IMG/VR virus record: IMGVR_UViG_3300050821_007016
Coordinates: 10,648-74,647 of that record
DNA: 64,000 bases
DNA from: a virus
Strand: one strand, 5' to 3'
Part shown: positions 1 through 64,000 of the stretch, piece after piece
Numbering within the stretch: the stretch's first letter is position 1
Layout: each line of letters opens with the position of its first letter
Made by a program: the position numbers and the translations under genes
The notes under the pieces: generated by a model
The model's database searches: none
The model's input: the letters and a program-made list of their open reading frames with translations, nothing else
Told to the model about the DNA's origin: nothing

Positions 1-1413
1 GTTGAGCTGGGTGAAGTCGATCGAAGCCACCATGCCGCAGACAAACGCCGCCTTGGTCGGTCCCTGGATCGTGTCCGGCGCCCATTGCGGATACGTGCCG
101 GAGAAGTTGCCGTTCTGCAGCAGGTCGCCCATCGAGGATGACGCCGGCAGGTTCAGGGTCGGCGTCACGTCGTTGTCCCACGCCACGTACATGTACTCGT
201 CATTGGTCGAGTTGACCCACGTCGCGAACTGCATCTTCTGCGCGTTGGCGCCGCTGTTGCTGTTGTCGGGGTCGAACAGCGTCATCAGCGTCGCCCAGTC
301 CTGGGTGACGGCGACCAGCGAGGTCATGAACGCGACCGGCGTGGCGGCCGCGGCGCCGGGAGAGAGCACCGCGCCGTCCTGCTGGCGCAGGTTGAGCGGG
401 TCGGCGGTGGTGCCGCTGGCGAAGCCCATCGTCGAGGTCAGCGGCGCCGCCGCGATCACTGTCGAGGTGATGATGAAGGCGCCGGAGATCGAGTCGAAGG
501 TCACGGTCACGGGCGAGCCCGCCGCCGTGCAGGCACCGGAGCCGGACGTCGTGTTCGTACTGACGAAGTAGGTGCCGGTGAGGCCGGCGCCAGTTCCGAG
601 CTGGGTGATCTGCGTGCCGGCCGCGATGGTGCCGCCCGCGATGGTCTGGTTGACCGACAGCGTGCCGGACCCCACCGCCGTGACGGTGAGGGTGCCGTAG
701 GTCCCGGAGATCGCCAGCGAGGCGACGTTCTGCGAGTTGTTGATCGAGTAGACGCCGATGCCGCCCGGCGTGCCGCTGATCTGGCCGGTGATGATGGTGC
801 TGGCCGCGATCGCGCCGCCGGTGATGGTGGTGCCAGCGACGATCGTGCCGGAAGTGATGGCGGTGACGGTGAGCTGGTTGCCCTGGATCGATCCGGTGAA
901 GGAGTTGGTGCTAGCGGCGAGCGAGGCGGTGAACGTGGCGACGTTCGGGTTGGCCGCTCCGGCGTTGAGCGCGGTCTGGATCAGGGTCGCGGCGGCCGAG
1001 AAGCTCGACGCAGCCGACAGGTTGAGCGCGGAGGCGCTGCGGACGTAGCCATCGACCGTGATCGTGAGCGTGCCGTTGATCGCCTGCAGCTGCGGGATCG
1101 TCAGCCCGGTGACCGCGGCGCCGCGCAGATAAGCGTCGACCGCGGCGGGATTGTACTGCGCGATCAGCAGCGAGCCTGGCTTCTTGTGGCTGTTGTCGAA
1201 GCCGAGGAAGTAGATTTCGGCCATCTGGAACTCGAACGAGGCCGGGCCGAAGTAGGTCGAGATGTTGGCCGGGCTGGCGAAGGCGAGCACCTGGCCCGCA
1301 GGGGCGCGGGTGTTGGTGGTCAGCATCAGCCCGATCATGTCGAGGGCCGAGCCGCCAGCGGGGAGGACTCCGGGGTTTACCTGGACGATGTCACTGGCGG
1401 GAATCGTTGCCAC
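1..1413 (-). CDS. DUF3383-family tail sheath protein (3' truncated by window edge)
   Basis: Not in ORF track. Manual translation from GTG at 1413 (GGAGG RBS upstream) gives MATIPASDIVQVNPGVLPAGGSALDMIGLMLT...YFLGFDNSHKKPGSLLIAQY, a typical DUF3383 N-terminus. Confidence 0.85.
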   Translation of the reverse strand, partial: MATIPASDIVQVNPGVLPAGGSALDMIGLMLTTNTRAPAGQVLAFASPANISTYFGPASFEFQMAEIYFLGFDNSHKKPGSLLIAQYNPAAVDAYLRGAAVTGLTIPQLQAINGTLTITVDGYVRSASALNLSAASSFSAAATLIQTALNAGAANPNVATFTASLAASTNSFTGSIQGNQLTVTAITSGTIVAGTTITGGAIAASTIITGQISGTPGGIGVYSINNSQNVASLAISGTYGTLTVTAVGSGTLSVNQTIAGGTIAAGTQITQLGTGAGLTGTYFVSTNTTSGSGACTAAGSPVTVTFDSISGAFIITSTVIAAAPLTSTMGFASGTTADPLNLRQQDGAVLSPGAAAATPVAFMTSLVAVTQDWATLMTLFDPDNSNSGANAQKMQFATWVNSTNDEYMYVAWDNDVTPTLNLPASSSMGDLLQNGNFSGTYPQWAPDTIQGPTKAAFVCGMVASIDFTQLN

Positions 1414-1478
1414 GTCAAACCCTCCTGTCGCGATTCACGGTTCGCTTATACACGAATCGCCCCGCTGTCACACCTCGA

Positions 1479-2240
1479 CTACGGATCGTAGAAGATGTCG
1501 ACCGGGATCAGGCCGACGTGGACCTTGTCGGCGTAGTCTTGCGGGACCAGGACAGTCTGGTTGATCTGGATGTGCGCGTCGAGCACCCAGCGCCACTCGA
1601 TCTGCTGCTGGTCGTTGGTGAACGGGCGCTGGGCCGGCTCATCCGCATAGAGCGGCCGCACGTTGTTCTGCGGCGATGGCAGGTCGGCGAAGAACCGCAC
1701 GCCGTTGTCGGATCGCAGCACGATGCCGACCGTCTGCGCCCACGCGTAGGCCGTGTAGTCGTCGCTGTGGAAGTCGAGCTGCATCCGCATCCGGTACGCC
1801 GCGTGCATGATCCACGTGCCCACCGAGAACGCCTCCGGCCCCGGTATGGTCATGGAGTTGTTCAATGTGTAGGTGCCGGCCCCTCCGGGAGGGCCCGAGG
1901 TCTGGGCCGCTATGTAGGTCCCCGGCGTTACGCCGGTGCCGTCGAGCGGGTTGCCGAGCGCGATCGAGCCGATGGTGACGGCGGTGACGGTGAAGGCCTG
2001 CCCCGAGATCGAGCCGACCGCGCGCACGTCGCCGTACTGCTCGAAGTTGGTTGAAAGTCTTTCCAGAGTTACCGGCGTCATCACGACGAAGCTGCCGGTC
2101 TGCGGCTCGGCCGCGCGGTTCGCCTGCGCCGCGATCACGTCGGCGCTAGGAAGCAAGCTCTGGATGAACGCCTGCATGGCGGCCTGAGCGTCAACCTGGA
2201 CCGGGGTGATGACCGATCCGATGATCGGCGTGACGGCCAT
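1479..2240 (-). CDS. Tail terminator/neck protein with inserted Thr/Gly-rich module
   Basis: MAVTPIIGSV...QANRAAEP...MQLDFH...PLYADEP...QQIEWRW. Sits just upstream of the sheath; TGATG coupling with the upstream gene. Confidence 0.7.
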   Translation of the reverse strand: MAVTPIIGSVITPVQVDAQAAMQAFIQSLLPSADVIAAQANRAAEPQTGSFVVMTPVTLERLSTNFEQYGDVRAVGSISGQAFTVTAVTIGSIALGNPLDGTGVTPGTYIAAQTSGPPGGAGTYTLNNSMTIPGPEAFSVGTWIMHAAYRMRMQLDFHSDDYTAYAWAQTVGIVLRSDNGVRFFADLPSPQNNVRPLYADEPAQRPFTNDQQQIEWRWVLDAHIQINQTVLVPQDYADKVHVGLIPVDIFYDP

Positions 2241-2821
2241 CAGGGCGACGAGGACTTGTAGAACGCGGCGTCGAGCGCGGCGCCGGCGGTGGCGCTGATC
2301 ACCCGGATGTTGGCGACCGGGCCGCTGTACATCAGAGGCGCCGCGGTGGTCGTCATTAGCATCCCGACCGTGGTGGTCGGAGCGCCGCCATCGTCGCGCC
2401 AGCGCACGTTCTGCGTCTCGGCCTGGAAGAGCACCGCCGTGGCCCCGTTCGGCGGCCCGACGGTCGTCAGCGAGGCGCCCGATGACGTGCAGGTCTGCGA
2501 GGCGATATAGGTTCCCGCGCCGCCGGTGCCGGTGCCCAGCGAGGCGACGAATGTGCCCGCGGTGATCCCGGTGCCGGAGAGAGGCCATCCGGGATTGATG
2601 TCGCCGGTCACGGCCGAGGCGGTGATGACGTTGCCGGCGCACGTGGCGGTGAAGCTGGCGCCGACGCAGGCGGAGAAGTTCACCTGCGAGTTGAGGCCCG
2701 CCGTCGCGATCTGGCAGACGCCGAGCGCCTGCAGCGGCAGCCCGGTCTGGAACTGCGCCCGCGCTGGAAGCGGCAGCCAGAGCATGAAAGCGACGAACGC
2801 CGCGACGATAAATTTCCTCAT
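2240..2821 (-). CDS. Signal-peptide-bearing hypothetical protein with Thr/Gly-rich module
   Basis: MRKFIVAAFVAFMLWLPLPARA-Q is a Sec-type leader; translationally coupled in the neck operon. Confidence 0.7.
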   Translation of the reverse strand: MRKFIVAAFVAFMLWLPLPARAQFQTGLPLQALGVCQIATAGLNSQVNFSACVGASFTATCAGNVITASAVTGDINPGWPLSGTGITAGTFVASLGTGTGGAGTYIASQTCTSSGASLTTVGPPNGATAVLFQAETQNVRWRDDGGAPTTTVGMLMTTTAAPLMYSGPVANIRVISATAGAALDAAFYKSSSP

Positions 2822-2829
2822 TTCAATCC

Positions 2830-3213
2830 TCACGATCCGTTCTGCAGCGTGATCAACGCCTTGGTCCACCCGGCTGTGATGCTGAAGCCCTCAAGTATCT
2901 TGGTCACCAACCACACGGTGCCATCGGGCAGTGTTACCAGGTCGCCGCCGTTGTTCGAGACTCGAATCAGCCCGTCGATCTCGCCGTTAAGGTAGATCAC
3001 TCGGTTTGTGCCCTGCAAGTTGACGCCGTCGACTTGACGAAGATCGGGCCACTCCATCGGCTGGACCTGCGCCTGCACGGTGACGGCCGGCGCGTAGGTA
3101 GGCGTGCGAACTCCGCCCGGGCCTGTGTCGTAGCCGGTCGAGACCTGGACCGAGACCAGCATGTTTGGGTTAACCGCGCCGATCGGCCCCCTGACGATGT
3201 TGTGCAGGTTCAT
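2830..3213 (-). CDS. Head-closure/head-tail joining protein
   Basis: MNLHNIVRGPIGAVNPN...QAQVQ...GGDLV...WLV...WTK pattern, typical of neck genes in this phage group. Confidence 0.7.
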   Translation of the reverse strand: MNLHNIVRGPIGAVNPNMLVSVQVSTGYDTGPGGVRTPTYAPAVTVQAQVQPMEWPDLRQVDGVNLQGTNRVIYLNGEIDGLIRVSNNGGDLVTLPDGTVWLVTKILEGFSITAGWTKALITLQNGS

Positions 3214-3425
3214 TTCGCCCCCATCGCCGCGACGCGGGCGTGCCCTGAGAGGTGAGCGCCGAGGCCCTTGTTGGCCGACTGCGGCGCGATCTCATCGCTC
3301 CAGCTTTTCGTTGGGTCCGCATAGTCTATCGTCGCCCAGCGCGCGCCGCAGGAATGGCAGAAGAGGTAAAAATCCCCCGAGCCGAAGTTCAGGATCAGGT
3401 GCGCGCATTCCTCGCGAGGCTTCAT
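3210..3425 (-). CDS. Small hypothetical protein (CxH...CxxC, possible Zn-binding)
   Basis: MKPREECAH...FCHSCGARW; coupled start/stop overlaps on both sides. Confidence 0.55.
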   Translation of the reverse strand: MKPREECAHLILNFGSGDFYLFCHSCGARWATIDYADPTKSWSDEIAPQSANKGLGAHLSGHARVAAMGAK

Positions 3426-3754
3426 CAGAACGTCACCAGGTTGGCCGGGTTGGCGCTGAGGCGGAACATGCCGTCCTCGGCGGTGACCGGGATCGGGTCC
3501 GATGCGCCGGTGTGGATCGACCAGTAGATGTCCTGCGGCGCGTGGTTGCGCGTGTCCCACAGCGCCGTCCACAACGTTCCGATGCCGCCGGGCGGGGTCA
3601 TCGGCACCGCGATCGGCGCGCTCTCCTGCGCCGGCTGGATGTTGACCGTCGCGTTGTCCGGGACCACCACGTTGTTGTTTACGTCATAGAAGGTCGTCGC
3701 GAACTGCACGGTCGCGCCGCGGATGATTATCTGGGTGTTGCCTTGCAGCGCCAT
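3425..3754 (-). CDS. Beta-rich small structural/adaptor protein
   Basis: MALQGNTQIIIRGATVQFATTFYD...WDT; an Ig/BppU-N-like fold is inferred only. Confidence 0.55.
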   Translation of the reverse strand: MALQGNTQIIIRGATVQFATTFYDVNNNVVVPDNATVNIQPAQESAPIAVPMTPPGGIGTLWTALWDTRNHAPQDIYWSIHTGASDPIPVTAEDGMFRLSANPANLVTF

Positions 3755-3758
3755 CGAT

Positions 3759-6700
3759 TCACCTTCCCGACGGCTCCCCACTTACCACGGTTTTTGCCGA
3801 GGCGGCAGTCACCGCCGTCGAGGCCGACGCCTGGGTGACCGTCGTGATGCCGGACGCCTGGGTGACGATGGTCGTGGCGTAGAACACCGAGACGGTTCGA
3901 GGCAGCGACCAGCCCTGCTCGAACGGCATCGCGCCGGCCGGGTTGCGGCCTCGCCGCGCGTACATGTCCGGCGCCCCGAAGACGGTAGGCGTCAGGGGCG
4001 GCGGCGGGATGAAGGCGCCGTCGACCGTCCAGACCGCCTGGATGGCCCCGTAGACGCGCTGGCGCGGCCTCTGGGGCGCGTCCGTCAGCTCCCAGCCTCG
4101 GTACACCCAGGTCGGAATCGACGCGTCGGTGGCCTCCGTACCGCGCGCCAGGGCGCCGGCCCGGTTGAATGGCTTCCGGTAGTGGATCGGAACCGGCTCG
4201 AAGCCCCAGATCGGCAGGGGCTGGGTGGCCTCGATGCCGTCCGCGCCGCGCGCCAGGGCGCCCGATCGCTCGGGTCGAGGATGAGGCGGCTGGACCGGCT
4301 GAACCTCAAAGCTGAACGGGAGGAACTGGAGGAACGGCTGAACCGGGTCGTTCCAGTCCCGGAACGGGTCGATCGCGCGCCGGTAGCGCTGTAGCGGTGG
4401 CTGAAAATCGAACGAGAACGGCGGCGTCGCGATTCGCTGGAACGTGAACTCGATCCCCTGATCGCCGGCCGCGATCGCGCCGGCCTTTTCCGGGCGAGGG
4501 TGGGGAGGCTGGATGCTCTGCTGCTCGAATCCGGCCGGGTAGAAGTTCACTAGCGGGAAGTCCGACGCGTCGACGCCGCGCGGCGCGATGGCGCCAGAAC
4601 GCGCCGGCCTCGGATAAGGCGGCTGCATCGACTGGACCTCGAACCCCCATCCTACCGGTGGCCCTGGCACCACGTAGACGCCCTCGGTGCCCTGGTCGCC
4701 CGCCATGATGGCGGCGGAGCGCTCCGGGCGAGGGTGGTTCGGCTGGTGCGGCACGCTCGGCCACCCATAAGGGAGGAAGTTGATCAGCGGGTACTCGCTG
4801 CCGTCGTCGCCGCGGGCGATCGCCGCCGAGTGCTGCTCCGGCCGCGGATGCGGAGGCTGGACCGGCTGCGCGTCGAACCCGAACGGGAAGAAATTGATCG
4901 GTGGTTGCTCGTTGCCGTCGTCCCATCGCGCCAGGGCGCCGGCCTTGATGAACCGGTGCGACAGCTGGACCTGCGGCTGATCGAAGCCCCACCCGCTGGT
5001 GGTCGGCGACGGCGGGATGAATGCAGCCTCGATCCCGGTGTCGCCGGGATCGAACGTCTTGCGGCGAACGCGAAACCAGGTCTGCGCCACGTCGTCGGTC
5101 CAGGGCTGGGTGCTTAAGATCGCGAAGGTGCTCTCGCCGTAGGCGCCCTGACCCCTGGTCGAAACCCGCCGGGCCATCGATGGCAGGATCGTCGGCTGAA
5201 ATGCCCACGCCGAGAGCGGAGGGGCGGGGAAGACCGGGTAGTCCTCCGCCTTGTCCTTGATGGCGGGGTAGCGCCCGGCGATCGTTCTCTTCAGCATCGG
5301 AAGGGTAGGGTCGAAGCCCCAGCCACTGGTCACCGGGACCGGCGCCATGAGCGGCGCCTGCGTGCCGGAGTCGCCGGGGTCGAACGGCTTCAGGCGGCGG
5401 CGGAAGAAGGTCTGCTGGGCGTCGTCGGCCCACGGCGAGGTGCTAAAGGCCACGAACTGGCTGTCGCCGAACGCCGCCTGCGAGCGCGCCGAGATTCGCC
5501 CGGCCATCGAGGGCTGCACGGACTGGGTCTCGAAGCCCCAGCCGGTGGTGAGCGGCGCCGGAGGAGGAATGAACACCGCCTCGTTGCCCTGGTCGCCGGC
5601 GGCGAGCGCGCCGCTCCGCTCCGGGCGCGGGTGCGGTGGTTGCGGAGGCTGAACGTCGATGAAGATCGGCAGCGTGAGCGCCAGGAACTCGCTGCGGCCC
5701 TTGATGCCGGGGTAGCGCTGCGCCGGGGGCACGCGTCGCAGCATCGGCAGCGACGCCTCGAAGCCCCAGCCGACCGGTGGCCCGGGCAAGACGTAGACGG
5801 CCTCGATGCCGGGTTCCCCGGCCATGATCGCTCCCGACTTCTCGCTCCGGGGATGCGGAGGCTGGAACGAGTACTCGAAGCCCCACGTGGTCAGGGCCGG
5901 CGGCGCGACGAGCACGCCCTCGATCCCAGAATCGCCGGCCATCACGGATCCGGACTTCTCCGGGCGCGGGTGCGGCGGCTGGACGGACTGCACCTCGAAT
6001 CCCCACGGGTAGAAGTTGATGAACGGGGCCTGGTTGCCATCGTCGCTTCGCGCGATCATCCCCGATCGCCGCGCCGCTATCGACGCTCGTGCCGGCGGCT
6101 GCGGCGGTTGCACGTCCCAGCCAGCGTTGATCCAGTTGATCAGTGGAAACTCGCTGCCGTCCTCGGAGGTCGTCATCAGCAGCATGCCGCGGCGAGCGAC
6201 CTTCGGCTGGAGGTAATACTCGAAGCCCCACGTCGTGGGCGGCGGGATCGGCGGGATGAACGGGGCCTCGATGCCGGGTTCCCCGGCCATGACGGCGCCG
6301 CTCCGCTCCGGCTTGGGATGCGGAGGCTGCACCGACTGCACCTCGGTGAACGGCGCCAGGACGAAGGCCGCGAACTCGCTGCGCCCCTTCGTCGCGGCGA
6401 CGCGCGCCTGCCTGACGCCGGGGTTGCGCGCGACGATCGGTAACGTGGGATCGAAGCCCCAGCCTGACGTGACCATCGCCTGCTGCGCCATCACGTTCTC
6501 GTTGCCCTGATCCCCGGCCATCAGCGCCCCCGCCTTCACGAAGGGCGACTGGCGGGTGCTGTACGGGGTCGGCGGCTGGAACGATTGAACCTCCCATCCC
6601 ATCGGGAAGAAGTTGACCAGCGCGCACTCGATGCCGTCCTCGCGCGGCATGATCCCGGCGCGCTTGGCGCGGAACGCCGGTGGCTGCACCGACTGCACCT

Positions 6701-7730
6701 CGAAGCCCACGTTCTGCCAGACGATCAGCGGCCACTCGATGCCGTCCTCCTTCGGTGCGATCGCGCCGATCGGTTTTCTCGCCGGCTTGGCAGGCGGCTG
6801 CGGAGGCTGGACCTCGAAGCCGACGTTCTGCCAGGGCGGGAAGATCGCGAACTCGGCCTTGCCCTTGATGCCCGGGTAGCGACGGGTGATGAGCGGCCTC
6901 TGCGACATCAGCGGCAGCGTCGGTTCGAAGCCCACGTTCTGCCAGTTGATCTTGACCTGCTCGATGCCGTCGTCGCCGCGCATGGTCGCCGCGCGCTGAC
7001 GGGCCTTCGGCGCCCTGTTCACCAGCGGGTTGCTCATGCCCGCGCCCGAGGACTCCCATCCCCAGATCGGCCCCTGCTGGATCAGCAAGGAGACGCCGAG
7101 CGACGTCTGGGTCGTGCCGAAAGTCCAGTTATTGGCTCCGGTGGCGCTGGCGCTCGACAGCGCGAGCGACGCCGCGCCGAATCCGAGCTGCGACGCCGTG
7201 CCCGCCACGGTCAGGATGCTCGTCATGCCCGTCGGTATCGTCACGGTGGTGGCGCCGAGCGCGCCCTCGAAGATGTAGCAGACGAGGGTGTCGTTGACGT
7301 TGCCCGCGCCCGGCGTGATGGTTGGCGACGGCGGGGTCGTGCTGGTCGCATTCAGCGACGTGGTGGGGCTGCCGTCGATCAGGGCCGCGCCCGCGCCCGC
7401 CCACTCCTCGAACGACCACTCGCCGCCGGCGGTCGAGGTCGTCGTCCAGGTGAAGGCGCCCGAGAACGATGCGTTCGGAGACGGCGCTACCTTGGTGAAG
7501 ATGGCCGCCGACGCCAACCCGCCGGACGCGGTCGTCGTGGTGGCGAGCGTCGTCGTCCACCCGCCCGGCGGGGTGATCGCGGTGGGCGCCGTCGCGCCGC
7601 CCACCAGAATCGTGACGATCATCAGGTTGCCGGCGGTGACGCTGCCATTGCTGGTCACGGTGATCGTCGTGACGCCGGACCCGATCGTGGCGTTGTTCTT
7701 CGTCGCGGCTACTATCGTCGGGTTCGGCAT
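3759..7730 (-). CDS. 1323-aa protein: ~220-aa Thr/Ser-rich beta domain followed by ~27 degenerate Pro-rich repeats
   Basis: Long ORF; repeat consensus WGFEVQSVQPPHPRPERSGAIMAGDQGIE. Confidence 0.85.
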   Translation of the reverse strand: MPNPTIVAATKNNATIGSGVTTITVTSNGSVTAGNLMIVTILVGGATAPTAITPPGGWTTTLATTTTASGGLASAAIFTKVAPSPNASFSGAFTWTTTSTAGGEWSFEEWAGAGAALIDGSPTTSLNATSTTPPSPTITPGAGNVNDTLVCYIFEGALGATTVTIPTGMTSILTVAGTASQLGFGAASLALSSASATGANNWTFGTTQTSLGVSLLIQQGPIWGWESSGAGMSNPLVNRAPKARQRAATMRGDDGIEQVKINWQNVGFEPTLPLMSQRPLITRRYPGIKGKAEFAIFPPWQNVGFEVQPPQPPAKPARKPIGAIAPKEDGIEWPLIVWQNVGFEVQSVQPPAFRAKRAGIMPREDGIECALVNFFPMGWEVQSFQPPTPYSTRQSPFVKAGALMAGDQGNENVMAQQAMVTSGWGFDPTLPIVARNPGVRQARVAATKGRSEFAAFVLAPFTEVQSVQPPHPKPERSGAVMAGEPGIEAPFIPPIPPPTTWGFEYYLQPKVARRGMLLMTTSEDGSEFPLINWINAGWDVQPPQPPARASIAARRSGMIARSDDGNQAPFINFYPWGFEVQSVQPPHPRPEKSGSVMAGDSGIEGVLVAPPALTTWGFEYSFQPPHPRSEKSGAIMAGEPGIEAVYVLPGPPVGWGFEASLPMLRRVPPAQRYPGIKGRSEFLALTLPIFIDVQPPQPPHPRPERSGALAAGDQGNEAVFIPPPAPLTTGWGFETQSVQPSMAGRISARSQAAFGDSQFVAFSTSPWADDAQQTFFRRRLKPFDPGDSGTQAPLMAPVPVTSGWGFDPTLPMLKRTIAGRYPAIKDKAEDYPVFPAPPLSAWAFQPTILPSMARRVSTRGQGAYGESTFAILSTQPWTDDVAQTWFRVRRKTFDPGDTGIEAAFIPPSPTTSGWGFDQPQVQLSHRFIKAGALARWDDGNEQPPINFFPFGFDAQPVQPPHPRPEQHSAAIARGDDGSEYPLINFLPYGWPSVPHQPNHPRPERSAAIMAGDQGTEGVYVVPGPPVGWGFEVQSMQPPYPRPARSGAIAPRGVDASDFPLVNFYPAGFEQQSIQPPHPRPEKAGAIAAGDQGIEFTFQRIATPPFSFDFQPPLQRYRRAIDPFRDWNDPVQPFLQFLPFSFEVQPVQPPHPRPERSGALARGADGIEATQPLPIWGFEPVPIHYRKPFNRAGALARGTEATDASIPTWVYRGWELTDAPQRPRQRVYGAIQAVWTVDGAFIPPPPLTPTVFGAPDMYARRGRNPAGAMPFEQGWSLPRTVSVFYATTIVTQASGITTVTQASASTAVTAASAKTVVSGEPSGR
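3880..7070 (-). repeat. Intragenic degenerate tandem repeats (~38-40 aa unit)
   Basis: Recurrent G[FW][ED]...QPPHPRPE...GD.G.E. Exact DNA copy ggcctcgatgccgggttccccggccatga near 5799 and 6264. Confidence 0.85.
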
Positions 7731-7750
7731 GCCCGCCTTTTAGCAGATTC

Positions 7751-8449
7751 CTACCATTCACTAACGACGAAGATGCCGGGCGCGCTCGGCGGCGGCGGGC
7801 CAGCTGCCGGCGCCCACGCCACGCCGACGAGGATCGACGACGAGCCGGTCGAGGCCGTCGAGGCGGTGACCGTCACCGAACCGGTCGAGGTCGTATGGGC
7901 GGCGCTGCAGTCCGAGCTTCCGCCGGAGCCGGTGACCGACGTGTAGTAGTCCTGCGTGGCGTTGGTCCACGACATGCTGTCGACGATGCCGCCGCGATTC
8001 ATGAACGCCTCGGCCGACCCGCCTCCCGCCGGCACCGAGATCGAGAACGACGGGTTGTCCGTCGTCGATGTAGCCGTCACCGCCGAGGACGGCGACGACT
8101 GGCTGCCGGTCAGGGCATAAAGCGCGCACTGCATGCGGTCGGAGGTGGCGGCTGTGGACAGCGTCACCACCACGTTGCCGGACGTCCCGGTCGGCACGGC
8201 GGCGTACCAGGCGTCGCCGATCAGTGCATTGTCGCCGGAGGTGATCTGCGCGTTGGTGACCTGCGTCGCGGTGACGCCGGCGATCGTGACGGATGAATAG
8301 GATGCACCGGTCTGGTTGACGCGGTCGGTGAGGATCGCCTGCAGGATTCGGTCGGACGACGGGGTGCCGAGGTTGAGCGCGGAGAACGTGACGACGTTGC
8401 TGGTCGAGCCGTCCGTGCCCTTGTCGACGTTGGTATAGCTGAAGGCCAT
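7751..8449 (-). CDS. Thr/Ser-rich putative virion accessory protein, C-terminus ...PPPPSAPGIFVVSEW
   Basis: 232-aa ORF with beta-rich composition. Confidence 0.75.
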   Translation of the reverse strand: MAFSYTNVDKGTDGSTSNVVTFSALNLGTPSSDRILQAILTDRVNQTGASYSSVTIAGVTATQVTNAQITSGDNALIGDAWYAAVPTGTSGNVVVTLSTAATSDRMQCALYALTGSQSSPSSAVTATSTTDNPSFSISVPAGGGSAEAFMNRGGIVDSMSWTNATQDYYTSVTGSGGSSDCSAAHTTSTGSVTVTASTASTGSSSILVGVAWAPAAGPPPPSAPGIFVVSEW

Positions 8450-8453
8450 TGTG

Positions 8454-9101
8454 TCACCACTCCGACGATGCGATGCCGAGGATGTTCGGCACGATGACGC
8501 CGCCGGAGGGCGGCAGCCAAGAGTAGGCTTGTATCATCGCGCCGGAGCCGGAGGACGCGTTGGTGAACCCCACCGTCTGCGCGCCCGCCGCGCCGACGTT
8601 GAGATTGTACTCCGCCTGGTCGAACTGGATGATGTCGTCCAGACCCATGCTCGTATAGCCGCCGGCCGCGGAGGCGCTGCCGCCGAGGTTGAGCAGCTGA
8701 CCCACGACCAGGGCGTTCGCTCCGCCGGTCGTGATGCCGATGCTGATGTTGGCGCCGCTCGTGCTCGAATTGCCGACCGAGGTATCGTAGGTGGCCGGGC
8801 CACCGAGGACCTGGAAGGCCCAGAACTGGCTCGTCGGCGTCCCGCTGAGCCCAAGCGTGAACGTCTTGCTTCCCCCCGAGCTGAGCGTGCAGTCGGCCAT
8901 CTGCATCTGCCAGAAGCCGGACAGCTGCGTCCCCCTGAGGTTGACCGTCTCTCCGGGGCAGGTGATGCCGGACACGGTGGTGGGCTCCGTCATGTAGCCG
9001 ATGATCACGGTTTGGCCCGCCGTGCACCCGGTAAGGGTGAGCACGTTGGTGGCCGTGCTGGAGTCGTTGAAGACCGGAGAGACGCCGAGGGTGAAGGCCA
9101 A
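8454..9101 (-). CDS. Thr/Ser/Gly-rich putative virion accessory protein, C-terminus ...PNILGIASSEW
   Basis: 215-aa ORF, TTG start with GGGG RBS. Confidence 0.75.
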   Translation of the reverse strand: MAFTLGVSPVFNDSSTATNVLTLTGCTAGQTVIIGYMTEPTTVSGITCPGETVNLRGTQLSGFWQMQMADCTLSSGGSKTFTLGLSGTPTSQFWAFQVLGGPATYDTSVGNSSTSGANISIGITTGGANALVVGQLLNLGGSASAAGGYTSMGLDDIIQFDQAEYNLNVGAAGAQTVGFTNASSGSGAMIQAYSWLPPSGGVIVPNILGIASSEW

Positions 9102-9114
9102 ATGATTTCCCCTG

Positions 9115-11115
9115 TCAGAGCTGCGGGAAGTTGAAGCCGCCCCGGATGTAGTTGTTGGCCGCGTTGGCGGTGTAAGGGACCGACCAGACGCCGCGGCCGC
9201 GGTTGCGGGCGTTGTTGATGAAGTCGATGGTGGTGCCGGCGCCGCCGATGCTGGTGCTGTAGCTGCCGAGGGTGCGGCCGGGCGCCGGGAATGGTTCGCC
9301 GGGCTGGCCGCTATTGATTCCCTGCGGATCGAGGGAGTTGCCGGAGAGCGTGAGGCCCGTGGCCTGATTGTCTATGCCGCCGAAGGAGATCGCGTCGCCG
9401 TTGCCGACCGCCGCGAGCGAGTTGGCCGCCAGCGTGACCGTGGTCGACGTGGCGCTGCTGGTGACGCCGAGGAACGTGTTGGTCGTGGCGTCGATGACGG
9501 TGTAGTTGTTCCCGGCGTTGGTTTGGATGAACGACGGCACCGAGGCGAAGTGCAGCACGGCGCTCGCCGTCGAGGTGGTGCCGTTGGTGATGGCGCTGGC
9601 CCCGGCCGTCTGGTTATAGACGATGTTGTTGGTGACGGTGTCCGAGGTCAGCGTGTGGAAGAGGGTCGCGGTGCCGCTGGAGCTGGCGTTGACGCTGATG
9701 GTCAGCGTGCCGTTCGCCCCGGCCGTGGTGAATCCGGACGCGGCCGTGACCGTCGCCGTGCCGTTGCCCGGCAGCCTGGCCGGGCACGAGATGATCATCC
9801 CGTTCGGCCAGCCAAGATTGTTGTAATCGTTGTTGCTGTTGTCGACGTTGGTGATGGTGTTCTGATTGAGGGTGAAGTTGCCGGTGACCTGGTAGCCGTT
9901 GCTGCTGTTGCCGTCCTGAACCTGGATGCCGAACCCCGAAAGGCTGGTGCTGATGCCGTTGGAGATGATGTTGTGGTCAATGGTTGAAGGTGCGCCGCCG
10001 TTGTTGAGCAGGCCCTCACCGTCCGACTCCGCCAACGCCCCGGTGATGTCGGTCGATTCCTGCACCACGTTGTAGGAGATGACGCTGGGGCCGATGCCGA
10101 TGTTGATGGCCCCCGCCGGTCGAATGAAGAGGTTGTCGTAGACGGTGCCGCCCGGGCGAATCTGCTCGCTGCTGGCAGGCTGCGAGCAGATGTTGTTTCG
10201 GAAATAACCCGGCCCGGTGCCGACCACCGCGATGTAGACGTTGTGGTTGAGGTTGCACATGATGGCGCCGGTGACGCTGGCGTTCCAGCCGTTGTGGTCG
10301 AACGTGCAGTCGTCGATCACCCAGTTGTTCTCGATGTTCGACAGGAAGATGCCCTGCGACTCGCCGGGCTGATCGTTGAGGTGCGAGTTGGCGTTGTAGT
10401 TGTCGACGAAGATGCACTTCCGGATCCATAGTCCGTTGAAGTCCAGCGGCTCCCAGATGATGCTGTCCCAGAAGAAGCGGAACAGGCAGTCCTCGAACAG
10501 GAATTTGCTTCCGACGCTGTTGTTGTTGTTGAAGAAGCCGTCGATCTCCAGCGTGGTATCGCCGGACACGAAGCCTCCGTTGTTGGGGTCGCGGCTATAG
10601 GCGTAGAAGTCCCAGCCGACGATCGCGACGTTGTTGCATTTCTGGAGGTTGTCCATGAAGATTATGGCGCCGCCCGCGCCGACGTGCGCGACGCTCGACT
10701 GGATGCTGGGTCGCGCTCCCGTGCCGTAGGTCGTGCAGACGATCATGCCGCTGGCGGTGTGGTCGCCGTAGACGGTGAACGCTGGCGAGATCACCGCGCC
10801 GGGGCCGGAGAAGCTGCCGAAGCTGCTTAAGTCGTCGTTCAGGAACGTGTCGCCCTGGTTGAGTAGCAGCCAGTCCGGCTTGCCGTCGCGGATTAACGAT
10901 AGCCCTTTGCTGATGGTTTTGACCGGACTGGCTTGTGTGCCGGGATTAGTGTCCAGACCCGCGTTGGCGACGTAGATTTGATTTGTCCCCGTATTGGCGG
11001 GGTTGTTCCCCTGCAAGACCGGCGCGGTCGGCGTGAACGTGGTGAAGCCGTTGTTGCCGGGCGCCTGCTGGACCGGAAACTGGATTATCGGGGCGAGAGG
11101 TCCGGTCCTGTACAT
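9115..11115 (-). CDS. Right-handed parallel beta-helix protein (DUF1565-like N-motif; depolymerase/adhesin-like)
   Basis: YVANAGLDTNPGTQASPVKTISKGL motif; Asn ladders (FDHNGW, NHNVY, NNI). Confidence 0.75.
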   Translation of the reverse strand: MYRTGPLAPIIQFPVQQAPGNNGFTTFTPTAPVLQGNNPANTGTNQIYVANAGLDTNPGTQASPVKTISKGLSLIRDGKPDWLLLNQGDTFLNDDLSSFGSFSGPGAVISPAFTVYGDHTASGMIVCTTYGTGARPSIQSSVAHVGAGGAIIFMDNLQKCNNVAIVGWDFYAYSRDPNNGGFVSGDTTLEIDGFFNNNNSVGSKFLFEDCLFRFFWDSIIWEPLDFNGLWIRKCIFVDNYNANSHLNDQPGESQGIFLSNIENNWVIDDCTFDHNGWNASVTGAIMCNLNHNVYIAVVGTGPGYFRNNICSQPASSEQIRPGGTVYDNLFIRPAGAINIGIGPSVISYNVVQESTDITGALAESDGEGLLNNGGAPSTIDHNIISNGISTSLSGFGIQVQDGNSSNGYQVTGNFTLNQNTITNVDNSNNDYNNLGWPNGMIISCPARLPGNGTATVTAASGFTTAGANGTLTISVNASSSGTATLFHTLTSDTVTNNIVYNQTAGASAITNGTTSTASAVLHFASVPSFIQTNAGNNYTVIDATTNTFLGVTSSATSTTVTLAANSLAAVGNGDAISFGGIDNQATGLTLSGNSLDPQGINSGQPGEPFPAPGRTLGSYSTSIGGAGTTIDFINNARNRGRGVWSVPYTANAANNYIRGGFNFPQL

Positions 11116-13445
11116 TCCCTGAGTGCCCTCGCCACGTCGTCGATCACGTCCTTCCAGTAGCCGGGCGTGTCGAACTCGCGCTGCCGAAACAGCCGAATCG
11201 AAGGGTACCACGGGCTGGCCTCGTTCCACGAGGCTCCCGGGTGCCAGCACATGAAGTGCCAGCTCGCGCCGTCGCGCTGCATCATCACCCACGTCGGCTT
11301 GCCCATCGCCCCGGCCAGGTGCGCCACCGCCGTGTCGACCGTGATCACCAGGTCGAGGTTGTCGATTAGCGCCGCCGTCTCCTCGAAGTTGGGCTCCTTC
11401 GACAGCAGGTCGCATATCTTGTGGCCATGCTCCTCGCGGCCATCGCCGACCATCAGGCTGACCAGCGCGTCGTCATTTTCGATCGCGCCCAGCAGCGGGA
11501 TGCAGTCCGAGAACCGCATCGACTTCATCCGGCCGTAGCGCTCCAGCCAGATGCTCTGCGTCTTGCGGATGCCCGATGACCAGCACAGGCCGATCTTGCG
11601 CCCCTTGACCTCGGCCAGCAGCTCGGCGAACCCCTGCGAGAGCTTGGGGTCCGCCTTGAGGTACGGTCCGTCCCACGGCACCGTGTCGATGTCGGTCCCG
11701 AACGCATAGGGGAGATCGCCGATCGGGACGTGGTAGTCGATCGTCGGCGGCAGGCCGACCACCCCGGGGTAGTCGCTCGCCATCGTCACGCACTCCACCT
11801 GCGGGAAGTTGCGCCGCGCCAGCGAGAGCATCTCGTCCCCGACCTCGTAGCGGACGTGGAAGCCGCGCTCGACCATCAGCGGGAAGTACCGCCACATCGA
11901 GATGTTGTCGCCGTAGCCGGCCTCCTGGTGGACGTGGATGACGGCCTTGCGCCCGTCCAGCTGCGCAGGCTGGTCGACGCTGCCCTCCCAGCGCGGCGCC
12001 AGGAAGCGATGGTGCGGCACATAGAGCGCGTACTGCGTGACCTCGTGCGGACCCCACACCGAGTGCTCCGCGAAGCTCTCCTTGTAGCGGCCGAGGCACT
12101 GCAGCGGCAGCGACCGGTTCCAGTGCGCCATCGGCAGGTTACGGCAGTTCAGCTCGATCGCCTTGTCGAAGTACTCGATCGCCTTCTCGTGGCGCGCGAG
12201 CCGGTACTCGATCATCGCCAACAGGTGCCACGCGTCGCCCTTGCGCGCGCCGACCTCCAGCATGGAGCGGCACATCTTCCGCACGGTGTCATAGTCGCGG
12301 GAGTCCAGCGCGATCACGCCGCGGTTCAGCAGCGCGTCGCAGAATTCATTCGGGTTGTCGCCTTTGAACGCAGCCTCGATCTGGCGGTCGTAGGCGCGGA
12401 TCGTCGCCTCGGTGTCCATCAAGTCGCTCTCGACTCCCCCCAGCGTCTGCCACGCCAGAGGGTTGTCCGGGGCAATCTCGGTGGCGATCTCCGCGTGGCG
12501 CCGCGCCGCCTTGATCGCGCCGGCCGCCACCATCGACTTCACCAGGTCGCAGCGGTGCTCGATGCATTGCGGGTCGGCGTCCAGCGCCATGAAGAACCAG
12601 TCGGCCGCGAAGCCGAACCGCTTCATCTCATGGGCGTTCGTCCCGAAGTTGGCGCAAGCTTCCGCGCGGGCGATCCGCCACTTGCCGCTCTTGAACGGCG
12701 GCTGCGTCAGGTACATCACCAGCCGGTACAGCCGGTCGGCCGCCAGCATGTTGCCTTCCTCGACGTGCCTCCTGGCGCGCAGGACCACCTGCTCCAGCGA
12801 GCTGACGTCCGAGGTCGGTCCCGTCATTCGAGTGAACCCGACCTGGTACTCGCAAAATTCGATCTCGGCCCCGACCGATAGCGCGTACTCCGCGACCAGC
12901 CCGCCTTTGCCGAGTATTTTTCTCTGTGGATAATCGTCGAGTAGGCTCATGCTGTCGTCCACCGCGACCATCGATTCCTCGCGCAGCGACGGCATGATCG
13001 CCATTAGCTCGTTGAAGTGGTGGACCTGCGAGACGGTCTCCGCAGACCAGTCGTGCGACGACGCGTCGAGGTAGAGCAGGTCGACCACGATCTCCGGTCC
13101 GGAGATGAGCTTGAGCCCTTGCACGCTGTCGATGTTCATGACCGTGACGTTCGGGCACAGCTTGCATGCCCGCGCTGCCTTCTCCGCGTCGATCTCGAAC
13201 GACATCGCGGTCGATGGCGGGTGCGTCTCGATGTACTTATCGAACAGGATCGTGCTGCAGCCATTGCCGGCCCAGTTGTCCGGCTCCTCGATGCAGCCGG
13301 TCTCGACGATCCGCACCTGGCGGTCGAACTTGTCGAGGTGCTCGAACATCCGACGGAACGACCCGTCCCTGCGGGTCGGCCGCCACTTGGCGAGCCTCGG
13401 CGCGGCGTACTCGTCGAACCACTTCCAGAACTCGGCTGACCTCAT
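11085..13445 (-). CDS. SAM methyltransferase + TPR + GT-B (GT9/FlmG-like) glycosyltransferase fusion
   Basis: IVETGC...DLLYLDA...VAVDD (class I MTase); TPR helices; EAGYGD, IGLCWSSG, LDLVITVDTAVAHLAGAMGKPTW, PWYPSIRLFRQ. Confidence 0.85.
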   Translation of the reverse strand: MRSAEFWKWFDEYAAPRLAKWRPTRRDGSFRRMFEHLDKFDRQVRIVETGCIEEPDNWAGNGCSTILFDKYIETHPPSTAMSFEIDAEKAARACKLCPNVTVMNIDSVQGLKLISGPEIVVDLLYLDASSHDWSAETVSQVHHFNELMAIMPSLREESMVAVDDSMSLLDDYPQRKILGKGGLVAEYALSVGAEIEFCEYQVGFTRMTGPTSDVSSLEQVVLRARRHVEEGNMLAADRLYRLVMYLTQPPFKSGKWRIARAEACANFGTNAHEMKRFGFAADWFFMALDADPQCIEHRCDLVKSMVAAGAIKAARRHAEIATEIAPDNPLAWQTLGGVESDLMDTEATIRAYDRQIEAAFKGDNPNEFCDALLNRGVIALDSRDYDTVRKMCRSMLEVGARKGDAWHLLAMIEYRLARHEKAIEYFDKAIELNCRNLPMAHWNRSLPLQCLGRYKESFAEHSVWGPHEVTQYALYVPHHRFLAPRWEGSVDQPAQLDGRKAVIHVHQEAGYGDNISMWRYFPLMVERGFHVRYEVGDEMLSLARRNFPQVECVTMASDYPGVVGLPPTIDYHVPIGDLPYAFGTDIDTVPWDGPYLKADPKLSQGFAELLAEVKGRKIGLCWSSGIRKTQSIWLERYGRMKSMRFSDCIPLLGAIENDDALVSLMVGDGREEHGHKICDLLSKEPNFEETAALIDNLDLVITVDTAVAHLAGAMGKPTWVMMQRDGASWHFMCWHPGASWNEASPWYPSIRLFRQREFDTPGYWKDVIDDVARALRECTGPDLSPR

Positions 13446-13960
13446 AGCACCCCGTCTCCCCCGGTGCTGAGCGCGCCAGTGCGGCCGACCCTGCGCTGGG
13501 TGTCGTCGTTGGCGAACCGCACCCCGCAGTGCGGGCACGCCTTCCACGACAGCTCGATCCGACCATCGCAGGAGAAGCAGACCGGGTCCGGCGCGCGGCC
13601 GCCCGGCAGTTTCGCGTCCTTCGGGTGGATATAGGTCTGGTTCTCGCCGACGAAGCCGTCGTCATAGTAGCGGACCTCGCCGGTCCCGGCGCAGCGCTTG
13701 CACTCCCAGCCGCGGCCCTTGCAGTCCGGGCACTCGCCCTTGACGTAGTGATGCCAGGGGCAGCCCAGCTTCTTGCCCATGACTATCACGTGGTCGGTGC
13801 CGGGCTCGTGCTTGGCGCAGCCGAAGTCGGCGTCGGTCTCGATCTTGAGCTGCTCGCACGCGCCCTTACCCTCGGCGCATTGCAGGTTGAAGATGCGGTC
13901 GCCGTTCTCGTAGTCGGTGACCCGCGCGGTGATCCAGTGCAGGCAGTCGGAGCAGCTCAT
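13442..13960 (-). CDS. Cys-rich protein with DnaJ-type CxxCxGxG zinc finger and zinc ribbon
   Basis: CPDCKGRG, CKRCAGTG, CFSC...CPHCG. Confidence 0.7.
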   Translation of the reverse strand: MSCSDCLHWITARVTDYENGDRIFNLQCAEGKGACEQLKIETDADFGCAKHEPGTDHVIVMGKKLGCPWHHYVKGECPDCKGRGWECKRCAGTGEVRYYDDGFVGENQTYIHPKDAKLPGGRAPDPVCFSCDGRIELSWKACPHCGVRFANDDTQRRVGRTGALSTGGDGVL

Positions 13961-14202
13961 TTCACCACCGTCAGAACGGCCTCTTCGGGGTTGACGTGCT
14001 GGTTAACCAGGTCCCGCCCGATCGCATAGGTCAGGATGCGCTCGATCGAATCCCTCTCTTGCTGGTGCAGGCAATTGTGGCCGAGCAGAAGGACCGAGTA
14101 GAACTTCCGTCTGTCCCCGTCGTCGGCGAACTGATCCGCCACCGCGCCCAGCAGAAGGGAAATGTCGGTATTGATTGATGCTTTTCGTTTTGCGTTGGCC
14201 AT
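13957..14202 (-). CDS. Hypothetical protein
   Basis: AGGAG RBS; ATGA overlap with the next gene. Confidence 0.6.
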   Translation of the reverse strand: MANAKRKASINTDISLLLGAVADQFADDGDRRKFYSVLLLGHNCLHQQERDSIERILTYAIGRDLVNQHVNPEEAVLTVVK

Positions 14203-14225
14203 CGTTCTTCTCCTTTGTTTGGGTT

Positions 14226-14534
14226 TCAGTAGCAGCGCCAAGCCTGCATGTGGATGCGCGAGTTAATGTAGTGCTCCGTCTCCGCCATCTCAGCCCGCCG
14301 CTCGTAGGGGACGCACGGCTTGCCGACGCACTTCAGGCAGATCAGCTTCATGCAGCCGCGGCAGATGTCGACGTGGTCCATCATGACGCGGCGGGACGGA
14401 AACGCCGTGAGGGCTTGGCAGTGGCTGCATGTCGAGGAGTGATCCTCGATCTCAGTCCCGGTCTCGCCGTCGAAGAAGACGTTGATGCCGCCGGGTCTGA
14501 ACTTGAGCAGTGCAGGCAAGAGATCGACCCCCAT
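14226..14534 (-). CDS. Cys-rich hypothetical protein
   Basis: CSHC, CRGC, CLKC...C motifs; start uncertain. Confidence 0.6.
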   Translation of the reverse strand: MGVDLLPALLKFRPGGINVFFDGETGTEIEDHSSTCSHCQALTAFPSRRVMMDHVDICRGCMKLICLKCVGKPCVPYERRAEMAETEHYINSRIHMQAWRCY

Positions 14535-14572
14535 AAAAAGCTGCGGCCCCGTGTTCTTTCACACAGGGCCGC
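14535..14572 (-). terminator. Rho-independent terminator after 14603..15085
   Basis: gcggccc/gggccgc stem followed by a T-tract on the minus strand. Confidence 0.55.
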
Positions 14573-14602
14573 TGAATTCGTCAAGGGACTTTTTGCTCTA
14601 AC

Positions 14603-15085
14603 TCAGCGCTCGATGAAGGAGATGGTGCCGACCGCCGAGGCCGCATAGCCCGAGGTGAGCGAGGCGCATCGGAGGCCAAGGGCGCTCGCCGACGCCGGGA
14701 GGATGATGTTGTCTCCGTCATCCAAGGCGCGCCAGCGGTAGCTTCCGCGCTGGTTGATGCCCCATTGCTTCAGGTTGAGGCCGAGGCCGCCGGTCGTGTA
14801 GTTGGTCGGCTCGGCGGTCGCCGCGTTCATGAACAGCGTGGCCGCGACGTAGTCGGCCGGGTCAAGCAGGTTGGCCGCGAGCGTGGTGCCGGTCATGCCC
14901 GCCGTCGAGGGGGCGCGGGAGAGGTCCCAGAGCATCGCCGCGTCCTGGGAGGCGTAGACGCCGAACTGTCCAAGCTCCACCTCATAGATTTGCGCCCGCT
15001 TCGTGCCGCCGCCCCAGAGGATGCCGCCGGTCTTCAGGACGGTGCCAACGCCGTTGTAGAGCACGTAAGCAGAGAAGTTTGCCAT
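14603..15085 (-). CDS. Putative small virion subunit (paralogue of 30626..31324)
   Basis: 160 aa, GAGG RBS, followed by a terminator; motif GINQRGSYRWRALDDGD. Confidence 0.75.
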   Translation of the reverse strand: MANFSAYVLYNGVGTVLKTGGILWGGGTKRAQIYEVELGQFGVYASQDAAMLWDLSRAPSTAGMTGTTLAANLLDPADYVAATLFMNAATAEPTNYTTGGLGLNLKQWGINQRGSYRWRALDDGDNIILPASASALGLRCASLTSGYAASAVGTISFIER

Positions 15086-15155
15086 GACCGTAGGTCCTCT
15101 TCGGAATCGCCTGGTTGATGATGCTTACCGGAAAAACCGCTCCGGCACAATTCGG

Positions 15156-15794
15156 TTAGTTCATCGCGAAGATTTGGCCGAAGTTGAACACCACGTCGCC
15201 GTTGGTGGTCGATGAGTTGCCGGTGATCGCCACGGTGATCGTCGCGTTCTCCGCGAAGGTCGTCTGCGACGGGGCGATCAGGGCGCCGATCGTGCCGCCG
15301 ATCTGGGCCGATTCATGGATCGCGTTCTGGGTGTTCGATCCTGCCGCGCCGTACTTGCAGAGGATGGCGCCGATCTGCCATCCGCCGGTCGCACTGGACG
15401 TGAAGCTCGCGATCGTGGTGCCGCCGCTGACCGTGGCGCCGAGGACCGGGGTCGTCGGGTTGACGATGATCTTGAGCGTCTTGGCGTTGGCGTTCGGGGC
15501 GTTGCCGCCGGCGAAAATCTGGACCTCGCGGTTGGCAATGTCGAACCCATTGGCCGGGATCGTCATAAGCGAGAGAATCTTGTCCGCCGCGGTCCCGCTG
15601 GGAGACCTGCCTGCTGACGGGTTGTCGACGGCGATATTGCCGTCATCGCCCATCTGGTTCGGGTTCTGCGCATTGGTGCCGAAGGTAGCCGCGCCGTTGC
15701 CGAAGGAGGCGCCGATCGCCCCAGCCTGCGCGGACCCGAACAGCACGTCCCCGATCGTCGAGGAGAAGAGGACCAGTTGGCTCTTGAGGGACAT
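15156..15794 (-). CDS. Putative virion structural protein
   Basis: AAGGAG RBS; Gly/Ala/Thr-rich beta protein in the neck operon. Confidence 0.7.
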   Translation of the reverse strand: MSLKSQLVLFSSTIGDVLFGSAQAGAIGASFGNGAATFGTNAQNPNQMGDDGNIAVDNPSAGRSPSGTAADKILSLMTIPANGFDIANREVQIFAGGNAPNANAKTLKIIVNPTTPVLGATVSGGTTIASFTSSATGGWQIGAILCKYGAAGSNTQNAIHESAQIGGTIGALIAPSQTTFAENATITVAITGNSSTTNGDVVFNFGQIFAMN

Positions 15795-15809
15795 GGCCGG
15801 CAGTCTCCT

Positions 15810-16256
15810 TTAGGTTTTAACTTCGTAGTCGACGCTGTTGAGCATGTGCCCGGTGTCGACCAGCGGCTTGTCGCTTCCCTTGCGGCGAATCGTTGCCGGT
15901 TTCAGGGGTGGCTCGTTCGTGTCTACAATACTTTGCCGGAGTTGTCCTGCTATCGCTTCGCCGGCCAGCGCCAGCGCCTGCGATGCGTCCATGTCGGTGC
16001 TCTTGAGCAGTCCGGCGATCGCCTTCGGCCACTCGCTCGACTTGGCGTCGATCATGTGCCGGAAGAACGGGCGTGGCGGGATGCCTGCGGCCGGGGCGCC
16101 GAACTCCTGGATCGCGGCGATCATCGCCACCGGCTTGCCGTCCGGGTAGGTGGCGCCCTCCAGGAAACCGACCCGCAGCGTACCACCCCTCGACAGGCCG
16201 CGGGCTATCTTCTGCAGCGCGGCCTCCATCTTCTTGCCGCCGCTGATCGTCGCCAT
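15810..16256 (-). CDS. Neck/tail-completion protein (HK97 gp10-like)
   Basis: RVGFLEGATYPDG...EFG...IPPRPFFR...KPLVDTGHMLNSV. Confidence 0.85.
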   Translation of the reverse strand: MATISGGKKMEAALQKIARGLSRGGTLRVGFLEGATYPDGKPVAMIAAIQEFGAPAAGIPPRPFFRHMIDAKSSEWPKAIAGLLKSTDMDASQALALAGEAIAGQLRQSIVDTNEPPLKPATIRRKGSDKPLVDTGHMLNSVDYEVKT

Positions 16257-16348
16257 CAGCAATAACCCCACTTCCAGAGTTGGAACGCCAGCATCAGACC
16301 GTTCAAGATGGTCAGCGCGGAAAGGAATATATACGCCCGGGCTTTCAC
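16256..16348 (-). CDS. 30-aa hydrophobic micro-protein
   Basis: MKARAYIFLSALTILNGLMLAFQLWKWGYC; fills the gap exactly with GTGA and TGATG overlaps. Confidence 0.5.
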   Translation of the reverse strand: MKARAYIFLSALTILNGLMLAFQLWKWGYC

Positions 16349-16707
16349 GTCGCCGCGGCCTCTGGTTCTGCGTGGGTGGGTTGATATTCCTCAAGCTCGC
16401 CATCGCCGGTGGGCGCGGGCGGCGTCTCTGGCGCAGGTGCAGGAGGCTCAGCTGCCGCCGGCGGGGGCGGCTCCTCGGCGACCGTAGGGGCAGGAATGAA
16501 TCCGACGGCCACCTTGGCGACCATGCCGTCATCGTCGATCTCGCCGTGCGCGACGACCGAGACGTGAGCGTCCTTGCCGTGCTTGTTGGTGACGCCAGCG
16601 ATCCCGATGCGAACCAGGTGCTTGACCGGCTCCGGCGCGTCGAACTCCAGCAGCATCGCGTGGGCGATGCCCACGCTCTCGTTCTTGATCTCGAATGCGA
16701 ATGACAC
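16345..16707 (-). CDS. Hypothetical protein with acidic Pro-rich tail
   Basis: AAGGAG RBS, GTG start. Confidence 0.6.
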   Translation of the reverse strand: MSFAFEIKNESVGIAHAMLLEFDAPEPVKHLVRIGIAGVTNKHGKDAHVSVVAHGEIDDDGMVAKVAVGFIPAPTVAEEPPPPAAAEPPAPAPETPPAPTGDGELEEYQPTHAEPEAAAT

Positions 16708-16741
16708 CTTTAAATCTCCTTTAAAGTCGCTTTTTAGGTAC

Positions 16742-17254
16742 TTACCAGCCTCGTCCTATGCCGCGAAACCATCCCGGCCACAGCGTCACGCCCGGCGGGA
16801 TCGCGCCGGCTCTGCCGACGGGGACCGCGGTGCGATAGGCCGCTGTGAAAGCCCAGAATTGCGCGCCGTAGCGCGTCTGCATGTACCACGCCTGCGACGG
16901 CGATCCGGCATTGAGATCGCCCATATCCGTCCCGACCGACACCGACCCCTCGCTGGCGCTCTTGATCATGCCGACCAGCGATGCCTCGGGCGATCCGGTC
17001 GCGGCGATGTTGCCGGACGAATCGCGCGGCGCCATCAGCCACGCGATGTGCGAGGTCAGAAGATAGAGCAGCGTCAGAAGCGTGTTGCCGGGCGGGGTCT
17101 CCGAAGCGGAATAAGCCGGGTTGCTCGTGTTGTTGGGGAAGAGGACGCTGGCCTGGTTGAAATAGTCGGTCGCCATCGCCTGAGTTACGTTCAGGAATTC
17201 TGGCTTGCTTTGCTGCCAGTAGCTGTAGTCGAACGTGACCGCTGGGGCGCTCAT
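16742..17254 (-). CDS. DUF4054-family head-tail adaptor
   Basis: LLYLLTSHIAWL...VGMIKSASEGSVSV...AWYMQTRYGAQFW. Confidence 0.85.
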   Translation of the reverse strand: MSAPAVTFDYSYWQQSKPEFLNVTQAMATDYFNQASVLFPNNTSNPAYSASETPPGNTLLTLLYLLTSHIAWLMAPRDSSGNIAATGSPEASLVGMIKSASEGSVSVGTDMGDLNAGSPSQAWYMQTRYGAQFWAFTAAYRTAVPVGRAGAIPPGVTLWPGWFRGIGRGW

Positions 17255-17508
17255 GCCGCGTACCCTCCGCTCCTCAGCACCGCCTCGGTGATCTCCACCG
17301 ACCCGGGGCTCCAGCCGTCTATAGGTGCGACGTCATCGCTCTGGCCTCGGTCGCGCAGGAACTGCTTGTAGCGGTCGATCAGGCTCGCCTGCCATGACTT
17401 GTCGGGGTTGCGGCGAATCTCCTCGGCCAGGGCGAGGTGGGAGCGCCTGAGTGCCTCGTATATCTCGTCATCTGTGCGCCTGAGCGCCTCATATGGATCG
17501 AGGGTCAC
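17251..17508 (-). CDS. Hypothetical protein
   Basis: Coupled overlaps; YEALRR occurs twice. Confidence 0.55.
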   Translation of the reverse strand: MTLDPYEALRRTDDEIYEALRRSHLALAEEIRRNPDKSWQASLIDRYKQFLRDRGQSDDVAPIDGWSPGSVEITEAVLRSGGYAA

Positions 17509-17801
17509 TGCGCTGCCTCCGGCGGCTTGTCGGCATCTGCGGCGTTGATGACCTCGTTGCCAAGCAGGTCGGTGAACACCGCGTTGGTCTCCTGGCGCTC
17601 GGTCCTGACCTTCTTCACGGCCGCGGCGCCGTTGGCTCGGATGTCGGACTCCATGCCGGCCAGCTCCGCCGCGATCAGCGCCTGCACGTCAGCCGCTGCC
17701 TTCTTGACGCCGGCCATCGCCTCCCGCAGCGATCCTGCCAGCGACCCGTCCACCACCTTCGGCATCTCAACCACCTCGATCTCGTCGCCCTCGGGCGTCA
17801 C
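17505..17801 (-). CDS. Hypothetical helical protein
   Basis: GTGA overlaps on both sides. Confidence 0.55.
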   Translation of the reverse strand: MTPEGDEIEVVEMPKVVDGSLAGSLREAMAGVKKAAADVQALIAAELAGMESDIRANGAAAVKKVRTERQETNAVFTDLLGNEVINAADADKPPEAAQ

Positions 17802-18094
17802 GTAGGGTTTGGCTCCGACAACTCCGGCAGCGCGTAGACCTGCCGCAGCGTCACGATCGGGTTCTGCTCGTTCTGCTTCTCCCAGCGGTAGTACCAGTCG
17901 CCGTCGACCTCGGTGATGCCGGGCGGCGGGTGGCCGGGGTTGACGCCGCCCGCGCGACCGTCAGGGCCGTTGAGCCTGATCGCCGGGCCGTCGTGCGCGA
18001 CCGTCTTGACGTTGTCGCCGGTGCCATCGTCGTAGCCCGGCTTGGTGAGGCCGATCAGCAGCCCCCCGATCACGTGGCAAGCGACCTTGACCAT
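17798..18094 (-). CDS. Capsid-downstream protein, short paralogue of 18096..18749
   Basis: VKVAC...IRLNG...VDGDW...WEKQN..NPIV; GGAGG RBS. Confidence 0.7.
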   Translation of the reverse strand: MVKVACHVIGGLLIGLTKPGYDDGTGDNVKTVAHDGPAIRLNGPDGRAGGVNPGHPPPGITEVDGDWYYRWEKQNEQNPIVTLRQVYALPELSEPNPT

Positions 18095-18095
18095 C

Positions 18096-18749
18096 TCACC
18101 CTCCTGCTGCCGGTCGGCGCATGGCCGAGGCGTCCTCGACGTTGCCGACCTCGGGGCGCGTCGAGCGCGGCACCCGCGGGTCCTTCCCCATGCTTTTCGG
18201 GTCGAGCGGCTCAAGGCCGCTGCGCTCCGCGGCGTGCTCCCTGGCGAACCCCGCGACGTGGTCGGCGCTCTCGTGCGCGAAGATCATGTTGTTCATCACC
18301 AGCGGGTTAAGCCTGTTCTGCTTCATCCACTCGTCGAAGAACTCTTTGTCGACTCCGGCGTTCATCGCGGCGCCCGCGACGATCAACGGCCGATCGGGAA
18401 AGCCATCTGGCGCCGTGCCGCGCGGGTATGCAGTGCCCCTCAGGCGGACCACCTTGCCGACCCGGATCGCCTCCTTGACCGTGCGCGCGCCCTGCAGCGA
18501 CTGCTCGGTCTTCTCGACGATCTGGCAGAGCTGGATGTCGAAGTAGGCCACCCCCAACTTGCAGCCCACCGTCACGGTGTTACCTGACCTGCTCGGCGTC
18601 GCCAGCTCGCCGTGCGCGTCAGCCACAGCGCCGGGATTCTTGATCTGCGCCTCAGCCAGCTTCTCGGTCTCGGTGGGCGCGCCCTCCGCCCTCTGCGCCG
18701 CGATCTTCGCCGCCCGCGCCTCGCGCTTCTCCTGTGCCGTCATCGCCAT
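18096..18749 (-). CDS. Capsid-downstream protein typical of DUF2184 phages
   Basis: VTVGCKLG...VRLRG...VDKEFFDEWMKQN...SGLEPLDP. Confidence 0.75.
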   Translation of the reverse strand: MAMTAQEKREARAAKIAAQRAEGAPTETEKLAEAQIKNPGAVADAHGELATPSRSGNTVTVGCKLGVAYFDIQLCQIVEKTEQSLQGARTVKEAIRVGKVVRLRGTAYPRGTAPDGFPDRPLIVAGAAMNAGVDKEFFDEWMKQNRLNPLVMNNMIFAHESADHVAGFAREHAAERSGLEPLDPKSMGKDPRVPRSTRPEVGNVEDASAMRRPAAGG

Positions 18750-18804
18750 CTCGTGGTCTCCCCTGCCGTTTCGGCGCGGAGCTTATGCACAATTTGCTAC
18801 AGAA

Positions 18805-18839
18805 CACAAACGGGCCGGAGAGGGGACCCTCCGACCCGT
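18805..18839 (-). terminator. Terminator after major capsid gene
   Basis: acgggtcggag/ctccggcccgt stem followed by tttgtgtt. Confidence 0.6.
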
Positions 18840-18871
18840 CACGCGCTGGCCCTTCCTAGCAAGGACTTTTA

Positions 18872-19987
18872 TCAGACGCCGAGCATGCCGCTGACGGCGA
18901 AGGGCATCCGAAGGATCGTTCCCCACACGCCGCTGGTCATCTTCTGCTTCCAGCTGGAGGGCTCGGGGATGAGCTTGTGCGAGCGGAGCTTCTCGTTGAA
19001 GGCCGGGTAGGCGACCTTCTGGTTGTCGACCTTGTCCACGATGATCTGGAACAGGTTGCCGACGGCCGAGTAGCCCTGGTTGTTCGTGGTCGTCTTGGCG
19101 CCGTACTGCGGGGCCGGGACGATCTTCATGTTCGGGAAGCCCTCTTTCAAAAGTCCCGCCACCGTCACGCCGAAGGAGTTCGCGAACTTCATCGCCAGCT
19201 GCGACTGCGGCGACAGCGCCAGCGTCATCGGGTCGTCCATGCCGACGGCGCCGTTGGTCTGGTTGATGATCTGCTCCACCACGGCGAGGATGTCGTTGTA
19301 GACCTCGTTGGCGGTAGCTGCCGGCGAGCCGGAGTTGAACCAGGTGGTGCCGCCCCAAGCCTTCACCGCCGGCGACAGGTAGGCCGACAGGAACGGGTTG
19401 TTGAGCAGGCCGTAGTTCTGCAGGTTCACGATGCCGAACGCGTAGGCGAGGTTGCCGAAGCGGTTGAGCAGGCCTGAGGCCGTGCCCGTCAGCTCGCTGA
19501 CGTAGTTGATCCGCATCAGTCCGGCCCGCTCCGTCTCCCGCTCGCCGTAGGCGATGAAGGTCTGGAAGAGGTACGACTGGAACTGCGGGTAGTTGAAGTT
19601 GATGCCGGTGCGGCCGTTGTTCGAGAAGTCGTCGTAGCTGGTGACCTCGCCGTCCTCTTCGATGACCGGGAAGATGCGGGTCTCTTCGAGCCAGTCGCCG
19701 GCCTTCTTCTCGCCGCCGAGGATTTTCGCGATCTGCAGCGGCGCGAACACGACGCGGATCACGTCGGGGTCGATCGCCGTCGTCAGCATCATCGGCAGCG
19801 CCGCGTTCGGGTCGGTCGAGAGGTTGCCCGCGGCGTCCATCGCCAGCCCGACTAGGGACCGGTCCGAGTTCTTCCACTCGTCGGGCACGAGCATCCTGAC
19901 GCCGGGGAGAACCAGCCCGTTGGCCTCGTAGACCGGCCTAAGCTCATTCCACGCTGCGATCGCTGCATTCCGGTCCATCGAGGTCAC
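18872..19987 (-). CDS. Major capsid protein (DUF2184 family)
   Basis: LAMDAA...IDPDVIRVVFAP...KKAGDW...YGERE...YGLLNNP...QKMTSGVWG. Confidence 0.9.
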   Translation of the reverse strand: MTSMDRNAAIAAWNELRPVYEANGLVLPGVRMLVPDEWKNSDRSLVGLAMDAAGNLSTDPNAALPMMLTTAIDPDVIRVVFAPLQIAKILGGEKKAGDWLEETRIFPVIEEDGEVTSYDDFSNNGRTGINFNYPQFQSYLFQTFIAYGERETERAGLMRINYVSELTGTASGLLNRFGNLAYAFGIVNLQNYGLLNNPFLSAYLSPAVKAWGGTTWFNSGSPAATANEVYNDILAVVEQIINQTNGAVGMDDPMTLALSPQSQLAMKFANSFGVTVAGLLKEGFPNMKIVPAPQYGAKTTTNNQGYSAVGNLFQIIVDKVDNQKVAYPAFNEKLRSHKLIPEPSSWKQKMTSGVWGTILRMPFAVSGMLGV

Positions 19988-20009
19988 TCCTGCCTTAGTT
20001 GTCCTGGCC

Positions 20010-20969
20010 TCAGTTGTTGCCAGCGTCGCTGGTCGAGCTGATCTTGACGAGTTCGCCGACCAGGCCGGTCGACCTGGCGAAGAACTTAGTTTCCACCGCG
20101 AGGCTCGCGGTGATCGTGGTCGAGCTGACCACCGTGTTGTTGTTGACGACCATCGTGCCGCCGGTGCCGCCGGAGCCGGTGAGGTTCGCCGTGATGACGG
20201 TGCCGGCCACCACGTTCGTGCCGGTCAGCTGGTCGCCGACCGCGAAGGTGCCGGTCGCCGTACCGATCGTCAGCGTGCCGTAGGTGCCCGAGATGGTCTC
20301 GGAGACCGCAGTGATCTCGCCGACGTTGAGGGAGTAGGTGCCGACGCCGCCCGGGGTTCCGGTCAGCTGCGAGACGATCTGTGGTGCCGGAGCGGTCGGG
20401 ATGCCGGTGCCCGAGATCGAGCCGCCGACCACGACCGTGCCGGAGCCGACGACGGTGACCGTCATCACGTTGCCCGAGACCGAGCCGGTGACCGAGAAGG
20501 TCGAGGCCGCGATCGAGGAGGCGGTCGCCGAGGCCCCGCCGAAGATGGTGCCGGCAGTCGCGAACGCCACCTTGCCGGTGGCGACGAAGGCGAACGCCTT
20601 CTGGCCGACCTCAGCCTCGGTGGTGCCGTCGTTCTGGACGAGGAAGTCGCCCGCGATCTGCAGCGCGGTCTGCGCGCCGGGCTGGACCTGCATGCCGGCG
20701 TCCGAGAGGAACGTGGTGTTCAGCGCCTGCTGGTTCTTCATCAGGAAGCCGTTCGGCGCGCCGTTGCCGTTGCTGTTGGCCAGCGTCGGTCCGCCGTTGG
20801 GGTCGAGCGGCTGCGTCACCCAGGCGAAGCGCCCGACGAACAGCGAGGTGCCCGAGACCAGCCCGCCGGGGCCGGCTGGATACGAGAAGATCGGGTTCTG
20901 GCTCCAACGGTCGCCCGCCACGCCGATCGCCGGCTGAAGGAAAACCTGCGTCTGAAAGCCGCTGGCCAT
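20010..20969 (-). CDS. Capsid cement/decoration protein with tandem inserted modules
   Basis: FQTQV...GVAGD...NP...VGRFAW...GDF...VETKF...GELVKIS; lies between protease and capsid. Confidence 0.8.
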   Translation of the reverse strand: MASGFQTQVFLQPAIGVAGDRWSQNPIFSYPAGPGGLVSGTSLFVGRFAWVTQPLDPNGGPTLANSNGNGAPNGFLMKNQQALNTTFLSDAGMQVQPGAQTALQIAGDFLVQNDGTTEAEVGQKAFAFVATGKVAFATAGTIFGGASATASSIAASTFSVTGSVSGNVMTVTVVGSGTVVVGGSISGTGIPTAPAPQIVSQLTGTPGGVGTYSLNVGEITAVSETISGTYGTLTIGTATGTFAVGDQLTGTNVVAGTVITANLTGSGGTGGTMVVNNNTVVSSTTITASLAVETKFFARSTGLVGELVKISSTSDAGNN

Positions 20970-21006
20970 GTTCTGTCTCTCCTACTTCGCGGTTCGAGGC
21001 TGCGCC

Positions 21007-23190
21007 TCACAGGGTCGAGATGTTCTCCAGGCCGGGGGCCAGCTTGAGCGCCTTGTCCACCGCGTCCATCGCGATCGTCTGCGAGGAGTGATGCTCGGGC
21101 GCCCGCGCGCCGGCCTTCGGCAGCGTCTTGAGGATCGGCAGCAGCGCGTCAGCGTGGAGCGTCTTGGCGCCGTCCACGCTACGCATGACCAAGGCGTGGC
21201 GGTAGACGTCGGCCGCGCTGTCGAACGCCATCTTGGAGTCGATCTCGCCGACCCACGGCGCGACCTCCGCGATCGCCACCCTGACGCCGCGCTCGTTGTC
21301 CTTGAGTGCCTTCAGCTGCTTCTGGAACTCAGCGGCCTGCACCTGCAGCGCCGCGTCCATCGCCGGCTTGCTCACCATGTCCTTGTCCTTCTCGTCTTTG
21401 TCCGGGAACTCGTCGCCGCCAGCCGGGCTGGCCGAGAGGTTGCTCGACGGTCCGCCCGCGGCGATGTTCTGCCATTCGGGGGGCATCATGTCGCAGACCT
21501 TCTGGATGTCGTCCTCGCCCATGCCCTTCTCGCGCAGGAAGGCTTTCATCGGCTCGGCGTCGAAACCCTTCTTCTCGCCGGACTCGGCGCCTGGCGGGAA
21601 ATCCTTCTTCTGGGGCTCTGGCTTGTCGATCGGGCCGACCTTCGCGGCCTCCTCGACCTCCTCCGGCTTGCCGCCGAACGGCTCGTCAGAAGCTTCCATG
21701 CCGCTGAAGGCGTCGACGGCCTTAGCGAGGTCCTCCATCGAGGCGTCGAGCGCTATGCCCTTGCGGAGCTTGCCCTCGGCCGCCTTGCGGATGCCGGCCA
21801 GCAGGTCCTTCTTGCTGGCGTTGAAATTCTTGGTGGTGAGCGACTTGAACAGATCGACCGGCAGCGTGATCTTCTGGTCCATCGCGATTTGCGGCGCGAT
21901 CTTCGCGGCCACGTGGTTGAGGACAACCGCTGCAAACCTGGTCGGCTTAGCCATCTCGCTCTCCTTGAGTGCCTCGTCGCCGACGACCACGTCGGGTCCG
22001 GCTCGTCCGTCTTCCACTAACGCTACGTGATTGAAAACGATGTCCCGCATCACTCCGTCGTAGTCGGTACCACGGAAATTTCCCGGTGTCATGTCCGGCT
22101 TGTAGTGGTAGCCGGCCGACAGCTCCTGCTGCCTTCCGGTCTCTATCGCGTCGATCGCCTCCTGCGAGTTAACGAACAGCGAGTTGTCGAGGTACTCGCC
22201 ATCGAACTCCGCGTCGGTCCCGAGCGAGCCAACGGTCTCATACGGGTGATGGTCGTCCGCGCTTACGGGCACGTGTTTGATAAGCAATTGCACGCCATTC
22301 AGCGTCGGCGCGGCCTTCGCAAGCTCCTCCGGGTCCCGTAGCAAAAAGTAGACGCGGTCGGGCTCCAGCCCGATCTCTTCCCAGCCCGGAATCTCCTCGC
22401 CGCGGTAGGGGCAAACGTTGGCCTTCGAGACGTGGGTTCGCTTGACGATCAGCCGGCCGTCGCGGGTCTTCTCGCGGACCGAGTCGCGGTCCATCGCGAT
22501 CTCGAATCGCGAATCAGCGCGCGGGCCGAACGACCTGTCCATCGCCATCGCGGAGTCCTGCGCCTGACTGACTCGATCTGAGTCACTCTTCTTCGGCGTC
22601 TGCGAGTTGCAGCACGCCTTCGGCTCGATCGGCCGGTCCTCGTGGAAGTAATCGCCGAGCTTCTCGTTCAGCTCCTCGTACCAGCCGCACTTCTCGTTGC
22701 CGCCGTAGAAGCAGTTCTCGCAGCGCACCGCGCGCTCGACGTAGCCGACCTCCTCCTTGGACGCGGAACCCCCCGCGCCCTCGGCCAGCTTGCCGGCGTG
22801 CTCCTTGACGACGCCTGGGTCCGGCGTGGCGTCCGGCGTGGGCCAGGACGCGAACTCGCCGCACGACCCGCAGTCTTCGCCGCCATCAACGGCCTCCTGC
22901 GATCCCAGCACCACGCAGAGGTCGCAGCCCTTCTTGTGCTTGCCCTCCGCCGGCATCGCGTCCTTCGGAACCAGCATCCGGCAGGCGTAGCACTGCGCGT
23001 GCTGGTCGCGCATCTCCGGCGCCGCGTTCTTCGGCGGCTCCATATACTCGAAGATCGAGCGGTCGTTCTTGGGGGCCGATTCGTCGGCGGCGACGAACTC
23101 CTCGCCCACCTTCTTCGGAATGCCGAGCGTCGAGTGGCCGTGCGCTGCGGCCTCCATCGCGTTATGCTGCTTCTCGCTCACTGACGGCAT
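21007..23190 (-). CDS. DUF2213 prohead protease/scaffold with N-terminal Cys-rich extension
   Basis: SKANVCPYRGEEIP...HVPV...ELSAGY...NHVALVEDGRAGPDVVVGD. Confidence 0.9.
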   Translation of the reverse strand: MPSVSEKQHNAMEAAAHGHSTLGIPKKVGEEFVAADESAPKNDRSIFEYMEPPKNAAPEMRDQHAQCYACRMLVPKDAMPAEGKHKKGCDLCVVLGSQEAVDGGEDCGSCGEFASWPTPDATPDPGVVKEHAGKLAEGAGGSASKEEVGYVERAVRCENCFYGGNEKCGWYEELNEKLGDYFHEDRPIEPKACCNSQTPKKSDSDRVSQAQDSAMAMDRSFGPRADSRFEIAMDRDSVREKTRDGRLIVKRTHVSKANVCPYRGEEIPGWEEIGLEPDRVYFLLRDPEELAKAAPTLNGVQLLIKHVPVSADDHHPYETVGSLGTDAEFDGEYLDNSLFVNSQEAIDAIETGRQQELSAGYHYKPDMTPGNFRGTDYDGVMRDIVFNHVALVEDGRAGPDVVVGDEALKESEMAKPTRFAAVVLNHVAAKIAPQIAMDQKITLPVDLFKSLTTKNFNASKKDLLAGIRKAAEGKLRKGIALDASMEDLAKAVDAFSGMEASDEPFGGKPEEVEEAAKVGPIDKPEPQKKDFPPGAESGEKKGFDAEPMKAFLREKGMGEDDIQKVCDMMPPEWQNIAAGGPSSNLSASPAGGDEFPDKDEKDKDMVSKPAMDAALQVQAAEFQKQLKALKDNERGVRVAIAEVAPWVGEIDSKMAFDSAADVYRHALVMRSVDGAKTLHADALLPILKTLPKAGARAPEHHSSQTIAMDAVDKALKLAPGLENISTL

Positions 23191-23203
23191 GGCGTCGCGT
23201 TTA

Positions 23204-23425
23204 TCACGCGACCCGATTCCGCACAAACCGGATGCGCTGCTCTCCGGGCAGCTTCGCCCTCGGGTTGCCCTCGTCGTCCAGGATCGACTGCACCAGCATG
23301 TCCTTGATGATGACCTTCATCAGCCTCTGGACCAGGCGCCGCCGGGAAATCTGACGGATGCGGCAGCAGGCATCGATGTAGTTGGCCTGTTCCTCGCTCA
23401 GAGTCATTTTGACCCTGATGTCCAC
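23204..23425 (-). CDS. Small putative ribbon-helix-helix protein
   Basis: VKMTLSEEQANYIDACCRIRQISRRRLVQRL; GGAGG before GTG; start uncertain. Confidence 0.45.
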   Translation of the reverse strand: MDIRVKMTLSEEQANYIDACCRIRQISRRRLVQRLMKVIIKDMLVQSILDDEGNPRAKLPGEQRIRFVRNRVA

Positions 23426-23426
23426 G

Positions 23427-23621
23427 TCATCTACCTCCATCGGATTTTGCGATCCTAACGCATTCGTAACCTTCGAACTTGTGCAACCGATGGACCAACT
23501 GGACTCCATCGCCGGCGCACTCGCCTTGAAACTCATACGCTTGAGCCAGGGCGTGAGCCTCGCACTGAAGCTTGTGCGTGTATTCGGTGGATGAACAAGT
23601 CAGCAGGACCAGGAACCACAT
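23427..23621 (-). CDS. Small hypothetical protein
   Basis: 64-aa ORF fitting the gap. Confidence 0.45.
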   Translation of the reverse strand: MWFLVLLTCSSTEYTHKLQCEAHALAQAYEFQGECAGDGVQLVHRLHKFEGYECVRIAKSDGGR

Positions 23622-23624
23622 GAT

Positions 23625-24149
23625 TCACCCCATCATCCCCGGCATGAAGCAGCGGATGTGATAGCTGCCCGTGTCGCCGTACCATTCGCGGCTTCCCCAC
23701 ACCATCGCCGGACCGTACTTGTTCGGATCGGTGACGACGGCCTCGTCGGGCACGTTGATCCACTTCTGCTCGATCATCACCTTGTAGTGGTTGGCCCCGC
23801 GCTCGTCCCTGTAGGTGTCCCATTCGGCGTCCTTGACAAGCGCGCCGTCCTGGTTCGAGCAGCAACGCGCCTTTCGGCTGCCGTCCGGTGCGCCCTGCGA
23901 GTGGAGCTGATTGAACCAGTCATTCAGGTCGACGCGATGGTGGAGGGGGTCGTGCGCGGCGACTTCGCCAAAGCCAGCCAAAAAAAGATAGATGACCGCG
24001 GTGACGATCGCGAGGCTGAGCAGGCCCATGAACGCCTTAGTCGCCCGCTCCCGCCACACCTCCGACGACAGCTCGATCAGCATGATGAGCGAGCAGATCG
24101 CGACCAGCACGACGAACGTCATAAACGTCTTGAATACGATCTCATTCAT
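23625..24149 (-). CDS. Membrane-anchored Cys-containing protein of a Rhizobiales-type family
   Basis: Two TM segments, then WF..L...CC...D...W..VPD.AVV...N..G.A.VW...IRCFMPG. Confidence 0.65.
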   Translation of the reverse strand: MNEIVFKTFMTFVVLVAICSLIMLIELSSEVWRERATKAFMGLLSLAIVTAVIYLFLAGFGEVAAHDPLHHRVDLNDWFNQLHSQGAPDGSRKARCCSNQDGALVKDAEWDTYRDERGANHYKVMIEQKWINVPDEAVVTDPNKYGPAMVWGSREWYGDTGSYHIRCFMPGMMG

Positions 24150-24259
24150 GGCCCCTTCCCCCGATTCGAATCCCTTAAGCTATTCAACCACGTTTGGGGA
24201 AGGTTGCCACACCATGGCCTCACAGCCGTCGGATTTTCGTCACGAGTGACGTTTTGGCA

Positions 24260-25048
24260 TCAGCTGAAGCCTTTGATGACCGACCGGCTCACGCAGCGGC
24301 AGTTGATCAGCGTCCCCGGCCAGATGTAGTCGTTCACCTTGGGATCGGGATCGAACCAGCCCTTCGCCGGATCGTACTCCTTGCCGGAGTTGGCGAGGTG
24401 GGTCGGGCGCGGCTCCTTGCCGCCGTGGGAGTGAAGCCAGACCGCCTTCAGGCCCAGTTCGACCTGGCGCACGCGGACGAACACTGAAGTCGCCTTGTTG
24501 TTTTGATCTCGGGCGATCAGCGCGGCGCGCGCCCGCGTCAGGTCATAGCGCGCCTCCAGCATCTTCGTCAGCGAGCCGAGGTCGCGGCCGGCGGTGACCG
24601 AGCGCATCACCAGGCCCTCGACGTCCGAATGATACTTCTGCGCGATCGAGCGGATCAGCCCGACGTTCTCCGCGATCGTCGCCTCGTAGGCGTCGCGCAT
24701 GGTGGGCGTCATGTTGAAGGCGATCGTCATCCCGGAATCGCCGAGGATGCGCTTGAGCGACGCCGCGGACCGACGCTCGGCCGACTTGGCGAACCAGCGC
24801 GCCAGCTTCGGCGCCGTCTCGTTGATCCGCTTCTCCCAGCGCTTGCCGAGGTAGGAAAGCTCGCGCTGCAGCTCCTTGGCCGGCGTCGCGTCCATCGCCA
24901 GCCGCGGCGGATTGTCCCGGTACTGCGCCTTGATCCAGTGCGCGTAGGACCGCGCCATAGCCTCGACCAGAGCCGCGATCCGGCGGCGGTAGTCGGCCTG
25001 GATGCCGGCGTTGGGGTGCACGGGCCGGAGCGGCTTACTCTTCTTCAA
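24260..25048 (-). CDS. Head morphogenesis protein (Mu gpF / SPP1 gp7 family)
   Basis: RAALIARDQNNKA...WLHS...PRPTH...PGTLINCRC; start approximate. Confidence 0.88.
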   Translation of the reverse strand: MKKSKPLRPVHPNAGIQADYRRRIAALVEAMARSYAHWIKAQYRDNPPRLAMDATPAKELQRELSYLGKRWEKRINETAPKLARWFAKSAERRSAASLKRILGDSGMTIAFNMTPTMRDAYEATIAENVGLIRSIAQKYHSDVEGLVMRSVTAGRDLGSLTKMLEARYDLTRARAALIARDQNNKATSVFVRVRQVELGLKAVWLHSHGGKEPRPTHLANSGKEYDPAKGWFDPDPKVNDYIWPGTLINCRCVSRSVIKGFS

Positions 25049-25241
25049 GGTCCTCGCCCTCGGCTGCGGCCTCGTAGTCGGCTCGCAGATCATCGTCCGA
25101 ATCGCCGCCGAGCACCGATTCAAACGCCTCTTCCTCGGCGTCGCGATCGGCGATCGACCGCGAGGCCTCCTCCGGCGTCATGATCGAGATCGAGCCATCA
25201 GCCATCTCACCCGGTGCCCACTTTGCCTTGTCAGAGTTCAT
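25035..25241 (-). CDS. Small acidic hypothetical protein
   Basis: 68 aa, GGAGG RBS, overlaps its neighbours. Confidence 0.5.
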   Translation of the reverse strand: MNSDKAKWAPGEMADGSISIMTPEEASRSIADRDAEEEAFESVLGGDSDDDLRADYEAAAEGEDLEEE

Positions 25242-28200
25242 GCCATTCCTCCAGGTGAATCACGGTGGTGGCGCCGGTCGACAGCGCCTGGGACAGCTTC
25301 TCTACCTTGCCAACCTTGAAATAGGTGCGTCCGGCGAAGACTACCTCATCCTCGCCGCCGTGGACCGACAGCTTCTTGATGTCGGCCGCTCGTGAACTTC
25401 CCTTGGTGGGCGTCACGACGAACCGCACGTTGCCGCTAAAGACGCCGTTCGGCTTCTTCTTGCTTGTGCTCATTAGAGCCTTTTCCTGAATGATATGGCC
25501 CTCGGCGTAGTAGGCGATCTGCTCCTGAGACAAGTTCGTGTTGCGGATGAGGGGTTCGCCCTGGTAGCTCGGCATCGACTTGAGTGCCTTGTTGACCATC
25601 GCGACGTAGACGTGCTGGGCCGGGGTCCATTTGTCGGAGCGCAGCGCGGCGTTGACCTGGCCGAAACCCCCGTCGCTATAGTTCTTTATCAGCGCGCATT
25701 CGAAGCCGGAGATCGGGTATCCGTATGCCTCGGCCTCCTTTGCATACTTCTGGAAGTCCTCGACCAGGTCCGCCTTGCCCATCATCTTCGCCAGAGCGTC
25801 GAAGCCCTCGGCCTGGGTCTCGGATATGCCGAGTTCCTTGATGTATTTCTTGTTCTTTTCGGCCTTTTCCTTGGCGAGCGCGACGGCCTTGTCCGCGAGT
25901 GCCTTTGCGTGGGCGGCTGCCTGGGCTTTCTCGGCCTCTAGCTTTGCTGCAGCTGCCTTTTGCTGTTCGCTCTGCAGCGGCTTCATTGCCTCGACGAGGT
26001 CTTTGAAGTCGTTGACCTTCTCTTGCAGCTTATCTGGCGTGGTTTTATTGAGCCACTTAGCGTTGAACTCGTTGACTAATCCTTGCGCCTTCAGGCTGTC
26101 CTGGGGCGCCCCCGGGACATATTGAATTTTCAGCGGCACATTCTTTTTCGCCTTTTCCAGCTCTCCCGCGGTCGCTGGACCGTGCTTCGTGGCAGGTGGC
26201 GGCGCTGGCGCCTTTGGTGGCTCCTGCTTGATCTCGACCTTCTGAGGCTCGGGTTTCGATTTGGCAGCCTCGGCTTTGGCCGCGGCCAGTTCCTCCGGCG
26301 TCATCTTCACGCCCTTGTATTTGGTGACGCCGCCCTCCTTGGTTTTCTCCAACTTCATGCCGAGGGTTTTCGCCATCTGAGGCATCGAGATAGTCGGCCA
26401 GTTCAGCGCCGCCAGCATCTCCTGCGTCGTAGTCCCCTTCGTGAGCAGGTGCGCGGCGTGCTCCTTTTTCGATTTGAATGCGGGCGTCGATCCCCCGCCG
26501 CCGCCTCCAGAGGTGAACTTGCCATCTGGCGCCCGGGGATGCTTGGACTCCTCGAAGGAGGCCTCGTCAGTGGCGCCAAAAGGGCCGGCGGCATCGTTAG
26601 CCCCGCCTCCCTCTCCGCCTTGCCCGTCGGCCTCTTTCTCGAACTCGGTGGCGCTCCCTCCCGCGCCCGGCCCGAGCAGGCCCTCCTCGGCCGGCGGCTC
26701 CGGCACGTCGTCGGGGTCGAGCCCGGTATAGGGCAGGTCCGGGTCCTCGATGATCGCCTTCCTGATCTCGCCCGGCGCCAGCGCGCCCATGTCGACGTAC
26801 TTCTGGTTGCGGTCGGCGTCGTCCTTCTCCTTCTGGCCCTTCTCCGCCAGCGTCATCTCGCGCAGCGGCTTCCATGTGAAGGTGATCTCGGGGTCGATCT
26901 CGCCCCACAGCGACAGCTGCTCGAAGTTGATGATCCGCCGCAGGTTCGGGTCCAGCACCCGCTTCTGGTAGGCCGCGATCGTGTCGTCGTAGGTCTTGAT
27001 CTCGCCCTCGCTCGACGCGTTCAGCCCCGAGGGCTGGATGCCGGTGAACTTCACGAGCGGGATGCGGTGCACGCTCGCCATGTGCTCCTGCGCCTGCGCC
27101 TGCAGCTCGTGCAGCCCGCTCAGCGGCGCGGACACGTTGGCGAAGTCCTCGGTCGCTTCGTTGATCACGTAGGTGTTGGCGTTGTCGCGCATCATGTTGA
27201 ACATCGCGACGCGGGACAGCATCTGCGCCGCGTTGTTGTTGTTCAACAGCGTCGACAGGTCGGTCTTGAGCACCATCACCGAGAACGAGTGGATCAGCTG
27301 CGCCACCGAGGAGCGGGTCTGCAGCCAGATGTCGACGTATGGCTTGGCCATCTCCGACAGCGATATGCCGCCGAAAGCGTAGGCCGGCTTGAGCATGTCC
27401 GGCACCGGGTGCGCGATGAACGTCTGCAGCCGCGAGCCGTGGAACTCCTTGCCCATCACGAACCAGACCTGCGGGTTGTACCAGTCCGCCCGCGTCGGGT
27501 CCCACGCGTTGTAGGCCAGCGGGTAGGTCCAGACCGGCTCGATCGTTTGCAGCCGCTTGAACGAGCCGGGCGTGACCTTGCTCCGGCTGACTGCGTCATC
27601 GGCGACGCCGGTGCCGATCGCCGTCTTCATCTCGTCCGCCGTCGGCTCGATGTTGTTGGTCCAGATGTCCAGCAGCAGGTGCGACCGGCCGAAGAAGCCG
27701 TTGTTGCGCGACTGCGCGTGGAAGCGGTGCGCGACCTCCAGCCGGAGCTGGTCGTCCTGCAGCGCCTTGACCTTGTCGGTCTTGCCGGCCTCCTTGACGC
27801 GCTTCCTCTTCTCGTCCGGATCGGCCATGCGCTCGGCGAAGCCCTCCGGGTCTTTCTCGGCCTCCTCCTGGTTGGCCTTCTCGTCGCCGACCACATCAAA
27901 ATCAATCCATTCTCTCGTCGCATCGTCGGCGATCGTCTCGGCCATCACCCGATACTCGGGCCGCTGCGCCAGGGCGCTTAGGAAGCTGTAGCCAAGGAAG
28001 CCATTGCCGTCGCCGGGGAAGTTGTCGAAGCTGCCGCCGGCCGCCCACGCGTCGCTGCAGAAGCTGAGGTTGCCCATCAGGGCGCTGTCCATCGCCATCG
28101 ACATCGTGGCCGGGACCGCAGCCTTCGGGAAATCCGGCAGCCGGAACGGCGAGTTGTCCCTGGTGCGCTCGACGCGCTGCGAGTAGCGCTCGAAGACCTC

Positions 28201-28686
28201 GGTGATCTGCGGCAGCATCTCCATCCAGCGGTTGGGATCGACCTTATCTTTTGGCTCGGCTGGTACGGTTTCCGACATGATAGACGTAGGAGCCGGAGAT
28301 GCTGGCGTTATCGGTGCTTCTTCTGATTTATGGTGGCGAGCGCCGCCCCATTGGGGGCCATGATGAACCTTCTTGATCTTAAGATGCTCTCTGAACATCT
28401 TTGCTTCGATCGCTTCGATCACCTCTAGCGGCGTTTTGCTTACCCATTCCCCTACCGTTTTGGCGTCCGTTTTCAGGTCGGAGATTATCTCCCATTCGAA
28501 CCGAGTAGCCGTCTCCTGGTCGGGCATCTCATAGGCGGCGAAAATCTTCAGCTTATGGCCGTTGCCGGTCTGCAGCTGCCGAAGCCTCTTGTCGATGTCG
28601 CGGTAGGTGAGGCCGATTTTGGTAACGCGGTGACCGCGAGAACGCGCGATGACGTAGAGCTTGGGAACCTCGACCGTTTCCGTCAT
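25231..28686 (-). CDS. Portal protein (DUF1073) fused to N-terminal T5orf172/GIY-YIG-like domain and C-terminal wHTH + ADP-ribosyltransferase
   Basis: Portal motifs LAQRPEYR, LKPAYAFGG, IPLVKFTGIQPSGLNASSEGEI; N-terminal LYVI...KIG...RLRQLQTGN...GEW; C-terminal IKNYS...VNAALR...LIR...MSTS...EDEVVF. Confidence 0.9.
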   Translation of the reverse strand: MTETVEVPKLYVIARSRGHRVTKIGLTYRDIDKRLRQLQTGNGHKLKIFAAYEMPDQETATRFEWEIISDLKTDAKTVGEWVSKTPLEVIEAIEAKMFREHLKIKKVHHGPQWGGARHHKSEEAPITPASPAPTSIMSETVPAEPKDKVDPNRWMEMLPQITEVFERYSQRVERTRDNSPFRLPDFPKAAVPATMSMAMDSALMGNLSFCSDAWAAGGSFDNFPGDGNGFLGYSFLSALAQRPEYRVMAETIADDATREWIDFDVVGDEKANQEEAEKDPEGFAERMADPDEKRKRVKEAGKTDKVKALQDDQLRLEVAHRFHAQSRNNGFFGRSHLLLDIWTNNIEPTADEMKTAIGTGVADDAVSRSKVTPGSFKRLQTIEPVWTYPLAYNAWDPTRADWYNPQVWFVMGKEFHGSRLQTFIAHPVPDMLKPAYAFGGISLSEMAKPYVDIWLQTRSSVAQLIHSFSVMVLKTDLSTLLNNNNAAQMLSRVAMFNMMRDNANTYVINEATEDFANVSAPLSGLHELQAQAQEHMASVHRIPLVKFTGIQPSGLNASSEGEIKTYDDTIAAYQKRVLDPNLRRIINFEQLSLWGEIDPEITFTWKPLREMTLAEKGQKEKDDADRNQKYVDMGALAPGEIRKAIIEDPDLPYTGLDPDDVPEPPAEEGLLGPGAGGSATEFEKEADGQGGEGGGANDAAGPFGATDEASFEESKHPRAPDGKFTSGGGGGGSTPAFKSKKEHAAHLLTKGTTTQEMLAALNWPTISMPQMAKTLGMKLEKTKEGGVTKYKGVKMTPEELAAAKAEAAKSKPEPQKVEIKQEPPKAPAPPPATKHGPATAGELEKAKKNVPLKIQYVPGAPQDSLKAQGLVNEFNAKWLNKTTPDKLQEKVNDFKDLVEAMKPLQSEQQKAAAAKLEAEKAQAAAHAKALADKAVALAKEKAEKNKKYIKELGISETQAEGFDALAKMMGKADLVEDFQKYAKEAEAYGYPISGFECALIKNYSDGGFGQVNAALRSDKWTPAQHVYVAMVNKALKSMPSYQGEPLIRNTNLSQEQIAYYAEGHIIQEKALMSTSKKKPNGVFSGNVRFVVTPTKGSSRAADIKKLSVHGGEDEVVFAGRTYFKVGKVEKLSQALSTGATTVIHLEEWHEL

Positions 28687-28743
28687 TCGAATCGTTCTCT
28701 TGGTTCAAGATGAAACGGCATCTTGCATCAAGATGAACGTCGG

Positions 28744-29223
28744 TCAATGCCGGCGATGATGCCGCGGGCACGCTACCTGGTACCCGAAGGGCCATCCGAC
28801 GTAGCAGATTTCAGAGCCGCCTCCGCCCGATCCGCCACTGTAAGCGCCACCCGAACCGCCACCAGCGCCGCCAGCTCCACCGCCTCCACCACCAGCTCCA
28901 GCGCCAGCGCCGCCTCCCGCGCCTCCAGAGCCAGCTCCCGCGCCGCCTCCTCCACCAGCACCGCCGCCACCTGAACCTCCACCGCCGCCAGCGCCCGCGC
29001 CTCCGCCTCCTGAACCCCCTCCAGAACCGCCACCGCCGCCTCCTGAGCCGCCTCCGCCTCCCCCGCCACCTGACCCGCCCCCTCCGCCGCCGGAGCCACC
29101 ACCGGCCCCGCCACCGCCACCAGCGCCGCAACCAGCGCCGCCTCCCCCACCGCCGCCCCCGTGCGCGAGCGCGGGGCCGGCCAAAAGGATCAGCGTGAGG
29201 GTAGCGGCGAGGAGCTTCTTCAT
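28744..29223 (-). CDS. Secreted glycine-rich protein
   Basis: MKKLLAATLTLILLAGPALA signal, >100-aa Gly/Ala/Ser tract, then CYVGWPFGYQVAC; GGAGG RBS. Confidence 0.7.
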   Translation of the reverse strand: MKKLLAATLTLILLAGPALAHGGGGGGGGAGCGAGGGGGAGGGSGGGGGGSGGGGGGGGSGGGGGGSGGGSGGGGAGAGGGGGSGGGGAGGGGGAGAGSGGAGGGAGAGAGGGGGGAGGAGGGSGGAYSGGSGGGGSEICYVGWPFGYQVACPRHHRRH

Positions 29224-29327
29224 ATCCAGCCTCCAGTAAGCCAGTGCGCGATGACCAGCACCGCGATGACCACGAGCACCCAGAAGCCGAAGGCGACCAG
29301 GGCGGCCTCGCGGTCGTTCAGGTCCAT
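29220..29327 (-). CDS. 35-aa membrane peptide
   Basis: MDLNDREAALVAFGFWVLVVIAVLVIAHWLTGGWI; coupled overlaps. Confidence 0.5.
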   Translation of the reverse strand: MDLNDREAALVAFGFWVLVVIAVLVIAHWLTGGWI

Positions 29328-29641
29328 CAGGACGCGGTTGCGACGATCTGGACAGAACCGAGGACTTGCGGCGCGGCGTCGACCTCAACGTCGATCAAGG
29401 CCGAGAAGCTGGCACCGCCCACCGCTAGCGCGACGCTGACGACGTCGGTTCCGGCCGCGAGCGCGACGCCGGTGGCCGTCAGGCCGTCCGCGGACGCCGT
29501 GACCGTCTCCGTGGCAGGCGTGGTGTTCGTCCAGGCCGGGGCCGCGTCGGGCTTCGGCGTGACGATCATGGGATTGCCGTTCGTGTCGAAGAACGCCAGC
29601 GAATACGCGACCGAGTGACCGACCGTTACCTTGATGCCCAT
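29327..29641 (-). CDS. Stand-alone Ig-like domain protein
   Basis: DTNGNP...W...VTASADGLTATGVALAAGT; an in-frame upstream start at 29746 is also possible. Confidence 0.65.
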   Translation of the reverse strand: MGIKVTVGHSVAYSLAFFDTNGNPMIVTPKPDAAPAWTNTTPATETVTASADGLTATGVALAAGTDVVSVALAVGGASFSALIDVEVDAAPQVLGSVQIVATAS

Positions 29642-29745
29642 GATGTGTCTCCGATTCGGGTGAGGATGATGGTGATGCCGAACGTGCGCGATGATTACCA
29701 CACTTTTCAAGACCTGGCGGCGACGGTGGAGGAATTGACTCAGCA

Positions 29746-29949
29746 TTATTTTGTCTCCCCGATGGACGGCCTGGTCCTTGGCGCATGCTCGCTCTGGACC
29801 ATGAGCCTGTCGCCGTAGCGCTTGCGAAGGGTCTGCTGCCGGGTTCGGTGGCACTTCTTGCATTTCCCCATCTTACCGTCGCTATTGCCATCGGCGGCGT
29901 AGTAGTCGTCGAGGGGTTTGCGCTGGAGGCAGTGGCTGCATGTTTTCAT
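29746..29949 (-). CDS. Zinc-finger protein (KTCSHC...CKKC)
   Basis: Motif resembles the N-terminal Zn module of phage HNH/EndoVII proteins. Confidence 0.6.
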   Translation of the reverse strand: MKTCSHCLQRKPLDDYYAADGNSDGKMGKCKKCHRTRQQTLRKRYGDRLMVQSEHAPRTRPSIGETK

Positions 29950-30137
29950 GTCCAGCTCCCGTCGATGCCTGCCAGCAGCATCTTCCACGATAACTGCATG
30001 GCCTCGAACGATGCCTCGCAGAGCAGGGCGACTTCGTCCTTGCGCTTCGGTAGCGGGAGGATGGTGGCCTCGGCGTCGATCGAGCCGCGCCTCATAGCCT
30101 TCTCGATCGGGAATCGGATCAGGGTCGCGGTCATGAG
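29946..30137 (-). CDS. Hypothetical protein
   Basis: Coupled small ORF. Confidence 0.45.
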   Translation of the reverse strand, partial: LMTATLIRFPIEKAMRRGSIDAEATILPLPKRKDEVALLCEASFEAMQLSWKMLLAGIDGSWT

Positions 30138-30370
30138 CTTGTGTGTCCGCACCAGGGAGGGGAATAGCCGGCTCCGGGAGAGGCCTCGCGGGCCTCCTGC
30201 TCCTCCTTTTTCCGCCGCTTGATCTCGTCGTCCATCTTGACCTGGACGGCCGTGAGGCCCTGCAAGAATCCAATTTTGTAGGCGAGGGCATAATTACGGC
30301 CAACATGCTCTGTGCTGATCTCTAAGAGCCAGCCGTCGATCTGCTCGTTGGTGAATGTTTCGGTCGTCAT
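30131..30370 (-). CDS. Hypothetical protein
   Basis: MTTETFTNEQ...; ATGA overlap. Confidence 0.5.
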   Translation of the reverse strand: MTTETFTNEQIDGWLLEISTEHVGRNYALAYKIGFLQGLTAVQVKMDDEIKRRKKEEQEAREASPGAGYSPPWCGHTSS

Positions 30371-30624
30371 TGCATCGTTCCCTTCACCGTTTTTACCGCC
30401 TGGCGCTTTCCGTTTGTCGCTAGGGTCTCCTGGATGTAGTGGACGATCCAGTCGATCCTCCAGTCCTGTTGCTCCACATCGGCGTCGCACGCGTTAATGA
30501 TGTTGTTCGCCAGGACAAGGCATAAAGCCGCGGAGTAGTGATTCCCCGGCAATCCATCCGGCCACGGGAGAACCGAGGCCTGGATTTTCTTCGCCAACTC
30601 CTCGACGATCTTAGGGTCGAGCAT
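30367..30624 (-). CDS. Hypothetical protein
   Basis: 85-aa ORF in a coupled string. Confidence 0.55.
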   Translation of the reverse strand: MLDPKIVEELAKKIQASVLPWPDGLPGNHYSAALCLVLANNIINACDADVEQQDWRIDWIVHYIQETLATNGKRQAVKTVKGTMQ

Positions 30625-30625
30625 C

Positions 30626-31324
30626 TCAGGTCCCCGTGATGTAGCGCCGCACCTTGGTCAGGTAGCTCTCGTGGTACGGCTTGTCCTCGTCCTCGTCGCC
30701 GTCCCAATACTCTGTCTCGTCGTAGTCGTCCGACCACGCAGAGGCCGAGGATGCGATCGCTTCCTGCTTCTGGCGCTCGCGCTCCTGCCGTGCCTTGAGG
30801 CTGTTGTCCGGCTCAAAGAAACTAACGACCGGCGGATCGTAGACGCCGTCGACGATTCGCCACGTCTCGATCAGCTGGATCGGCGGGCCATTGTCGACCT
30901 TGTCGAGGCACAACATATCGATGTGGACCGGAATCCTGGACAGCTCCGGCCGCGTGTAGTCGATCGCGATGTTGATGGGGCTGGTCGGCACCGACAGCAG
31001 CATATCCTCGTCCGCCAGCGCTCGCCATCGATAGCAACCGCGTATGTTAATGCCCATGTAGTGCAGGTCCGGCTCGGCTACGTTCAGGCGCCTCACGTGG
31101 ATGAGCGCGGCGCCGTCGGAAGCCAGCAGCGCGCGGCCCTTCGGGTCGAGCGGCAGCTCGAAGCCGACCATCATGTCGTAAATCTTGCGGCGCAGGTACG
31201 GGTGCGGCGAGGGCAGCCGCACCAGCTCGTTCGCCGGCACCATCGGAACGGCGAACGTCGCCGCGGTCGCTGCGGCGGCCAGCAGGAAGAAGCGTCGGCT
31301 GATCTGGACGGGCTCGTTGCTCAT
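30626..31324 (-). CDS. Twin-arginine-signal protein, paralogue of 14603..15085
   Basis: SRRFFLLAAAATAATFA leader; GINIRGCYRWRALADED. Confidence 0.75.
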   Translation of the reverse strand: MSNEPVQISRRFFLLAAAATAATFAVPMVPANELVRLPSPHPYLRRKIYDMMVGFELPLDPKGRALLASDGAALIHVRRLNVAEPDLHYMGINIRGCYRWRALADEDMLLSVPTSPINIAIDYTRPELSRIPVHIDMLCLDKVDNGPPIQLIETWRIVDGVYDPPVVSFFEPDNSLKARQERERQKQEAIASSASAWSDDYDETEYWDGDEDEDKPYHESYLTKVRRYITGT

Positions 31325-31438
31325 TGTTCACCTTCCTCCGAGCGTGTAGCCGATCAGCGCCATGAAAAGCAGGAGGATGCCGCCGATCATGCCGACGTTG
31401 AACATTAGATTTGCCAGATGATGTGCCATCCCGCCAGC

Positions 31439-31458
31439 TTAGGAACTTTTTTCCCCAA
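31439..31458 (-). promoter_or_regulatory. Operator/promoter motif TTGGGGAAAAAAGTTCCTAA
   Basis: Exact 20-nt reverse complement of 47144..47163. Confidence 0.65.
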
Positions 31459-31568
31459 AAGCTAGAGCTTCTTTGACCTCTATCCAGTGCGGCCATCGCT
31501 CGCCGAGGCAGGCGCCCTTCCCGCTTCGGGGGCTGGCGCGGCATTTTAAAATCCATTTAAAATCACTT

Positions 31569-33239
31569 TTAAATCCGGCCGGCCCGCGCGATCTGCTGCA
31601 GCATCGATCCGGTCACCTCGATCGGCTCCGGCGGCATCGGCGCGTAGCGGATCACGACCGCGTCCGCCTGGTTCGGGCTCTTGGTGCCCTCCGGCTTCTT
31701 TTCGATCACGATCTTGCCGAGGTCGTTCTGCTTGTAGGTCGCCTGCGACAGCTCCGCCACCAGCTTCATCAGGTTCGGGTTGTTGCGGCTGAGCGAGACC
31801 ATGTCGTCGACCTTGCACGGCGTGCCCTCGGCGCCGCCGGTCTCCATGTGCCGCACGGCGCGGTAGGTCTTCTGAAATCGCTTCCGCAGCGCCCACCACG
31901 ATTGTGCCTTGTGGTTGGCGAAGTAATCCTCGTTAGTGCGGCCGGTGTCTCCCGAGAGGCCGATCGTGCCCTCGACGATGCCCTCCGGGTCCACCACACC
32001 CACCGAGCCTCGGTAGCCTATGGCCTTGACCATCCGAGCCTTGGCCCGCTGGCGCCGCTCGTTGATCACCCTGGAGTCGCCGCCCACGCCAGCCCCGAGG
32101 CCGTCGGCGTCGTAGCGGAACTCGGTCAGCTCGTGGTCATCGCAGAGGTCGAACACGTACTCCGTCGACGAGAAGATGTCCGAGCCCTTGCCGCTCCACT
32201 CCTCGGTCTCCAGCACCTCGATGCCCTTGCAGATGCAGACCGCGTTCTTGTCATCGCCCTCGTCGGCCACGTCGAACGCGATCGCCTTGCGCCCAGCCGG
32301 CGCGATGCCGAGCTTCTCGCAGGCGCCGATCGCCGCGCGCACCCAGATGCCGGGGATCACCACGCCCTTGACAGAGGCCGCGTAGTCGCGGTCGATCTCC
32401 TGCGCCACCACGACCGGGTCTAGCTCCGCGCACTGCTTGTCGTACCACGCCTGGTCCTTCCGAGGGTCGTCGCGCCAGTCGAAGATGAACACGTCGATCT
32501 TGCCGCCCCAGCGCTTCTGGGCGAACGGGTTCGCCATGCCGCGCACCGACGACATGTCGATCCGGCAGTTGGTGGTCTGCGACAGCGAGGCCTCGACCAG
32601 CTCGGGCCGCGGCAGATGGGCCGCCTCGTCCACGAAGTAGATGCTGGTGCGGTCGCCGCGGCCGATGTCGTCGCCGCCTTCTCCCGCGATCAGCGAGCCG
32701 GTGTTCGGGAACGTGATCCGCATGAACGGGGCGTCGCGCCACGCCACCCAGTCGCCCTTGAACTCAATGGGCAGGTTTTCCATGAAGGTCCGGCCCTTGG
32801 GGAAGATAGGCTTGAGCGTACCGATCTTGTCGACGTACTCGCCCTTGCGCGAACCGAACCCGATCGACAGCCCCTCGTAGAGCAGGCAGAGCGTGCATGA
32901 CAGCGCCATCGACAGCCAGGTCGCGCCCACGTCGCGGGACTTCTCGATCAGGCCGGGGCGGCGGTTGCGCCACTTGTCGATCACGTACTCGACGAACTCG
33001 CGCTGCTTCGGGAACATGATGAAAGGGATCGCCGCCGGCAGGCCGATCTCGACGTTGCGCGGTTCGTGCATCATGCCCCAGTCGCAGATGAAGTCGGCCG
33101 GCGCGGTGCGGTAGTGGTCCATGTAGGCCGGCACGACCTCGGGGTGCTCGCGCAGCCGCTTCAGGTTTTCCATGCGGGTGTTCATCGCCAGCGCGTAGTC
33201 GGGGTTCTTCCAGTCCCACTTGATCGGCTTAAGCAACAT
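31569..33239 (-). CDS. terL: Terminase large subunit
   Basis: EKSRDVGATW (Walker A-like), YFVDEAAH (Walker B), AFDVADEGDD and KSPNQADA nuclease motifs. Confidence 0.93.
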   Translation of the reverse strand: MLLKPIKWDWKNPDYALAMNTRMENLKRLREHPEVVPAYMDHYRTAPADFICDWGMMHEPRNVEIGLPAAIPFIMFPKQREFVEYVIDKWRNRRPGLIEKSRDVGATWLSMALSCTLCLLYEGLSIGFGSRKGEYVDKIGTLKPIFPKGRTFMENLPIEFKGDWVAWRDAPFMRITFPNTGSLIAGEGGDDIGRGDRTSIYFVDEAAHLPRPELVEASLSQTTNCRIDMSSVRGMANPFAQKRWGGKIDVFIFDWRDDPRKDQAWYDKQCAELDPVVVAQEIDRDYAASVKGVVIPGIWVRAAIGACEKLGIAPAGRKAIAFDVADEGDDKNAVCICKGIEVLETEEWSGKGSDIFSSTEYVFDLCDDHELTEFRYDADGLGAGVGGDSRVINERRQRAKARMVKAIGYRGSVGVVDPEGIVEGTIGLSGDTGRTNEDYFANHKAQSWWALRKRFQKTYRAVRHMETGGAEGTPCKVDDMVSLSRNNPNLMKLVAELSQATYKQNDLGKIVIEKKPEGTKSPNQADAVVIRYAPMPPEPIEVTGSMLQQIARAGRI

Positions 33240-33411
33240 TCCAGGGACCAAAATCGTTGGCGATTGGCCAGAACGCCCCGTCGGATACCGGCCACCGAAA
33301 GCAGGCGATGGTCACGGTCGAGCCCGCGGTTATGATCCAGCGCAGCCTGAACTCGGCGATCGCCTGGTTCGACGCGTCCTTCCATGCCGGGTAGAAGAAC
33401 AGGTCGATCAT
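33229..33411 (-). CDS. Hypothetical protein
   Basis: Coupled small ORF (MIDLFFYPAW). Confidence 0.45.
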   Translation of the reverse strand: MIDLFFYPAWKDASNQAIAEFRLRWIITAGSTVTIACFRWPVSDGAFWPIANDFGPWNVA

Positions 33412-33650
33412 GACGGCCTCACCACCCCGAACTCCAGCATCAGCGCCATCCACTCGTCGCGGTTCGTGATGGCGTACTGGCGCTCGATGCGGGCCGCCTT
33501 GATCTCCGGCTTGAGCAGCTGGACCGTTTCAGGCCCCCTTCGGACCGTTCTGACGGCCCCGAGCGGCCAGAACATCCACCACATCAGATTCGGGATGCTG
33601 TAGCCGTTCCGCATGAACCTCTGGTGCCGCGCGATCATATTTCTGCTCAT
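33408..33650 (-). CDS. Hypothetical protein
   Basis: 80-aa ORF, ATGA overlap. Confidence 0.45.
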   Translation of the reverse strand: MSRNMIARHQRFMRNGYSIPNLMWWMFWPLGAVRTVRRGPETVQLLKPEIKAARIERQYAITNRDEWMALMLEFGVVRPS

Positions 33651-33813
33651 CCCCGGGCCTCACCCTTGTAGGACATCAGAGGCCGCTTCAGGATTGATCC
33701 GTCTTCCTGCGGGGGCTCCTCGTACCACCAAAAGCCAAGGCCATCAGTTTTCGCCTCGCCGTAGAAGCGACATTCGGGCCAACCTGGCAGGTGAAGGGAT
33801 GGCTGCTTTGGTT

Positions 33814-34464
33814 TCATGTCGTGCTCCAGGCGAACGTGGTGGTCGGGCCGGCATTTATCATCATCACCTGCTCGAAGCTGTAGTTGTACTCCTTGAGCAG
33901 CGCCAGCGCGGCCTCGCGAATCTTGATGGCTTTGCGGTTGTTAGCGATCGATTCCTCGGCCCTGGCAGCGCTCGTCTGCAGCGCCCGCGCGAGCGGGTCC
34001 TCTCCGTCGCCCTTGTGCTTGCGCTTGAGGCGCTCGACCATGCCGTGGGCCGTCTTGACGCAGCGCTCCAGATCGGAGCAGGCCTTCCTCGACTTGCCCA
34101 GCTCGTCCTGGATGCCGGCGGCCACCACACGCAGCACGTCGATCTTCTCCGGGTCCTTGCTCGGGTGGAAGCCGCTCTGCTGGAACTGCTGCACCAGCTG
34201 GTTGAGCGCCTCGGCGATCAGGCCCAGCGCCGCCGGCCGCGTCTGGTCCGGCTCGGGCTCCTCGGCCACGCCCGTGTCGTCAAACTTCTTGCGCTTGCCG
34301 CTGTTCGTAAGGATCGCGTAGGCCAGCGCCACCTTGGCGAAGGCTTCCTCGCTGCCCCCAGTGTCGGGGTGGGTCTCCATGCATCGCTTGCGGTAGGCGG
34401 CGCGGATCGCCGGCTTGCGCGCGTTCGGCTCCAGGCCCAGCTCCTCGTAGGGGTTCCAGGTCAT
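33814..34464 (-). CDS. J-domain (DnaJ-like, type III) protein
   Basis: NPYEELGL...IRAAYRKR...HPDTGGSEEAF...AYAIL...RKKFD. Confidence 0.88.
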   Translation of the reverse strand: MTWNPYEELGLEPNARKPAIRAAYRKRCMETHPDTGGSEEAFAKVALAYAILTNSGKRKKFDDTGVAEEPEPDQTRPAALGLIAEALNQLVQQFQQSGFHPSKDPEKIDVLRVVAAGIQDELGKSRKACSDLERCVKTAHGMVERLKRKHKGDGEDPLARALQTSAARAEESIANNRKAIKIREAALALLKEYNYSFEQVMMINAGPTTTFAWSTT

Positions 34465-34558
34465 TTGCTTCCCAATTTCCCTAACGCCCAAAAGAAAACG
34501 CAGACAGCTGCGGCCACACAAAACGCCATCCCTACGTCATGAAATGCCTGAGGCCAGG

Positions 34559-34999
34559 TCACGCGATCCTCCTCACCATCTGCTGGTATACCCGCGTCGC
34601 CGCGGCCGCGTCGTCTATCACGAGCACCTTGCCCTTGGCCGCCGCATCCACGACCGGCTCGGGCGCCGGCATCGTCACCTTGATCGTCGAGAACGTCGGG
34701 TCCTGGTACGGTGCCAGGTTCTTCGCGAACGTCCCCGCCAGCTCCATGCCCTCCACGAACCGCTCATAGTCCAGCGGGTCGAACGGCTGGTTCATGTTGG
34801 CGGACGCCATCAGCTTGTTGTGGTGCCGCGCCGCGTAGTTCATCGCCAGCATCATCAGCTCGTTGAGCACCTCGGTCGCCTTCTTCTGGCCCGAGCGCTT
34901 GATCGCTCCGACCTGCTCTGACGCCTCGCGCAGTTGGGCTATTGTTCGCTTGTTGAGCGAGCCCTTCTGGCGTCCGCCGTATCTGGTTCCCTTGGGCAC
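34559..34999 (-). CDS. Probable terminase small subunit
   Basis: GGRQKGSLNKRT N-terminal motif, AKNLAPYQDP; upstream of terL. Confidence 0.6.
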   Translation of the reverse strand: MPKGTRYGGRQKGSLNKRTIAQLREASEQVGAIKRSGQKKATEVLNELMMLAMNYAARHHNKLMASANMNQPFDPLDYERFVEGMELAGTFAKNLAPYQDPTFSTIKVTMPAPEPVVDAAAKGKVLVIDDAAAATRVYQQMVRRIA

Positions 35000-35364
35000 T
35001 AAATTAGTCTCGAATAGCCGGGCGGCGGCGGGATGACGCGCAGCACCCCTGTTTGCTCGATCGCCTCCATGAACATGCCGGCGATGATTGATCCTGGCTC
35101 CAGGGCCTTCTTGAATATTGAGATGTCTGTGGGGCGGTCGCATACAGGTCTGAACGCCCATGCTCCGAAGGCCATCTCAGCGTCGCAGTCCAGGTACTTG
35201 CGGGGCTGGTTCTTGATCTCGTAGAACCGCAGGTATGGCTTGCCGTCGACCTCATGGATGGTGCGAATGGTGTAGACGACGCCGAAGCTCGGAGTGATCT
35301 CGCCGTTTATGGACACCCACCTGATGTCGCGGACTTGCGTCACCTTCTGACCGATCCTCAGCAT
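34999..35364 (-). CDS. Hypothetical phage protein
   Basis: IGQKV...GVVYTIR...FRP...TDISIF pattern. Confidence 0.6.
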   Translation of the reverse strand: MLRIGQKVTQVRDIRWVSINGEITPSFGVVYTIRTIHEVDGKPYLRFYEIKNQPRKYLDCDAEMAFGAWAFRPVCDRPTDISIFKKALEPGSIIAGMFMEAIEQTGVLRVIPPPPGYSRLI

Positions 35365-35594
35365 CTGGTAAGAGCCTCGTCTACGTGATGTTTGGTGATA
35401 CCGCCATTGTCGGCAAACCACTCCCAAGAACCGGGCTTGAGAAGCCCCAAGCGCTCGCACCGCAAAACAAGCTGTTTCGGCGTGGTCCCGTCCATACGAG
35501 CCAAGGCAATGGCCATCCTACGGGTGAATTTGTCGCTACCCTCTATATGTTTTTTGAAGGCGGCGGCCAGTGAATCCATATCCATCATACTCAC
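35358..35594 (-). CDS. Small protein resembling the C-terminal subdomain of XRE-ImmA/IrrE proteins
   Basis: TRR.AI.LA...LVLRCERLGLLKPGSWEWFADNGGIT; similarity recalled, not searched. Confidence 0.5.
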   Translation of the reverse strand: MSMMDMDSLAAAFKKHIEGSDKFTRRMAIALARMDGTTPKQLVLRCERLGLLKPGSWEWFADNGGITKHHVDEALTRC

Positions 35595-36643
35595 GCACCG
35601 CCTCCAGATTTATCAACGGATTGGCCATGTGCCGGAGCCACGGTGCGGGAATTCCACATTTCGACCGACTTCGCTTTACTATCAGTCGACGGAGGCGGCA
35701 GAAGCCGCTTCGCCAGCAGCTTATTGATAATCATGCAGGCTATGCTGTTAGATGTCGCTTCGGCAGCCCGGCCAGCGTTGATCAGGTCCTTGAGATTGCA
35801 AAGCAGATCGTCCCATGCCGGCTCTTTGGCGGTCCTATCAGTCGATGCAACAGGTATGAGAGCCAAAACATCGCGGGCGGCATGGCGCACGTTGCTGTAA
35901 GTGGTGCCTCCCGCGAGGGCATTAGCGATCGCGTTATGGATAGCGTTCTCGGTCGGAGCGTGGCGTTGGGCAATAGCGCCCACCTCCTGAAAGATGCCTT
36001 CGATAGTTTCGTCATCGCTTAGGAAGTCATCTTTGAACAGGCGCAGGAGTTCTTTCAGCTTCGGGCGCGCATCCTCTTGTGCCGGTGTTTGGGCACGAAG
36101 TCTCTGTAACTCGTCGTCCATCTCTGCGATCTTGTCCGCTTGATGTATAAGTTGCTGCGTTAACTGAGCGACGGACGTTGATTGGGCAGGAGCAGCGAAC
36201 CGCCCGAACTCTCGGAACATCGCTTTCAGTTCCTCAGTTGGCGCGGGAGGATTTTCGCAAGTCTCAATGAACTTATCGAATGCCTCCCGCGAGATGACCG
36301 TGTTGTGTTGTTGGGCAGGAAAGCCGAGGGCGGCGTTAATCGCGTCAAGCAGCCACTTCCGATCATCCTCAGTGGCCGGCCGGCGAAAATGCAGTTGGAT
36401 TATTCTGTCGTCCTCAGTCGAGCCTGACATAGCTTTGAGGTCAGGAGGGCCGCCGACCAAATAGGTGTCCTGCACTGGCTGGGCGTGTCCTTGGGCAACA
36501 CAGAGCCGATCATATTCGGCCAGTAGAACTTTGATGTCGTCGAACGGGCTATGATCGCCGAATTCTAGCGTGGGATCGTCCCCAGTCACGGAGGCGCGCA
36601 GGCGGCGGATCGCTTCGTGTTCTGTTGCAGGGGAAGTCAGCAT
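35591..36643 (-). CDS. Mosaic phage protein (DUF1778-like and Lar-like motifs)
   Basis: Lower-GC ORF; ISREAFDKFIETCENPPAPTEELK; VEMWNSR. Confidence 0.6.
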   Translation of the reverse strand: MLTSPATEHEAIRRLRASVTGDDPTLEFGDHSPFDDIKVLLAEYDRLCVAQGHAQPVQDTYLVGGPPDLKAMSGSTEDDRIIQLHFRRPATEDDRKWLLDAINAALGFPAQQHNTVISREAFDKFIETCENPPAPTEELKAMFREFGRFAAPAQSTSVAQLTQQLIHQADKIAEMDDELQRLRAQTPAQEDARPKLKELLRLFKDDFLSDDETIEGIFQEVGAIAQRHAPTENAIHNAIANALAGGTTYSNVRHAARDVLALIPVASTDRTAKEPAWDDLLCNLKDLINAGRAAEATSNSIACMIINKLLAKRLLPPPSTDSKAKSVEMWNSRTVAPAHGQSVDKSGGGA

Positions 36644-37035
36644 TCGATGCTCCCTTCGTCGGTCTTCTTCAGCAAACTCCGCAGCGGGTCCGCCATCGGC
36701 GTCGATGGCCGTTCTGGTTGGCGCAGGCCTCGCGCTCTCTTCTGGCGCTTGCGAGCCTCGGCCCTGCGCTGCTTGCGGGCTCCGTCGAGCCACCAGCCGG
36801 GGTTATCAGCCATGAACTCCTCCCACTCCGCCGCCGTGCGATCGGCCTTGACCATGTTGCAGACCCGGCAGCAGACCAGCGTGCGCGTCCCGCCCTTCGA
36901 GCGCGGGACCGGGTGGTGGTCCCTGGTCGGGCAGATGTCGACGTGGTCGACGCTCATCGGGCGCTCGCAGTAGGGGCATGGCTTGCCGTCGTGCTGCCTG
37001 TGGCGCTTCAGGTAGGCCTTGCTGCCGATCATCAT
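36637..37035 (-). CDS. HNH endonuclease
   Basis: CPYC...TRDHHPVPRSKGG...CCRVCNMVKAD. Confidence 0.85.
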   Translation of the reverse strand: MMIGSKAYLKRHRQHDGKPCPYCERPMSVDHVDICPTRDHHPVPRSKGGTRTLVCCRVCNMVKADRTAAEWEEFMADNPGWWLDGARKQRRAEARKRQKRARGLRQPERPSTPMADPLRSLLKKTDEGSIEC

Positions 37036-37276
37036 GGAATCCCCCGCTCGATCGCAGGATAAGCGAGCGGGCGCCGGCGGGCAAGCTTGTGAACAATTGT
37101 CGATCATGGCCGTTCCACTATGATGATCCGCTCATTCCTTAAAAACTCGGTTCGGCCATCCTCGAATTTTACTTCTGTTTTTCCCAATCGAAGAACATTC
37201 GGAATTGCAAAAACGACTTTCTGCCCATCGATCCTGTCGCCCGGAAGCACCCTGTCAGCTCTGGTCGTCATCTTTG

Positions 37277-37462
37277 TCATAGCGCACCCACCAACCAGCT
37301 GAGCGCGAGGCAGGCGAGCGCGATCATGACCAGCTCGGCCCCGCCGCTATGATCCGTCAGGTACGACAGGATGCCGAGCACGCCGCACATGATGCCAAGC
37401 GGGATAAGCAAGAGCCACGCGATCATGCGGGCGATGTCGACGGTTAGGATGATGACGTCCAT
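37277..37462 (-). CDS. Small membrane protein
   Basis: Two hydrophobic segments; GGAG RBS. Confidence 0.5.
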   Translation of the reverse strand: MDVIILTVDIARMIAWLLLIPLGIMCGVLGILSYLTDHSGGAELVMIALACLALSWLVGAL

Positions 37463-37577
37463 GTACCACTCCGTAACATTCCGACTCGACCTTTTATAGA
37501 AAAAAGTTCCTAAGCGCCACTGGACAAACCTGGCCGTGGCGGTAAAGGTGGCGCCCCCAGCGGGAGAGGCATCACAA

Positions 37578-37964
37578 ATGATTTCCAACCACAAGATTCT
37601 CCGCATGACCTTCGCGCAGCGTTCCCTTCTCATGCTGCACATCGACGGCGCGCTCGTGCCGATCATCGCCGGAGAGCACGTCAAGTCTCGCGCGGTGCTC
37701 ACCGCGTACCATCTGATCGAACCGGCGACGCGCCACTCCCGCCCGACCCACTCGATCGCCACCTGCGCCGGGCGCCACGCGATCGCCGTCCTGCTCGCAG
37801 CCGCGGCCGAGGAGCTGGCCCGGGCCGGCTACCTGGAGCTGGCGCCGAACGAGCCGGTGCTGGAGACCCTGCGGCGCTGGAAGGCTGCCCGGGTGGGCAA
37901 AACCGGCCCGGTCGGAGCCGAAACCGTCCAGTTTGGCGTATTGAGCCCCGAAAAGGGCGGCTGA
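37578..37964 (+). CDS. Hypothetical protein
   Basis: GGAGAGG RBS; downstream of the motif copy at 37499. Confidence 0.55.
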   Translation: MISNHKILRMTFAQRSLLMLHIDGALVPIIAGEHVKSRAVLTAYHLIEPATRHSRPTHSIATCAGRHAIAVLLAAAAEELARAGYLELAPNEPVLETLRRWKAARVGKTGPVGAETVQFGVLSPEKGG

Positions 37965-38087
37965 CCCACCCCACAATTCAGTGGACATCTAGCCGAAACC
38001 ACGCATTTATTGTCCTGCGATTTGGCGACTTTTTTCCCCAGATCGGCCCGGCGGCAATTAAGCCTTCCGGCCCAGCAGGAGATACCC

Positions 38088-39299
38088 ATGCTAGACGTCA
38101 CCAAGAGCAGCGAAACCAGCACGGCCTACCGAGTCGACCCGACCCGCGGCGGCCACAACGGCGAGGTCTCGATGCAATGGATGGCCCGCCCCGCGGACCA
38201 GCGATTCCTCTCCCTCGATGACCTCCACGACTACAAGCGCCAGTTCTGGATGGGCGCTTTCCAGACCAGAGCCAAGACCGACGCCTTCGAACTGATCGCC
38301 CCGGAGATCAAGGAGCAGGCGGACCTGCACCGCCTCACGGTCGGAGTCACCGTCGACCTCGGCGACACCAAGGACGCCCGCGAGATCGCGCCGACGCACT
38401 GGGCCTTCGGCCAGCTCGCCGGCCTCGCGAAGTCCCCGGCCTCCTTCCTCCGCGAATTGCCTAGCCCGCTCGTCAGCGACGTGCTGACCTGGAGGCTTCG
38501 CCATGCGCGCGAGATCGAGGAGGTGAAGTTATATGGCGGCTCCACCGAGCTATACGCGGCGACCGGCCCCGACTACGGCCGCATCCCCGACTTCGAGGTG
38601 GTGGAGGCGGTGCGGCAGGTCGCGGGCAGCGGCCGCGGCGAGATGCGCTGGAAGATTCCCGGCGTGCTCGACTGGAACACCAACATGTACAACCCCGACG
38701 CGCCGGTCACCAAGGACTCGACCAGCCTCTACGCTTCGGATCGGGACGTCTTCATGTTCCTCGTCGACGATCGCAACCCGATCGAGGTCGGCAAGCTGGC
38801 GTCCGGCGAGCCCGATTTGATGTTCAGGGGTTTCTACATCCAGAACAGCGAGATGGGATCGCGCAGCCTCAAATTGGCGTGCTTCTATCTCCGCGCGGTC
38901 TGCATGAACCGCAACCTCTGGGGCGTCGAGAACTTCGACGAGATCAAGATCAACCACACGCGGCTCGCCCCGGATCGCTGGCTGCAGCAGGCGGTCCCCG
39001 CGCTCAACTCCTACGCCAGCGGGTCTTCGGACAAGCTGATCGAGGGCGTCAAGCTGGCGAAGGCGACGAAGGTCGCCGACGACCATGAGAAGGCCGTCGA
39101 GTTCCTCACTGCCCGCAAGTTCTCCCTATCGAAGGCCAAGTCGATCTTGGAGCAGGGCGAGAAGGAGGAAGGCCACCCGCCGCGCTCGGCTTGGGATTTT
39201 GCTCAAGCCATTACTGCCAATGCCCGCAACGCCCTGAACACCGACGACCGGCTGGAGCAGGAGAAGCAGGCCCAGGCGATCCTCGACAAGGTCGCCTAG
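38088..39299 (+). CDS. DUF932-domain protein
   Basis: QWMARPADQRFLSL...PTHWAFGQL...TGPDYGRI...LYASDRDVF...NSEMG...CMNRNLWG; AGGAG RBS. Confidence 0.85.
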   Translation: MLDVTKSSETSTAYRVDPTRGGHNGEVSMQWMARPADQRFLSLDDLHDYKRQFWMGAFQTRAKTDAFELIAPEIKEQADLHRLTVGVTVDLGDTKDAREIAPTHWAFGQLAGLAKSPASFLRELPSPLVSDVLTWRLRHAREIEEVKLYGGSTELYAATGPDYGRIPDFEVVEAVRQVAGSGRGEMRWKIPGVLDWNTNMYNPDAPVTKDSTSLYASDRDVFMFLVDDRNPIEVGKLASGEPDLMFRGFYIQNSEMGSRSLKLACFYLRAVCMNRNLWGVENFDEIKINHTRLAPDRWLQQAVPALNSYASGSSDKLIEGVKLAKATKVADDHEKAVEFLTARKFSLSKAKSILEQGEKEEGHPPRSAWDFAQAITANARNALNTDDRLEQEKQAQAILDKVA

Positions 39300-39316
39300 T
39301 TTCAACCCCCAAACTC

Positions 39317-39346
39317 GGCGCCCGCTTCGGCGGGCGCTAATTTTTC
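39317..39346 (+). terminator. Rho-independent terminator
   Basis: gcgcccgc-TTCG-gcgggcgc followed by a T-rich tail. Confidence 0.7.
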
Positions 39347-39507
39347 AAAAGGAGGTTTAGCAGTGACGCTGAGGATCGAATGCGCGGCCGAGGGCTTCTT
39401 CTCAATCAAGCTGCGCGAGGTCGAGATCGAGACCGCCCCCCACACGGGGCGGACCTACTACATCCACGGCGGCCGGATCATCGCCGTCGCAACCAGGGAA
39501 GAGAACG

Positions 39508-40260
39508 ATGACGAACCAGAAACTAGATCAAGCGTTGGCCTTCCTGCAGGGCCGAAAGCTGGACGCGATGCTACTCGGGCCGGCCGATCGGATCACGGAG
39601 AACCAGAGCGTAAGCGATCAGGCGGTCGAATTGTTGGAGCAGATGCTTCCGGGCCAGAAACTCATGGTGGCGGACGGATTGCCGCCCACCGCGATCATCG
39701 CCCCGGAGGAGAGGAAGAACGCGTGGAAAGGCAAGCGGCCTCGACCCACGCACTCGATGCACTTCGAACAATCTTCGAAGAAGGAGGAGGACCCGGCGAC
39801 CAGAAAGCTCCGCAAGGAGCTGGCCGACGCGGAGGCGAAGAAGAAGGCCGAGCGCTTAGCGCGGCTGAATGAACTCAAACAGGCGGCCAAGGCTGCCGCA
39901 ACCCCGAAGGAGAGTACCATGAGTGCTGCTACCCACCACACCACCACGAAGGCCGATCAGGTGAAGGCCTTGCGCGTCAAGCGGGCGACGACCAAGGCCG
40001 CACCCAAGAAGGCCGCACCGGCGAAGCCGGCTAAGGCCAAGCAGACCGCAAAGGCGATCCCAGGCATCCGTCCTGGTTCCAAGTTGGAAATTGTGGCCGG
40101 CCTGTTGACCCGCAAGGAGGGTTGCACCACGGCCGACGTCCTCAAGGCCACCGACTGGCCGGCGGTCTCGATGCCGCAAATGGCGAAGTCGGCCGGGCTG
40201 AAGCTCCGCAAGGAGAAGGCCAAAGGGGAACCCACCCGGTATTATGGGACGGCGGCTTAG
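39508..40260 (+). CDS. Lys/Ala-rich protein with C-terminal DUF3489-like winged helix (possible internal start at 39919)
   Basis: GSKLEIVAGLLTRKEGCTTADVLKATDW...GLKLRKEK...RYY. Confidence 0.7.
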   Translation: MTNQKLDQALAFLQGRKLDAMLLGPADRITENQSVSDQAVELLEQMLPGQKLMVADGLPPTAIIAPEERKNAWKGKRPRPTHSMHFEQSSKKEEDPATRKLRKELADAEAKKKAERLARLNELKQAAKAAATPKESTMSAATHHTTTKADQVKALRVKRATTKAAPKKAAPAKPAKAKQTAKAIPGIRPGSKLEIVAGLLTRKEGCTTADVLKATDWPAVSMPQMAKSAGLKLRKEKAKGEPTRYYGTAA

Positions 40261-40285
40261 GAGGCTCGCTGGTGCGTTTAGAATG

Positions 40286-40312
40286 GCCGGGGCTAGGTGG
40301 CCCCGGCTTTTT
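40286..40312 (+). terminator. Rho-independent terminator
   Basis: gccggggc/gccccggc + TTTTT at a convergent junction. Confidence 0.7.
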
Positions 40313-40646
40313 CGTTCGGGCGCACGTACAGCCAGCGCCGCTCGATAGGGCGGCCTTCCACGCTGGCCCGATTGATACCCTGGAGCATCCCCTGGCTGAT
40401 CCCCCGGTCGCAATAAACCACCGTCGCCTCGGCGGCGATCCCCCAGGCCAGCCCAGCCTCAATCCCGAGCGCGCGCTCCTCGGGCCGGGCGTCGTCAAGA
40501 ATCCCCGGCCACAAGAGGTGACTCGCGAGTGGGCTTTCGTTTCGCAGCAGGCTGTCGAGCATCGCCTCCCGCGCGTACTGCTTGTTTCGTTCCGTTTCCA
40601 TTGGCGTGCTGCCGCGAAACGGCGACTCGAGGATTACGCGTCGCAT
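40293..40646 (-). CDS. DUF4406/DUF7768-like (nucleoside deoxyribosyltransferase-fold) protein
   Basis: VILESPFRG...ESPLASHLL...LDD..PEER..GI..GLAW...VVY.DRGIS.GM. Confidence 0.7.
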   Translation of the reverse strand: MRRVILESPFRGSTPMETERNKQYAREAMLDSLLRNESPLASHLLWPGILDDARPEERALGIEAGLAWGIAAEATVVYCDRGISQGMLQGINRASVEGRPIERRWLYVRPNEKAGAT

Positions 40647-41952
40647 CCTTGCCTCCCTTTCGTGCTTTGGTGATCTCGGCGAACGTGCGGCCATCGCCGG
40701 CCAGGACAGCTTCGGCCTTGGCGAAGGTCTGCCAGCGCTCGATGCAGACGTCGACATAAGCCGGGTTGATCTCGATCGCGATCGCGTAGCGGTTCATCAT
40801 CTCGGCTGCGATGATCGTGGTGCCGCTGCCGGCGAATGGCTCATAGACATAGTTGCCGGGCTTGCTGTTGTTCTGGATCGGGCGGCGCATGCACTCGATC
40901 GGCTTTTGGGTGCTGTGGCCTGTCTCCGAAGCCCGGTGTTCGATGTCCCACATCGTAGTCTGCTTGCGATCTCCGGACCACGCGCCCGTGGCGCCTTTGC
41001 GAACCAGATACCAGCACGGCTCGTGAGCCCAATGGTAGTCGCCTCGGCCGATGACCATCCGTCCTTTATTCCAGATAATCTGAGCGCGGACCTCGAAGCC
41101 CACAGATCGAAAAGAAAGATCGACGCTGCTGGCATGCCGACCGGCATGCCAGCAGTAAGCGACGTTGCCAGGAAACAGACTCCATGCCTCTCGCCAGTCC
41201 GATTGATCGTCGTTCTCGACTTTTCCGATCGCTCTCGCGCCGATTGGCTTGTCCGCTTTCCCGCTTCTTAGACGCTGAAAACCCCCATTGAGTGTTCGGC
41301 CGGCTTCGTTGCGCCAGTTTGCATCATACTCAACGCCATAGGGAGGATCGGTCACCATCAGATGCGGCTTCTTGCCATCCAGCACGCGCTCGACGTCCTC
41401 GGTCTTGGTGCTGTCGCCGCATAAGATCCGATGCTTGCCCAGCTGCCACAGATCGCCGACGCGGCTGATTGGTTTGACCGGCGGCTCCGGCGTGGCTTCG
41501 GGATCGGCGCCGTTCGGCACCGACAGAAACGATACCAGTTGCACATCATCGAAGCCGAGCAGCGGCATTTCGTAGCCGGCCAGCGACAGCTCGCTCAGTT
41601 CAATCCGCAGCAATTCTGGTGACCATGTCGACAGCAGCGCATAGCTGTTGTCCTTGATCCGATAGGCCCGCTTCTGCTCCTCGCTCCAGCCGCGCGCCAC
41701 TACGACCGGGTATTTCGCGAAAGCATTTTTCTCCGCGGCCAGCCGGCGGCCGTGGCCGTAGATGATCACGCCTTCCTCATCGACCAGGATCGGCGAGGTA
41801 ACGCCGTCGTCCTTCATCGAGCCCGCGATCAGATCGACCTGCTCTGGCGAATGCTGCCGCGGATTCCCGGGATACGGGATGATGCGCTCCAGCGCCCACA
41901 GCTCGGTCTTTGACGCAGGCCACGACTCTTCCATCGCCTTCGGTTTTTTCAC
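40495..41952 (-). CDS. ParB-N domain + N6-adenine/N4-cytosine DNA methyltransferase
   Basis: PYPGNPRQHS...GHGR; TDPPYG; HSTQKP; EPFAGSGTT. Confidence 0.92.
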   Translation of the reverse strand: MKKPKAMEESWPASKTELWALERIIPYPGNPRQHSPEQVDLIAGSMKDDGVTSPILVDEEGVIIYGHGRRLAAEKNAFAKYPVVVARGWSEEQKRAYRIKDNSYALLSTWSPELLRIELSELSLAGYEMPLLGFDDVQLVSFLSVPNGADPEATPEPPVKPISRVGDLWQLGKHRILCGDSTKTEDVERVLDGKKPHLMVTDPPYGVEYDANWRNEAGRTLNGGFQRLRSGKADKPIGARAIGKVENDDQSDWREAWSLFPGNVAYCWHAGRHASSVDLSFRSVGFEVRAQIIWNKGRMVIGRGDYHWAHEPCWYLVRKGATGAWSGDRKQTTMWDIEHRASETGHSTQKPIECMRRPIQNNSKPGNYVYEPFAGSGTTIIAAEMMNRYAIAIEINPAYVDVCIERWQTFAKAEAVLAGDGRTFAEITKARKGGKDATRNPRVAVSRQHANGNGTKQAVRAGGDARQPAAKRKPTRESPLVAGDS

Positions 41953-42141
41953 AGCGGATACCTCTGCGCGGAGTAATAGACCCTCGGCTTGCGCCGCCTC
42001 GGTGGCTTGTAGCTCATCAGGATAGCGCCGCGTCGCGCCAAGAGTAGAAGTGCAGGTCATCACGAAAAACGACCAAACGACCATCCTCAACATCATATGC
42101 CGCGCGATAACCGCGAACAATTGCAATCAATTTCCACAACA

Positions 42142-42585
42142 TCAGAACCCCTCCTTGAGTGACTCGGCCGCGTGCTCCTCGCGGGTCTTGCGCGGAGACA
42201 TTTGCCATTTGCGAGAGTCTACGTCGTAAACTAGCGACCGCTTGCCCTCGACCTCCTCGATCCGCCAGCCGAGCGACAGCATCAGCGAGAGCGAGACCGC
42301 CATTTCGGTCGCCGGCGGCTCCAGCCCAGCCCTCTTGTACTCGTCGATCAGCGCCATCTTGTTCGCCCGCATCGTGTGCTCCGTCGCCCTGGCGCGGGCT
42401 TCGGCCTCGCGCTTCGTCTCCTGCTCGTCCAGCTCGGCCATCCGCTCCTTGAAGCCGGCGTGCGCCACCTCGATCCGCGCGATCAGGTCAGCGCGGTCCT
42501 CCTCCTCGGGAAACTCCAGCGCGCGCTCGTAGCGCTTCCTGCGCTGGACCTTGTCGTACTCGGTCTCAAGGCCGTCGCGCTTCAT
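42142..42585 (-). CDS. Hypothetical coiled-coil protein
   Basis: 147-aa coupled ORF. Confidence 0.6.
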   Translation of the reverse strand: MKRDGLETEYDKVQRRKRYERALEFPEEEDRADLIARIEVAHAGFKERMAELDEQETKREAEARARATEHTMRANKMALIDEYKRAGLEPPATEMAVSLSLMLSLGWRIEEVEGKRSLVYDVDSRKWQMSPRKTREEHAAESLKEGF

Positions 42586-42746
42586 CTTGCGAAACTCGAC
42601 GACTCGTGGCCGCGCTTGCCGCGCCTGTGGCGATCGACCGCGGCCTTCTTGATCGGCCTGATGTTTCCCTCGCTCGTGGCGATGGCTCGCTTCAATTGCC
42701 GAACCGAACGGTTGTCGCGCAGCGAACGGTCAATTATCTTTTTCAT
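42582..42746 (-). CDS. Small basic protein
   Basis: GGAGG RBS; ATGA overlaps. Confidence 0.5.
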   Translation of the reverse strand: MKKIIDRSLRDNRSVRQLKRAIATSEGNIRPIKKAAVDRHRRGKRGHESSSFAR

Positions 42747-42994
42747 TTGATGCCTCCTCTTAGGTTCATCCACCGCATACCCGACGAGCAGCTCGCGTCA
42801 TAGACTAGAACCTGATCGCGGTAGCCGGGGTAGGCCAGCACGACGCGGCCCGAGAGCGGACCGTCCTCCTCGATCTTCTGCTGCACGACGCAGTTCTCCG
42901 GGATCGCCGGCGGAGGGAAAACCGCCAGCATCCCTACGACTATCACGCCAGAGATCAGCGCCGCGCCGGCCATGATCCGGTGCCCGTCCATCAT
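42743..42994 (-). CDS. Small membrane-anchored protein
   Basis: N-terminal TM segment; GGAGG RBS. Confidence 0.5.
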   Translation of the reverse strand: MMDGHRIMAGAALISGVIVVGMLAVFPPPAIPENCVVQQKIEEDGPLSGRVVLAYPGYRDQVLVYDASCSSGMRWMNLRGGIK

Positions 42995-43151
42995 GGCTTG
43001 ATCCTCCGGGGTGGGTCGCTCCGCAGGAAAGCCGCGAACGCGATCGCCACCACCGCGCTGACGGTGTGCGACGCGCCGGCCGCGTCGATGACCAGGTAGG
43101 CAATGCTGCCGTAGATGAACGCGGCGCTGCCCCAGTAAATCCCGTGACTGC

Positions 43152-43769
43152 TCAACATTTTTCTACCTCCGCCGTGAGAAGTTTCTGGGCGCTGTCGTAG
43201 GTGTCGCGATAGAGCCTAGTTTGTGTGGCGACGGCGGCCACGATCTCTGGGTCAGACGGAGGCCAATGTCGCTCGATCTTCTCGCCACTGTCGTACCCCT
43301 TAGTGCGGATCGTCTCGCACGTTCGAACGATCGCCCATGCCGGGTATTGCGTGAGAAGCGATCGGACCGATTCCACCCTTGCTGCGGCCTCGTCGGCGCC
43401 CTGCCTCATGGATGGGAAAGATCCGAACATGTCAAGCAGTGCAAGCGCAACCTCATCAAGCTCCGCTTCGTGAAAACCCTGAATCCACGGTTCAATCTCG
43501 GTCTTGCGCGCCGTCAACTGCGATCGCTCGGTCGCCGTCAGCGCGCGGCGCAGCTCCCTATTTCCGAAATCCGGTTTCCAAGCGCTCCACGCTTGCCGCG
43601 GTATCTCGATGTCCGTCTGCCGGTTCAATATCGATGGCATCGATTCCGAACGACGCCTGCTCAAAAGCATTTCTTTCCGCGATGCTTCGTCGGAGACGCG
43701 CTGCAAGTCCCGAGAAGCCAATTTTTGAATTACCATTCCCAACGGTTTCATGTCGTCTGATGTGCTCAT
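43152..43769 (-). CDS. Replication-associated protein (lambda P/helicase-loader position)
   Basis: YPAWAI...WPPSDPEI; downstream of the initiator; start uncertain. Confidence 0.55.
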   Translation of the reverse strand: MSTSDDMKPLGMVIQKLASRDLQRVSDEASRKEMLLSRRRSESMPSILNRQTDIEIPRQAWSAWKPDFGNRELRRALTATERSQLTARKTEIEPWIQGFHEAELDEVALALLDMFGSFPSMRQGADEAAARVESVRSLLTQYPAWAIVRTCETIRTKGYDSGEKIERHWPPSDPEIVAAVATQTRLYRDTYDSAQKLLTAEVEKC

Positions 43770-44463
43770 CGTCCCAGCATCCTTTGTTGAGCCAGACCTC
43801 CGGCGCTTTGGTGAACTGAGGTTCGGGCTGGCTATCGACGTAGTGTTTCAATCCCAGCATCAATTTGGTGAACGTGACGTCGCCGCGCTTTCTGATGGTG
43901 TCGAACTTTCGCTGCGCGGCGCCTTTTCCGGTCTTGCGACCGGGCGGGTAATACCTCCAAAAAATTTCGAACGCATTCGGCGGATAATCATCAGCGCGGG
44001 TCGGCTTGTCCGACCCCGCAGATTCTTTCTTAGGTATTGGCTCTGGTACTGGTTCTGGTATATGGGGGTTAGGCTCCGGTTGAACCTGATTTTTATTTCC
44101 TTTTGCTTTCAAAAGGTTCGGGTTTCCGCCAAGTCTGCCGTTGCTTCGACTCTTCTCGGCCCGAACCATCCTTCTACAGTAGATGATCCCCCTCCGGTCG
44201 CGGCTGAAAACGCCGTTTAGCTCCAGCTCCTGGAGGAGCGTGAAGACCTCGACCTCGGTGCTGCAGTTCGTCATCCGGGCGATCTCCACCTCGGTCAGCT
44301 TGCGGCCGTTGAGGGAGACGAAGCCGTGGTCCTTCCCCTTGTTCGCGCCGGCATAGCAGAGCAGGTCCATCCACAGTCCGCGCGCCGCCAGAGATGACGC
44401 CCGCAGGCCTGGGTCGCTGAGCCAGTCCGGGAAATAGAACCTCGTCGAAACCGTGCCACTCAT
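43558..44463 (-). CDS. Phage replication initiator (YdaU/DUF1376-like N-terminus, DnaD-like C-terminus)
   Basis: FYFPDWLSDPGLR.SSLAARGLWMDLLC...CRRMVR; FEIFWRYYP...APEVWLNKGCWDDE. Confidence 0.8.
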   Translation of the reverse strand: MSGTVSTRFYFPDWLSDPGLRASSLAARGLWMDLLCYAGANKGKDHGFVSLNGRKLTEVEIARMTNCSTEVEVFTLLQELELNGVFSRDRRGIIYCRRMVRAEKSRSNGRLGGNPNLLKAKGNKNQVQPEPNPHIPEPVPEPIPKKESAGSDKPTRADDYPPNAFEIFWRYYPPGRKTGKGAAQRKFDTIRKRGDVTFTKLMLGLKHYVDSQPEPQFTKAPEVWLNKGCWDDEHIRRHETVGNGNSKIGFSGLAARLRRSIAERNAFEQASFGIDAIDIEPADGHRDTAASVERLETGFRK

Positions 44464-44660
44464 GGGCGCCTCGCGGCCAGAAAGGCGTCGATCGCGTCCT
44501 GCGTGGCCTTGTCGATCACCTTGACCGCGTGCGAAGTCGGGCCGGCGGATGACTCCCGCGGCGTCGAGGCCTCGCGCAGGTCTATCCGCGCAAGCGCGTG
44601 CATGCGCCGCGCCTTGGTGCGCTTCTCATTTTCGTACGGACGCAAATTCCGCGGCATCAT
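44460..44660 (-). CDS. Hypothetical protein
   Basis: Coupled small ORF. Confidence 0.5.
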   Translation of the reverse strand: MMPRNLRPYENEKRTKARRMHALARIDLREASTPRESSAGPTSHAVKVIDKATQDAIDAFLAARRP

Positions 44661-45345
44661 CTTCCCCCATTAGGTCACAACCTATGAACTCGCGGCCCGC
44701 CAGCCGGCAGGCCTCCAGCACGACGTAGCCTCCGGCGCACGGATCAACGACGAGGTCGCCGCGCGCGGTGCAGCTGCGGATCAGCCGGTCGATCAGGACG
44801 TGCGGCTTGGCGTGGGCATGGCGAACGGCGTCCTTTCCCTCCGACCAGCAGTCGGGGATCGCCTTGTCGGACCAGGTCCCGCCGACCATCGTCGGAGGCT
44901 TCTGCGCCACGACCAGGTACTCGCTGGCGGCGCGCAGTCGCTTGCCCATGCCTATCCGCATCTTGTTCCAGGTGAGGAGGTCAACGACCTGCAGGCCGGA
45001 TCGGCGCAGCCATTTGAGGTGGGTCGCCGTGCCGATCGAAAACTTGTCGCACCATAGCATGAGGTAGCGCGACGGCTTCAGCACGCGGGCCGATTCCTCC
45101 GCGAAGAACGCTATGGTGTCGTCGGTCATCTGCGGGAGCCTGTGCCGCGCGGACTGCCGCGCCCCCTCGTTGCCTAGCTTCAGGTAGTCCAAGCCGGTGC
45201 GGTACTGCGGGTCACAGAAAACAAGCGATGCTATCCCGTCCGGCAATCGACCCAGCAGCTCGATCCCATTCATGCGCTGGCGCGCGTTGCGCCGTAGGCC
45301 TTTCAAATAAAGTAGGCGGCGGTCGCCACCTTTAAGGCTTGCCAT
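44626..45345 (-). CDS. DNA amino-methyltransferase (beta class, DPQY)
   Basis: VFCDPQY; HAHAKP; VVDPCAGG...REFIGCD. Confidence 0.85.
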   Translation of the reverse strand: MASLKGGDRRLLYLKGLRRNARQRMNGIELLGRLPDGIASLVFCDPQYRTGLDYLKLGNEGARQSARHRLPQMTDDTIAFFAEESARVLKPSRYLMLWCDKFSIGTATHLKWLRRSGLQVVDLLTWNKMRIGMGKRLRAASEYLVVAQKPPTMVGGTWSDKAIPDCWSEGKDAVRHAHAKPHVLIDRLIRSCTARGDLVVDPCAGGYVVLEACRLAGREFIGCDLMGEDDAAEFASVRK

Positions 45346-45462
45346 GTTCGGGAATCGGTTTACGCCTGCCTTGATTCGAAAAGGTAGCCATAGACCGCCA
45401 CCGAAGTCCAGCCTAGCGCGGGAACAAAAGTCGATAGCGTAGAATAGCGCGCACAACTCGGC

Positions 45463-45981
45463 TCAGGCGGCTGGATTTCTCGGAATGAACTCCCGCACCT
45501 CGATTCGCAGCGCGGGGAAGCGCGAGTACTGCTTGATCACCCTGGCATCCACGATCTGGGCGTCGTCGCGCCAGACGATCCCGTTCAGGGCATCCTGGGC
45601 CGCCTTCAGATAATTGTCACCATCTGGCCGCGGCGTCGGGCGGATCGCGCCGGCCAGCGCCTTCTCCCTGTCGCGCGCCGGCCAGCTCGCCGGTACCTCC
45701 CGGTAGGCGTGGACTAGCAGCGCCAGCGGCCCCTCCGTCGGCCGCTTGCCGCGCATGTAGAGCGAGGCGGCCTCCGCCAGCGTGCGCTCGTAGGCCTCGG
45801 TCTGTGGATCAGGGTAGGTCTGGACGAACGGCTTCTTGTCCTTATCCTTCGGCGTGATGAGGCGGTGGCGGTGGCGCCCCTTGTGGCCCGGCGGCCCGGT
45901 CAGCTCGAAGGCGAGAAAGATCGGGCCGGCCACCAGAGGCGCCGGCCCGAGATCGGGTAGTTGAAGCTGGTCGGGCTTCAC
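45463..45981 (-). CDS. rusA: RusA-family Holliday junction resolvase
   Basis: PDGDNYLKAAQDALNGIVWRDDAQIV. Confidence 0.9.
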   Translation of the reverse strand: MKPDQLQLPDLGPAPLVAGPIFLAFELTGPPGHKGRHRHRLITPKDKDKKPFVQTYPDPQTEAYERTLAEAASLYMRGKRPTEGPLALLVHAYREVPASWPARDREKALAGAIRPTPRPDGDNYLKAAQDALNGIVWRDDAQIVDARVIKQYSRFPALRIEVREFIPRNPAA

Positions 45982-46172
45982 CTGACCAACCCCAACAGAT
46001 CGACCAAGCGATGCCGCCCTTCGGCACGCTTCGTGTGCTCCTGGGCGCGGGCGACGGATGCGTCGGCCGTCACGGTGGCTCGTTCTACTGAAGCATGTGC
46101 CAGAAACCACAGGCTGGCAGTGATGGTGACCATCGCCGCCAGCCAAACCACCATCGTTCTCCGGTCCATCAT
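45978..46172 (-). CDS. Small membrane protein
   Basis: MMDRRTMVVWLAAMVTITASLWFL; coupled. Confidence 0.45.
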   Translation of the reverse strand: MMDRRTMVVWLAAMVTITASLWFLAHASVERATVTADASVARAQEHTKRAEGRHRLVDLLGLVR

Positions 46173-46567
46173 CAGGCCCCGGCTTCCTCGACGACCTTCC
46201 TCGCAGCGTCGCCGATCTTGGTCACGTTGCCGACGTTGTCCTCGAACATTCGCTCCTGCGCTTCGGCGCGCTTCTTGACGCCGAGCCATTCGAGGTACTC
46301 CAGCAGGTGGTGGTAGGTGACGTGCAGCTTCTCGTCCGGCAGAGCGTCCAGCGCGCACGCGATCGACAGCGCCTTGCGGTCGAGGTGCTTGTTCTCGACC
46401 GCCTTGCCGATCGCCTCGCCCAGCTCTCCCGCGATCGACTGCGTCCGCTTCTTGGCGTTGCGCTTCTCCCGCGCCAGGTCCTCCACCGTTTTTCGTGGGG
46501 GCAGCAGCAGGGTGGTCGCGACTACCTCGGTGGGTCCGCTCTTGCCGTTCTTGGGTGCTCTGGCCAT
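46172..46567 (-). CDS. GapR/DUF2312-like DNA-binding protein
   Basis: GELGEAIGKAVENKHLDRKAL...LLEYLEWLG helical pattern. Confidence 0.5.
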   Translation of the reverse strand: MARAPKNGKSGPTEVVATTLLLPPRKTVEDLAREKRNAKKRTQSIAGELGEAIGKAVENKHLDRKALSIACALDALPDEKLHVTYHHLLEYLEWLGVKKRAEAQERMFEDNVGNVTKIGDAARKVVEEAGA

Positions 46568-46578
46568 CGGCCGTCCTT

Positions 46579-46779
46579 TCAGTTGAGGGTTACTTCCCCG
46601 GCCGCCATCGCGGCCGGCAGGTTCGCCTCCTCGTCGTCGGCCAGCACGTCGCGCAGCAGAACGGCTGCAATCTTCTCCGGCGCCGCGTGGCACATATCGG
46701 CGAAGTTGCGCAGCCGCTCGGCGGATTCGCCGTCCAGAGGAATCTTGATCCAGGTCGTTTCGAGGAGGTTTTTCATCAT
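46579..46779 (-). CDS. Small regulator-like protein
   Basis: 66 aa; AGAGG RBS. Confidence 0.5.
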   Translation of the reverse strand: MMKNLLETTWIKIPLDGESAERLRNFADMCHAAPEKIAAVLLRDVLADDEEANLPAAMAAGEVTLN

Positions 46780-46812
46780 CGCGATCCTCTTACAGGATTC
46801 GCGAATCGGCCA

Positions 46813-47088
46813 CTAGCCTTCGTCGAATCCCTTATCCACTTTTTTCCCCAACTTCGGCACCGGGGCCGTCCTCGGCCAGGGGGTGCCGCGGGGCCACTTC
46901 GAGCGCATCCGGTTCACCATCAGGAAGTACGTCTTGATCGTCGTCGACATCGACCCGGCCAGATACTTCTCAAGAAACTGGTGATTCCCATGGATTTCCT
47001 TGCTGACGGTTGCCAGAGCCCATCCCCGCGCGTTGGCGTAGGTCTGGGCCAGGACCATCAAGTTTTGGCGCATTATCTCCTCGGACAT
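46813..47088 (-). CDS. Cro-like HTH regulator
   Basis: First gene of the leftward operon; LAQTYA...LATVSKEIHGNHQFL...WPRGTPWP. Confidence 0.6.
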   Translation of the reverse strand: MSEEIMRQNLMVLAQTYANARGWALATVSKEIHGNHQFLEKYLAGSMSTTIKTYFLMVNRMRSKWPRGTPWPRTAPVPKLGKKVDKGFDEG

Positions 47089-47137
47089 GGTCCGTTAACT
47101 ACCACCCCAAAAAGGCGCGCACAAGCCCCCTTGAAGC

Positions 47138-47166
47138 TGGACATTGGGGAAAAAAGTTCCTAAAGT
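47138..47166 (+). promoter_or_regulatory. Sigma70-like promoter TGGACA-N17-TAAAGT with embedded operator motif
   Basis: Divergent intergenic region; the spacer is the repeated TTGGGGAAAAAAGTTCC. Confidence 0.6.
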
Positions 47167-47207
47167 GGCGCCACGAACGTTGCCACCTTAACCCGGAGCG
47201 ATTCGAA

Positions 47208-47351
47208 ATGTTCCAGCCGAAACTTCGGCGCGCGCCCAAGCATCCACGCCTCGCCGCGCCCGACCACTTCCTCCTCATCTTCATTCCCCTCCTGCTGGCG
47301 CTGGTTGCCAGCGTCGGGATGCTCGTCATCTTCGCGCTGGGGGTGCTCTGA
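47208..47351 (+). CDS. Small membrane protein
   Basis: GGAG RBS; C-terminal TM segment. Confidence 0.5.
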   Translation: MFQPKLRRAPKHPRLAAPDHFLLIFIPLLLALVASVGMLVIFALGVL

Positions 47352-47548
47352 TGCGCTGCACCCTCTCCAACCTCGACATCGCAGTCCTGATAGAGGCCCT
47401 CGAAATGGCGGCCTCAAGGCACGAGAGCATGGCCCGCGCACAGAAGTTCGGCCGGCACCATGACCTTAAGGCCGAGGCGATGCGCCGGCTGCGGCTCCGC
47501 CTCTACGAGCAGAAGCACCTCGGCGTGACCGTGGAGCACGCGTCATGA
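47351..47548 (+). CDS. Hypothetical protein
   Basis: Coupled. Confidence 0.55.
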   Translation: MRCTLSNLDIAVLIEALEMAASRHESMARAQKFGRHHDLKAEAMRRLRLRLYEQKHLGVTVEHAS

Positions 47549-47754
47549 CCAATCCCTACCGCGACAAAATGGTCCAACAATATCGCCAGCGCCTGCTGAA
47601 GGCGCTGAGCGCCGACGATCTGAGCGCCGTCTTCGCCAAATTGGAGAGGACCTACCCGCGCGGCGAGGCGCATATCGCGCGCTACATTCTGCTCAGGCAG
47701 TGGGATGACGCAATCCGCGACGCGATCCTCGAACGGATCGGGGAATTCCTATGA
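47545..47754 (+). CDS. Hypothetical protein
   Basis: Coupled; GGAG RBS. Confidence 0.55.
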   Translation: MTNPYRDKMVQQYRQRLLKALSADDLSAVFAKLERTYPRGEAHIARYILLRQWDDAIRDAILERIGEFL

Positions 47755-47823
47755 TCACCCGAGACGAGCGCGACTTCATCGTCGCCACCACTTTCCTCCT
47801 CTTCTGCGCCGTCGCCGGCTGGA

Positions 47824-48048
47824 CCGGCCTGTTCGGAGTGCTGCCATGAGCAAGTTCGGGGTTGCCATGTGGGAAGTCATCGTTAGCACCGCCATCGGCC
47901 TCGCGATCGCCGCAGCGATGGTCGCGGCCATGCTCGTCGGCGAGTTCGTCGCCGCCGGCATCATCGATCTGGCGTTCGACTTGGGGGCGCTCCGATGACC
48001 AAGACTCGTCGTCGACATCGACCCGGCCTGTTCGGAGTGCTGCCATGA
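47824..48048 (+). repeat. 26-bp direct repeat ccggcctgttcggagtgctgccatga (47824-47849 and 48023-48048)
   Basis: Exact copies containing an RBS and an ATGA overlap. Confidence 0.85.
47846..47998 (+). CDS. Small membrane protein
   Basis: Starts in repeat copy 1. Confidence 0.5.
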   Translation: MSKFGVAMWEVIVSTAIGLAIAAAMVAAMLVGEFVAAGIIDLAFDLGALR

Positions 48049-48242
48049 CTCAAAAGCAAGCCGTCCTGCTGATCATCTTGGCCGTCATCGTCAGGCATCA
48101 GCTCGGCGATGACAGCGCGCTTAGCGCTCTGATCAAACACATGATCGGAGATGTTGCCCGCGAATTGAACCAGCTCGGCGTGTCTTCGCCGGACCTGGAA
48201 ACGATCCTCGAACAGCTGGACCATCTGCGGAGCCTTCAATGA
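48045..48242 (+). CDS. Hypothetical protein
   Basis: Starts in repeat copy 2. Confidence 0.5.
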   Translation: MTQKQAVLLIILAVIVRHQLGDDSALSALIKHMIGDVARELNQLGVSSPDLETILEQLDHLRSLQ

Positions 48243-48548
48243 GAATCGTCGAATGCCCGAAGTGCGGGGCCGACATCAGCGAGACCTATCAGTCCGCTGA
48301 ACCGGACGTCGGCATCATTGGCAGCGGCTGGTTCTGCGACGCCTGCGAGGAGTTCGTCGAGGATGACGGAGACGACTTCGACTTTTACCCCGAGGACCTC
48401 ACATGACCAAGACCGTCCACGAGTGGATCAAGCAGGGCTTCAAACCCCACGGTCCCTACCAGTGCCGCTGCCCGCGCTGCGGCAAGGTCATATCCACCAA
48501 CGCGCTCGCGCGCCGCAACCACCAGTGCCAAACGGAGGAAAAACCACG

Positions 48549-49412
48549 ATGTCAGGCATGATCGGCGATAATACGCAAACCATCGACTACGCGCGGGAGG
48601 AGTCGGAACGACTCCAACGCGATTACGCGGAGCTGGCCCGCACGGCGCAGAGTCTTTTCGACGAGGCGGCGGAAGTCCCCGACGTTATCGAGGTCGAGCA
48701 CAAGTCGGCCGTCGTCGAGCTGATCAAGCGAATACGCGATGTCACTAAACGCGTGACCGGCATCCACGAATTAGAAAAACTACCTCACCTCCGGCGCGGC
48801 CAGGGCGTGGACAACTTCTTCTTTGGACTTCATGACAGCCTGATGCGGCGGGACAAGAAGAACCGGCCCGGCATCGGCGACACTCTCAACCAGCGGCTCA
48901 CCGAGCTGGACGTGCGGCTTCTCGCGGAGGAGAACGAGCGGCGCCGGCTCGCGGCCGAGGAGGCGGCCCGGATCGCCCGGGCGAAGGCCGAGGCCGAAGC
49001 CAAGGCCGCCAGGGAGGCCGACGAGAAGCGTCTGGCCGCCGAGCGGGCTAGGCTGGCCGAGACCCGCGCGGCGAAGCAGGAGGCCGCCGCTGAGGCGGAG
49101 AGGGCCGCTTCAGCCGCGATCGTCGAGGCCAAGGTGGCGGAGGCCGCCGCCGAGGAGGCGCACGTCGCGACGCTGTCCCGGCCGGCGGACATCATGCGCC
49201 AGCGCACCGCCGCCGGCACGCTCTCGACCATGCAGCAGGAGACCTTCGCCGAGATCGAGGACCCGGCGCTGCTCGATGCGATCCGGCTGTGGACGTTCGT
49301 GACCTTCGAAGCCAAGCAGAAGGCGCTCAACGGCTGGGCGCGCTCGACCGATTGGCGCGAGCAGATGCCCGGCGCCCGGGTCGGCAGGCGCCCGAAGTCA
49401 CAGGTGCGGTGA
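48549..49412 (+). CDS. Coiled-coil phage protein of the recombination module
   Basis: GGAGG RBS; IGDN start; Ala/Glu-rich coil; C-terminal MPGARV. Confidence 0.7.
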   Translation: MSGMIGDNTQTIDYAREESERLQRDYAELARTAQSLFDEAAEVPDVIEVEHKSAVVELIKRIRDVTKRVTGIHELEKLPHLRRGQGVDNFFFGLHDSLMRRDKKNRPGIGDTLNQRLTELDVRLLAEENERRRLAAEEAARIARAKAEAEAKAAREADEKRLAAERARLAETRAAKQEAAAEAERAASAAIVEAKVAEAAAEEAHVATLSRPADIMRQRTAAGTLSTMQQETFAEIEDPALLDAIRLWTFVTFEAKQKALNGWARSTDWREQMPGARVGRRPKSQVR

Positions 49413-49867
49413 TGGCGAGGAAACCTCATTTGCGCGAGCGCAAGATCACGGTCGACATGTCCGAGTGGGAACTCGGCGACTGGCCCGAGAAGATCGAGGA
49501 GGCAATCACCATCGATCGGATCGGAGGAAAGCTCATCATCAAGATCGGGGACAAGCAGTTCGAGGATGCGGCCCGCGAGATCGCCGAGGACGCAGTGAAG
49601 GCGTTCTTCGAGCAGGAATTGTTCTTTCACTGCATGGCAGCTGGCATCGTACAGTCCGACCTTGAAGGCACCACGACGCTCATGATCCCGTGGAACGACA
49701 TCTGGCTGATGCATCATCATGAGCCCGGGCGGACGACCCTGCGCGCCGCCCTCCAATGGATGATCGATGGCCTGCGCGACGCCACCCTCGAAGGCGAGGA
49801 GGAGCTGCGAGACGAGGTCGCGGCCATCCTCGACGAGGCGCTAAAAAAATGCGGAGACAAGCCATGA
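49412..49867 (+). CDS. Hypothetical protein
   Basis: TGATG coupling. Confidence 0.6.
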   Translation: MARKPHLRERKITVDMSEWELGDWPEKIEEAITIDRIGGKLIIKIGDKQFEDAAREIAEDAVKAFFEQELFFHCMAAGIVQSDLEGTTTLMIPWNDIWLMHHHEPGRTTLRAALQWMIDGLRDATLEGEEELRDEVAAILDEALKKCGDKP

Positions 49868-50046
49868 TGGTCGCGTGGCCGATCGTAAAGGCGGAGATGC
49901 GGCGCAACCCGCCGCGCCCGCGCGCCAAGCGGCGGCGGTTCCTCCACTGGCAGTTCTGGTTCGGATTCTGGCTCGGCGGCCTCGCCGTCGCCGCGATGAT
50001 ACTAGCGTGGCGGCTGTATCTGCCGCTTTGGACGTTGGGAGTTTAA
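49864..50046 (+). CDS. Small membrane protein
   Basis: Basic N-terminus + TM segment. Confidence 0.5.
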   Translation: MMVAWPIVKAEMRRNPPRPRAKRRRFLHWQFWFGFWLGGLAVAAMILAWRLYLPLWTLGV

Positions 50047-50048
50047 AC

Positions 50049-50357
50049 ATGCCTAGATACTCAATCGTCGGGATGAGCCACCTAAAAACCGAAAACCTCG
50101 TCGCCGAGATGGACGAGGGTGAGCCGGTCGCGCTGGTGCGTGAGCCGGACAACCCGTTCGACCCCAACGCCGTCGCGGTGTGGGCGCGCAATGTCAAAGT
50201 AGGCTACGTGCCGAAGGCCACCAACGCCGTGCTTGCCGGGTTCATTGACCGGAGCGGCGCCGGCCCGATTATGGGACTGGACTCCGCGCACACAAAATTC
50301 ATTCACGCTAAGTTCGTCCGGTCGCCCAATAGCCGGTATCCACAAGTGGAGACTTAG
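50049..50357 (+). CDS. HIRAN-domain protein
   Basis: IVG...LVREPDNPFDPNAVAV...VGYVP. Confidence 0.88.
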   Translation: MPRYSIVGMSHLKTENLVAEMDEGEPVALVREPDNPFDPNAVAVWARNVKVGYVPKATNAVLAGFIDRSGAGPIMGLDSAHTKFIHAKFVRSPNSRYPQVET

Positions 50358-50484
50358 GAGATAATAGTCGATAAGCGGACGCGTTATGTCGAAAGGCTGC
50401 TGAGCGTTTTGCGGGCTCCCGGGAAGCTCTGAATGGCAGGATAAAGCGCCCTGCACGTCCGTTTAATATTTAAGGATCGTAACC

Positions 50485-51384
50485 ATGAAGGAGAAAACAA
50501 TGCAGCCGGAACTGCCGATGAAGGACGTCACCCCGAAGAAGGCGCCTCCGCCCGCGAAGAAAAAGGCGCCAGCGAAGTCCAAGGCCGTCGCCGTCGCGGA
50601 GCCGCCGGCCCAGCGCGAGGCCAAGAGCCTGCTCGCCGTCATCGCCGATGCCGCCGCCAACCCGAACTGCAACCCGGAGAACATGCGGGCGCTGCTCGAC
50701 ATGCAGAAGGAGATCATGAACGAGCAGTCGCGGCGCGACTTCAACGACGCATTCGTCAAGCTGCAGGCCGAGCTGCCCGTGATCCGCGCCGACCGCAAGA
50801 TCGAGATCAGGAAGGACGGCAGGCTGCTTCAATCGACGCCCTACGCCACGTTCGCCGGCATATCGAAGGTGATCGGACCGCTGTTGAAGAAGTACCACTT
50901 CTCACTGGCGTTCTCGACCGAGCCGATGCCACCGCCGGACACGCGAATCCTTATCCGCGGCTACCTACGCGGCTACGGCCATGAGACGACGACCGCGTTT
51001 CCGCTGCCGATGGAGAAGTCCGGCTCCAAGAACGAGAACCAGGCGTGGGGTTCGTCACAGAGCTACGGTAAGCGCTATTGCACGATCGCACTTCTCAACA
51101 TCGTCAGCGAGGCGATCGAGGATGCCGACACCGACGGCCACGAAGGTAACTTCCAGCGCGCCAAGGGCGGCAACCTCGCCGCGATCACCGAGGACCCGAA
51201 GATCACCACGGCGCAGCACGACCGGCTCACCGAGCTTTTGATCGACGCCGGCATCGAGCGCGACAAGTTCCGCCAGCGCTACGGCCTCGCGAAGGTCGAG
51301 GACCTGCCGCAGCGGCTGTTCATGGCAGCGCAGAAGGCGATCGCCGACCACAAGGCCAGCACGGGCGGCGGGAAGGTCAAGTGA
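50485..51384 (+). CDS. ERF-family single-strand annealing protein
   Basis: YATF..I...I.PLL...QAWGSSQSYGKRY...EDADTDG; start may be 50500. Confidence 0.88.
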   Translation: MKEKTMQPELPMKDVTPKKAPPPAKKKAPAKSKAVAVAEPPAQREAKSLLAVIADAAANPNCNPENMRALLDMQKEIMNEQSRRDFNDAFVKLQAELPVIRADRKIEIRKDGRLLQSTPYATFAGISKVIGPLLKKYHFSLAFSTEPMPPPDTRILIRGYLRGYGHETTTAFPLPMEKSGSKNENQAWGSSQSYGKRYCTIALLNIVSEAIEDADTDGHEGNFQRAKGGNLAAITEDPKITTAQHDRLTELLIDAGIERDKFRQRYGLAKVEDLPQRLFMAAQKAIADHKASTGGGKVK

Positions 51385-52061
51385 TGGCCAAGAGGGCAGC
51401 CGCAAAGAAGCAGGAGTCGGAGGCCGGGCTCGTCATCCACCACTTCGAGCAGGGCGGCGAGGAGTGGTTTCAGGCGCGGCTGGGCATCCCCTCGGCGTCG
51501 AACTTCGCGACCATCATGGCGACCGGCAAGGACGGCGGCGACTCGATCACGCGCGCCGAGTATCTGCGCCGCCTCGCTGGCGAGATCATCACCGGCATCC
51601 CGGCCGAGGAAACCTTCAAGAGCGCCGCCATGAACCGCGGCAAGGAAATGGAGCCGCAGGCGATCGCCGACTACGAGAGCAGAATGAAGTGCGAGGTCCA
51701 GCGCGTCGGCCTCGGCATCAACTTCTCCGGGCTCAAGCGCTGCTGCGCCAGCCCCGACGGGCTGGTCGGATTCGACGGCGGGCTCGAAACAAAAACAATG
51801 AGACCTGACAAGATGATCCCGCTGCTGGAGCGCGGCGCAACCATGCTGCCGGCCCACCGGGCTCAGGTGTTTGGCAACATGCTGGTGTTCGAAAGAGACT
51901 GGTGGGATATGAAAATTTTCTATCCGAAAATGCCGGATTACACCGTCCGGGTTCGTCGCGACGAGTCCTACATCCGCGAACTGCATAACCAGATTGAGGT
52001 ATTCAACCACGATCTTCGGCAGCTGGTGGCGAAGCTGCGGGCGATGGGGGCGACGGGATGA
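51381..52061 (+). CDS. YqaJ/lambda-type exonuclease
   Basis: QGGEEWFQARLGIPSAS...AMNRGKEMEP...ASPDGLV...LETK. Confidence 0.92.
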   Translation: MMAKRAAAKKQESEAGLVIHHFEQGGEEWFQARLGIPSASNFATIMATGKDGGDSITRAEYLRRLAGEIITGIPAEETFKSAAMNRGKEMEPQAIADYESRMKCEVQRVGLGINFSGLKRCCASPDGLVGFDGGLETKTMRPDKMIPLLERGATMLPAHRAQVFGNMLVFERDWWDMKIFYPKMPDYTVRVRRDESYIRELHNQIEVFNHDLRQLVAKLRAMGATG

Positions 52062-52582
52062 GCAGGAGGCCGCGCCCGGTCAGGTACGTCTACATCGGCA
52101 ACGGCACTATGGTCGCGCTGCCGCGTTTCCACAACCTTTGCGCCGCGCAGTTCGCCGTCGATGAGGAATACGATCTGGATCTCGTCCAAGGCCGGTCGCG
52201 CGCCTCTCACAACCACTACTTCGCCGCCGTCGCCGAGGGTTATCTCAACCTCGCCGAGGAGTACGCGCAGGAGTTCCACAGCGAGGACCATCTCCGCTAC
52301 TGGTGCCTCTGCAAGACGGGATACTGCACCACGACGAAGTGGGTTCTCAACACCGCTGAGGACGCCCGCAAGATGCTCCAGGCGCTGAAGCAGGAGAACG
52401 CCGATACCATCGTTGGCGTCTCCGGCAACATCTGCACCGTCTACCACCCGGCGTCGCAGTCGCGGCCGGCGATGAACAAGGAGCAGTTCGAGGAGAGCAA
52501 GCGAGCGGTGCTCGACCTGATCGCAAGCATGGCTAGGACCACCCGCAAGGAGTTGGAGAAAAATGCCGGAAGGAGCGCTTAA
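52058..52582 (+). CDS. NinB/DUF1367-like protein
   Basis: RSRASHNHYFA...SQS..AM.K..F..SK.AVL. Confidence 0.6.
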   Translation: MSRRPRPVRYVYIGNGTMVALPRFHNLCAAQFAVDEEYDLDLVQGRSRASHNHYFAAVAEGYLNLAEEYAQEFHSEDHLRYWCLCKTGYCTTTKWVLNTAEDARKMLQALKQENADTIVGVSGNICTVYHPASQSRPAMNKEQFEESKRAVLDLIASMARTTRKELEKNAGRSA

Positions 52583-52931
52583 AGTGAACGACCTTTTCGA
52601 CTGGAAACCACCGCCGCCGAGGCTCATGACCGAGCCGCGCTCCCACAAGGGCGTCGCGACCAGCGAGGCCGCGGCCAAGAGCATGCGGAAGTGCTCGGGG
52701 CCGATGCAGAAGGCGATCATGCGCTACATCGATCTGATGGGATCGGCGACCTACGACGAGATATGCCGCGACCTAAAGATGGAAAAACCGACCGTCGCGG
52801 GCCGGCTGAACGACCTGACGAACGCCGGCTTCATAACGCCGATGGGGACACGCCGTACGCGGGCCGGACGCCCAGCTAATGTCCACCACCTCACGCCGGT
52901 GGGATTCAGGTTCATCAGGGAGAACGGATAA
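52563..52931 (+). CDS. Winged-helix protein
   Basis: TSEAAA...ATYDEI...TVAGRLNDL...RRTRAGRPA. Confidence 0.7.
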   Translation: MPEGALKVNDLFDWKPPPPRLMTEPRSHKGVATSEAAAKSMRKCSGPMQKAIMRYIDLMGSATYDEICRDLKMEKPTVAGRLNDLTNAGFITPMGTRRTRAGRPANVHHLTPVGFRFIRENG

Positions 52932-52932
52932 A

Positions 52933-53169
52933 ATGGCAGAGACCGTGAACCATCCGGCCCACTATGGCGGAGCCGACAACCCCTACGAGGCGATCAAGGT
53001 GATCGAGGCATGGCAGCTCGGCTTCTGCCTCGGCAATGCCGTGAAGTACATCTCGCGAGCCGGGAAGAAGGTCACCCATCCGACCCCGGAGGCCTCGCGA
53101 CTAGAGGACCTCAAGAAGGCCCGCTGGTACATCGACCGCGAGATCGAATACCTGAAAGGGTTTCTGTGA
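52933..53169 (+). CDS. DUF3310 (T7 gp1.7-like) protein
   Basis: VNHPAHY...EAIKVI...FCLGNAVKYISRAGKK...EDLKKARWY. Confidence 0.9.
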   Translation: MAETVNHPAHYGGADNPYEAIKVIEAWQLGFCLGNAVKYISRAGKKVTHPTPEASRLEDLKKARWYIDREIEYLKGFL

Positions 53170-53480
53170 TGGCCCTGCGGATGATGAGCGTCGAGGACAA
53201 GCTGGCCGTGGTCGAGCGGGTGATCCGCAACCACCGCGACCAGCGCTCGCCCACGGTGCAGACGCTGAAGGCGCTGGCGAAGGACCTGCGGGCGCGGGTC
53301 GAGGTGCCGCGCAGCAACGCGCTCGGCGCCCTGGAGCGCGCGCTGCAGAAGATGCACGAGACGAAGACCGAGGTGGGCTACGACCGCAACATGATGAGCG
53401 AGGTCGCCAAGGTCGTGATCAACAAGTGGCCTTTCATCCGGCAGGCGCTGGAGGAGTTTGGAGAGGAGAGCGCGGAATGA
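53169..53480 (+). CDS. Hypothetical protein
   Basis: TGATG coupling. Confidence 0.6.
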   Translation: MALRMMSVEDKLAVVERVIRNHRDQRSPTVQTLKALAKDLRARVEVPRSNALGALERALQKMHETKTEVGYDRNMMSEVAKVVINKWPFIRQALEEFGEESAE

Positions 53481-53563
53481 GGTGGGCTGCTCAGTGTCGA
53501 TGCGGGCGGCAGAGCACCTGCTACTCGATGGATTGCATCAATCTCGAACAACAGGAGCGCGGA

Positions 53564-53821
53564 ATGAGCAAAGATAACAGCGGACCGGCGTTTCCCCATG
53601 AATTTGAGCAAGGCAGCATGGCAGCCAACGGCATGCTATGGCGCGCGCACCCCGGCATGTCCCTGCGGGATTGGTTCGCCGGGCAGGCGCTTCAGACGGC
53701 GGCCACTTTCATGATGGTCAAATACGTTGGCGAAGATGACCCTGACATCTTTCTCAAGGCCATCGCGGTCATCGCTTACGACATGGCCGATGCGATGCTC
53801 AAGGCAAGGGGCGCGGAATGA
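53564..53821 (+). CDS. Conserved small phage protein
   Basis: GPAFP...GMSLRDWFAGQAL...AYDMADAMLKAR. Confidence 0.8.
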   Translation: MSKDNSGPAFPHEFEQGSMAANGMLWRAHPGMSLRDWFAGQALQTAATFMMVKYVGEDDPDIFLKAIAVIAYDMADAMLKARGAE

Positions 53822-54358
53822 GCGAGCAGCGGGAATGGCGGCCGGACCAGGAATGGGAAACCGTGCGCCACTGGGGTTCTCAGGGAGAGATCGAGCGCTT
53901 CCGCATCAATGGCGGCTGGCTATATCGGTCCTGGTTCAGCAACGGCCGAGACCTACCAGCAAGCATGTCTATCACGTTCGTTCCAGATGGAGACTGTTGA
54001 TGAGCAAACCACCGATGGGGCCGAAGGAGAAGCGGCTGCAGGAGCTGCGCGAGGAGCGCATGAAGGGCAGGCCGCCGATCGACAAGCGCAAGGCGCTCGC
54101 CAAGGTCCGGCCGATGACGAAGAACGGCGGGAGGAGAGGCCGGTGATGAGCGACAAAAAATTCAGCGTCAAGGAATCGGGGGAACGCATCCTGATCGTGC
54201 AAGAGTCCGATAACCACGGCTTCGTGCCGATCGCCGAGGCCAAAACGATGCAGGACGCCGAGAATATAACTTGGGCTCTCAACTCGTTGGCATACGATCT
54301 CGAAAACGCTCGCACCGCGATGGCAAAAATTCTCAAAGCCGTAACGGATTACATTTGA
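53818..54358 (+). CDS. String of three coupled small hypothetical ORFs (53818-54000, 54000-54146, 54146-54358)
   Basis: Start/stop overlaps. Confidence 0.55.
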
Positions 54359-54370
54359 AGGGAGAAGGCG

Positions 54371-54628
54371 ATGAACCAGAGGATCGGGCGGCTCGCCCTG
54401 CGGGTCGAGGGCGACGAGTGGCGCGGCTACTACGCGCTGCCCGACAGCATGAAGGACGCGATCTTCCTCGGCTGCATCAAGATGCGGTTCGTCGAGAACC
54501 AGACGCACAAGAAGATGTTCATGGACCTGATGCGGGAGGCGGTCGCCGACCTGATCGAGGAGGCCGCCGGAGAGCGACCCTCGTGGGAGGAGCCTCGCGC
54601 GGCGCCGTTCTGGGAGAGCAAAGAATGA
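54371..54628 (+). CDS. Hypothetical protein
   Basis: GGAG RBS; IGRLALRVEG..W..YYA. Confidence 0.65.
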   Translation: MNQRIGRLALRVEGDEWRGYYALPDSMKDAIFLGCIKMRFVENQTHKKMFMDLMREAVADLIEEAAGERPSWEEPRAAPFWESKE

Positions 54629-55131
54629 CCCGCCTCTACCGTCCCCACGTCCCCCTCGACGTCCAGTGCATGGTCGCCATGCGTCAGCTGTTCATGACGC
54701 CGGAGGATCGCGCCGACATCTTGAAACGATTCCGCGGCCACTACGGCAAGCTGTTGGATACCCTGCTGATCAGCCTCGCTACGTCCCCGCACATGGACTG
54801 CGCCGTAGCGTCGCTCCAACTTGATCACGATCCGCCGCTCGGTGCGCGAGAACAAATCAAATCCCGACCTCCGGCTCCTTATGCCTATCGACCCGACGCC
54901 AACGACCCCGCCTATCTGGTCTGGCGTGAAGTCGTCGCGCACGGCATCAAGACTCGCGTCCGCGGCGAGCACGGCCAGTACTCCGACCTCGCCCTGATCA
55001 AGCGCGAGCGGCGCAGGAACCGGGAAGTTGCAAAGGCGAAAAAATACCTGGCATCGCGGCCGAAGCAGAAGATCGCCGCGCGCAAGAAGCCGTGGCCGAA
55101 GCGCAAGTTCCCGAAGAGGAGGAAGTCATGA
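54625..55131 (+). CDS. Degenerate HNH-like protein with basic tail
   Basis: LDHDPPL...NDP..L...H..KT. Confidence 0.55.
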   Translation: MTRLYRPHVPLDVQCMVAMRQLFMTPEDRADILKRFRGHYGKLLDTLLISLATSPHMDCAVASLQLDHDPPLGAREQIKSRPPAPYAYRPDANDPAYLVWREVVAHGIKTRVRGEHGQYSDLALIKRERRRNREVAKAKKYLASRPKQKIAARKKPWPKRKFPKRRKS

Positions 55132-55307
55132 TCGACCGGCAAGGCAAGGTGGTACTGATCGAGTGCGATTCCTGCGACGAGGTCTTCCGTCACGACGACG
55201 AGTCGGCGGAGTTCGCCGAGGTGTGGGCCGAGGCCAAGCGCGAGGGCTGGCGCACCAGGAAGATCGGTAACGACTGGGTCCACGGCTGTCCGCGGTGTGG
55301 GGTTTGA
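55128..55307 (+). CDS. Small zinc-finger protein
   Basis: CDSC...AKREGW...HGCPRC. Confidence 0.7.
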   Translation: MIDRQGKVVLIECDSCDEVFRHDDESAEFAEVWAEAKREGWRTRKIGNDWVHGCPRCGV

Positions 55308-55310
55308 CTA

Positions 55311-55691
55311 TTGAGCGAGTTGAATCGAAGAGGATTCTTGGCTGGAATCGGTGCGGCGATCGTCGCGCTGAACGCGCCGGCCATCATCTCGGCCGCGACG
55401 GAGAGATCGTTCGCGCCATTTGTAGTTCCAGCTTCCGATGGCCGATTCACTACATTCAATCTGGCCAACACGATTATCAGCATCGGCCGTCAGGTGGAGG
55501 CCCTTGGTCCGCTGACGATGGCCGAGGCGGAAACCGTTGCCGGCATGATCGAAGATGTCATCAACGACATCCGGCCGATCGGGGTGCGCGTGAGGATGCT
55601 CGCGCCGTTAGATCAGGTGGCCGAAGGCATGTTTCTCATCATCGAATCCGGCCCCGGAAACGTAGACGTGATCGAGGGAGGCAAGGTCTAG
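55311..55691 (+). CDS. Twin-arginine-signal hypothetical protein
   Basis: LNRRGFLAGIGAAIVALNAPA. Confidence 0.65.
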   Translation: MSELNRRGFLAGIGAAIVALNAPAIISAATERSFAPFVVPASDGRFTTFNLANTIISIGRQVEALGPLTMAEAETVAGMIEDVINDIRPIGVRVRMLAPLDQVAEGMFLIIESGPGNVDVIEGGKV

Positions 55692-55693
55692 CG

Positions 55694-56161
55694 ATGGTCG
55701 CCTACAGCTTCAAGGAGCGCTTCGTCGAGCCGATCCAGGTTGGGCTCGGCATCCTGCCGGTCACGCCTAAGCTCATCGATGATCCCAAGCATGGGTACGC
55801 GATCGTGCCGGCGGTGCCGCCGAAGCTGCAGACCATCCGCGCGGTCGGCCGGCGCCGCCACGTTCGTCCGGGAGAGGTCATCCAGCTGTACTACGGGATG
55901 CGCACCAAGCAGTGCAGGTCGATCGGGGTCGGGCGCTGCACGTCGGTTCTGCCGATCAAGATCGAGTTTGTAAAAGCGCCGCCTGAGCCCGGCAGCGTGA
56001 TTTACATAGCCGGCCGTCCACAAGTTCGCGGAGGCGACCTCGACGACTTCGCGCGGCGCGATGGCTTCGCCGACTGGAGCGACATGAAGGACTTCTGGCG
56101 CAAGGAGCACGGTGCGCAGCCGTTCTGCGGACTACTGATCGAATGGGAGAAAATAACATGA
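55694..56161 (+). CDS. ASCH-like domain protein
   Basis: YSFKERF...KLQTIR...LYYGMRTKQC...FARRDGF...FW. Confidence 0.75.
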   Translation: MVAYSFKERFVEPIQVGLGILPVTPKLIDDPKHGYAIVPAVPPKLQTIRAVGRRRHVRPGEVIQLYYGMRTKQCRSIGVGRCTSVLPIKIEFVKAPPEPGSVIYIAGRPQVRGGDLDDFARRDGFADWSDMKDFWRKEHGAQPFCGLLIEWEKIT

Positions 56162-56639
56162 CGACGGACGAAATCTCAAAACTGGCGTCGATGGTGGAGA
56201 GGGCCGACCTGATCATGCTCGCGTTCGGAGATAAGAAAGCCGGCCTGGGGGCCGACATTCAGGAGCGCATCGTGCGCGCCCTCAGGCTGTATGCGGTCAT
56301 TTTGCAATGGACGGAGAAATCATCATGATAAACGACCGACAAAACCCGTTCGCACCTACCCCGATGCATGGCGCGGCCTACGCCGTCGCGCTAGAGACCA
56401 TCGGCGGGATCAACGCCGTCGCCGACTGCGACACGCAGCAGAAATATCGCGCGGTACGGATGCTGCTCGACGAGCTGGAGGCTTGGTGCCTTGGGGAAAG
56501 TCCCGAAGTCGTCGAGGCCTACCAGTGGGGCATCAACAAGGTTGACGCGGACCTGCAGGGGCGGCTCTCGGTCTACGTCAACAGCCGCGCCGTCGCCGCC
56601 GCGCTCGACACGCTGCCACGACCCCCGAGGCACCCATGA
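56158..56639 (+). CDS. Two coupled small hypothetical ORFs (56158-56328, 56325-56639)
   Basis: ATGA overlaps with GGAG RBS. Confidence 0.55.
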
Positions 56640-56768
56640 ACATAGACATCGACATCCTTGCCATTATCGCAGGAATCGCCTGCGCGCTCACCTACCGGGT
56701 CCTGTGCCAGATCGGGCGCACGCTCATTCTCACTGACCAGCGCGACCTGGATACCAGGGAGGACCTAC

Positions 56769-57491
56769 ATGGGAGTGACTAAAATCGAGTGGTGCGACTT
56801 CACGTTCAACCCGTGGGTGGGATGCACGAAGGTGTCGCCGGGCTGTGATAATTGCTACGCCGAGGGCTGGGCCAAGCGCAGCGGTCAGGTCCAGTGGGGC
56901 AACCATCCGCGCCGGCTTACCTCATCCGCCAACTGGCTCAATCCGATAAGGTGGAACAAGCGTGCAAGGGAAGATGGCGTTCGCCGCCGCGTCTTTTGCG
57001 CATCGCTCGCCGACGTTTTTGACAATCAGGTTCCGAAGGAATGGCGAGAGCGTCTGTTCGCATTGATCGATGCAACACCGGACCTCGACTGGCTCCTGCT
57101 CACCAAGCGACCGGAGAACATCGCGAAGCTGCTGCCGGCGCCGCCCATCGATGGCTGGCCGTGGCCGAACGTCTGGTTCGGCACCACTGCCGAGGATCAG
57201 GAGCACTTCGACCGCCGCTGGCCGATCCTCAAGGAGGTCCCGGCCTGGGTGCGGTTCATCAGCTACGAGCCGGCGATCGGGCCACTGAAACTGAAGCCGG
57301 AAGACGTCAAAGGGTTGGACTGGGTGATATGCGGCGGGGAGAGCGGACCTAAGCATAGGGCCATGCCGCTGTGGTGGGCAGAGCTTATCGCCTTCGACTG
57401 CCGGACCTACGGCATCGCGTTTTTCATGAAGCAGATGGCAGGCAAGGCGCCGATCCCGCCTGAGCTGTTAGTAAGGGAGTTCCCAAAATGA
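56769..57491 (+). CDS. DUF5131 (phage Gp37/Gp68) radical-SAM-like protein
   Basis: TKIEWCD.TFNPW.GCTKVSPGCDNCYA...SLADVFD...LTKRPEN...GGESG. Confidence 0.92.
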   Translation: MGVTKIEWCDFTFNPWVGCTKVSPGCDNCYAEGWAKRSGQVQWGNHPRRLTSSANWLNPIRWNKRAREDGVRRRVFCASLADVFDNQVPKEWRERLFALIDATPDLDWLLLTKRPENIAKLLPAPPIDGWPWPNVWFGTTAEDQEHFDRRWPILKEVPAWVRFISYEPAIGPLKLKPEDVKGLDWVICGGESGPKHRAMPLWWAELIAFDCRTYGIAFFMKQMAGKAPIPPELLVREFPK

Positions 57492-57588
57492 CCCAACTGG
57501 AGATCGCGTTTCTGTTCCTGCTCGCTGGCTTGGCGGCGGGCTGGTACGCCACCGACCTGTTCTGGTGGTTCTGGAGGAGGTTCCAGCG

Positions 57589-57759
57589 ATGAGGTACGTC
57601 TATGAGGAGATCGAGCGCGAGATGATGCGGGTGAAGGAGATCATCATGGTCGACCTTCACGGCCTCAAAGCCGACGAAGCCCTGCGGCACCTGGAGGCCG
57701 CGCTCGCCTCGTTCCGAAAGCTGGACTGGGACGTAGTTCCCCAGAACGAGATGCGATAA
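57589..57759 (+). CDS. Small hypothetical protein
   Basis: GGAGG RBS; last gene of the rightward operon. Confidence 0.5.
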   Translation: MRYVYEEIEREMMRVKEIIMVDLHGLKADEALRHLEAALASFRKLDWDVVPQNEMR

Positions 57760-57845
57760 GTCGATTAGAAGGCCTGACGCCGGGCCAGCCGGCCCCGCCG
57801 GTGCGTTATTTCTGGAAATGGCTACCTGCCTAGCCATCGAACGTC

Positions 57846-57882
57846 GAAAGCCCCCAGCGACTTCCGTCAGCAGGGGGCTTTC
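57846..57882. terminator. Stem-loop (gaaagccccc...gggggctttc), possibly a bidirectional terminator
   Basis: 10-bp perfect inverted repeat in a convergent intergenic region. Confidence 0.5.
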
Positions 57883-58084
57883 TGGTTCCCGGGCGGTACA
57901 TCCATGCTCCGGGCTAGTTCCCTGGCGGCGGCCATCCGCCTTCTGGTGCGCCACGCCTTCAATGAGGCCGCGCGCCGGATCGGCACCCTGCAGGTCGCGC
58001 ACATGGTGTAGGGCCTGACCCGGGGCCGCAGGCAGCATCTATAGCAGAGAAGTGGCTGTTGTTGGACAGGCATATGTCGTTGAG

Positions 58085-58118
58085 AAAAAAGGGACCGGCC
58101 GCTTGTGGAGGCCGGTCC
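58085..58118 (-). terminator. Rho-independent terminator of the lysis operon
   Basis: ggaccggcc/ggccggtcc + T6 on the minus strand. Confidence 0.7.
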
Positions 58119-58161
58119 AAGGTCCAATGGGAGGAAACAGGTTCCTTGTGCCTGCGATTCG

Positions 58162-58551
58162 TCAGAATGGCAAGGTGCTCCGGGCGCGCTGCGGCACGGG
58201 TGTTCCGCGGCGATGGCCCTCGCGCCATATCCGGCAGTGGATCGCGATCGCGCGCACCGCCATCGTGATGTTGACCGAGAGGATCAGCAGGAGCAGCGGC
58301 GGCCACGGCTGCCACTGGTGCGATTCCATGTAGTTGACCGACCATAGCAGCGCGAGCGCCGTCATGGCGTGGCCGACGCGACGGGTCCACTGCAGCCACT
58401 TCGGATCGACGCGGTCCTCGTGCTCGTAGCTGGTGAGGCTCATGACGTAGACCGAGAGCAGCGCGCCGGTCAGCGCCAGGATCAGGTGGCAGCGCTGGAG
58501 GTCAGCGACCTCCATGCGGGCGAAGATCAGGTCGAACAGGTGGTCAAGCAT
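58162..58551 (-). CDS. Three-TM membrane protein of the lysis module
   Basis: Hydrophobic segments; coupled to the holin-like gene. Confidence 0.65.
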   Translation of the reverse strand: MLDHLFDLIFARMEVADLQRCHLILALTGALLSVYVMSLTSYEHEDRVDPKWLQWTRRVGHAMTALALLWSVNYMESHQWQPWPPLLLLILSVNITMAVRAIAIHCRIWREGHRRGTPVPQRARSTLPF

Positions 58552-58858
58552 CCTTGCCGTTCCCCTTGTTGAAGGGCGTCCAGGTCTTGGCCGCGGCGAT
58601 GATCCCCTGGATGATGGCCATGCCGCCGACGCCCACTATGAACCCCGACGTGCCCGGTCCTGTTCCCAAATAGTGCGAGAACGGGTCGGAGAGGTAGTTC
58701 GCGGTGAGCGCCCCCACCACCATGCTACCGATGATGGCGAACGGTTCCGACTGCTTGAGGGCGAAGGCCGTCACCACGCCGCCGGCGAACCCGGCCACCA
58801 GGTCGGGTATCTTCACGCCCAGCTGTATCAGGATGCCGGGATCACTTCCGTCTGCCAT
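58544..58858 (-). CDS. Putative holin
   Basis: ~104 aa, 3 TM segments, LVAGFAGGVV...ANYL...FIVGVGGM. Confidence 0.65.
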   Translation of the reverse strand: MADGSDPGILIQLGVKIPDLVAGFAGGVVTAFALKQSEPFAIIGSMVVGALTANYLSDPFSHYLGTGPGTSGFIVGVGGMAIIQGIIAAAKTWTPFNKGNGKDA

Positions 58859-58921
58859 GTTTCCAACCCCTGCACGATTCGGCCCGGCCTGATTTAACAG
58901 GGCCGGGCCGAGGGGCACAAC

Positions 58922-59098
58922 TCACTTAGGCAGCGGTACGTCCCTGCAACCGCCGTCTCCGCGGCAATTGTGATAAGCCGTGACCGCGAGGGCGGTGGCG
59001 GATATGCCTACCCCGGTAAGCGCGATCCCGGTCGCCAAGGGCACCGAGGCGCAGCCGCCGAGCGACAGCGCAAGGGCGAGGGCTGCGAGCGCGCGCAT
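58922..59098 (-). CDS. Small lipoprotein
   Basis: MRALAALALALSLGGC lipobox; below the ORF-track cutoff. Confidence 0.6.
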   Translation of the reverse strand: MRALAALALALSLGGCASVPLATGIALTGVGISATALAVTAYHNCRGDGGCRDVPLPK

Positions 59099-59099
59099 G

Positions 59100-59810
59100 T
59101 CAGAACTCCAGCTTGCTTCCTATGCGGAACGTGTTGCCCGCCTTGACGCAGCCCAGCCCCGATGGGCCGACGCAGACCTGGCTGGTCGGGATCGTGTACT
59201 GGATGAACGGATCGAACACGACGCCGTTGTTCAGCAGCACCTTGTTGCCGATGCCGAAGCCCGCGGAGACCAGGAACTGGTGGAACGGCTGCAGGCCGCT
59301 CTGGTTGCTGATGTCGTCCTCGTTGAGCGCCGCGAACAGGTACGGGTTCGAGGTGTTCACCGCGACGCCAGGGGGCAGCGGGATCAGGCCGGGCAGCTGG
59401 CTCTGCAGCGTGGACAGGCCGGGGATCATGCCGGCGATCAGGTTGATCGGCGCGCCGAAACCGAACCGCTGGGTGAACGAGGCTGGACCGCTGAGCGCGA
59501 AGCCGTTGGTGTTACCGCCGTTGAGGTTGGTGAAGTCGAAGTCGCCGTCGGCGAACCAGAACGCCGCGCCGTTGCCGCCCATCGGGCAGGACCACCCCAC
59601 CGTGACGCCGATCGCGCCCTGCACGACCTGGGTGCCGGCGACCGCGTTGTTGACCTGGCCGGCGGAGCCGCCGACGTTGGCGCCGTAGTAGAGGCCGCAC
59701 TTCGCCGTCGGGTACTGGTAGAACGGCGCCTTGGTCGGCAGGTTGTCCGCCGCAAGCGCGATGGTGGAGATCATCGCCGTGACGATGACGAGCAGGATTC
59801 GTTTGAACAT
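59100..59810 (-). CDS. Outer-membrane beta-barrel protein (Omp25/RopB-like)
   Basis: Signal peptide + ADNLPTKAP...GLYYGANVGG; terminal Phe. Confidence 0.75.
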   Translation of the reverse strand: MFKRILLVIVTAMISTIALAADNLPTKAPFYQYPTAKCGLYYGANVGGSAGQVNNAVAGTQVVQGAIGVTVGWSCPMGGNGAAFWFADGDFDFTNLNGGNTNGFALSGPASFTQRFGFGAPINLIAGMIPGLSTLQSQLPGLIPLPPGVAVNTSNPYLFAALNEDDISNQSGLQPFHQFLVSAGFGIGNKVLLNNGVVFDPFIQYTIPTSQVCVGPSGLGCVKAGNTFRIGSKLEF

Positions 59811-59892
59811 TGAAGTCCCCCTTCGTGCACAATTGCACACTCGGGAGACTACCCTCGGGAATCGTGTTCCGCGCGCAACAGTCCCGATTTTT

Positions 59893-60369
59893 TTAGTGCG
59901 GCACCTCGACGATCGCGCTGATGACGAACAGTAGGTCCCGCGGGTCGATGCAATGCGCCGGCACGCAGGTCGGCGCGTGGCTCGGAAACCAGTTCACGTG
60001 ACGCAGCCCGAGGAACATCTTCGCCGAGCAGATCGCGTGGAACTTGACGTGGTGGTGGCCCTGGATGGCGAAGCCGATGATGGCCTGCCAGTCGTAGGGT
60101 TCGCCGATCGAGTCATAGACCCACTTGTAGAACGCCGCGCGCTGCTCGTCGGTGCAGGGCAGGTCCACGAACAGCTCGCCGCGGAACGGCTCGTCGTAGC
60201 CCTTCTTGCGGGCCTGCATCCCGCCGTCCATGTGCTGGCCGATGTAGAGGTCGCCGTCGACGCACTCGACGTGGCTCGGGTTGATCGGCACGCAGGTGCC
60301 CTCGCGCAGCTCGATCAGGTCGGAGGTGAACGACCCGCCGTCGACGAACCTCAATTTGATGCTGCTCAT
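59893..60369 (-). CDS. Permuted papain-like (NlpC/P60-type) enzyme
   Basis: SHVE...IGEPYDW...ICS (His before Cys). Confidence 0.7.
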   Translation of the reverse strand: MSSIKLRFVDGGSFTSDLIELREGTCVPINPSHVECVDGDLYIGQHMDGGMQARKKGYDEPFRGELFVDLPCTDEQRAAFYKWVYDSIGEPYDWQAIIGFAIQGHHHVKFHAICSAKMFLGLRHVNWFPSHAPTCVPAHCIDPRDLLFVISAIVEVPH

Positions 60370-60905
60370 GATTGCGCCGCCGCCGTCGGGGGGGCTTCCG
60401 AAGGCGGCGGCGACTTCGCGTGGGCCTGTGATACTATCGCAGCCCCGGCCGCGATCTGGGGTATCGCATCCACGATTCTCGCCCCCACCACCTGGGGCGT
60501 CAAGCCGAACCGCTTCAGCGCGCCGGGGATAACCTTCGATGCCTGGTTCACCTCGGCCGCCAGCGCCGTGTTGCTGACCACGACCGTCTTGCCCTCCATC
60601 GCCACCGCGCCGTCGGCGATCAGCGAGGACGCCCGGTTCTTGAGGAACGTCTCCAGAGCGTCGCGCGATTCCTTGTCCATCATCTGGCCGTACTTGGTCT
60701 TGGCGAACCAGGAGAATCCGGCGGCGATCAACAGCTGCACCAGCGTGTCGACGTAGGGCTCCAGCCAGCCGAACGCGGCGAGCCGGATGATGCCGCCGCT
60801 CGGCGCCGGCGCGGCGATCGCGCCCTGCCCGATCGCGAGCTGGGCGAACGCTGGCACCGACGCGACGACAAGAACCACGAAAGCGATGAGCGCGATCTTC
60901 CTCAT
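60366..60905 (-). CDS. Membrane protein (LL-H holin-like position)
   Basis: Signal/TM segments; VPGALKRFGLTP. Confidence 0.55.
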   Translation of the reverse strand: MRKIALIAFVVLVVASVPAFAQLAIGQGAIAAPAPSGGIIRLAAFGWLEPYVDTLVQLLIAAGFSWFAKTKYGQMMDKESRDALETFLKNRASSLIADGAVAMEGKTVVVSNTALAAEVNQASKVIPGALKRFGLTPQVVGARIVDAIPQIAAGAAIVSQAHAKSPPPSEAPPTAAAQS

Positions 60906-61108
60906 GATGATCCCCCGAAAACCTCGTTGACGATCTTAACCGACTCGTCGATCGCCTGCTTCATCTCTCGCAGGCTCGCCCGCAGCTGCCCGTCGGCGGT
61001 GCCGGAATCCTCGGTCACCTCGTTGCGGTAGAACATCTTCAGGCGCTCCCCCAGCTCGTCCAGCCACGCGTCTTCGACCTTGGCCGTTATCTTCGCGCGG
61101 TCGATCAT
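60902..61108 (-). CDS. Hypothetical protein
   Basis: GGAGG RBS; coupled. Confidence 0.55.
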   Translation of the reverse strand: MIDRAKITAKVEDAWLDELGERLKMFYRNEVTEDSGTADGQLRASLREMKQAIDESVKIVNEVFGGSS

Positions 61109-61269
61109 GCGAATGCCTCCCAGACAGCCTCGATTTGGCGCTGGTGCTCCCTTCCGCATTCCACGCACCGCTCGGCCTGCGGCAGCAGCGAGTGCTGCGG
61201 CGGCGGGACCGGCTTGCCGCAGTCGAGGCAAACCTGCTTCGGTGCGCCGATGTCGCGGAACGGCTTCAT
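61105..61269 (-). CDS. TraR/DksA-type C4 zinc-finger micro-protein
   Basis: Manual translation MKPFRDIGAPKQVCLDCGKPVP...LLPQAERCVECGREHQ; ATGA overlaps at both ends. Confidence 0.65.
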   Translation of the reverse strand: MKPFRDIGAPKQVCLDCGKPVPPPQHSLLPQAERCVECGREHQRQIEAVWEAFA

Positions 61270-61445
61270 TTCACCACCAGCCTCGAAATGAGAATCTCGA
61301 CCTCAACCATTTTCACCTGAAGCAGCTCCAGAAGCATCGTCTCGCGGTGGCTCGCGCCCTGCAGGAAGGCGTCGATCGCGCCCCGATAGCTCTTGGACGT
61401 GGCGGACAGGCCGCGCAGCGCTTCGAGGAACGCCTGCCGGGTCAC
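61266..61445 (-). CDS. Small hypothetical protein
   Basis: GTGA/ATGA coupling. Confidence 0.45.
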   Translation of the reverse strand: MTRQAFLEALRGLSATSKSYRGAIDAFLQGASHRETMLLELLQVKMVEVEILISRLVVK

Positions 61446-62278
61446 GACGGCGTTCCCCTCAGGTTCGACAACGCCTCCTTCAGCGCCGCGATGGTCTGCG
61501 CGCCAGCCAGCCCGTCGATGTCGAGCCGCCAATAGTACTGGAAGCCCTCGACCGCGCGCATGGTCTCGCGCCCGTAGCTGCCGTCGACGGAGAGGTCAAT
61601 GCCCAGCTCCTTGAGCGCCTTCTGCACCCACTCCACCGTCACGTCCGGGTGCTCCGGCGCGGTGCCGATGCCGGAGGCGACCGGCGGCGCCGGGACGTAA
61701 GGCACGCTCGGAAGCGCCAGCGACTTGTCCAGCTCGATCATGCGCCGCGCCACCGGGACGATGCCGAGCTGCGCGTCCATCACGGTCGAGTCGAACTTAT
61801 TGTCCGCGGTGTACTTGCCGGCGGTCTGGATGTTCGTGCCGCCCCACAGGTACGGCGAGTGCATCTTGTGCCAGTCGCGATAGCCGAAGCCGTTGAAGGT
61901 CTCGCCGTAGAAGCAGAACAGCTCCCACGTCCAGTTCGCCGCGCCGACGCGGTCCAGGCCGTTGAGCTTGTAGGCCGCGGTCGCCGCGTCGAACCACGTG
62001 CGGAACGGGCCGTTGTAGGGGATGTCCTTGGACCGGCTGGTAAGCGGCCAGCCCTGCGCCGGGTTCCTGGTGAAGTTGCTGCCGGACTCGCGCTCGAAGC
62101 TGGTCGCGATGAACACCACGGGGACGCCGTCAGCGTTCGAGACCTCCTGGTAGCGGGACTTGTAGCCCAGGAGCTTCAGCGCGACCTTCTCGACCTCCGC
62201 CGCGCACTCCGGCCGCACTTCCATCGCGGCGAGCAGCTGGGTGTACTCGGGCTTCAGCTTGGCGAACGGGTGCTCCAT
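61442..62278 (-). CDS. Endolysin (lysozyme-like + C-terminal peptidoglycan-binding domain)
   Basis: RES..NF...E.FNGFGY...SPYLWGGT...GKY..D; VQKALKELG..VDG.YG..T..AV..FQ...DG.AG..T. Confidence 0.9.
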   Translation of the reverse strand: MEHPFAKLKPEYTQLLAAMEVRPECAAEVEKVALKLLGYKSRYQEVSNADGVPVVFIATSFERESGSNFTRNPAQGWPLTSRSKDIPYNGPFRTWFDAATAAYKLNGLDRVGAANWTWELFCFYGETFNGFGYRDWHKMHSPYLWGGTNIQTAGKYTADNKFDSTVMDAQLGIVPVARRMIELDKSLALPSVPYVPAPPVASGIGTAPEHPDVTVEWVQKALKELGIDLSVDGSYGRETMRAVEGFQYYWRLDIDGLAGAQTIAALKEALSNLRGTPS

Positions 62279-62300
62279 CGTCTATTCCCCCTCATCCCCA

Positions 62301-63434
62301 TCATACCACGTTGGTCGCGAACCCGGCGAAGGAGTTCTTGGTCCCGGCGTTGGCTGCTGAGGGCGAGCTGCGGTTTATGCCGATTCCACCCACCGCGCTA
62401 GTCAGGCGCATGTCGTCGACGTTCACGTTGGCCGTCGCTCCGCAATAGACGGCCTCGTTGAAGTTCGAGCAGGTCGCGAGCGCCTGAATCTGGCCCGGCC
62501 CGATCGTAGCGCCGTCGCAGCCCAGCAGGTAGATGCCCGCGCCCGACGACAGTTTCCCCGAGTTCGTCGTCAACTTGAGCATGTCGAAGTTCGACAGCTC
62601 GATCTCGAACGCGCCCCCGAACACCGGCTTGATGGCGCTCTGGACGACCAGGCCGCCCAGCGACGTGCAGTTGCCGCCCATGTACGAGAAGCCGCCCGCG
62701 CCGCCCACCTGCGCCAGCCACATGCCGTAGGCGGTCCCGGTCTGGATGCCCGCGTTGATGCGAATGGTGTCGCCGACGTTGCCGAACATGTAGCAGGCGT
62801 TCGGGCTGGAGCCGTCCACGGTGAACTTGTTGCGGTTGAAGTCCGCCTGCGAGAGTCCGGCGCCCGTCGCCAGCCCGTTCGCCCAGAAGGCGTAGTTGAG
62901 CGGGCTGACAGGCGCGAAGACGTCCTCGACGACGAGGCCCTGCAGGTAGGTGTTGGCCGCCGCCGTGGTGTCGACGTTGATCCAGCTCCGCGCGTTGGCG
63001 ACCAAGAACTTCATCCGCTTGAACGAGAAGTTGCGCAGGGTCTGGCCGGCTGGGACCGCGACTCGGAACAGGTCGGTGTTCGCCGGCAGCGTGCCGGTGA
63101 AGAACGTGGCGTCGCCGTCGCCGATGACGTTGATCGGCGTCGTGAGCGTGAAACCATTGGAGACCAGGTAACCGCCCACGGTGCCAGGTATCCACAGACT
63201 TCCGCCGGGAGGAACAGCCGGGATGGCCGAGGCGATGGCCGCCGTGGAGTCGTGCCCGGCGGTGCCGGCGAGCGCGTCGAACTGCTGCGGAAAGACCACG
63301 GGACCGAGCGGCCCGGCGGACGATCCTCCACCCCCGGACGGGATCGCGGCGACCTGCGCTTGCAGCGCGGCGATCGACGCCTGCTGGGCGTTGACCTGAT
63401 TAACCAAGGCCGCGATGTCGTCGGTCAGGCTCAC
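62301..63434 (-). CDS. Tail spike / pectate-lyase-like beta-helix protein with N-terminal coiled coil
   Basis: HDSTAAIASAI...LWIPG...YLVS...IGDG. Confidence 0.7.
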   Translation of the reverse strand: MSLTDDIAALVNQVNAQQASIAALQAQVAAIPSGGGGSSAGPLGPVVFPQQFDALAGTAGHDSTAAIASAIPAVPPGGSLWIPGTVGGYLVSNGFTLTTPINVIGDGDATFFTGTLPANTDLFRVAVPAGQTLRNFSFKRMKFLVANARSWINVDTTAAANTYLQGLVVEDVFAPVSPLNYAFWANGLATGAGLSQADFNRNKFTVDGSSPNACYMFGNVGDTIRINAGIQTGTAYGMWLAQVGGAGGFSYMGGNCTSLGGLVVQSAIKPVFGGAFEIELSNFDMLKLTTNSGKLSSGAGIYLLGCDGATIGPGQIQALATCSNFNEAVYCGATANVNVDDMRLTSAVGGIGINRSSPSAANAGTKNSFAGFATNVV

Positions 63435-64000
63435 TGGATTCTCACGGTCGTGACCGTGCTGTCCTTGGCGTTGCCGGACGAGTTGAACTTCATGACGCCA
63501 GTGGTGGCGCTAAGGTCCTTGCAGCTCATTCGGATGTTTCCGGCCGGGTTGGCCAGGACGCCGGACAGCGCCATTTGAGCCGGGATGTTGGCCCCAAGCC
63601 CCTGAATCTGGGTGGACGCGATGACCGTCGCGCCATCCCACAGCTTGCAGGCGAACGCCGCGATCGCCGCCGTGTCCAGCACGGTCACGCTGCCGGTGGC
63701 CAGCCACGTGCCGCCGGTGCCCTGCGCTGTGCTCGGGCCGTCGAAGTACAGCGAGGTGTTGTTGAGCGCCAGGTCGCCGCCGAGCGAGTTCGATAGGTTC
63801 GAGAGGTTGACCGCCAGCGTGCCGGTGCTGGTGATCGTCCCGCCGGAAAGCCCGACGCCGGCGGTGACGGCGGTGACGCCGGTCGCCGACGACCCCATCG
63901 CCTCGGCGGCCCACTTCGAGACGCCGTCGGTGAAGAGGTAGTAGGCGCCGTTGGTCGACGCGATCGTCACCACGGTGCCGCCGTTGACGGTGTCGGAGCC
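63431..64000 (-). CDS. Tail fibre protein (5' truncated by window edge)
   Basis: DTVNG...TDGVSKW...VTAVTAGVGLSGGTITSTGTLAV. Confidence 0.7.
   Translation of the reverse strand, partial: GSDTVNGGTVVTIASTNGAYYLFTDGVSKWAAEAMGSSATGVTAVTAGVGLSGGTITSTGTLAVNLSNLSNSLGGDLALNNTSLYFDGPSTAQGTGGTWLATGSVTVLDTAAIAAFACKLWDGATVIASTQIQGLGANIPAQMALSGVLANPAGNIRMSCKDLSATTGVMKFNSSGNAKDSTVTTVRIQ

Follow-up and report, generated by a model that had tools for sequence, protein, structure and literature searches.

A phage gene fusing methyltransferase, TPR and GT9-like glycosyltransferase domains belongs to a recurring five-gene module and may serve to modify a virion protein

TibC and AAH (the BAHT enzymes) are cytoplasmic enzymes that O-glycosylate protein with host ADP-heptose. 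TibC is a GT9-like protein O-heptosyltransferase, and its D110, like D13 of WaaC, is the catalytic base that follows the first strand of the N-lobe (TibC literature). In FlmG of Caulobacterales, the acceptor is bound by the TPR and the donor is selected by the GT-B domain; this enzyme uses CMP-pseudaminic or legionaminic acid, modifies flagellin, and has been reported from Caulobacterales only. The same combination of TPR and GT-B is found in OGT and SPINDLY, the protein O-GlcNAc- and O-fucosyltransferases of the GT41 family. WaaC and WaaF, as well as other members of the GT9 family (PF01075), are single-domain enzymes, WaaC and WaaF acting on lipid A-Kdo. Phage glycosyltransferases modifying virion proteins with host sugar donors are known for mycobacteriophages (Freeman et al., 2023, as cited in PMC12619734). 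The mycobacteriophage systems have Actinobacteria as hosts and separate glycosyltransferase genes, apparently without a TPR-GT9 fusion or a five-gene module.

The gene analyzed here, encoding the fusion protein P0001, comes from IMG/VR record IMGVR_UViG_3300050821_007016, a complete viral genome of 74,647 bp that has direct terminal repeats. The window, that is, the whole stretch of 64,000 nucleotides that was analyzed, covers positions 10,648 to 74,647 of this record, and its features are listed in Table 1. The first-pass annotation, made from the letters alone, had described a phage-encoded ORF with an N-terminal methyltransferase, central TPRs, and a C-terminal GT9-like domain. The ORF exists as described, and the three-domain layout was recovered by Pfam, by fold matches, and in the AF2 model of the whole protein (pLDDT 91.7, pTM 0.83). 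The phage origin is confirmed by the completeness of the record and by the head protease and minor head protein genes, which lie on the same strand and in the same operon. The fusion gene sits translationally coupled within this late structural operon, its ATG at 13445 sharing an ATGA overlap with the stop codon of the ORF upstream. Because of this overlap and the conserved start of the homologues, in the alignment of which M1 is almost invariant, the 786-aa form is favoured over an 820-aa form starting with GTG.

Table 1. Features of the fusion gene and its module (positions in the window).
Feature	Coordinates	Strand	Basis or remark
MTase-TPR-GT9 fusion gene, P0001	11085..13445	-	786 aa; ORF and translation
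Class I SAM-dependent O-methyltransferase-like domain, residues 1-212	12810..13445	-	Fold, profile, and PHROGs matches
TPR array, residues 213-478, about 14 helices	12012..12809	-	Pfam, structures, DSSP
GT-B, GT9-like glycosyltransferase domain, residues 479-786	11088..12011	-	Fold and PF01075
172-aa Cys-rich zinc-ribbon protein, CxxCxGxG pairs	13442..13960	-	Stop overlaps enzyme start
102-aa Cys-rich protein, STCxHCQ...CRxCM...CLxCxGxPC	14226..14534	-	Conserved Cys pattern
Terminator-like hairpin, T-rich tail	14543..14572	-	12-bp stem, 9 GC pairs; directly after 160-aa gene
160-aa jelly-roll protein, candidate acceptor or partner	14603..15085	-	Synteny and AF2 model
1323-aa protein, ~38-aa Pro-rich repeats (GWEVQPxQPPHPRPER...)	3759..7730	-	Downstream module member

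The same fusion occurs in some 66 proteins from metagenomes and on 27 viral contigs, all members of the fusion family coming from metagenomes. Conservation was assessed in 60 full-length homologues with 41-94% identity. The GT domain has the two-lobe GT-B fold nearest to the solved GT9 enzymes: residues 477-786 matched 3tov (Z 18.0), WaaF (1psw, Z 17.1), TibC (4rap, Z 16.9, rmsd 3.0 over 254 residues), and WaaC (2h1f, Z 15.8), with marginal sequence similarity to solved GT9 enzymes (E about 0.1). Glyco_transf_9 (PF01075) was matched with 29.5 bits against a cut-off of 22, over residues 684-718 only, and in 59 of the 60 homologues; NCBIfam matches are to the LPS core heptosyltransferase type. 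In the profile alignment, vDtavahlagamgkp of the C-lobe is paired with vDTGLSHLTAALDRP of WaaC, so that the VDTxxxHL motif aligns to the D-T-G-x-x-H-L donor-site motif of that enzyme (chain residues 234-276). D513 (in HVHQEAGYGD) probably follows the first strand of the N-lobe and, judged by the aligned ranges (model 501-785 to WaaC 1-320), falls at WaaC position 13. The proposal of the first-pass annotation depended on catalytic residues that are not degenerate, and the putative catalytic and donor-site residues H506, G510, G512, D513, K641, S642, D704, T705, and H709 are invariant in all 60 homologues.

In contrast to WaaC and WaaF, the fusion protein adds a TPR array and a methyltransferase, and its gene belongs to a structural operon of a phage. 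The same two additions distinguish it from TibC and AAH, with which it shares the GT9-like catalytic domain. No invariant or near-invariant Cys, as in the four-Cys iron finger of the BAHT enzymes, was found in the GT domain alignment of the homologues. Likewise, no autotransporter acceptor was matched by Pfam or PHROGs among the neighbouring genes scanned, the neighbours being of phage structural type. The order of an N-terminal TPR and a C-terminal GT-B is that of FlmG, plus the extra methyltransferase; the window ORFs that were scanned include no flagellar genes, and the name FlmG is absent among the approximately 215 relatives listed, most of which are nameless. The likeness to TPR-guided protein O-glycosyltransferases proposed earlier holds, both in the division of labour known from FlmG and in the whole-model Foldseek search, in which SPINDLY and OGT came first (8dti, E 6e-12). 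A GT41 catalytic domain was rejected: PF13844 matched neither the query nor the 60 homologues, and GT9 enzymes lead the domain-level fold search. The TPR array itself was matched by TPR_1 and other Pfam TPR families (E 4.7e-9), by consensus-TPR (CTPR) structures (E 2e-37), and by the TPR of OGT (1w3b, Z 14.1), with DSSP helices over residues 217-479 of the model.

The N-terminal domain folds like a Rossmann-type methyltransferase; its SAM loop is rich in Gly, and acidic residues are conserved. VIA-align placed it with COMT (5zy5, Z 14.7) and the COMT/TylF-type sugar O-methyltransferases SpnH (4cdz, Z 13.6), CalS11 (3tos, Z 13.3), and MeT1 (6g7d, Z 13.2), the fold matches spanning residues 7-211; in contrast to these enzymes, the methyltransferase here is joined to a glycosyltransferase. 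Similarity by sequence to solved O-methyltransferases is marginal (E about 0.1, none better). The motifs named in the first-pass annotation are all present, as VETGC at residues 47-51, DLLYLD at 122-127, and VAVDD at 160-164. Across the 60 homologues, little or no variation is seen at E48, T49, G50, G62, S64, D127, D163, and D164, and the GCST segment aligns with the GYSA loop of COMT. The domain was matched by phrog_24975 (E 9e-32). A match to Methyltransf_24 (PF13578), also suggested earlier, was found in 55 of the 60 full-length homologues (best E 1.6e-8) but not in the query, whose methyltransferase domain had no Pfam match at E<=1.

The fusion gene is a member of a five-gene module recurring in phages with otherwise unrelated structural genes. 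The four partner families are common to 19-23 of 28 loci, whereas capsid genes are common to only 6 of the 28. The family of the 172-aa zinc-ribbon protein, with a conserved Cys pattern and only weak zinc-ribbon matches in Pfam, was found in 22 loci, abutting the enzyme gene. The 102-aa Cys-rich family lies upstream of the enzyme in 23 loci. Homologues of the 1323-aa repeat protein were found in 22 loci and adjoin the enzyme directly in three of them (L005, L006, and L008); the repeat consensus, built from 204 units, contains no conserved Ser or Thr. Relatives of the 160-aa jelly-roll protein were found in 19 loci, with 41-65% identity. Conversely, around close relatives of this protein in 32 loci, the enzyme lies 1-3 kb downstream in 28, and a contig edge ends three of the other four, giving linkage in 28 of 29 informative loci.

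Three proteins, those encoded at 7751, 8454, and 14603, had been put forward as candidate substrates. Synteny retains only the jelly-roll protein at 14603. Near the enzyme, 7751 has a homologue in one related locus only (L025) and 8454 has none, so conservation with the enzyme is lacking for both. The AF2 model of the jelly-roll protein is all-beta (pLDDT 82), with matches to viral jelly-roll and cement proteins (Z 7-8.8), and in the myovirus MW202566 a distant homologue directly follows the putative capsid gene. Its family has 924 representatives versus a few tens for the enzyme family, so most of its members work without the enzyme. Its sole invariant hydroxyl residue, T97, is also found in 85 of 124 distant relatives, which probably lack the enzyme.

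In three related phages (L021, L023, and L025), the fused methyltransferase domain is missing and a gene for an FkbM-family methyltransferase is located directly upstream. This replacement supports the coupling of methylation with glycosylation proposed in the first-pass annotation. The unrelated podovirus MW202512 has a TPR-GT gene, an FkbM methyltransferase gene, and a galT-like gene, two genes after the capsid gene. The separate FkbM gene, present where the fused domain is missing, and the mobile five-gene module are new here.

Sugar-nucleotide genes of the PF01370, PF13580, and PF01041 families had no matches in the genome analyzed (G000), in line with the earlier remark on absent sugar-synthesis genes, and a host-derived donor is therefore reasonable. 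ADP-heptose is possibly the donor and the leading candidate because of the GT9/TibC fold. No GmhA-like gene was found in 25 related phage records. Nucleotide-sugar enzymes encoded by some relatives, namely a DegT aminotransferase and an SDR epimerase beside the module in L024 and a PseB-like dehydratase in the L028 phage, point to donors other than ADP-heptose.

Since the fusion gene moves between unrelated phages together with its four partners, its most likely effect is to place a methylated sugar on one of the structural proteins of the phage. We hold with medium confidence that the enzyme works in the cytoplasm as a protein glycosyltransferase, guided by its TPRs and coupled to a sugar O-methyltransferase, using a host donor and, as putative acceptor, a virion protein encoded by the module. 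In such a scheme, a soluble bifunctional enzyme would be produced late in infection, and its TPR array would bind a phage-encoded structural protein, the likeliest acceptor being the 160-aa jelly-roll or the large repeat protein. For the two small zinc-ribbon proteins, a role as adaptor or chaperone is possible. The GT9-like domain would move the sugar from a host-made nucleotide sugar onto the acceptor, and the COMT-type methyltransferase would then O-methylate the attached sugar using SAM, leaving a methylated glycan on the virion surface. That the acceptor is a protein, which of the proteins is modified, what sugar is added, that the methyl group is placed on this sugar, and what the biological benefit would be are inferences.

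A narrower version of the scheme is tentative and, in our estimate, rather unlikely. The module would form a mobile, self-contained glyco-appendage system of tailed phages, passed on horizontally and built around a dedicated virion protein, either the jelly-roll or the repeat protein, which the TPR-GT9 part O-heptosylates and the fused methyltransferase methylates, with the zinc-ribbon proteins as cis-encoded specificity adaptors. If true, a viral system for protein O-heptosylation would be described for the first time, as would a fusion of glycosyltransferase and methyltransferase that writes a methylated glycan onto the virion.

Among the alternatives, modification of a host surface structure (LPS core or O-antigen, capsule, flagellin, or pilin) survives best, and we consider it improbable. 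Like the seroconverting phage glycosyltransferases, the enzyme would then alter receptors, prevent superinfection, or help release. The best-known carriers of the GT9 fold are WaaC and WaaF, the heptosyltransferases of the LPS core; flagellins are modified by TPR-GT enzymes, FlmG among them; and the early region of the phage is temperate-style, with ERF, YqaJ, and RusA found in the Pfam scan of early-region proteins. However, the gene is coupled within the late structural operon rather than located near integration or immunity genes, it transfers among phages along with structural-type phage genes, and neither membrane segments nor Gtr-type partners were seen. Modification of host flagellin or pili, suggested in the first-pass annotation, is disfavoured by this operon position and by the bacterial relatives: in all five bacterial genomes tested, the flagellin genes are on contigs other than that of the relative.

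Less probable than this is a non-structural cytoplasmic target, such as a zinc-ribbon protein or a host protein, modified for regulation or takeover in the style of OGT or SPINDLY. These two enzymes are the best whole-model matches, no neighbours are linked to the enzyme more tightly than the zinc-ribbon genes, and cellular TPR-GT9 paralogues number up to 16 in a genome, suggesting that many of these enzymes are protein-specific. The late placement in the structural operon and the linkage to jelly-roll and giant repeat proteins argue against such a target, as does the fact that sugar methylation is commoner on surface glycans.

It is very unlikely that the protein is an assembly chaperone or scaffold, its TPR array serving the fibre or decoration proteins of the module and catalysis being dispensable. 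A chaperone role is frequent among TPR proteins, and the CxxCxGxG zinc-finger motifs of the module are of DnaJ type; nevertheless, neither enzyme domain varies at its putative active-site residues over the whole identity range of the homologues, and where the fused methyltransferase has been lost, a separate methyltransferase gene compensates. Glycosylation and methylation of phage DNA or another non-protein molecule has a barely appreciable probability: DNA base glycosylation is known for phage GT-B enzymes (literature), but the methyltransferase fold is of the COMT/sugar-O-methyltransferase rather than the DNA methylase type, the phage has separate N6/N4 DNA methylases, a Pfam scan of ten early-region proteins showed no hydroxymethyl-pyrimidine pathway, and the TPR array and the structural-operon position also count against it.

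A terminator-like hairpin directly follows the jelly-roll gene. A similar hairpin with a U-tail is present in L003, L021, and L025. Judged from its sequence, one reading is that it may allow an abundant jelly-roll product, followed by low-level expression of the enzyme.

The frame of P0001 can also be opened at a GTG at position 13547, which would give a protein of 820 aa. The 786-aa form is preferred because its ATG at 13445 overlaps the stop codon of the preceding ORF (ATGA) and agrees with the conserved N-terminus of the homologues. In P0001 itself, Pfam detected TPR repeats (E 4.7e-9) and Glyco_transf_9 (29.5 bits; curated cut-off 22) and no methyltransferase domain. Among 60 full-length homologues, Glyco_transf_9 was found in 59 and Methyltransf_24 in 55. 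The AlphaFold2 model built from the alignment of these homologues (pLDDT 91.7, pTM 0.83) was compared domain by domain with representative PDB chains. Residues 7-211 match COMT-type and sugar O-methyltransferase folds (5zy5, Z 14.7; SpnH, 13.6; CalS11, 13.3; MeT1, 13.2), the middle part resembles the TPR domain of OGT (Z 14.1), and the best folds for residues 477-786 are those of GT9 (3tov, Z 18.0; WaaF 1psw, 17.1; TibC 4rap, 16.9; WaaC 2h1f, 15.8). Sequence searches of the separate methyltransferase and glycosyltransferase domains against the PDB gave marginal best matches (E about 0.1). Pfam, the homologues and the fold matches together bear out the three-part architecture, methyltransferase, TPR and GT-B/GT9-like, proposed in the first-pass annotation.

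Conservation was analyzed in the 60 homologues, which are 41-94% identical. The invariant residues are E48-T49-G50, D127, and D163-D164 in the methyltransferase domain and H506, G510, G512, D513, K641, S642, D704, T705, and H709 in the glycosyltransferase domain. In the profile of the latter domain, a VDTxxxHL motif is aligned with the corresponding motif of WaaC. The first N-lobe strand is followed by D513, which, judged from the aligned ranges of the fold match, probably occupies the position of WaaC D13. In TibC, the catalytic base D110 was assigned by superposition on WaaC. P0001 is a member of the GT9 family by model score, fold, and C-lobe motif, and its sequence conservation points to a real, probably active bifunctional enzyme.

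In its proposed working, P0001 is closest to FlmG and OGT/SPINDLY, in which the TPR picks the protein and the GT-B part picks the sugar; the likeness to FlmG lies in architecture and published logic. In a Foldseek search with the whole model, SPINDLY and OGT were top-ranked (E 6e-12 and below), a ranking that reflects the TPR plus GT-B arrangement. P0001 lacks a PF13844 domain and so is not a GT41 enzyme. A further resemblance is to TibC/AAH, a GT9-like protein heptosyltransferase of the cytoplasm, but P0001 is not a BAHT member, because neither the iron-finger Cys cluster nor an autotransporter is present.

The source record is a complete virus (74,647 bp) bearing direct terminal repeats, of which the window covers bases 10648-74647. 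The enzyme gene is one of a long series of genes in the same orientation, among them those for the head maturation protease and a minor head protein. Every plus-strand ORF in 28 loci carrying the enzyme was clustered, and four families accompany it in most of these loci (see table), forming a five-gene module. Close relatives of the 160-aa protein occur in 32 viral loci; in 28 of these the enzyme was found 1-3 kb downstream, and three of the remaining four are cut off by a contig edge. The Cys patterns of the small Cys-rich proteins, including CxxCxG pairs, are kept across the relatives; a precedent in the literature for a protein glycosyltransferase with a small, cis-encoded specificity factor is Maf-2 with GlfM. 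No Pfam or PHROGs match was found for the 160-aa, 212-aa, 215-aa, 232-aa, 665-aa, and 1323-aa neighbours. A strong terminator-like hairpin after the 160-aa gene has a 12-bp stem with 9 GC pairs and a T-rich tail, and comparable hairpins were found in three other loci (L003, L021, and L025). Such a hairpin would fit an abundant product followed by enzyme genes expressed at a low level. The GC3 of a putative 94-aa ORF in the same region is lower (0.72), and most related loci have no equivalent of it.

Coordinates of the enzyme gene, its neighbours and related features (window coordinates unless a locus is named; occurrence among the 28 clustered loci)
Feature	Coordinates (strand)	Occurrence	Position
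Enzyme P0001, 786 codons	11085-13445 (-)	28/28	
Zinc-ribbon protein, ~168 aa	13442-13960	22/28	Abuts enzyme start
Cys-rich protein, ~102 aa	14226-14534	23/28	Upstream of enzyme gene
Jelly-roll protein, ~160 aa	14603-15085	19/28 by clustering, more by tblastn	Upstream
Large Pro-rich repeat protein	3759-7730 (-)	22/28	Median 2.5 kb downstream; directly adjacent in L005, L006, L008
Capsid-region families		6/28	
Terminator-like hairpin	14543-14572 (-)		Between 160-aa and Cys-rich genes
Putative 94-aa ORF	13957-14241 (-)		Between the two Cys-rich genes
Minor head protein	20010-20969		Same orientation as enzyme gene
Head maturation protease	21007-23226		Same orientation as enzyme gene
232-aa ORF	30626-31324 (-)		
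FkbM-family methyltransferase, L021	9270-10058		Directly upstream of TPR-GT
FkbM-family methyltransferase, L023	3140-3847		Directly upstream of TPR-GT
FkbM-family methyltransferase, L025	9285-9995		Directly upstream of TPR-GT
Distant 160-aa member, myovirus MW202566.1 (L143)	6917-7360		Two genes after probable capsid gene
Distant TPR-GT with FkbM methyltransferase and galT-like genes, podovirus MW202512.1 (L144)	6551-9984		Two genes after major capsid gene
Region with paralogue/epimerase pair and DegT aminotransferase gene, L024	2803-8294		
Other window genes	33814-34521 (-), 40495-42126 (-), 44626-45456 (-), 45463-46146 (-), 50485-52061 (+), 56658-57491 (+)		

In three of the related loci (L021, L023, and L025), the homologue begins at about residue 215 of P0001, and a separate gene for a 235-262-aa FkbM-family methyltransferase (E 1e-13 to 1e-18) precedes it. 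By ORF clustering, this family was found in four loci, abutting the enzyme gene. The presence of the FkbM gene in place of the fused Methyltransf_24 domain is a non-orthologous displacement. An unrelated podovirus from Manatee Spring also encodes a distant TPR-GT, followed by genes for an FkbM methyltransferase and a galT-like protein. That one methyltransferase family is replaced by another beside the same glycosyltransferase argues for a single product on which both methylation and glycosylation act. The COMT/sugar O-methyltransferase fold suggests that the methyl group would be transferred to a hydroxyl of the sugar. The reading preferred here is a TPR-guided protein glycosyltransferase with a coupled sugar O-methyltransferase, acting on a virion protein encoded in the module; the mechanism is plausible, and we give this reading about an even chance of being correct.

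Modification of host LPS, flagellin, or pilin is disfavoured. The enzyme gene is translationally coupled within the late structural operon and is co-transferred with phage structural-type genes, and flagellin genes are located on other contigs in each of five bacterial genomes that encode relatives; the alternative of host flagellin or pili, raised in the first-pass annotation, is therefore not upheld. Modification of DNA is unlikely, as the methyltransferase domain has the fold of small-molecule O-methyltransferases, separate N6/N4 DNA methylases are encoded by the phage, and a scan of ten early-region proteins found no genes for hydroxymethylation. The invariant active-site residues and the methyltransferase displacement are difficult to reconcile with a purely chaperone role.

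For action on a module-encoded virion protein, the candidate acceptors are encoded beside the enzyme. The 160-aa protein is predicted to be an all-beta jelly-roll (pLDDT 82), and its model gives modest matches to small capsid and cement proteins of viruses (Z 7-8.8) and also resembles uncharacterised phage proteins. The wider family includes 924 representatives, only 15 of them below 1e-30; therefore, most jelly-roll members probably live without the enzyme. One distant member belongs to a myovirus from Manatee Spring. The jelly-roll protein has a single invariant Thr, T97, beside a low-confidence loop (98-102). T97 was rejected as a mark of the enzyme-linked subfamily, since this Thr is frequent in distant relatives too; the features specific to this subfamily are a 3-residue insertion and a DDGDN motif only. 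The 232-aa ORF shares the most conserved jelly-roll motif, INxRGxYRWRAL.D.D (16/36 identical, pairwise E 1e-6), and may be a diverged paralogue of the 160-aa protein.

The 1323-aa protein has a Ser/Thr-rich N-terminal domain followed by about 27 Pro-rich repeats of about 38 aa (GWEVQPxQPPHPRPERxGA...GDDGxE). This repeat was also found in proteins of 800-1600 aa in at least 20 related phage loci with 41-69% GC, homologues being present in L002-L025. The consensus of 204 repeat units is F.NF.P.GWEVQP.QPPHPRPER.GA...GDDG.E, and no conserved Ser or Thr was found in these units. The products of the genes at 7751 and 8454 had also been proposed as substrates. Neither proposal is borne out: a homologue of the former was found near the enzyme in one locus only (L025) and of the latter in none. 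Similarity between these two proteins is confined to the C-terminal tail, and no support was found for 8454 as a paralogue of the 1323-aa protein N-terminus (E 3.2).

The first candidate for the sugar donor, by analogy, would be ADP-heptose, because of the GT9/TibC fold. ADP-heptose is a common metabolite of Gram-negative hosts, which would explain how the phage can do without sugar genes. The large terminase shares 52-56% identity with its counterparts in Burkholderia, Bordetella, and enterobacterial myophages, which weakly suggests a Gram-negative proteobacterial host. The earlier observation that sugar-synthesis genes are absent holds for the families searched, as PF01370, PF13580, and PF01041 have no match in the genome. 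GmhA (SIS_2), sought as support for heptose, was found in none of 25 related phage records. SDR nucleotide-sugar epimerases or dehydratases were found in five relatives. In four of these phages (L024, L145, L146, and L147), the SDR gene adjoins a second, shorter TPR-GT9-like paralogue (463-495 aa, 21-26% identity to P0001). In L024 this pair is located directly upstream of the module together with a gene for a DegT aminotransferase, and the L028 phage encodes a PseB-like dehydratase. The donor may therefore vary from member to member, or the glycan may be extended in some phages.

The full architecture was found in about 66 protein clusters (730-810 aa), all metagenomic. Relatives at 38-55% identity are located on 27 IMG/VR contigs, many of 62-74 kb, with GC of 41-69%; cultured phages have distant, partial relatives only. 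No prophage copies were found in about 185,000 species genomes, where only distant bacterial TPR-GT relatives were detected. In the species-representative genomes, these form at least 596 stretches at 26-38% identity, all without the methyltransferase; the phage fusion is therefore a distinct branch of this cellular family. In an alphaproteobacterial sample, 66 of 151 genomes had TPR-GT9 relatives, the highest number of matches in one genome being 16. The bacterial relatives are annotated as TPR proteins only, and the family is very large, paralogue-rich, and uncharacterised. Among its members in bacterial loci L060-L139 (genomes G001-G155), some are 1300-2000 aa long and have several GT9-like domains.

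Glycosylation of phage virions is known from mycobacteriophages (as cited in PMC12619734). In the literature searched and the database matches, neither such a fusion with a methyltransferase, nor a phage structural operon encoding an enzyme of GT9 catalytic type, nor a mobile five-gene module of this kind was found. To our knowledge, protein glycosylation of phage particles has hardly been explored outside the mycobacteriophages. The family would provide a compact test case, with the proposed acceptor binding, sugar transfer, and sugar methylation in one polypeptide and a short list of candidate acceptors encoded beside it. Reconstitution is plausible in laboratory E. coli, which makes ADP-heptose. 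The phage enzymes would also give a functional handle on the cellular TPR-GT9 proteins. If confirmed, protein heptosylation of the TibC type would reach beyond autotransporters. A methylated glycan on the virion surface could affect stability, adsorption, or recognition and could serve the glyco-engineering of phage particles.

The other window genes listed in the table encode a J-domain (DnaJ) protein, two N6/N4 DNA methylases, RusA, an ERF and YqaJ recombination pair, and a DUF5131 protein. The early region of the window looks temperate or lambdoid in style.

Follow-up and report, generated by a model that had tools for sequence, protein, structure and literature searches.

A phage portal protein ending in a predicted ADP-ribosyltransferase, with a conserved tag and an overlapping acidic partner gene

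The 1151-aa ORF at positions 25231..28686 (minus strand) of the window, that is, the whole 64,000-nt stretch analysed (positions 10,648 to 74,647 of IMG/VR record IMGVR_UViG_3300050821_007016), is the true portal gene of an uncultured soil phage whose complete 74.6-kb genome has a head module of the PB1/BcepF1 type, and its product ends in a predicted R-S-ExE ADP-ribosyltransferase (ART) with all catalytic residues intact. An acidic gene overlaps the stop codon of the portal gene and travels with the ART. From these features, it is considered reasonably probable that the portal doubles as the carrier of an injected cargo, which would be cleaved, ejected and active in ADP-ribosylation, and silenced by its acidic partner until packaged.

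The portal gene and its genomic setting

The completeness of the genome was given by a 97-bp terminal repeat, and no near-identical DNA match was found in cultured phages. The portal gene sits between the gene of the terminase large subunit (TerL; 31569..33251, minus strand), which gives the packaging-module context, and the MuF, protease and capsid genes, being followed first by the acidic ORF and then, two genes downstream, by a separate short head protein of the MuF (gpF/SPP1 gp7-like) kind that carries no toxin domain (PF04233; 287-aa ORF, 24260..25123, minus strand). The listed TTG of this ORF is probably not its true start, which would lie further downstream. On the same strand are the genes of a head maturation protease (DUF2213) that continues into a scaffold-like region and contains five A-M-D sites (21007..23226), and of the major capsid protein (18872..19987), in which an A-M-D at residues 49-51 aligns with A62-M-D64 of PB1.

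The portal core (residues 195-690; 26617..28104, minus strand) is homologous to gp19 of E217, Pa193 and PB1. In particular, Phage_portal_3 (PF06381) matched residues 235-627 in Pfam with an E-value of 6e-68, covering profile positions 3-355 of 357, and PHROGs returned the portal family phrog_146 (E 2e-88), while TIGR01555 gave only a partial match below its cut-off. Comparison of the core with gp19 of E217 and Pa193 resulted in E-values of 7e-35 and 3e-34, respectively, and a profile search in 1e-41. No MuF match was found in the portal ORF by Pfam, and no peptidase domain (MPTase) by Pfam or PHROGs. The first-pass annotation had described the ORF as a four-domain protein comprising a T5orf172-like domain, the portal, an acidic linker, a winged helix, a Lys/Ala-rich helix and an ART motif; all these features were recovered with Pfam, PHROGs, AlphaFold2 and Foldseek, but the number four is an undercount, as at least six segments are separable. 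The lower GC content that it reported for the extensions is real and sharpest at third codon positions (GC3), with values of 0.95 in the portal core, 0.93 in TerL and 0.91 in MuF, whereas the C-terminal module has 0.78 and the GIY-YIG domain 0.73.

The protein starts with a T5orf172/MUG113-type GIY-YIG domain (residues 1-105; 28372..28686, minus strand), identified by Pfam as MUG113 (PF13455, a sister of T5orf172 in the GIY-YIG clan) at residues 23-94 (E 8e-5) with a marginal score of 23.5 bits on the protein and 28.7 bits in six-frame translation (cut-off 22.3), and PF01541, the GIY-YIG family itself, was sub-threshold. Possible counterparts of the nuclease catalytic residues (Tyr, Arg, Glu), namely Y11, K-I-G25, R34/R36 and E66, were located by eye in this single sequence. 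The domain is specific to this genome and absent from every other long protein; the relatives start with M..GWGG.RPGAGRKP, compared with ..PQWGGARHH.. in the present portal ORF. It is followed by a portal leader (residues 106-200; 28087..28371, minus strand) ending in the nearly invariant M-A-M-D200; this motif is a candidate site of cleavage during maturation, by which the GIY-YIG domain would be lost. The PB1 portal has V-A-M-D at 74-76, and LC-MS of the Pa193 portal lacked its first 93 aa (PMC11456595). HMMER gave no alignment of the N-terminal 200 residues with PB1-type portals, so the correspondence of M-A-M-D and V-A-M-D is one of motif only. The GIY-YIG domain would have arisen when a gene resembling a homing endonuclease was fused in frame to the portal gene in this lineage, and removal of the first 200 residues at the conserved M-A-M-D200 would probably explain why the fusion is tolerated.

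Such a unique N-terminal fusion, together with the short length and low depth of the matching soil contigs, could point to separate genes merged by a sequencing error during assembly or gene calling, a possibility that the first-pass annotation had raised. This explanation is hardly credible, since the whole 417-aa C-terminal module ends more than 60 related portals from independent assemblies (31-68% identity). Moreover, soil contigs of four studies extend, without a single difference or gap, across the junction of the GIY-YIG domain with the portal (28298-28565), that of the core with the tag (26436-26871) and the overlap at the stop (25127-25529).

The C-terminal ADP-ribosyltransferase module

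Residues 700-1151 were modelled by AlphaFold2 with a mean pLDDT of 86. The first domain of the module is a DUF3489-like winged helix-turn-helix (residues 740-810; 26257..26469, minus strand; pLDDT 91-95), which adopts the H-H-H-beta-beta order of this fold in the model. The portal segment itself had no Pfam match, and it shares 53% identity with its paralogue, the C-terminus of a free-standing 250-aa gene (39508..40260, plus strand), which scored 29.3 bits against PF11994 (DUF3489; cut-off 29.5). A Pro/Lys-rich linker, disordered in the model, comes next (residues 811-840; 26167..26256, minus strand), followed by a conserved helical domain (residues 841-1040; 25567..26166, minus strand) that contains a long Lys/Ala-rich helix spanning about residues 907-952 and the catalytic Arg1016 (25639-25641).

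The beta core of the ART occupies residues 1041-1151 (25234..25566, minus strand), or 1046-1147 in the AlphaFold2 model, and includes S1073-T-S1075 (25462-25470) and E1112-D-E1114 (25345-25353). Thus, the catalytic Arg, the S-T-S and the E-x-E are all present and in order. Pfam identified ADPrib_exo_Tox at residues 1055-1136 (E 2e-5, 24 bits), exceeding its cut-off. The best Foldseek matches were Tre1, C3bot, XopAI and Vis (E about 1e-10), and for Tre1, C3bot, Vis, iota Ia and SpvB the E-values were between 1e-9 and 1e-10 and the target TM-scores reached 0.78. The R-S-E effectors (Tre1 of the Tre1-Tri1 pair, PDB 6drh; Vis, 4xzj; C3bot; XopAI), which share the R, S-T-S and E-x-E, were the closest in both structure and sequence, but they are delivered by secretion systems and not by a virion, and their identity is only 15-24%. 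Among cultured phages, tblastn with the C-terminal module matched only three Pseudomonas phages in four records, namely phiH1 (genus Pamexvirus), ZQG1 and PA_LZ02, with about 30% identity over the ART.

The modest Pfam score would also suit a decayed, catalytically dead ART-like fold kept as internal bulk, as a DNA-spooling core or as a pressure element. We regard this as very improbable, as R1016, S1073, E1112 and E1114 are invariant in alignments of 43 and 6 sequences including relatives down to 30% identity, the confident model matches active ARTs, and a dedicated partner gene has been maintained.

The conserved tag and the acidic partner

Between the portal core and the winged helix, residues 696-724 (26515..26601, minus strand) comprise two A-x-D sites (A-N-D698 and A-T-D707) and a tag (F711-x-E713, H716-P-R...G-K-F724), the sequence of residues 711-724 being FEESKHPRAPDGKF, within a Gly/acidic linker. 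The consensus A-x-D..[FW]xExxHPRxxxGKF was found upstream of every payload module in the family, with one to three tags per protein, and the payloads behind it were ART, NUDIX, Acb1, zeta-like kinase, TopoIB, histidine phosphatase and ART-PolyVal modules. Furthermore, free-standing payload ORFs were also headed by the tag (L098 and L007). The tag was considered as a mere linker and this was rejected, given its conservation to the residue and its position at the head of free-standing ORFs. Pfam, NCBIfam and PHROGs hold no family for it, and no literature on an HPR motif in a portal or MuF context was found. The survey of variable C-termini on homologous portals, proposed in the first-pass annotation, returned hundreds of related portals with differing enzyme modules; this and the separate, toxin-less MuF support its view of the portal, and not MuF, as the carrier.

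The processing at ANDA/ATDE that had also been proposed gained support from comparison of the sequences, which makes these sites plausible cleavage points. An A-x-D triplet lies 9-11 residues upstream of HPR in 120 out of 157 tags, and A-M-D recurs at eight sites in the head proteins within the window, including the capsid site aligned with PB1; A-M-D sites mark the head proteins of this phage's lineage. However, the tag sites are A-N-D and A-T-D, not A-M-D as elsewhere, and with eight A-x-D triplets in the 1151-aa protein, more than this triplet is needed to specify a site. The presumed processing enzyme is the DUF2213 head protease; a literature search by title and abstract gave nothing on DUF2213 protease specificity.

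The acidic partner is a 68-aa ORF (25035..25241, minus strand) with a net charge of about -18, whose ATG overlaps the portal stop and is preceded by GGAGGA 5 nt upstream. Members of its family followed 10 of the 11 distinct ART-ending ORFs vs. none of 58 other viral portal loci, as raw counts that ignore shared ancestry. The exception is an ART group (L026/28/29) with a different 113-aa ORF in place, and in phiH1 the ORF after the ART is acidic, with no visible membership in the family. Profile hits comprised 87 cluster representatives (median length 70 aa, median charge -15); their matching size led to the rejection of a chance ORF. The GC3 of the partner was like that of the ART module, and its model showed a folded hairpin plus helices. 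No family for this ORF was found in Pfam, NCBIfam or PHROGs, and the ESM Atlas returned nothing usable. Overall, the acidic partner is a candidate ART inhibitor. The earlier comparison with polymorphic toxins was apt, and it is strengthened by this coupled gene, absent from the first-pass annotation.

Proposed delivery and relation to known systems

In E217 and Pa193, the C-terminal barrel of the portal points into the head and residues 529-765 lack density (PMC10329688, PMC11456595); packaging of the payload would follow from this topology. We infer that, probably, the ART is released by cleavage inside the capsid and enters the host together with the DNA. Beyond the barrel helix, the portal C-terminus would extend into the lumen of the capsid, so each procapsid would receive twelve payload copies without a separate targeting step. 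The DUF2213 protease, apparently cutting after A-M-D/A-x-D, would cleave at A-N-D698 and/or A-T-D707 before the tag, freeing a basic 48-kDa protein (E708-L1151) with the tag at its start, which would exit via the tail along with the DNA. At an early stage of infection, the freed ART would use NAD+ and ADP-ribosylate arginine of host proteins, in host takeover or counter-defence. Upon late expression, the translationally coupled acidic mini-protein would bind the ART and silence it until packaged.

Alternatively, the ART may stay covalently on the portal dodecamer and never enter the next host; it would then act either before assembly, in the cell that produces the virions, or inside the capsid as one of its components. 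PB1-type portals do keep their invisible C-terminal 237 residues, which are perhaps simply flexible (PMC11456595), and portal proteins can affect host physiology in the infected cell, as described for T7 gp8 (bioRxiv 10.64898/2026.01.27.700999). We consider a tethered enzyme unlikely: the coupled gene of the putative inhibitor argues for suppression of the activity, and against a use for it, in the producing cell, the capsid interior has no NAD+, and the Acb1 of the relatives is useful only within a newly infected cell. Moreover, the conserved A-x-D and tag at every module boundary and the free-standing tag-headed payload genes fit release better.

The ART could also be freed on lysis, like Bxa, with adjacent cells or other organisms as its targets; the acidic gene would then be a classical immunity gene of the lysogen. 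A toxin with an adjacent small gene matches the layout of MuF polymorphic toxins (PMC5576092, PMC11699363), and the fold matches the secreted effectors Tre1, XopAI and C3. In contrast, the payload-laden portals come from 70-75-kb free viral contigs, while related portals inside bacterial genomes are almost all bare, with the ART and the partner in none of the 73 loci collected using the portal alignment as query, and a portal-bound protein has no evident route of export or cell entry except the tail. Such an extracellular toxin is thus distinctly improbable.

Extending injection of the freed ART to the whole tag family, we suggest tentatively that A-x-D..[FW]xExxHPRxxxGKF may be a general signal of tailed phages to cut and ship: the head protease would cut after the Asp, the exposed tag would govern retention in or ejection from the capsid, and any enzyme behind it would become injected cargo, ART cargo having a dedicated family of 70-aa acidic inhibitors. 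If true, phages would possess a portable code for protein delivery that has so far gone undescribed, together with a class of antidotes of its own.

Proteins that arrive with the DNA are believed to decide the first minutes of infection in favour of the phage and, to our knowledge, few co-injected proteins are known outside T4, P1, N4 and T7. The portal would offer a simple loading route, with the cargo written onto one protein that every capsid must contain, and the cargoes range from the experimentally known anti-CBASS enzyme Acb1 in the relatives to an arginine ART here that is predicted to be intact. Should the proposed roles of the tag and the A-x-D sites hold, the sequence alone could suffice to recognize injected effectors in uncultured phages, and the tag might provide a handle for loading proteins into capsids. 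Likewise, the acidic partner family, if confirmed as inhibitory, would be a new class of small ART inhibitors.

A precedent in function is T4 Alt, an ART that is packaged in the head, undergoes processing by the prohead protease and enters the host with the DNA, where it modifies arginines of the RNA polymerase, among other proteins (summarised in PMC5512222, PMC9503650). Alt resembles the present case in the proposed head packaging, but it is a free protein loaded into the head and not fused to the portal, the comparison being at the level of the shared ART fold. The fusion of ART, NUDIX, 2H and InPase domains to portal domains was already stated by Iyer et al. in 2017 and 2022, who predicted that effectors (these and PBECR) on the portal or MuF of terminase-portal phages are packaged in the head and injected, and the present ART belongs to their Alt/VIP2 group (PMC5512222, PMC9503650). 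The available text of these papers mentions neither the HPR..GKF tag (0 occurrences of 'HPR') nor an A-x-D cleavage code or a partner gene for portal-borne ARTs. Thus, the present portal-ART fusion is one more example of a computationally described kind, a further member of the theme and no new principle, while the conserved tag and the acidic partner were not found described. As in polyvalent proteins, a GIY-YIG domain, a winged helix and an ART are found on one portal, with the relatives adding NUDIX, Acb1 and kinase-like modules; however, the MPTase, frequent but not obligatory in that class, is absent here and the head protease is the presumed processor.

The MuF polymorphic toxins (Jamet et al. 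2017, PMC5576092; PMC11699363) are similar in that an arginine-type ART forms the C-terminus of a head-morphogenesis protein and a small gene comes next. MuF-ART/immunity pairs have been experimentally tested, Bxa being neutralised by the adjacent Bsi and BAH, and the small-gene product binding and blocking the enzyme (PMC11699363); Tre1 is also restrained by a cognate immunity protein. In contrast, the carrier here is the portal, essential and present in 12 copies per virion, with no ADP-ribosylhydrolase immunity gene seen, and the phage looks like a free 75-kb virus and not a prophage. The partner belongs to a family of 70-aa acidic mini-proteins with no known sequence similarity to Bsi.

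Finally, the PB1-like (Pbunavirus) gp19 proteins share with the present portal the homologous core, the same kind of head module and a C-terminal barrel facing the capsid interior, beyond which about 240 further residues have no density, although their extension is another domain without the HPR..GKF tag, the ART or the acidic partner. A-M-D motifs are likewise found near the start of the PB1-like portal and capsid protein. The density of the E217 capsid protein begins only at residue 66 (PMC10329688), and PB1 residues 62-64 lie just before this first visible residue.

Architecture and setting of the portal fusion

The reading frame at 25231-28686 (minus strand) encodes 1151 residues and contained every element named in the first-pass annotation, including FEESKHPRAPDGKF at residues 711-724. 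It was assigned as a portal in PHROGs (E 2e-88), and the domain search that had been suggested recovered all the GIY-YIG-clan, portal and ADP-ribosyltransferase (ART) matches. In Pfam, these were MUG113 at residues 23-94 (23.5 bits vs. a cut-off of 22.3), a GIY-YIG clan member and sister family of T5orf172, followed by Phage_portal_3 at residues 235-627 (E 6e-68) and ADPrib_exo_Tox at residues 1055-1136 (E 2e-5). Among solved structures, the portal core matched the portals of the Pseudomonas phages Pa193 and E217 (E 7e-35 and 3e-34), and the best counterparts of the C-terminus were Vis and Tre1, both of them ARTs specific for arginine. Residues 700-1151 were modelled with AlphaFold2 from 43 homologues (mean pLDDT 86), and the model comprised a winged helix of three helices and two strands (residues 740-810), a disordered Pro/Lys linker (residues 811-840), a helical domain including one very long Lys/Ala-rich helix, and an ART beta core (residues 1046-1147). 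Its top Foldseek matches were Tre1, C3bot, XopAI and Vis, followed by iota/CDT and SpvB (E ~1e-10 to 1e-9). The R...STS...ExE motif was complete, with R1016, S1073 (of S-T-S), E1112 and E1114 unchanged in relatives down to 30% identity; that the ART is a dead structural domain is given a low probability. Moreover, the lower G+C content previously noticed in the extensions was sharpest at third codon positions (GC3), reaching 0.78 in the C-terminal module and 0.73 in the GIY-YIG domain vs. 0.95 in the portal core, 0.93 in the terminase large subunit and 0.91 in MuF. Overall, the identity and architecture of the portal-ART fusion are close to certain. A free-standing 250-aa gene elsewhere in the window (39508-40260, plus strand) ends in a DUF3489-like winged helix 53% identical to that of the portal payload.

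The portal gene is part of a minus-strand head module of standard layout, ordered as terminase large subunit (31569-33251), small genes including an HNH endonuclease, portal, a 68-aa ORF, MuF (24260-25123), a DUF2213 protease-scaffold fusion (21007-23226), minor head protein and major capsid protein (18872-19987). MuF is short, separate and without a toxin domain, which supports the portal as the carrier, as had been proposed. Between terminase and portal lie the HNH endonuclease gene (29746-30306, minus strand; GC3 0.63) and an ORF of very high GC content (28744-29388, minus strand; up to 0.79 in the profile), and the gap at 28744-30306 looks invaded by mobile or moron genes; the terminase-portal spacing is only ~0.8 kb in the related loci L001 and L005.

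The window is part of one viral contig of 74,647 bp, which has a terminal repeat of 97 bp and is rated as complete. With residues 735-1151 as the query, more than 60 portals of independent metagenomes proved to end in the full 417-aa module (31-68% identity). Furthermore, short, low-depth soil contigs from four metagenomes of four studies, one of which may be the source sample, showed zero differences or gaps over the GIY-YIG/portal junction (28298-28565), the core/tag junction (26436-26871) and the portal stop (25127-25529). The C-terminal fusion is thus no accident of assembly, and an artefact is rated as improbable. The nearest portals in bacterial genomes belonged to Rhizobiales (Hyphomicrobiales) and other Proteobacteria, almost all of them bare, without ART, and the host is likely a soil alphaproteobacterium, with Hyphomicrobiales of soil as the candidates.

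Modular C-termini and a shared cargo tag

A full-length search yielded 394 relatives, the best 120 of which were listed, most of them from contigs of up to ~75 kb. According to precomputed Pfam matches for 119 of these best 120 relatives, ART was present in at least 50, followed by NUDIX (32), Zeta-toxin/AAA_33 kinase-like (10), Hint/intein (8), PF23474 (5), topoisomerase IB (2), histidine phosphatase (1) and ART-PolyVal (1). When protein segments were mapped onto 140 relatives, the payload always followed the portal core. Among individual relatives, P0018 had a core 82% identical and no payload, P0020 shared the winged helix and lacked the ART, and P0002 carried NUDIX plus ART. As close cores bear different payloads, the survey of homologous portals that had been advised found their C-termini to be modular and polymorphic. 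PF23474 was identified in our own scan as Acb1, an anti-CBASS phosphodiesterase experimentally known as a counter-defence enzyme. In P0033 it occupies residues 600-741 (E 3.5e-33) of a portal fusion and precedes the NUDIX and ART modules there, and it was also found in the portals P0036, P0051, P0060 and P0062. Such portal-borne Acb1 supports reading the payloads as injected cargo.

The motif HPRxxxGx[FWY] was found in 97 of 121 relatives, in one to three copies each and always at a module boundary, while the six-frame translation of this genome contained it once. From 157 distinct instances, the extended consensus of this tag was A-x-D, 0-2 residues, [FW]-x-E-(S/G)-(D/K)-H-P-R-x-x-(D)-G-K-F-(G/T)-S-G-G-G, surrounded by Gly-rich disorder, with F or W in 97%, E in 96%, and H, P, R and G in 100% of them. 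In other phages, payload genes that stand alone also carry the tag close to their N-terminus (at locus L098 and in the ORF after the L007 portal), which rules out a mere linker. Possible roles are those of protease exosite, docking peptide and ejection signal. In the lower-GC phage of L098 (1483-5889), two consecutive free-standing genes with ART-like domains each begin with ..[FY]EEHEHPRDxKGK[FW]; the tag can thus stand at the front of separate payload proteins as well. At L007 (9388-10611), a separate 407-aa ORF follows a portal carrying topoisomerase IB; it is extremely acidic (net charge -45) and has its own tag, GGGASDA..PF..GD..F.E.EHPR..GKF, ~85 residues in, resembling a split-off portal extension. 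Longer relatives (P0002, P0004 and others in the alignment of relatives) have a middle module, between the first and second tag, in which a further motif, ..HAWLxNWDxxGTGGDN.., is conserved; it recalls atypical kinases and is absent from the protein of the window. 'HPR' had zero occurrences in Iyer et al. 2017 (PMC5512222), and a full-text literature search found no description of the tag.

Putative cleavage sites and an acidic partner gene

An A-x-D was located 9-11 residues upstream of HPR in 120 of 157 tags, vs. ~9% estimated by chance, and the portal-proximal context GGGAxDA..PFGAxD was also conserved. Moreover, the head proteins of the window contained eight copies of A-M-D, with less than one expected by a rough estimate. 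These were at portal residues 198-200 (28087-28095, minus strand; nearly invariant in the family), MuF residue 76, capsid protein residues 49-51, and protease-scaffold residues 228, 244, 448, 622 and 719. The alignment of the capsid protein with that of phage PB1 opens exactly at G-L-A-M-D/G-S-A-M-D, where A-M-D corresponds to PB1 residues 62-64. In E217, which is close to PB1, the capsid protein is visible only from residue 66 on; the 65 residues before it are not seen, and the authors suspect that they are cleaved off (PMC10329688). The capsid A-M-D of the window thus aligns just before that residue. PB1 also has V-A-M-D at residues 74-76 of its portal, and the first 93 residues of the Pa193 portal are missing from both density and LC-MS (PMC11456595). 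Taken together, this recurrence and these phage data suggest that the DUF2213 head protease of the lineage likely recognizes A-M-D or, more loosely, A-x-D. Regarding the processing previously proposed at ANDA/ATDE, the conserved A-x-D before the tags speaks for it, but the tag sites are not A-M-D and A-x-D appears eight times in the portal protein, so cleavage there stays putative. A C-terminal product from E708 onward, beginning with the tag, is computed to be basic (48 kDa, pI 9.3). Separately, phrog_30637, a single profile of 1119 positions, matched both the portal C-terminal half and the protease domain, suggesting fusions of portal and protease in some phages.

The 68-aa ORF downstream (25035-25241, minus strand) has an ATG overlapping the portal stop (CATGAACTCTGA) and GGAGGA five bases upstream, with ~23 acidic and 5 basic residues and a GC3 of 0.73, similar to that of the ART module. 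In related loci, every distinct portal or payload ORF ending in this ART (L001, L015, L052, L078, L091, L094, L096 and L097; in L090 the partner is fused to the next gene) has a small acidic homologue of it overlapping or abutting the stop, except in the L026 lineage. The partner was found at none of 58 distinct portal loci without ART and none of 73 loci from bacterial genomes; the association with ART was significant (Fisher's exact P = 3e-11, ignoring shared ancestry). Among 1.84 billion representatives, a search with its profile gave 87 clusters, 81 of them of at most 110 aa (median length 70 aa, median net charge -15), sharing the core W-G-x-G-x-x-x-D-G-x-I...T-P-E-E...E-R-D-A-x-E and an acidic tail. 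The AlphaFold2 model of the partner consisted of a short hairpin and two helices (pLDDT 79.5). In a Bacteroides prophage, two neighbouring genes neutralise the MuF-fused arginine ART Bxa: the product of Bsi binds it, and that of BAH is a hydrolase (PMC11699363). By this precedent, the partner is a candidate stoichiometric inhibitor of the ART, a role towards which we lean slightly. An extracellular or inter-bacterial toxin, like Bxa, is an improbable alternative for the portal-borne enzyme. The ART-bearing L026 lineage (L026, L028 and L029, equal to L092, L093 and L095) lacks the acidic partner; its ORF after the ART has 113 aa with a Cys-rich stretch (CDKCSMF...C) and is possibly an alternative inhibitor.

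Possible delivery, known systems and the N-terminal fusion

The C-terminal barrel of the E217 portal projects into the head, and the next ~240 residues are unstructured or mobile (PMC10329688, PMC11456595). Being part of the portal, twelve payload copies would be incorporated in the head, and location of the ART inside the capsid is quite probable. The head protease would cut after D200, removing the GIY-YIG domain with the N-terminal leader, and after D698 or D707, releasing the tag-headed basic ART of 48 kDa, which would exit with the DNA and ADP-ribosylate host arginines early in infection; late in infection, the acidic partner would silence the ART, shielding the producing cell until packaging. 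The chances of release and injection are judged about even. The chief alternative is an enzyme that stays tethered to the portal instead of being injected, as portals can affect host physiology in the infected cell (T7 gp8); however, a dedicated inhibitor, the module-boundary code and the Acb1 cargo of relatives all suit delivery better.

Portal-fused ARTs are of a kind already described computationally, to which the window adds one case: Iyer et al. (2017, PMC5512222; 2022, PMC9503650) report ART, NUDIX, 2H and InPase domains on portals. This protein lacks the defining feature of MuF toxins, MuF within the toxin polypeptide, because MuF is separate here, although by analogy it may act alike. 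The literature searched appears to hold no description of the tag and its A-x-D site, of a family of acidic partners to portal-borne ARTs, or of a GIY-YIG domain joined to the N-terminus of a portal. For the PB1 portal (gp18, L100:4112-6421), the sole annotation is 'minor head protein'. The last 240 residues, which are not seen in cryo-EM of E217 and Pa193, make up a separate domain that lacks the HPR tag and may be the InPase-like domain reported by Iyer et al. for the BcepF1 portal.

The GIY-YIG domain is single-copy in this genome and was found in no other long protein of a 5.8-billion-sequence collection. Relatives start with M..GWGG.RPGAGRKP, vs. ..HHGPQWGGARHH.. at residues 108-119 here. 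It follows that an endonuclease-like gene became joined in frame precisely where the portal once started. Hint/intein domains (PF13403, PF14890) break the core of many related portal genes (loci L003, L004, L017, L018, L025, L031, L048 and L050; proteins P0036, P0038, P0041, P0048, P0065, P0072, P0109 and P0112), which, added to the GIY-YIG fusion here, marks this gene as a hot spot of selfish-element insertion.

What the first reader, a model, noticed from the sequence alone, without database searches (positions are those of the whole stretch)
26310..26475. Same DUF3489-like winged helix in the portal payload and in a free-standing gene
Seen: portal segment SKKEHAAHLLTKGTTTQEMLAALNWPTISMPQMAKTLGMKLEKTK matches 39508..40260 SKLEIVAGLLTRKEGCTTADVLKATDWPAVSMPQMAKSAGLKLRKEK, with SMPQMAK identical. 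Inference: a DNA-binding or targeting domain is delivered twice, once with the injected ART and once from the + strand island. The free copy may compete with or regulate the ART, or both may coat the phage DNA.
Basis: partly seen in the sequence, partly recalled or inferred. Interest (0 to 1): 0.7.

Follow-up and report, generated by a model that had tools for sequence, protein, structure and literature searches.

The report
Shared winged-helix module, portal and free
A complete 75-kb soil phage carries the same small winged-helix (DUF3489-type) domain twice, once inside its giant portal–toxin fusion protein and once at the end of a very basic free protein; the duplication is real and old, most likely a shared DNA-anchoring module, and nothing shows that the free copy controls the toxin.

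Summary
Portal ORF 25231..28686(-) residues 739-796 and the free gene 39508..40260(+) residues 191-248 align at 52% identity over 58 aa (E 9e-12). Both are modelled as winged helices, and SMPQMAK is helix 3.

The window is part of a complete 74.6-kb phage with direct terminal repeats. The portal ORF is a polyvalent fusion: MUG113/GIY-YIG-like, portal, HPR..DGKF linker, wH, long helix, R-S-E ADP-ribosyltransferase.

The wH is an optional cassette. It is present in 34 of 72 related payloads, always N-terminal to the cargo, and once with a non-ART cargo. All 35 portal copies form one clade nested within the free family, so this is an old capture and not a recent duplication.

The free family has at least 720 clusters. 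It is stereotyped: variable N-terminus, strongly basic K/A/P tail (median +11 over 60 aa), wH at the extreme C-terminus.

The two copies usually travel together in this lineage, but each also occurs alone. Helix 3 does not covary within genomes.

My reading is a shared polyanion (DNA) anchoring module, used once in the virion and once after gene expression. An ART-regulator pairing is unlikely. DNA binding and injection are untested. Interest is moderate to low.

The parts
25231..28686 (-). Polyvalent portal fusion ORF (1151 aa, P0002)
   Evidence: Stop-free ORF. Phage_portal_3 E 6e-68, ADPrib_exo_Tox 24.3 bits against a cut-off of 23.4, MUG113 23.5 bits against 22.3. phrog_146 portal E 2e-88.
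28405..28620 (-). N-terminal MUG113 / GIY-YIG-like module (residues 23-94)
   Evidence: Pfam PF13455 E 8e-5 and a weak GIY-YIG match. Modelled with low confidence.
26806..27984 (-). Portal core (residues 235-627)
   Evidence: PF06381 match at residues 235-627. 981 cultured phages match only this part.
26488..26562 (-). Acidic/Gly-rich junction with the motif FEESKHPRAPDGKFTSGGGGGG (residues ~709-733)
   Evidence: The motif recurs 1-3 times at module borders in 64 of 72 related fusions. It is modelled as disordered, residues 662-735 with pLDDT below 50. A role as a processing site is inference.
26305..26478 (-). Portal-embedded DUF3489-like winged helix (residues 737-794)
   Evidence: 52% identical to the free copy. 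AF2 topology H740-750, strand, H754-761, H768-774, hairpin 777-794, pLDDT 72-79. Present in about half of related payloads: 36 of 72 by direct search, 34 at E 1e-3.
25579..26169 (-). Helical spacer with a very long helix (residues 840-1036; helix 884-951)
   Evidence: AF2 secondary structure. It is conserved together with the ART as the 'mid' segment in relatives.
25234..25569 (-). C-terminal ADP-ribosyltransferase core (residues ~1040-1151), R1048 / S1073 (STS) / E1112-x-E1114
   Evidence: PF03496 and PF01129 matches. R1048, S1073 and E1114 are invariant in 24 fusions. pLDDT 80-90.
38088..39299 (+). DUF932 gene directly upstream of the free wH gene (403 aa from ATG 38088)
   Evidence: PF06067 24.3 bits against a cut-off of 23. 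phrog_1362 E 1e-39. The same DUF932-then-DUF3489 order is seen in L085/G011.
39317..39338 (+). Terminator-like hairpin plus T-run between the DUF932 gene and the free gene
   Evidence: Consensus scan and sequence.
39508..40260 (+). Free-standing DUF3489 protein (250 aa, P0003)
   Evidence: 96 homologues, most of them flagged PF11994. The start is supported by the 84%-identical P0004.
39628..39897 (+). Conserved helical N-terminal module of the free protein (residues ~41-130; DGLPxxAII..PEER..AWKG..EDPATKxLRKEL..KKKAERLARLxELK)
   Evidence: Alignment A3. pLDDT 88-97, helices 48-55, 66-73 and 96-130. No family match.
39883..40065 (+). Basic K/A/P-rich tail (residues 126-186, net charge +12)
   Evidence: Low pLDDT.
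40066..40257 (+). C-terminal winged helix of the free protein (residues 187-250); SMPQMAK = helix 3 (221-228); basic hairpin wing 231-249
   Evidence: AF2 pLDDT ~95. The VIA top 50 are all winged-helix domains, Z up to 6.2.
40285..40308 (+). Terminator-like hairpin plus T-run after the free gene

Best explanation
Both segments are copies of one phage-borne subfamily of the DUF3489 winged helix, marked by W-P-[ST]-[VI]-S-[MV]-P-x-x-A in helix 3. The module's normal setting is the extreme C-terminus of small, very basic phage proteins built as variable N-terminal module, K/A/P-rich tail, then wH. In one lineage of ~72-kb myoviruses it was captured once into the C-terminal polyvalent extension of the portal. 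There it sits as an independently folded bead between two flexible linkers, upstream of a cargo that is usually an R-S-E ADP-ribosyltransferase. I read the module as a generic anchoring module for a polyanion, most likely double-stranded DNA, with the basic wing and the helix N-caps on the backbone. On that reading the portal copy (12 per virion, inside the head at the portal vertex) would tether the cargo to the packaged or entering genome, or to the host nucleoid. The free protein, expressed from its own terminator-bounded unit on the opposite strand, would coat or bridge DNA later, in the manner of a linker histone. The two copies would then be parallel uses of one module at different times of infection, not a toxin/regulator pair. 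Shown here: homology, fold, modularity, single origin of the portal copies, charge pattern, and partial but not obligate co-occurrence. Inferred: DNA binding, cleavage at the HPR..DGKF junction, packaging and injection.
For: Homology: 52% identity over 58 aa, E 9e-12. Fold: the free copy has pLDDT ~95 with H1-S1-H2-H3-hairpin topology, and the portal copy has the same topology at pLDDT 72-79, flanked by linkers below pLDDT 50. All top-50 structural neighbours are winged-helix domains, mostly DNA-binding ones: DriD Z 6.2, MecI 5.7, MarR/MexR 5.6, NolR, Fur, ArsR. Family: 1129 cluster representatives at E<=1e-3 and 720 at E<=1e-10, nearly all 90-300 aa with the domain at the C-terminal end. In 202 free proteins the median is 0 residues after the domain, the 60 aa before it carry a median net charge of +11 (58% K/R/A/P), the whole-protein median is +21, and the domain median is +6 in both free and portal copies. 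Modularity: 34 of 72 related payloads carry the wH, always 139-489 aa N-terminal to the ART. 38 have the ART without it (35 of them with a portal hit). P0168 has the wH with a different cargo. Single origin: 35 portal copies form one group (SH-aLRT 100) nested among 104 free copies. The free copy of this phage scores higher against other phages' portal copies (49 bits) than against its own (37 bits, rank 19). Co-occurrence: both copies, in the same arrangement (opposite strands, 10-14 kb apart), in this phage and in the two complete genomes G025 and G037. The 35%-complete fragment G021 also holds both copies on opposite strands, about 11 kb apart. Literature: portal/MuF fusions to ART and NUDIX are interpreted as head-packaged, injected polyvalent proteins that occasionally carry dsDNA-binding wHTH domains (PMC5512222; PMC9503650).
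Against: No binding data exist for any DUF3489 protein: only one paper in the searched library mentions the family, and only as a remote-homology case. Helix 3 (SMPQ[MQ]AK) has no Arg and only one Lys, which is unusual for a base-reading recognition helix. Structural Z-scores of 5-6 show only the generic fold, and protein-binding winged helices (ScpB, ESCRT-II) are in the same list. In the free proteins the basic tail alone could account for DNA affinity, which would leave the wH free to bind something else. The portal linkers are acidic/Gly-rich (net -7 upstream), not basic. Cleavage and ejection of a 420-aa folded payload from a portal subunit have not been shown for this family.
Confidence: 0.55

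Rival explanations
1. The wH is a protein-protein adaptor, not a DNA binder. It docks onto one host or phage protein. The portal copy would aim the ART at that target or its neighbourhood. The free proteins would bridge that protein to DNA through their basic tails.
For: Helix 3 is poor in basic residues and is the best-conserved surface element. Protein-binding winged helices (ScpB, ESCRT-II) lie among the structural neighbours. The variable N-terminal modules attached to a constant wH fit an adaptor logic equally well.
Against: The domain itself carries net +5/+6 with a Lys/Arg-rich wing in both contexts. Nearly all close structural neighbours are DNA-binding domains. No candidate partner is conserved next to the gene: neighbours vary, and only a convergent DNA methyltransferase recurs.
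Confidence: 0.22
2. One reading: the free protein is a regulator, competitor or antidote of the portal-borne ART and acts through the shared domain.
For: Among genomes at least 90% complete whose portal carries the wH, 3 of 4 also have the free gene (this phage, G025, G037). Only 1 of 10 complete relatives without the portal wH has it. Two further metagenome contigs probably hold both, inferred from equal contig lengths.
Against: 38 of 72 ART payloads lack the wH, and the wH also accompanies a non-ART cargo. The free gene occurs in complete phages with a plain 595-aa portal (G006) and in G028. G001 has wH plus ART but no free copy. The family has at least 720 clusters, far more than the portal fusions. 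Helix 3 does not covary between copies in the same genome, and the two copies are not each other's closest relatives. The enrichment can be explained by shared ancestry of a small clade.
Confidence: 0.08
3. The wH is a head-targeting or homotypic docking module. Free basic proteins would be recruited to the portal vertex by wH-wH contact and packaged with the DNA as internal, charge-neutralising proteins, then co-injected.
For: Extreme basicity resembles internal or core proteins. The free and portal copies co-occur in the lineage in a conserved arrangement.
Against: Most free copies occur in phages without a portal wH. The gene lies outside the late structural operon, on the opposite strand, with its own terminators. 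No dimer evidence was obtainable with these tools.
Confidence: 0.08
4. The similarity is chance or low-complexity resemblance.
For: None beyond the short length (58 aa).
Against: E 9e-12 with compositional adjustment. The same fold is modelled independently in both contexts. There are hundreds of homologues sharing 15 invariant positions.
Confidence: 0.01

Closest known systems
Pfam DUF3489 (PF11994), an uncharacterised winged-helix-like family
   Same: The free protein reaches the family threshold, and most of its homologues are flagged PF11994. The conserved Trp and the H-S-H-H-hairpin fold are present, and ESM Atlas neighbours are DUF3489 clusters, many of them viral.
   Different: This subfamily has helix 3 as WP[ST][VI]SMPQxA rather than the more canonical, more basic helix seen in L085/L086-type members. 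The portal-embedded copies fall below the Pfam threshold at 10-20 bits. No function is known for any member.
Polyvalent head-packaged proteins: portal/MuF fusions to ART, NUDIX and other effectors (Iyer et al. 2017, PMC5512222; Iyer et al. 2022, PMC9503650)
   Same: One ORF combines portal and effector domains. Relatives add kinase-like and NUDIX modules. Cassettes are shuffled between repeated linkers. Those papers mention occasional dsDNA-binding wHTH domains.
   Different: A DUF3489-type wH as a recurrent cassette just upstream of the ART, and a free paralogue in the same genome, are not mentioned in the passages I read. Packaging and injection are inferred there as here.
Linker histone H1 / bacterial H1-like K/A/P-tailed nucleoid proteins (my own knowledge, not tested)
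   Same: A winged helix combined with a long Lys/Ala/Pro-rich tail, and a very high net positive charge.
   Different: The tail precedes the wH instead of following it. No sequence or preferential structural match to the H1/H5 globular domain was seen. This is a 'works like' analogy only.
T4 Alt and C3/VIP2-type ADP-ribosyltransferases packaged in phage heads (my own knowledge plus PMC9503650)
   Same: An R-S-E ART encoded with head genes and presumably delivered with the DNA.
   Different: Alt is a separate protein, packaged through its own targeting signal according to my own knowledge. Here the ART is covalently part of the portal ORF and is preceded by a wH module.

Membership tests
DUF3489 (PF11994) | Score at or above Pfam's gathering threshold (29.5 bits) | tested here: met
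   Free copy: 29.3 bits on the protein and 30.4 bits, over the cut-off, in the six-frame search. Most of its 96 homologues are flagged PF11994. This is a marginal pass.
DUF3489 (PF11994) | The same threshold for the portal-embedded copy | tested here: not met
   10.5-12.2 bits. Related portal copies score 17.7-20 bits. Membership is by transitive homology only: 52% identity to the free copy, and the portal copies nest inside the free clade.
DUF3489 (PF11994) | Conserved Trp (from my memory of the Pfam description) and a small helix-turn-helix plus hairpin fold | tested here: met
   The Trp (W36 of alignment A2, i.e. W217 of P0003) is invariant in A2, and W763 of the portal is invariant in A1. 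Topology from AF2.
Winged-helix DNA-binding domains | H1-S1-H2-H3-S2-wing-S3 topology | tested here: met
   The VIA top 50 are all winged helices, Z 4.7-6.2 over 56-78 aligned residues.
Winged-helix DNA-binding domains | Binds nucleic acid | not testable with these tools
   Only indirect support: net charge +5/+6, a basic wing, and basic tails in 202 relatives.
Polyvalent head-delivered proteins (portal/MuF-effector fusions) | A virion structural domain and two or more effector or accessory domains in one polypeptide, encoded in the head module | tested here: met
   the portal ORF lies between terminase (31569-33251) and head morphogenesis/protease genes. There are 72 related fusions.
Polyvalent head-delivered proteins (portal/MuF-effector fusions) | Payload is packaged, processed and injected | not testable with these tools
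   A repeated HPR..DGKF junction and disordered linkers are compatible with processing but show nothing.
R-S-E ADP-ribosyltransferases (C3/VIP2/Alt type) | Pfam match plus the catalytic Arg, Ser-Thr-Ser and Glu-x-Glu | tested here: met
   PF03496 24.3 bits against a cut-off of 23.4. R1048, S1073 (MSTSK) and E1112-D-E1114 are invariant or nearly invariant.
Toxin/antidote or effector/regulator gene pair | Obligate co-occurrence of the two partners | tested here: not met
   Each occurs without the other in complete genomes: G001 has the portal copy only, G006 and G028 the free copy only. 38 ART payloads lack the wH.
Linker histone H1-like proteins | Homology of the globular domain to GH1/GH5 | tested here: inconclusive
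   No H1/H5 chain appears among the listed matches and there is no PDB sequence hit. Only the composition of the tail is alike.

The most novel reading that the evidence does not exclude
The WP-x-x-SMPQxA winged helix is a dedicated 'genome tether' of a large group of uncultured soil phages. On the portal payload it would keep injected effectors bound to the leading end of the entering DNA. As the C-terminal anchor of hundreds of different basic proteins it would build a phage-made, linker-histone-like coat that shields or organises phage DNA against host defences. That would be a new class of phage chromatin-like proteins, with the portal copy priming the coat at entry.
Probability: 0.2. Interest if true: 0.7.

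Novelty: new member of a known kind. Interest (0 to 1): 0.4.

Why it matters
If the module is a DNA anchor, it gives a concrete handle on two things. One is how head-delivered effectors of polyvalent portal proteins stay with the incoming genome. The other is the role of a large family (at least 720 clusters at 50% identity), almost entirely metagenomic, of very basic phage proteins that has no assigned function. It also gives the first testable hypothesis for Pfam DUF3489. If it is only a generic adaptor, the finding remains a tidy example of cassette shuffling between free genes and polyvalent virion proteins.

Tried and rejected
1. Intragenomic recent duplication or gene conversion: rejected. 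The own portal copy ranks 19th for the free domain, and the portal copies form a separate clade.
2. Matched recognition helices within genomes: rejected. For example, G025 has PQQAR against NAQAA, and G037 has VPAMAK against MPQAAK.
3. Link to the 13-mer TGGGGAAAAAAGT: the motif is real here, with 4 exact copies against 0.4 expected. One copy lies about 50 nt upstream of the DUF932 start. It is absent from all 159 fetched loci, so there is no comparative support.
4. PDB sequence search with the domain profile: nothing below E 0.1.
5. NCBIfam and PHROGs for the free protein: only a weak phrog_10315 match of unknown function.
6. Cultured phages: no tblastn hit for the free protein, and the portal hits cover the core only.
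7. Species-representative genomes: only 2 hits, both in metagenome-assembled genomes, so no host was assigned.
The metagenome scan gave mostly short contigs.
9. The literature library gave no functional paper on DUF3489, PF11994 or DUF932.
10. The careful tree search did not finish in time. The quick IQ-TREE result, on 63 columns with many unresolved forks, is what I cite.
Full report
**Setting.** The window is bases 10648-74647 of a 74,647-bp IMG/VR virus record with direct terminal repeats, rated 100% complete. GC content is about 64%. The genes around the finding are a head module on the minus strand:
- large terminase, 31569-33251
- the 1151-aa portal ORF, 25231-28686
- a head-morphogenesis protein, 24260-25123
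- a 739-aa protease fusion, 21007-23226
- major head protein, 18872-19987

A short plus-strand island lies at 38088-40260, between this block and a minus-strand block that holds DNA methyltransferases, a RusA gene and a DUF7768 gene.

**Observation.** It lies at residues 738-792 of the portal ORF. The 250-aa product of 39508-40260 ends with the second quoted peptide.
- BLASTP gives 30/58 identities, E 9e-12, with SMPQMAK identical.
- Pfam DUF3489 hits the free protein at the threshold: 29.3 bits on the protein and 30.4 bits in the six-frame search, against a cut-off of 29.5.
- The portal copy scores only 10-12 bits.
- The whole phage holds just these two copies.

**Fold.**
- With a 43-sequence alignment, AlphaFold2 models residues 190-250 of the free protein at pLDDT ~95. 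The topology is H1 (192-201), a short strand, H2 (208-215), H3 (222-228) and a beta-hairpin wing (231-249). SMPQMAK is therefore helix 3, the helix that contacts DNA in canonical winged helices.
- With a 24-sequence alignment, the portal model has the same topology at residues 740-794 (pLDDT 72-79). It sits between two disordered linkers (662-735 and 810-832). It is followed by a helical region with one very long helix (884-951) and by the ART core (1046-1148, pLDDT 80-90).
- Foldseek and the exhaustive VIA search return only winged-helix domains for the free protein's C-terminus: DriD Z 6.2, MecI 5.7, MexR 5.6, NolR, Fur, ArsR, PadR, ScpB.
- These scores establish the generic fold. They do not establish a function.

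**The portal ORF is a polyvalent fusion.** Pfam finds MUG113/GIY-YIG-like (residues 23-94), Phage_portal_3 (235-627) and ADPrib_exo_Tox (1055-1136).
- A search with residues 700-1151 found 72 giant fusions of 650-1950 aa, mostly on contigs of about 70-75 kb. Many also carry NUDIX domains and a kinase-like module seen in the alignment consensus.
- R1048, S1073 and E1114 of the ART are invariant.
- The junction motif [FW]xEx[DK]HPRxxDGKFxSGGGG recurs 1-3 times per protein at module borders, in 64 of 72 proteins.
- Published comparative work interprets portal/MuF fusions to ART, NUDIX and other enzymes as head-packaged, injected 'polyvalent proteins'. It notes rare dsDNA-binding wHTH domains in them (PMC5512222; PMC9503650).
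- No cultured phage in the collection has the extension.

**The wH is an optional cassette in these payloads.** A direct search found the module in 36 of the 72 fusions. At E 1e-3 in a later script the counts were:
- portal + wH + ART: 28
- wH + ART without a portal hit: 5
- portal + ART without wH: 35
- ART only: 3
- portal + wH with a different, non-ART C-terminus (P0168): 1
The wH always precedes the ART, by 139-489 residues. So the ART does not need the wH, and the wH is not ART-specific.

**The free family.**
- The free protein has 96 homologues in the word-indexed search, most flagged PF11994.
- The exhaustive profile search with a 10-sequence domain alignment found 1129 cluster representatives at E<=1e-3 and 720 at E<=1e-10. 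Almost all are 90-300 aa with the domain at the very C-terminus, and only a handful are giant fusions.
- In 202 free proteins the median number of residues after the domain is 0.
- The 60 residues before the domain have median net charge +11 and are 58% K/R/A/P.
- Whole proteins have median net charge +21. The domain itself is +6, the same as the portal copies.
- N-terminal regions vary widely. The subgroup containing this phage's protein shares a confident helical module at residues ~41-130.
- This architecture is the main argument that the family binds a polyanion, most plausibly DNA. By composition and layout it recalls linker histone H1 and bacterial K/A/P-tailed nucleoid proteins. That comparison is my own knowledge and an analogy only.

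**Evolution.** A quick maximum-likelihood tree of 139 domain sequences (63 columns, so many forks are unresolved) puts all 35 portal copies on one side of a branch with SH-aLRT 100. With divergent DUF3489-type copies at the midpoint root, they nest among 104 free copies. The free domain of this phage scores better against other phages' portal copies (P0141, 49 bits) than against its own (37 bits, rank 19). The paralogy is therefore old: one capture of a free-type module into the portal extension, followed by vertical descent. It is not a recent duplication or gene conversion.

**Co-occurrence.**

| Group of genomes (at least 90% complete) | Free copy present | Sources |
|---|---|---|
| Portal carries the wH | 3 of 4: this phage, G025 (73.2 kb), G037 (72.8 kb); not G001 (95 kb, 90% complete) | |
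| Relatives found through portal homology, portal lacks the wH | 1 of 10: G006, which has a plain 595-aa portal | |

- In the complete genomes with both copies, the free gene lies 10-14 kb from the portal copy on the opposite strand. The 35%-complete fragment G021 also has both, on opposite strands about 11 kb apart.
- Two metagenome contigs (75,122 and 31,652 bp) probably hold both copies. This is inferred only from matching contig lengths.
- Records found through the free copy include complete genomes with the free copy only, G028 and G031.
- G005 has an orthologue of the free protein's N-terminal module joined to a divergent DUF3489-type wH, and its portal-ART has no wH.
- So the copies tend to travel together in one lineage, yet each exists without the other. 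The sample is small, and shared ancestry is not controlled for.
- Within genomes that have both, helix 3 does not covary. The identical SMPQMAK in this phage reflects family conservation, not a matched pair.

**Local context of the free gene.**
- Upstream is a DUF932 gene. Its true start is ATG 38088, not the TTG at 38010.
- Then come a terminator-like hairpin (39317-39338), a small ORF with a strong ribosome-binding site (GTG 39363), the free gene, and a second terminator-like hairpin (40285-40308).
- In relatives the free gene is usually convergent with a DNA methyltransferase gene (L087, L089-L095). In L085 it again follows a DUF932 gene.
One copy is about 50 nt upstream of the DUF932 start. 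It occurs in none of the fetched loci of relatives. Its link to the wH is unsupported.

**Interpretation.** The best-supported reading is that the domain is a reusable anchoring module, with DNA as the likeliest ligand. Phages of this group attach it to different partners: variable N-terminal modules in the free proteins, and an ART or another cargo in the portal payload. The portal copy would act in the virion or at entry. The free copy would act after expression.
- The main rival is that the wH binds a protein. It rests on the weakly basic helix 3 and on the fact that the tails alone could bind DNA.
- The regulator or antidote idea is weakened by the independent distribution, the non-ART cargo and the lack of covariation.
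- A homotypic docking or packaging role cannot be excluded, but most free copies occur where no portal wH exists.
- None of these can be settled without binding assays and virion proteomics.

**Novelty and score.** DUF3489 is a catalogued but uncharacterised family. Portal-effector polyvalent proteins are described in the literature. The specific points I did not find in the searched literature are these: a DUF3489-type wH as a recurrent cassette before the ART in portal fusions, its single origin from a very large family of basic C-terminal-wH phage proteins, and the partial co-inheritance with a free paralogue. I rate this a new member of known kinds, of moderate interest (0.4). It is a real and tidy case of module sharing with a testable DNA-anchor hypothesis, but it is not a surprising mechanism.

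**Limits.** The tree is a quick search on 63 columns. All structures are predictions.

Noticed in passing
window 39350-39515 (+): A small ORF starts at GTG 39363, behind a strong AAAGGAGG ribosome-binding site. Its first ~49 aa are homologous to a ~56-aa ORF in L095 that ends at that point (E 3.6e-8). In the window the frame has no stop until 39872 and overlaps the free gene out of frame. The TGA of the ATGA at 39508-39511 would be the expected coupled stop. A 1-nt assembly indel or a real frameshift near 39500 is likely.
   Followed up: partly
window 31445-31457(-), 38028-38040(-), 46838-46850(-), 47145-47157(+): The exact 13-mer TGGGGAAAAAAGT occurs four times, against 0.4 expected even when allowing 2 mismatches. 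All four sites look intergenic or promoter-like. The copies at 31445 and 47145 share a longer block (TTGGGGAAAAAAGTTCCTAA.G.TGGCG). The motif is absent from all 159 fetched loci, which include relatives' loci.
   Followed up: partly
window 26488-26562(-) and related fusions P0100-P0170: The junction motif [FW]xEx[DK]HPRxxDGKFxSGGGG recurs 1-3 times per polyvalent portal at module borders, in 64 of 72 proteins. It is a candidate processing site or recombination joint for cassettes.
   Followed up: partly
P0141, P0127, P0100 and alignment A1 (relatives' portal fusions): Relatives carry a kinase-like module (…H.WL.NWDA.G..GDNQG…) and a NUDIX domain between the portal and the wH. This phage lacks both and instead has an N-terminal MUG113/GIY-YIG-like module in front of the portal core.
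   Followed up: no
window 39628-39720(+); alignment A3: The N-terminal motif of the free family, DGLPxxAII..PEER..AWKG, aligns with DIPDFLRI..PQEQR in relatives (P0025, P0027, P0042). This short acidic-hydrophobic peptide is reminiscent of partner-docking tips such as the FtsZ C-terminal peptide or the SSB tail. That resemblance is from memory only.
   Followed up: no
window 21007-23226(-) and 25231-28686(-): phrog_30637, a 1119-position profile of unknown function, matches the portal (residues 411-728 to profile positions 1-306) and the 739-aa protease fusion (residues 192-452 to profile positions 674-939). In some phages, therefore, portal and prohead protease parts appear to be one protein.
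   Followed up: no
P0168 (981 aa; 31,652-bp contig): A portal fusion in which the wH is followed not by an ART but by about 240 aa of an acidic region with no Pfam family match (…WSLFEFLASNGGLKP…). This is an alternative cargo for the same module.
   Followed up: partly
window 38010-38090(+): The DUF932 gene most likely starts at ATG 38088, which is preceded by GGAGA, rather than at the TTG 38010 given by the mechanical ORF list.
   Followed up: partly
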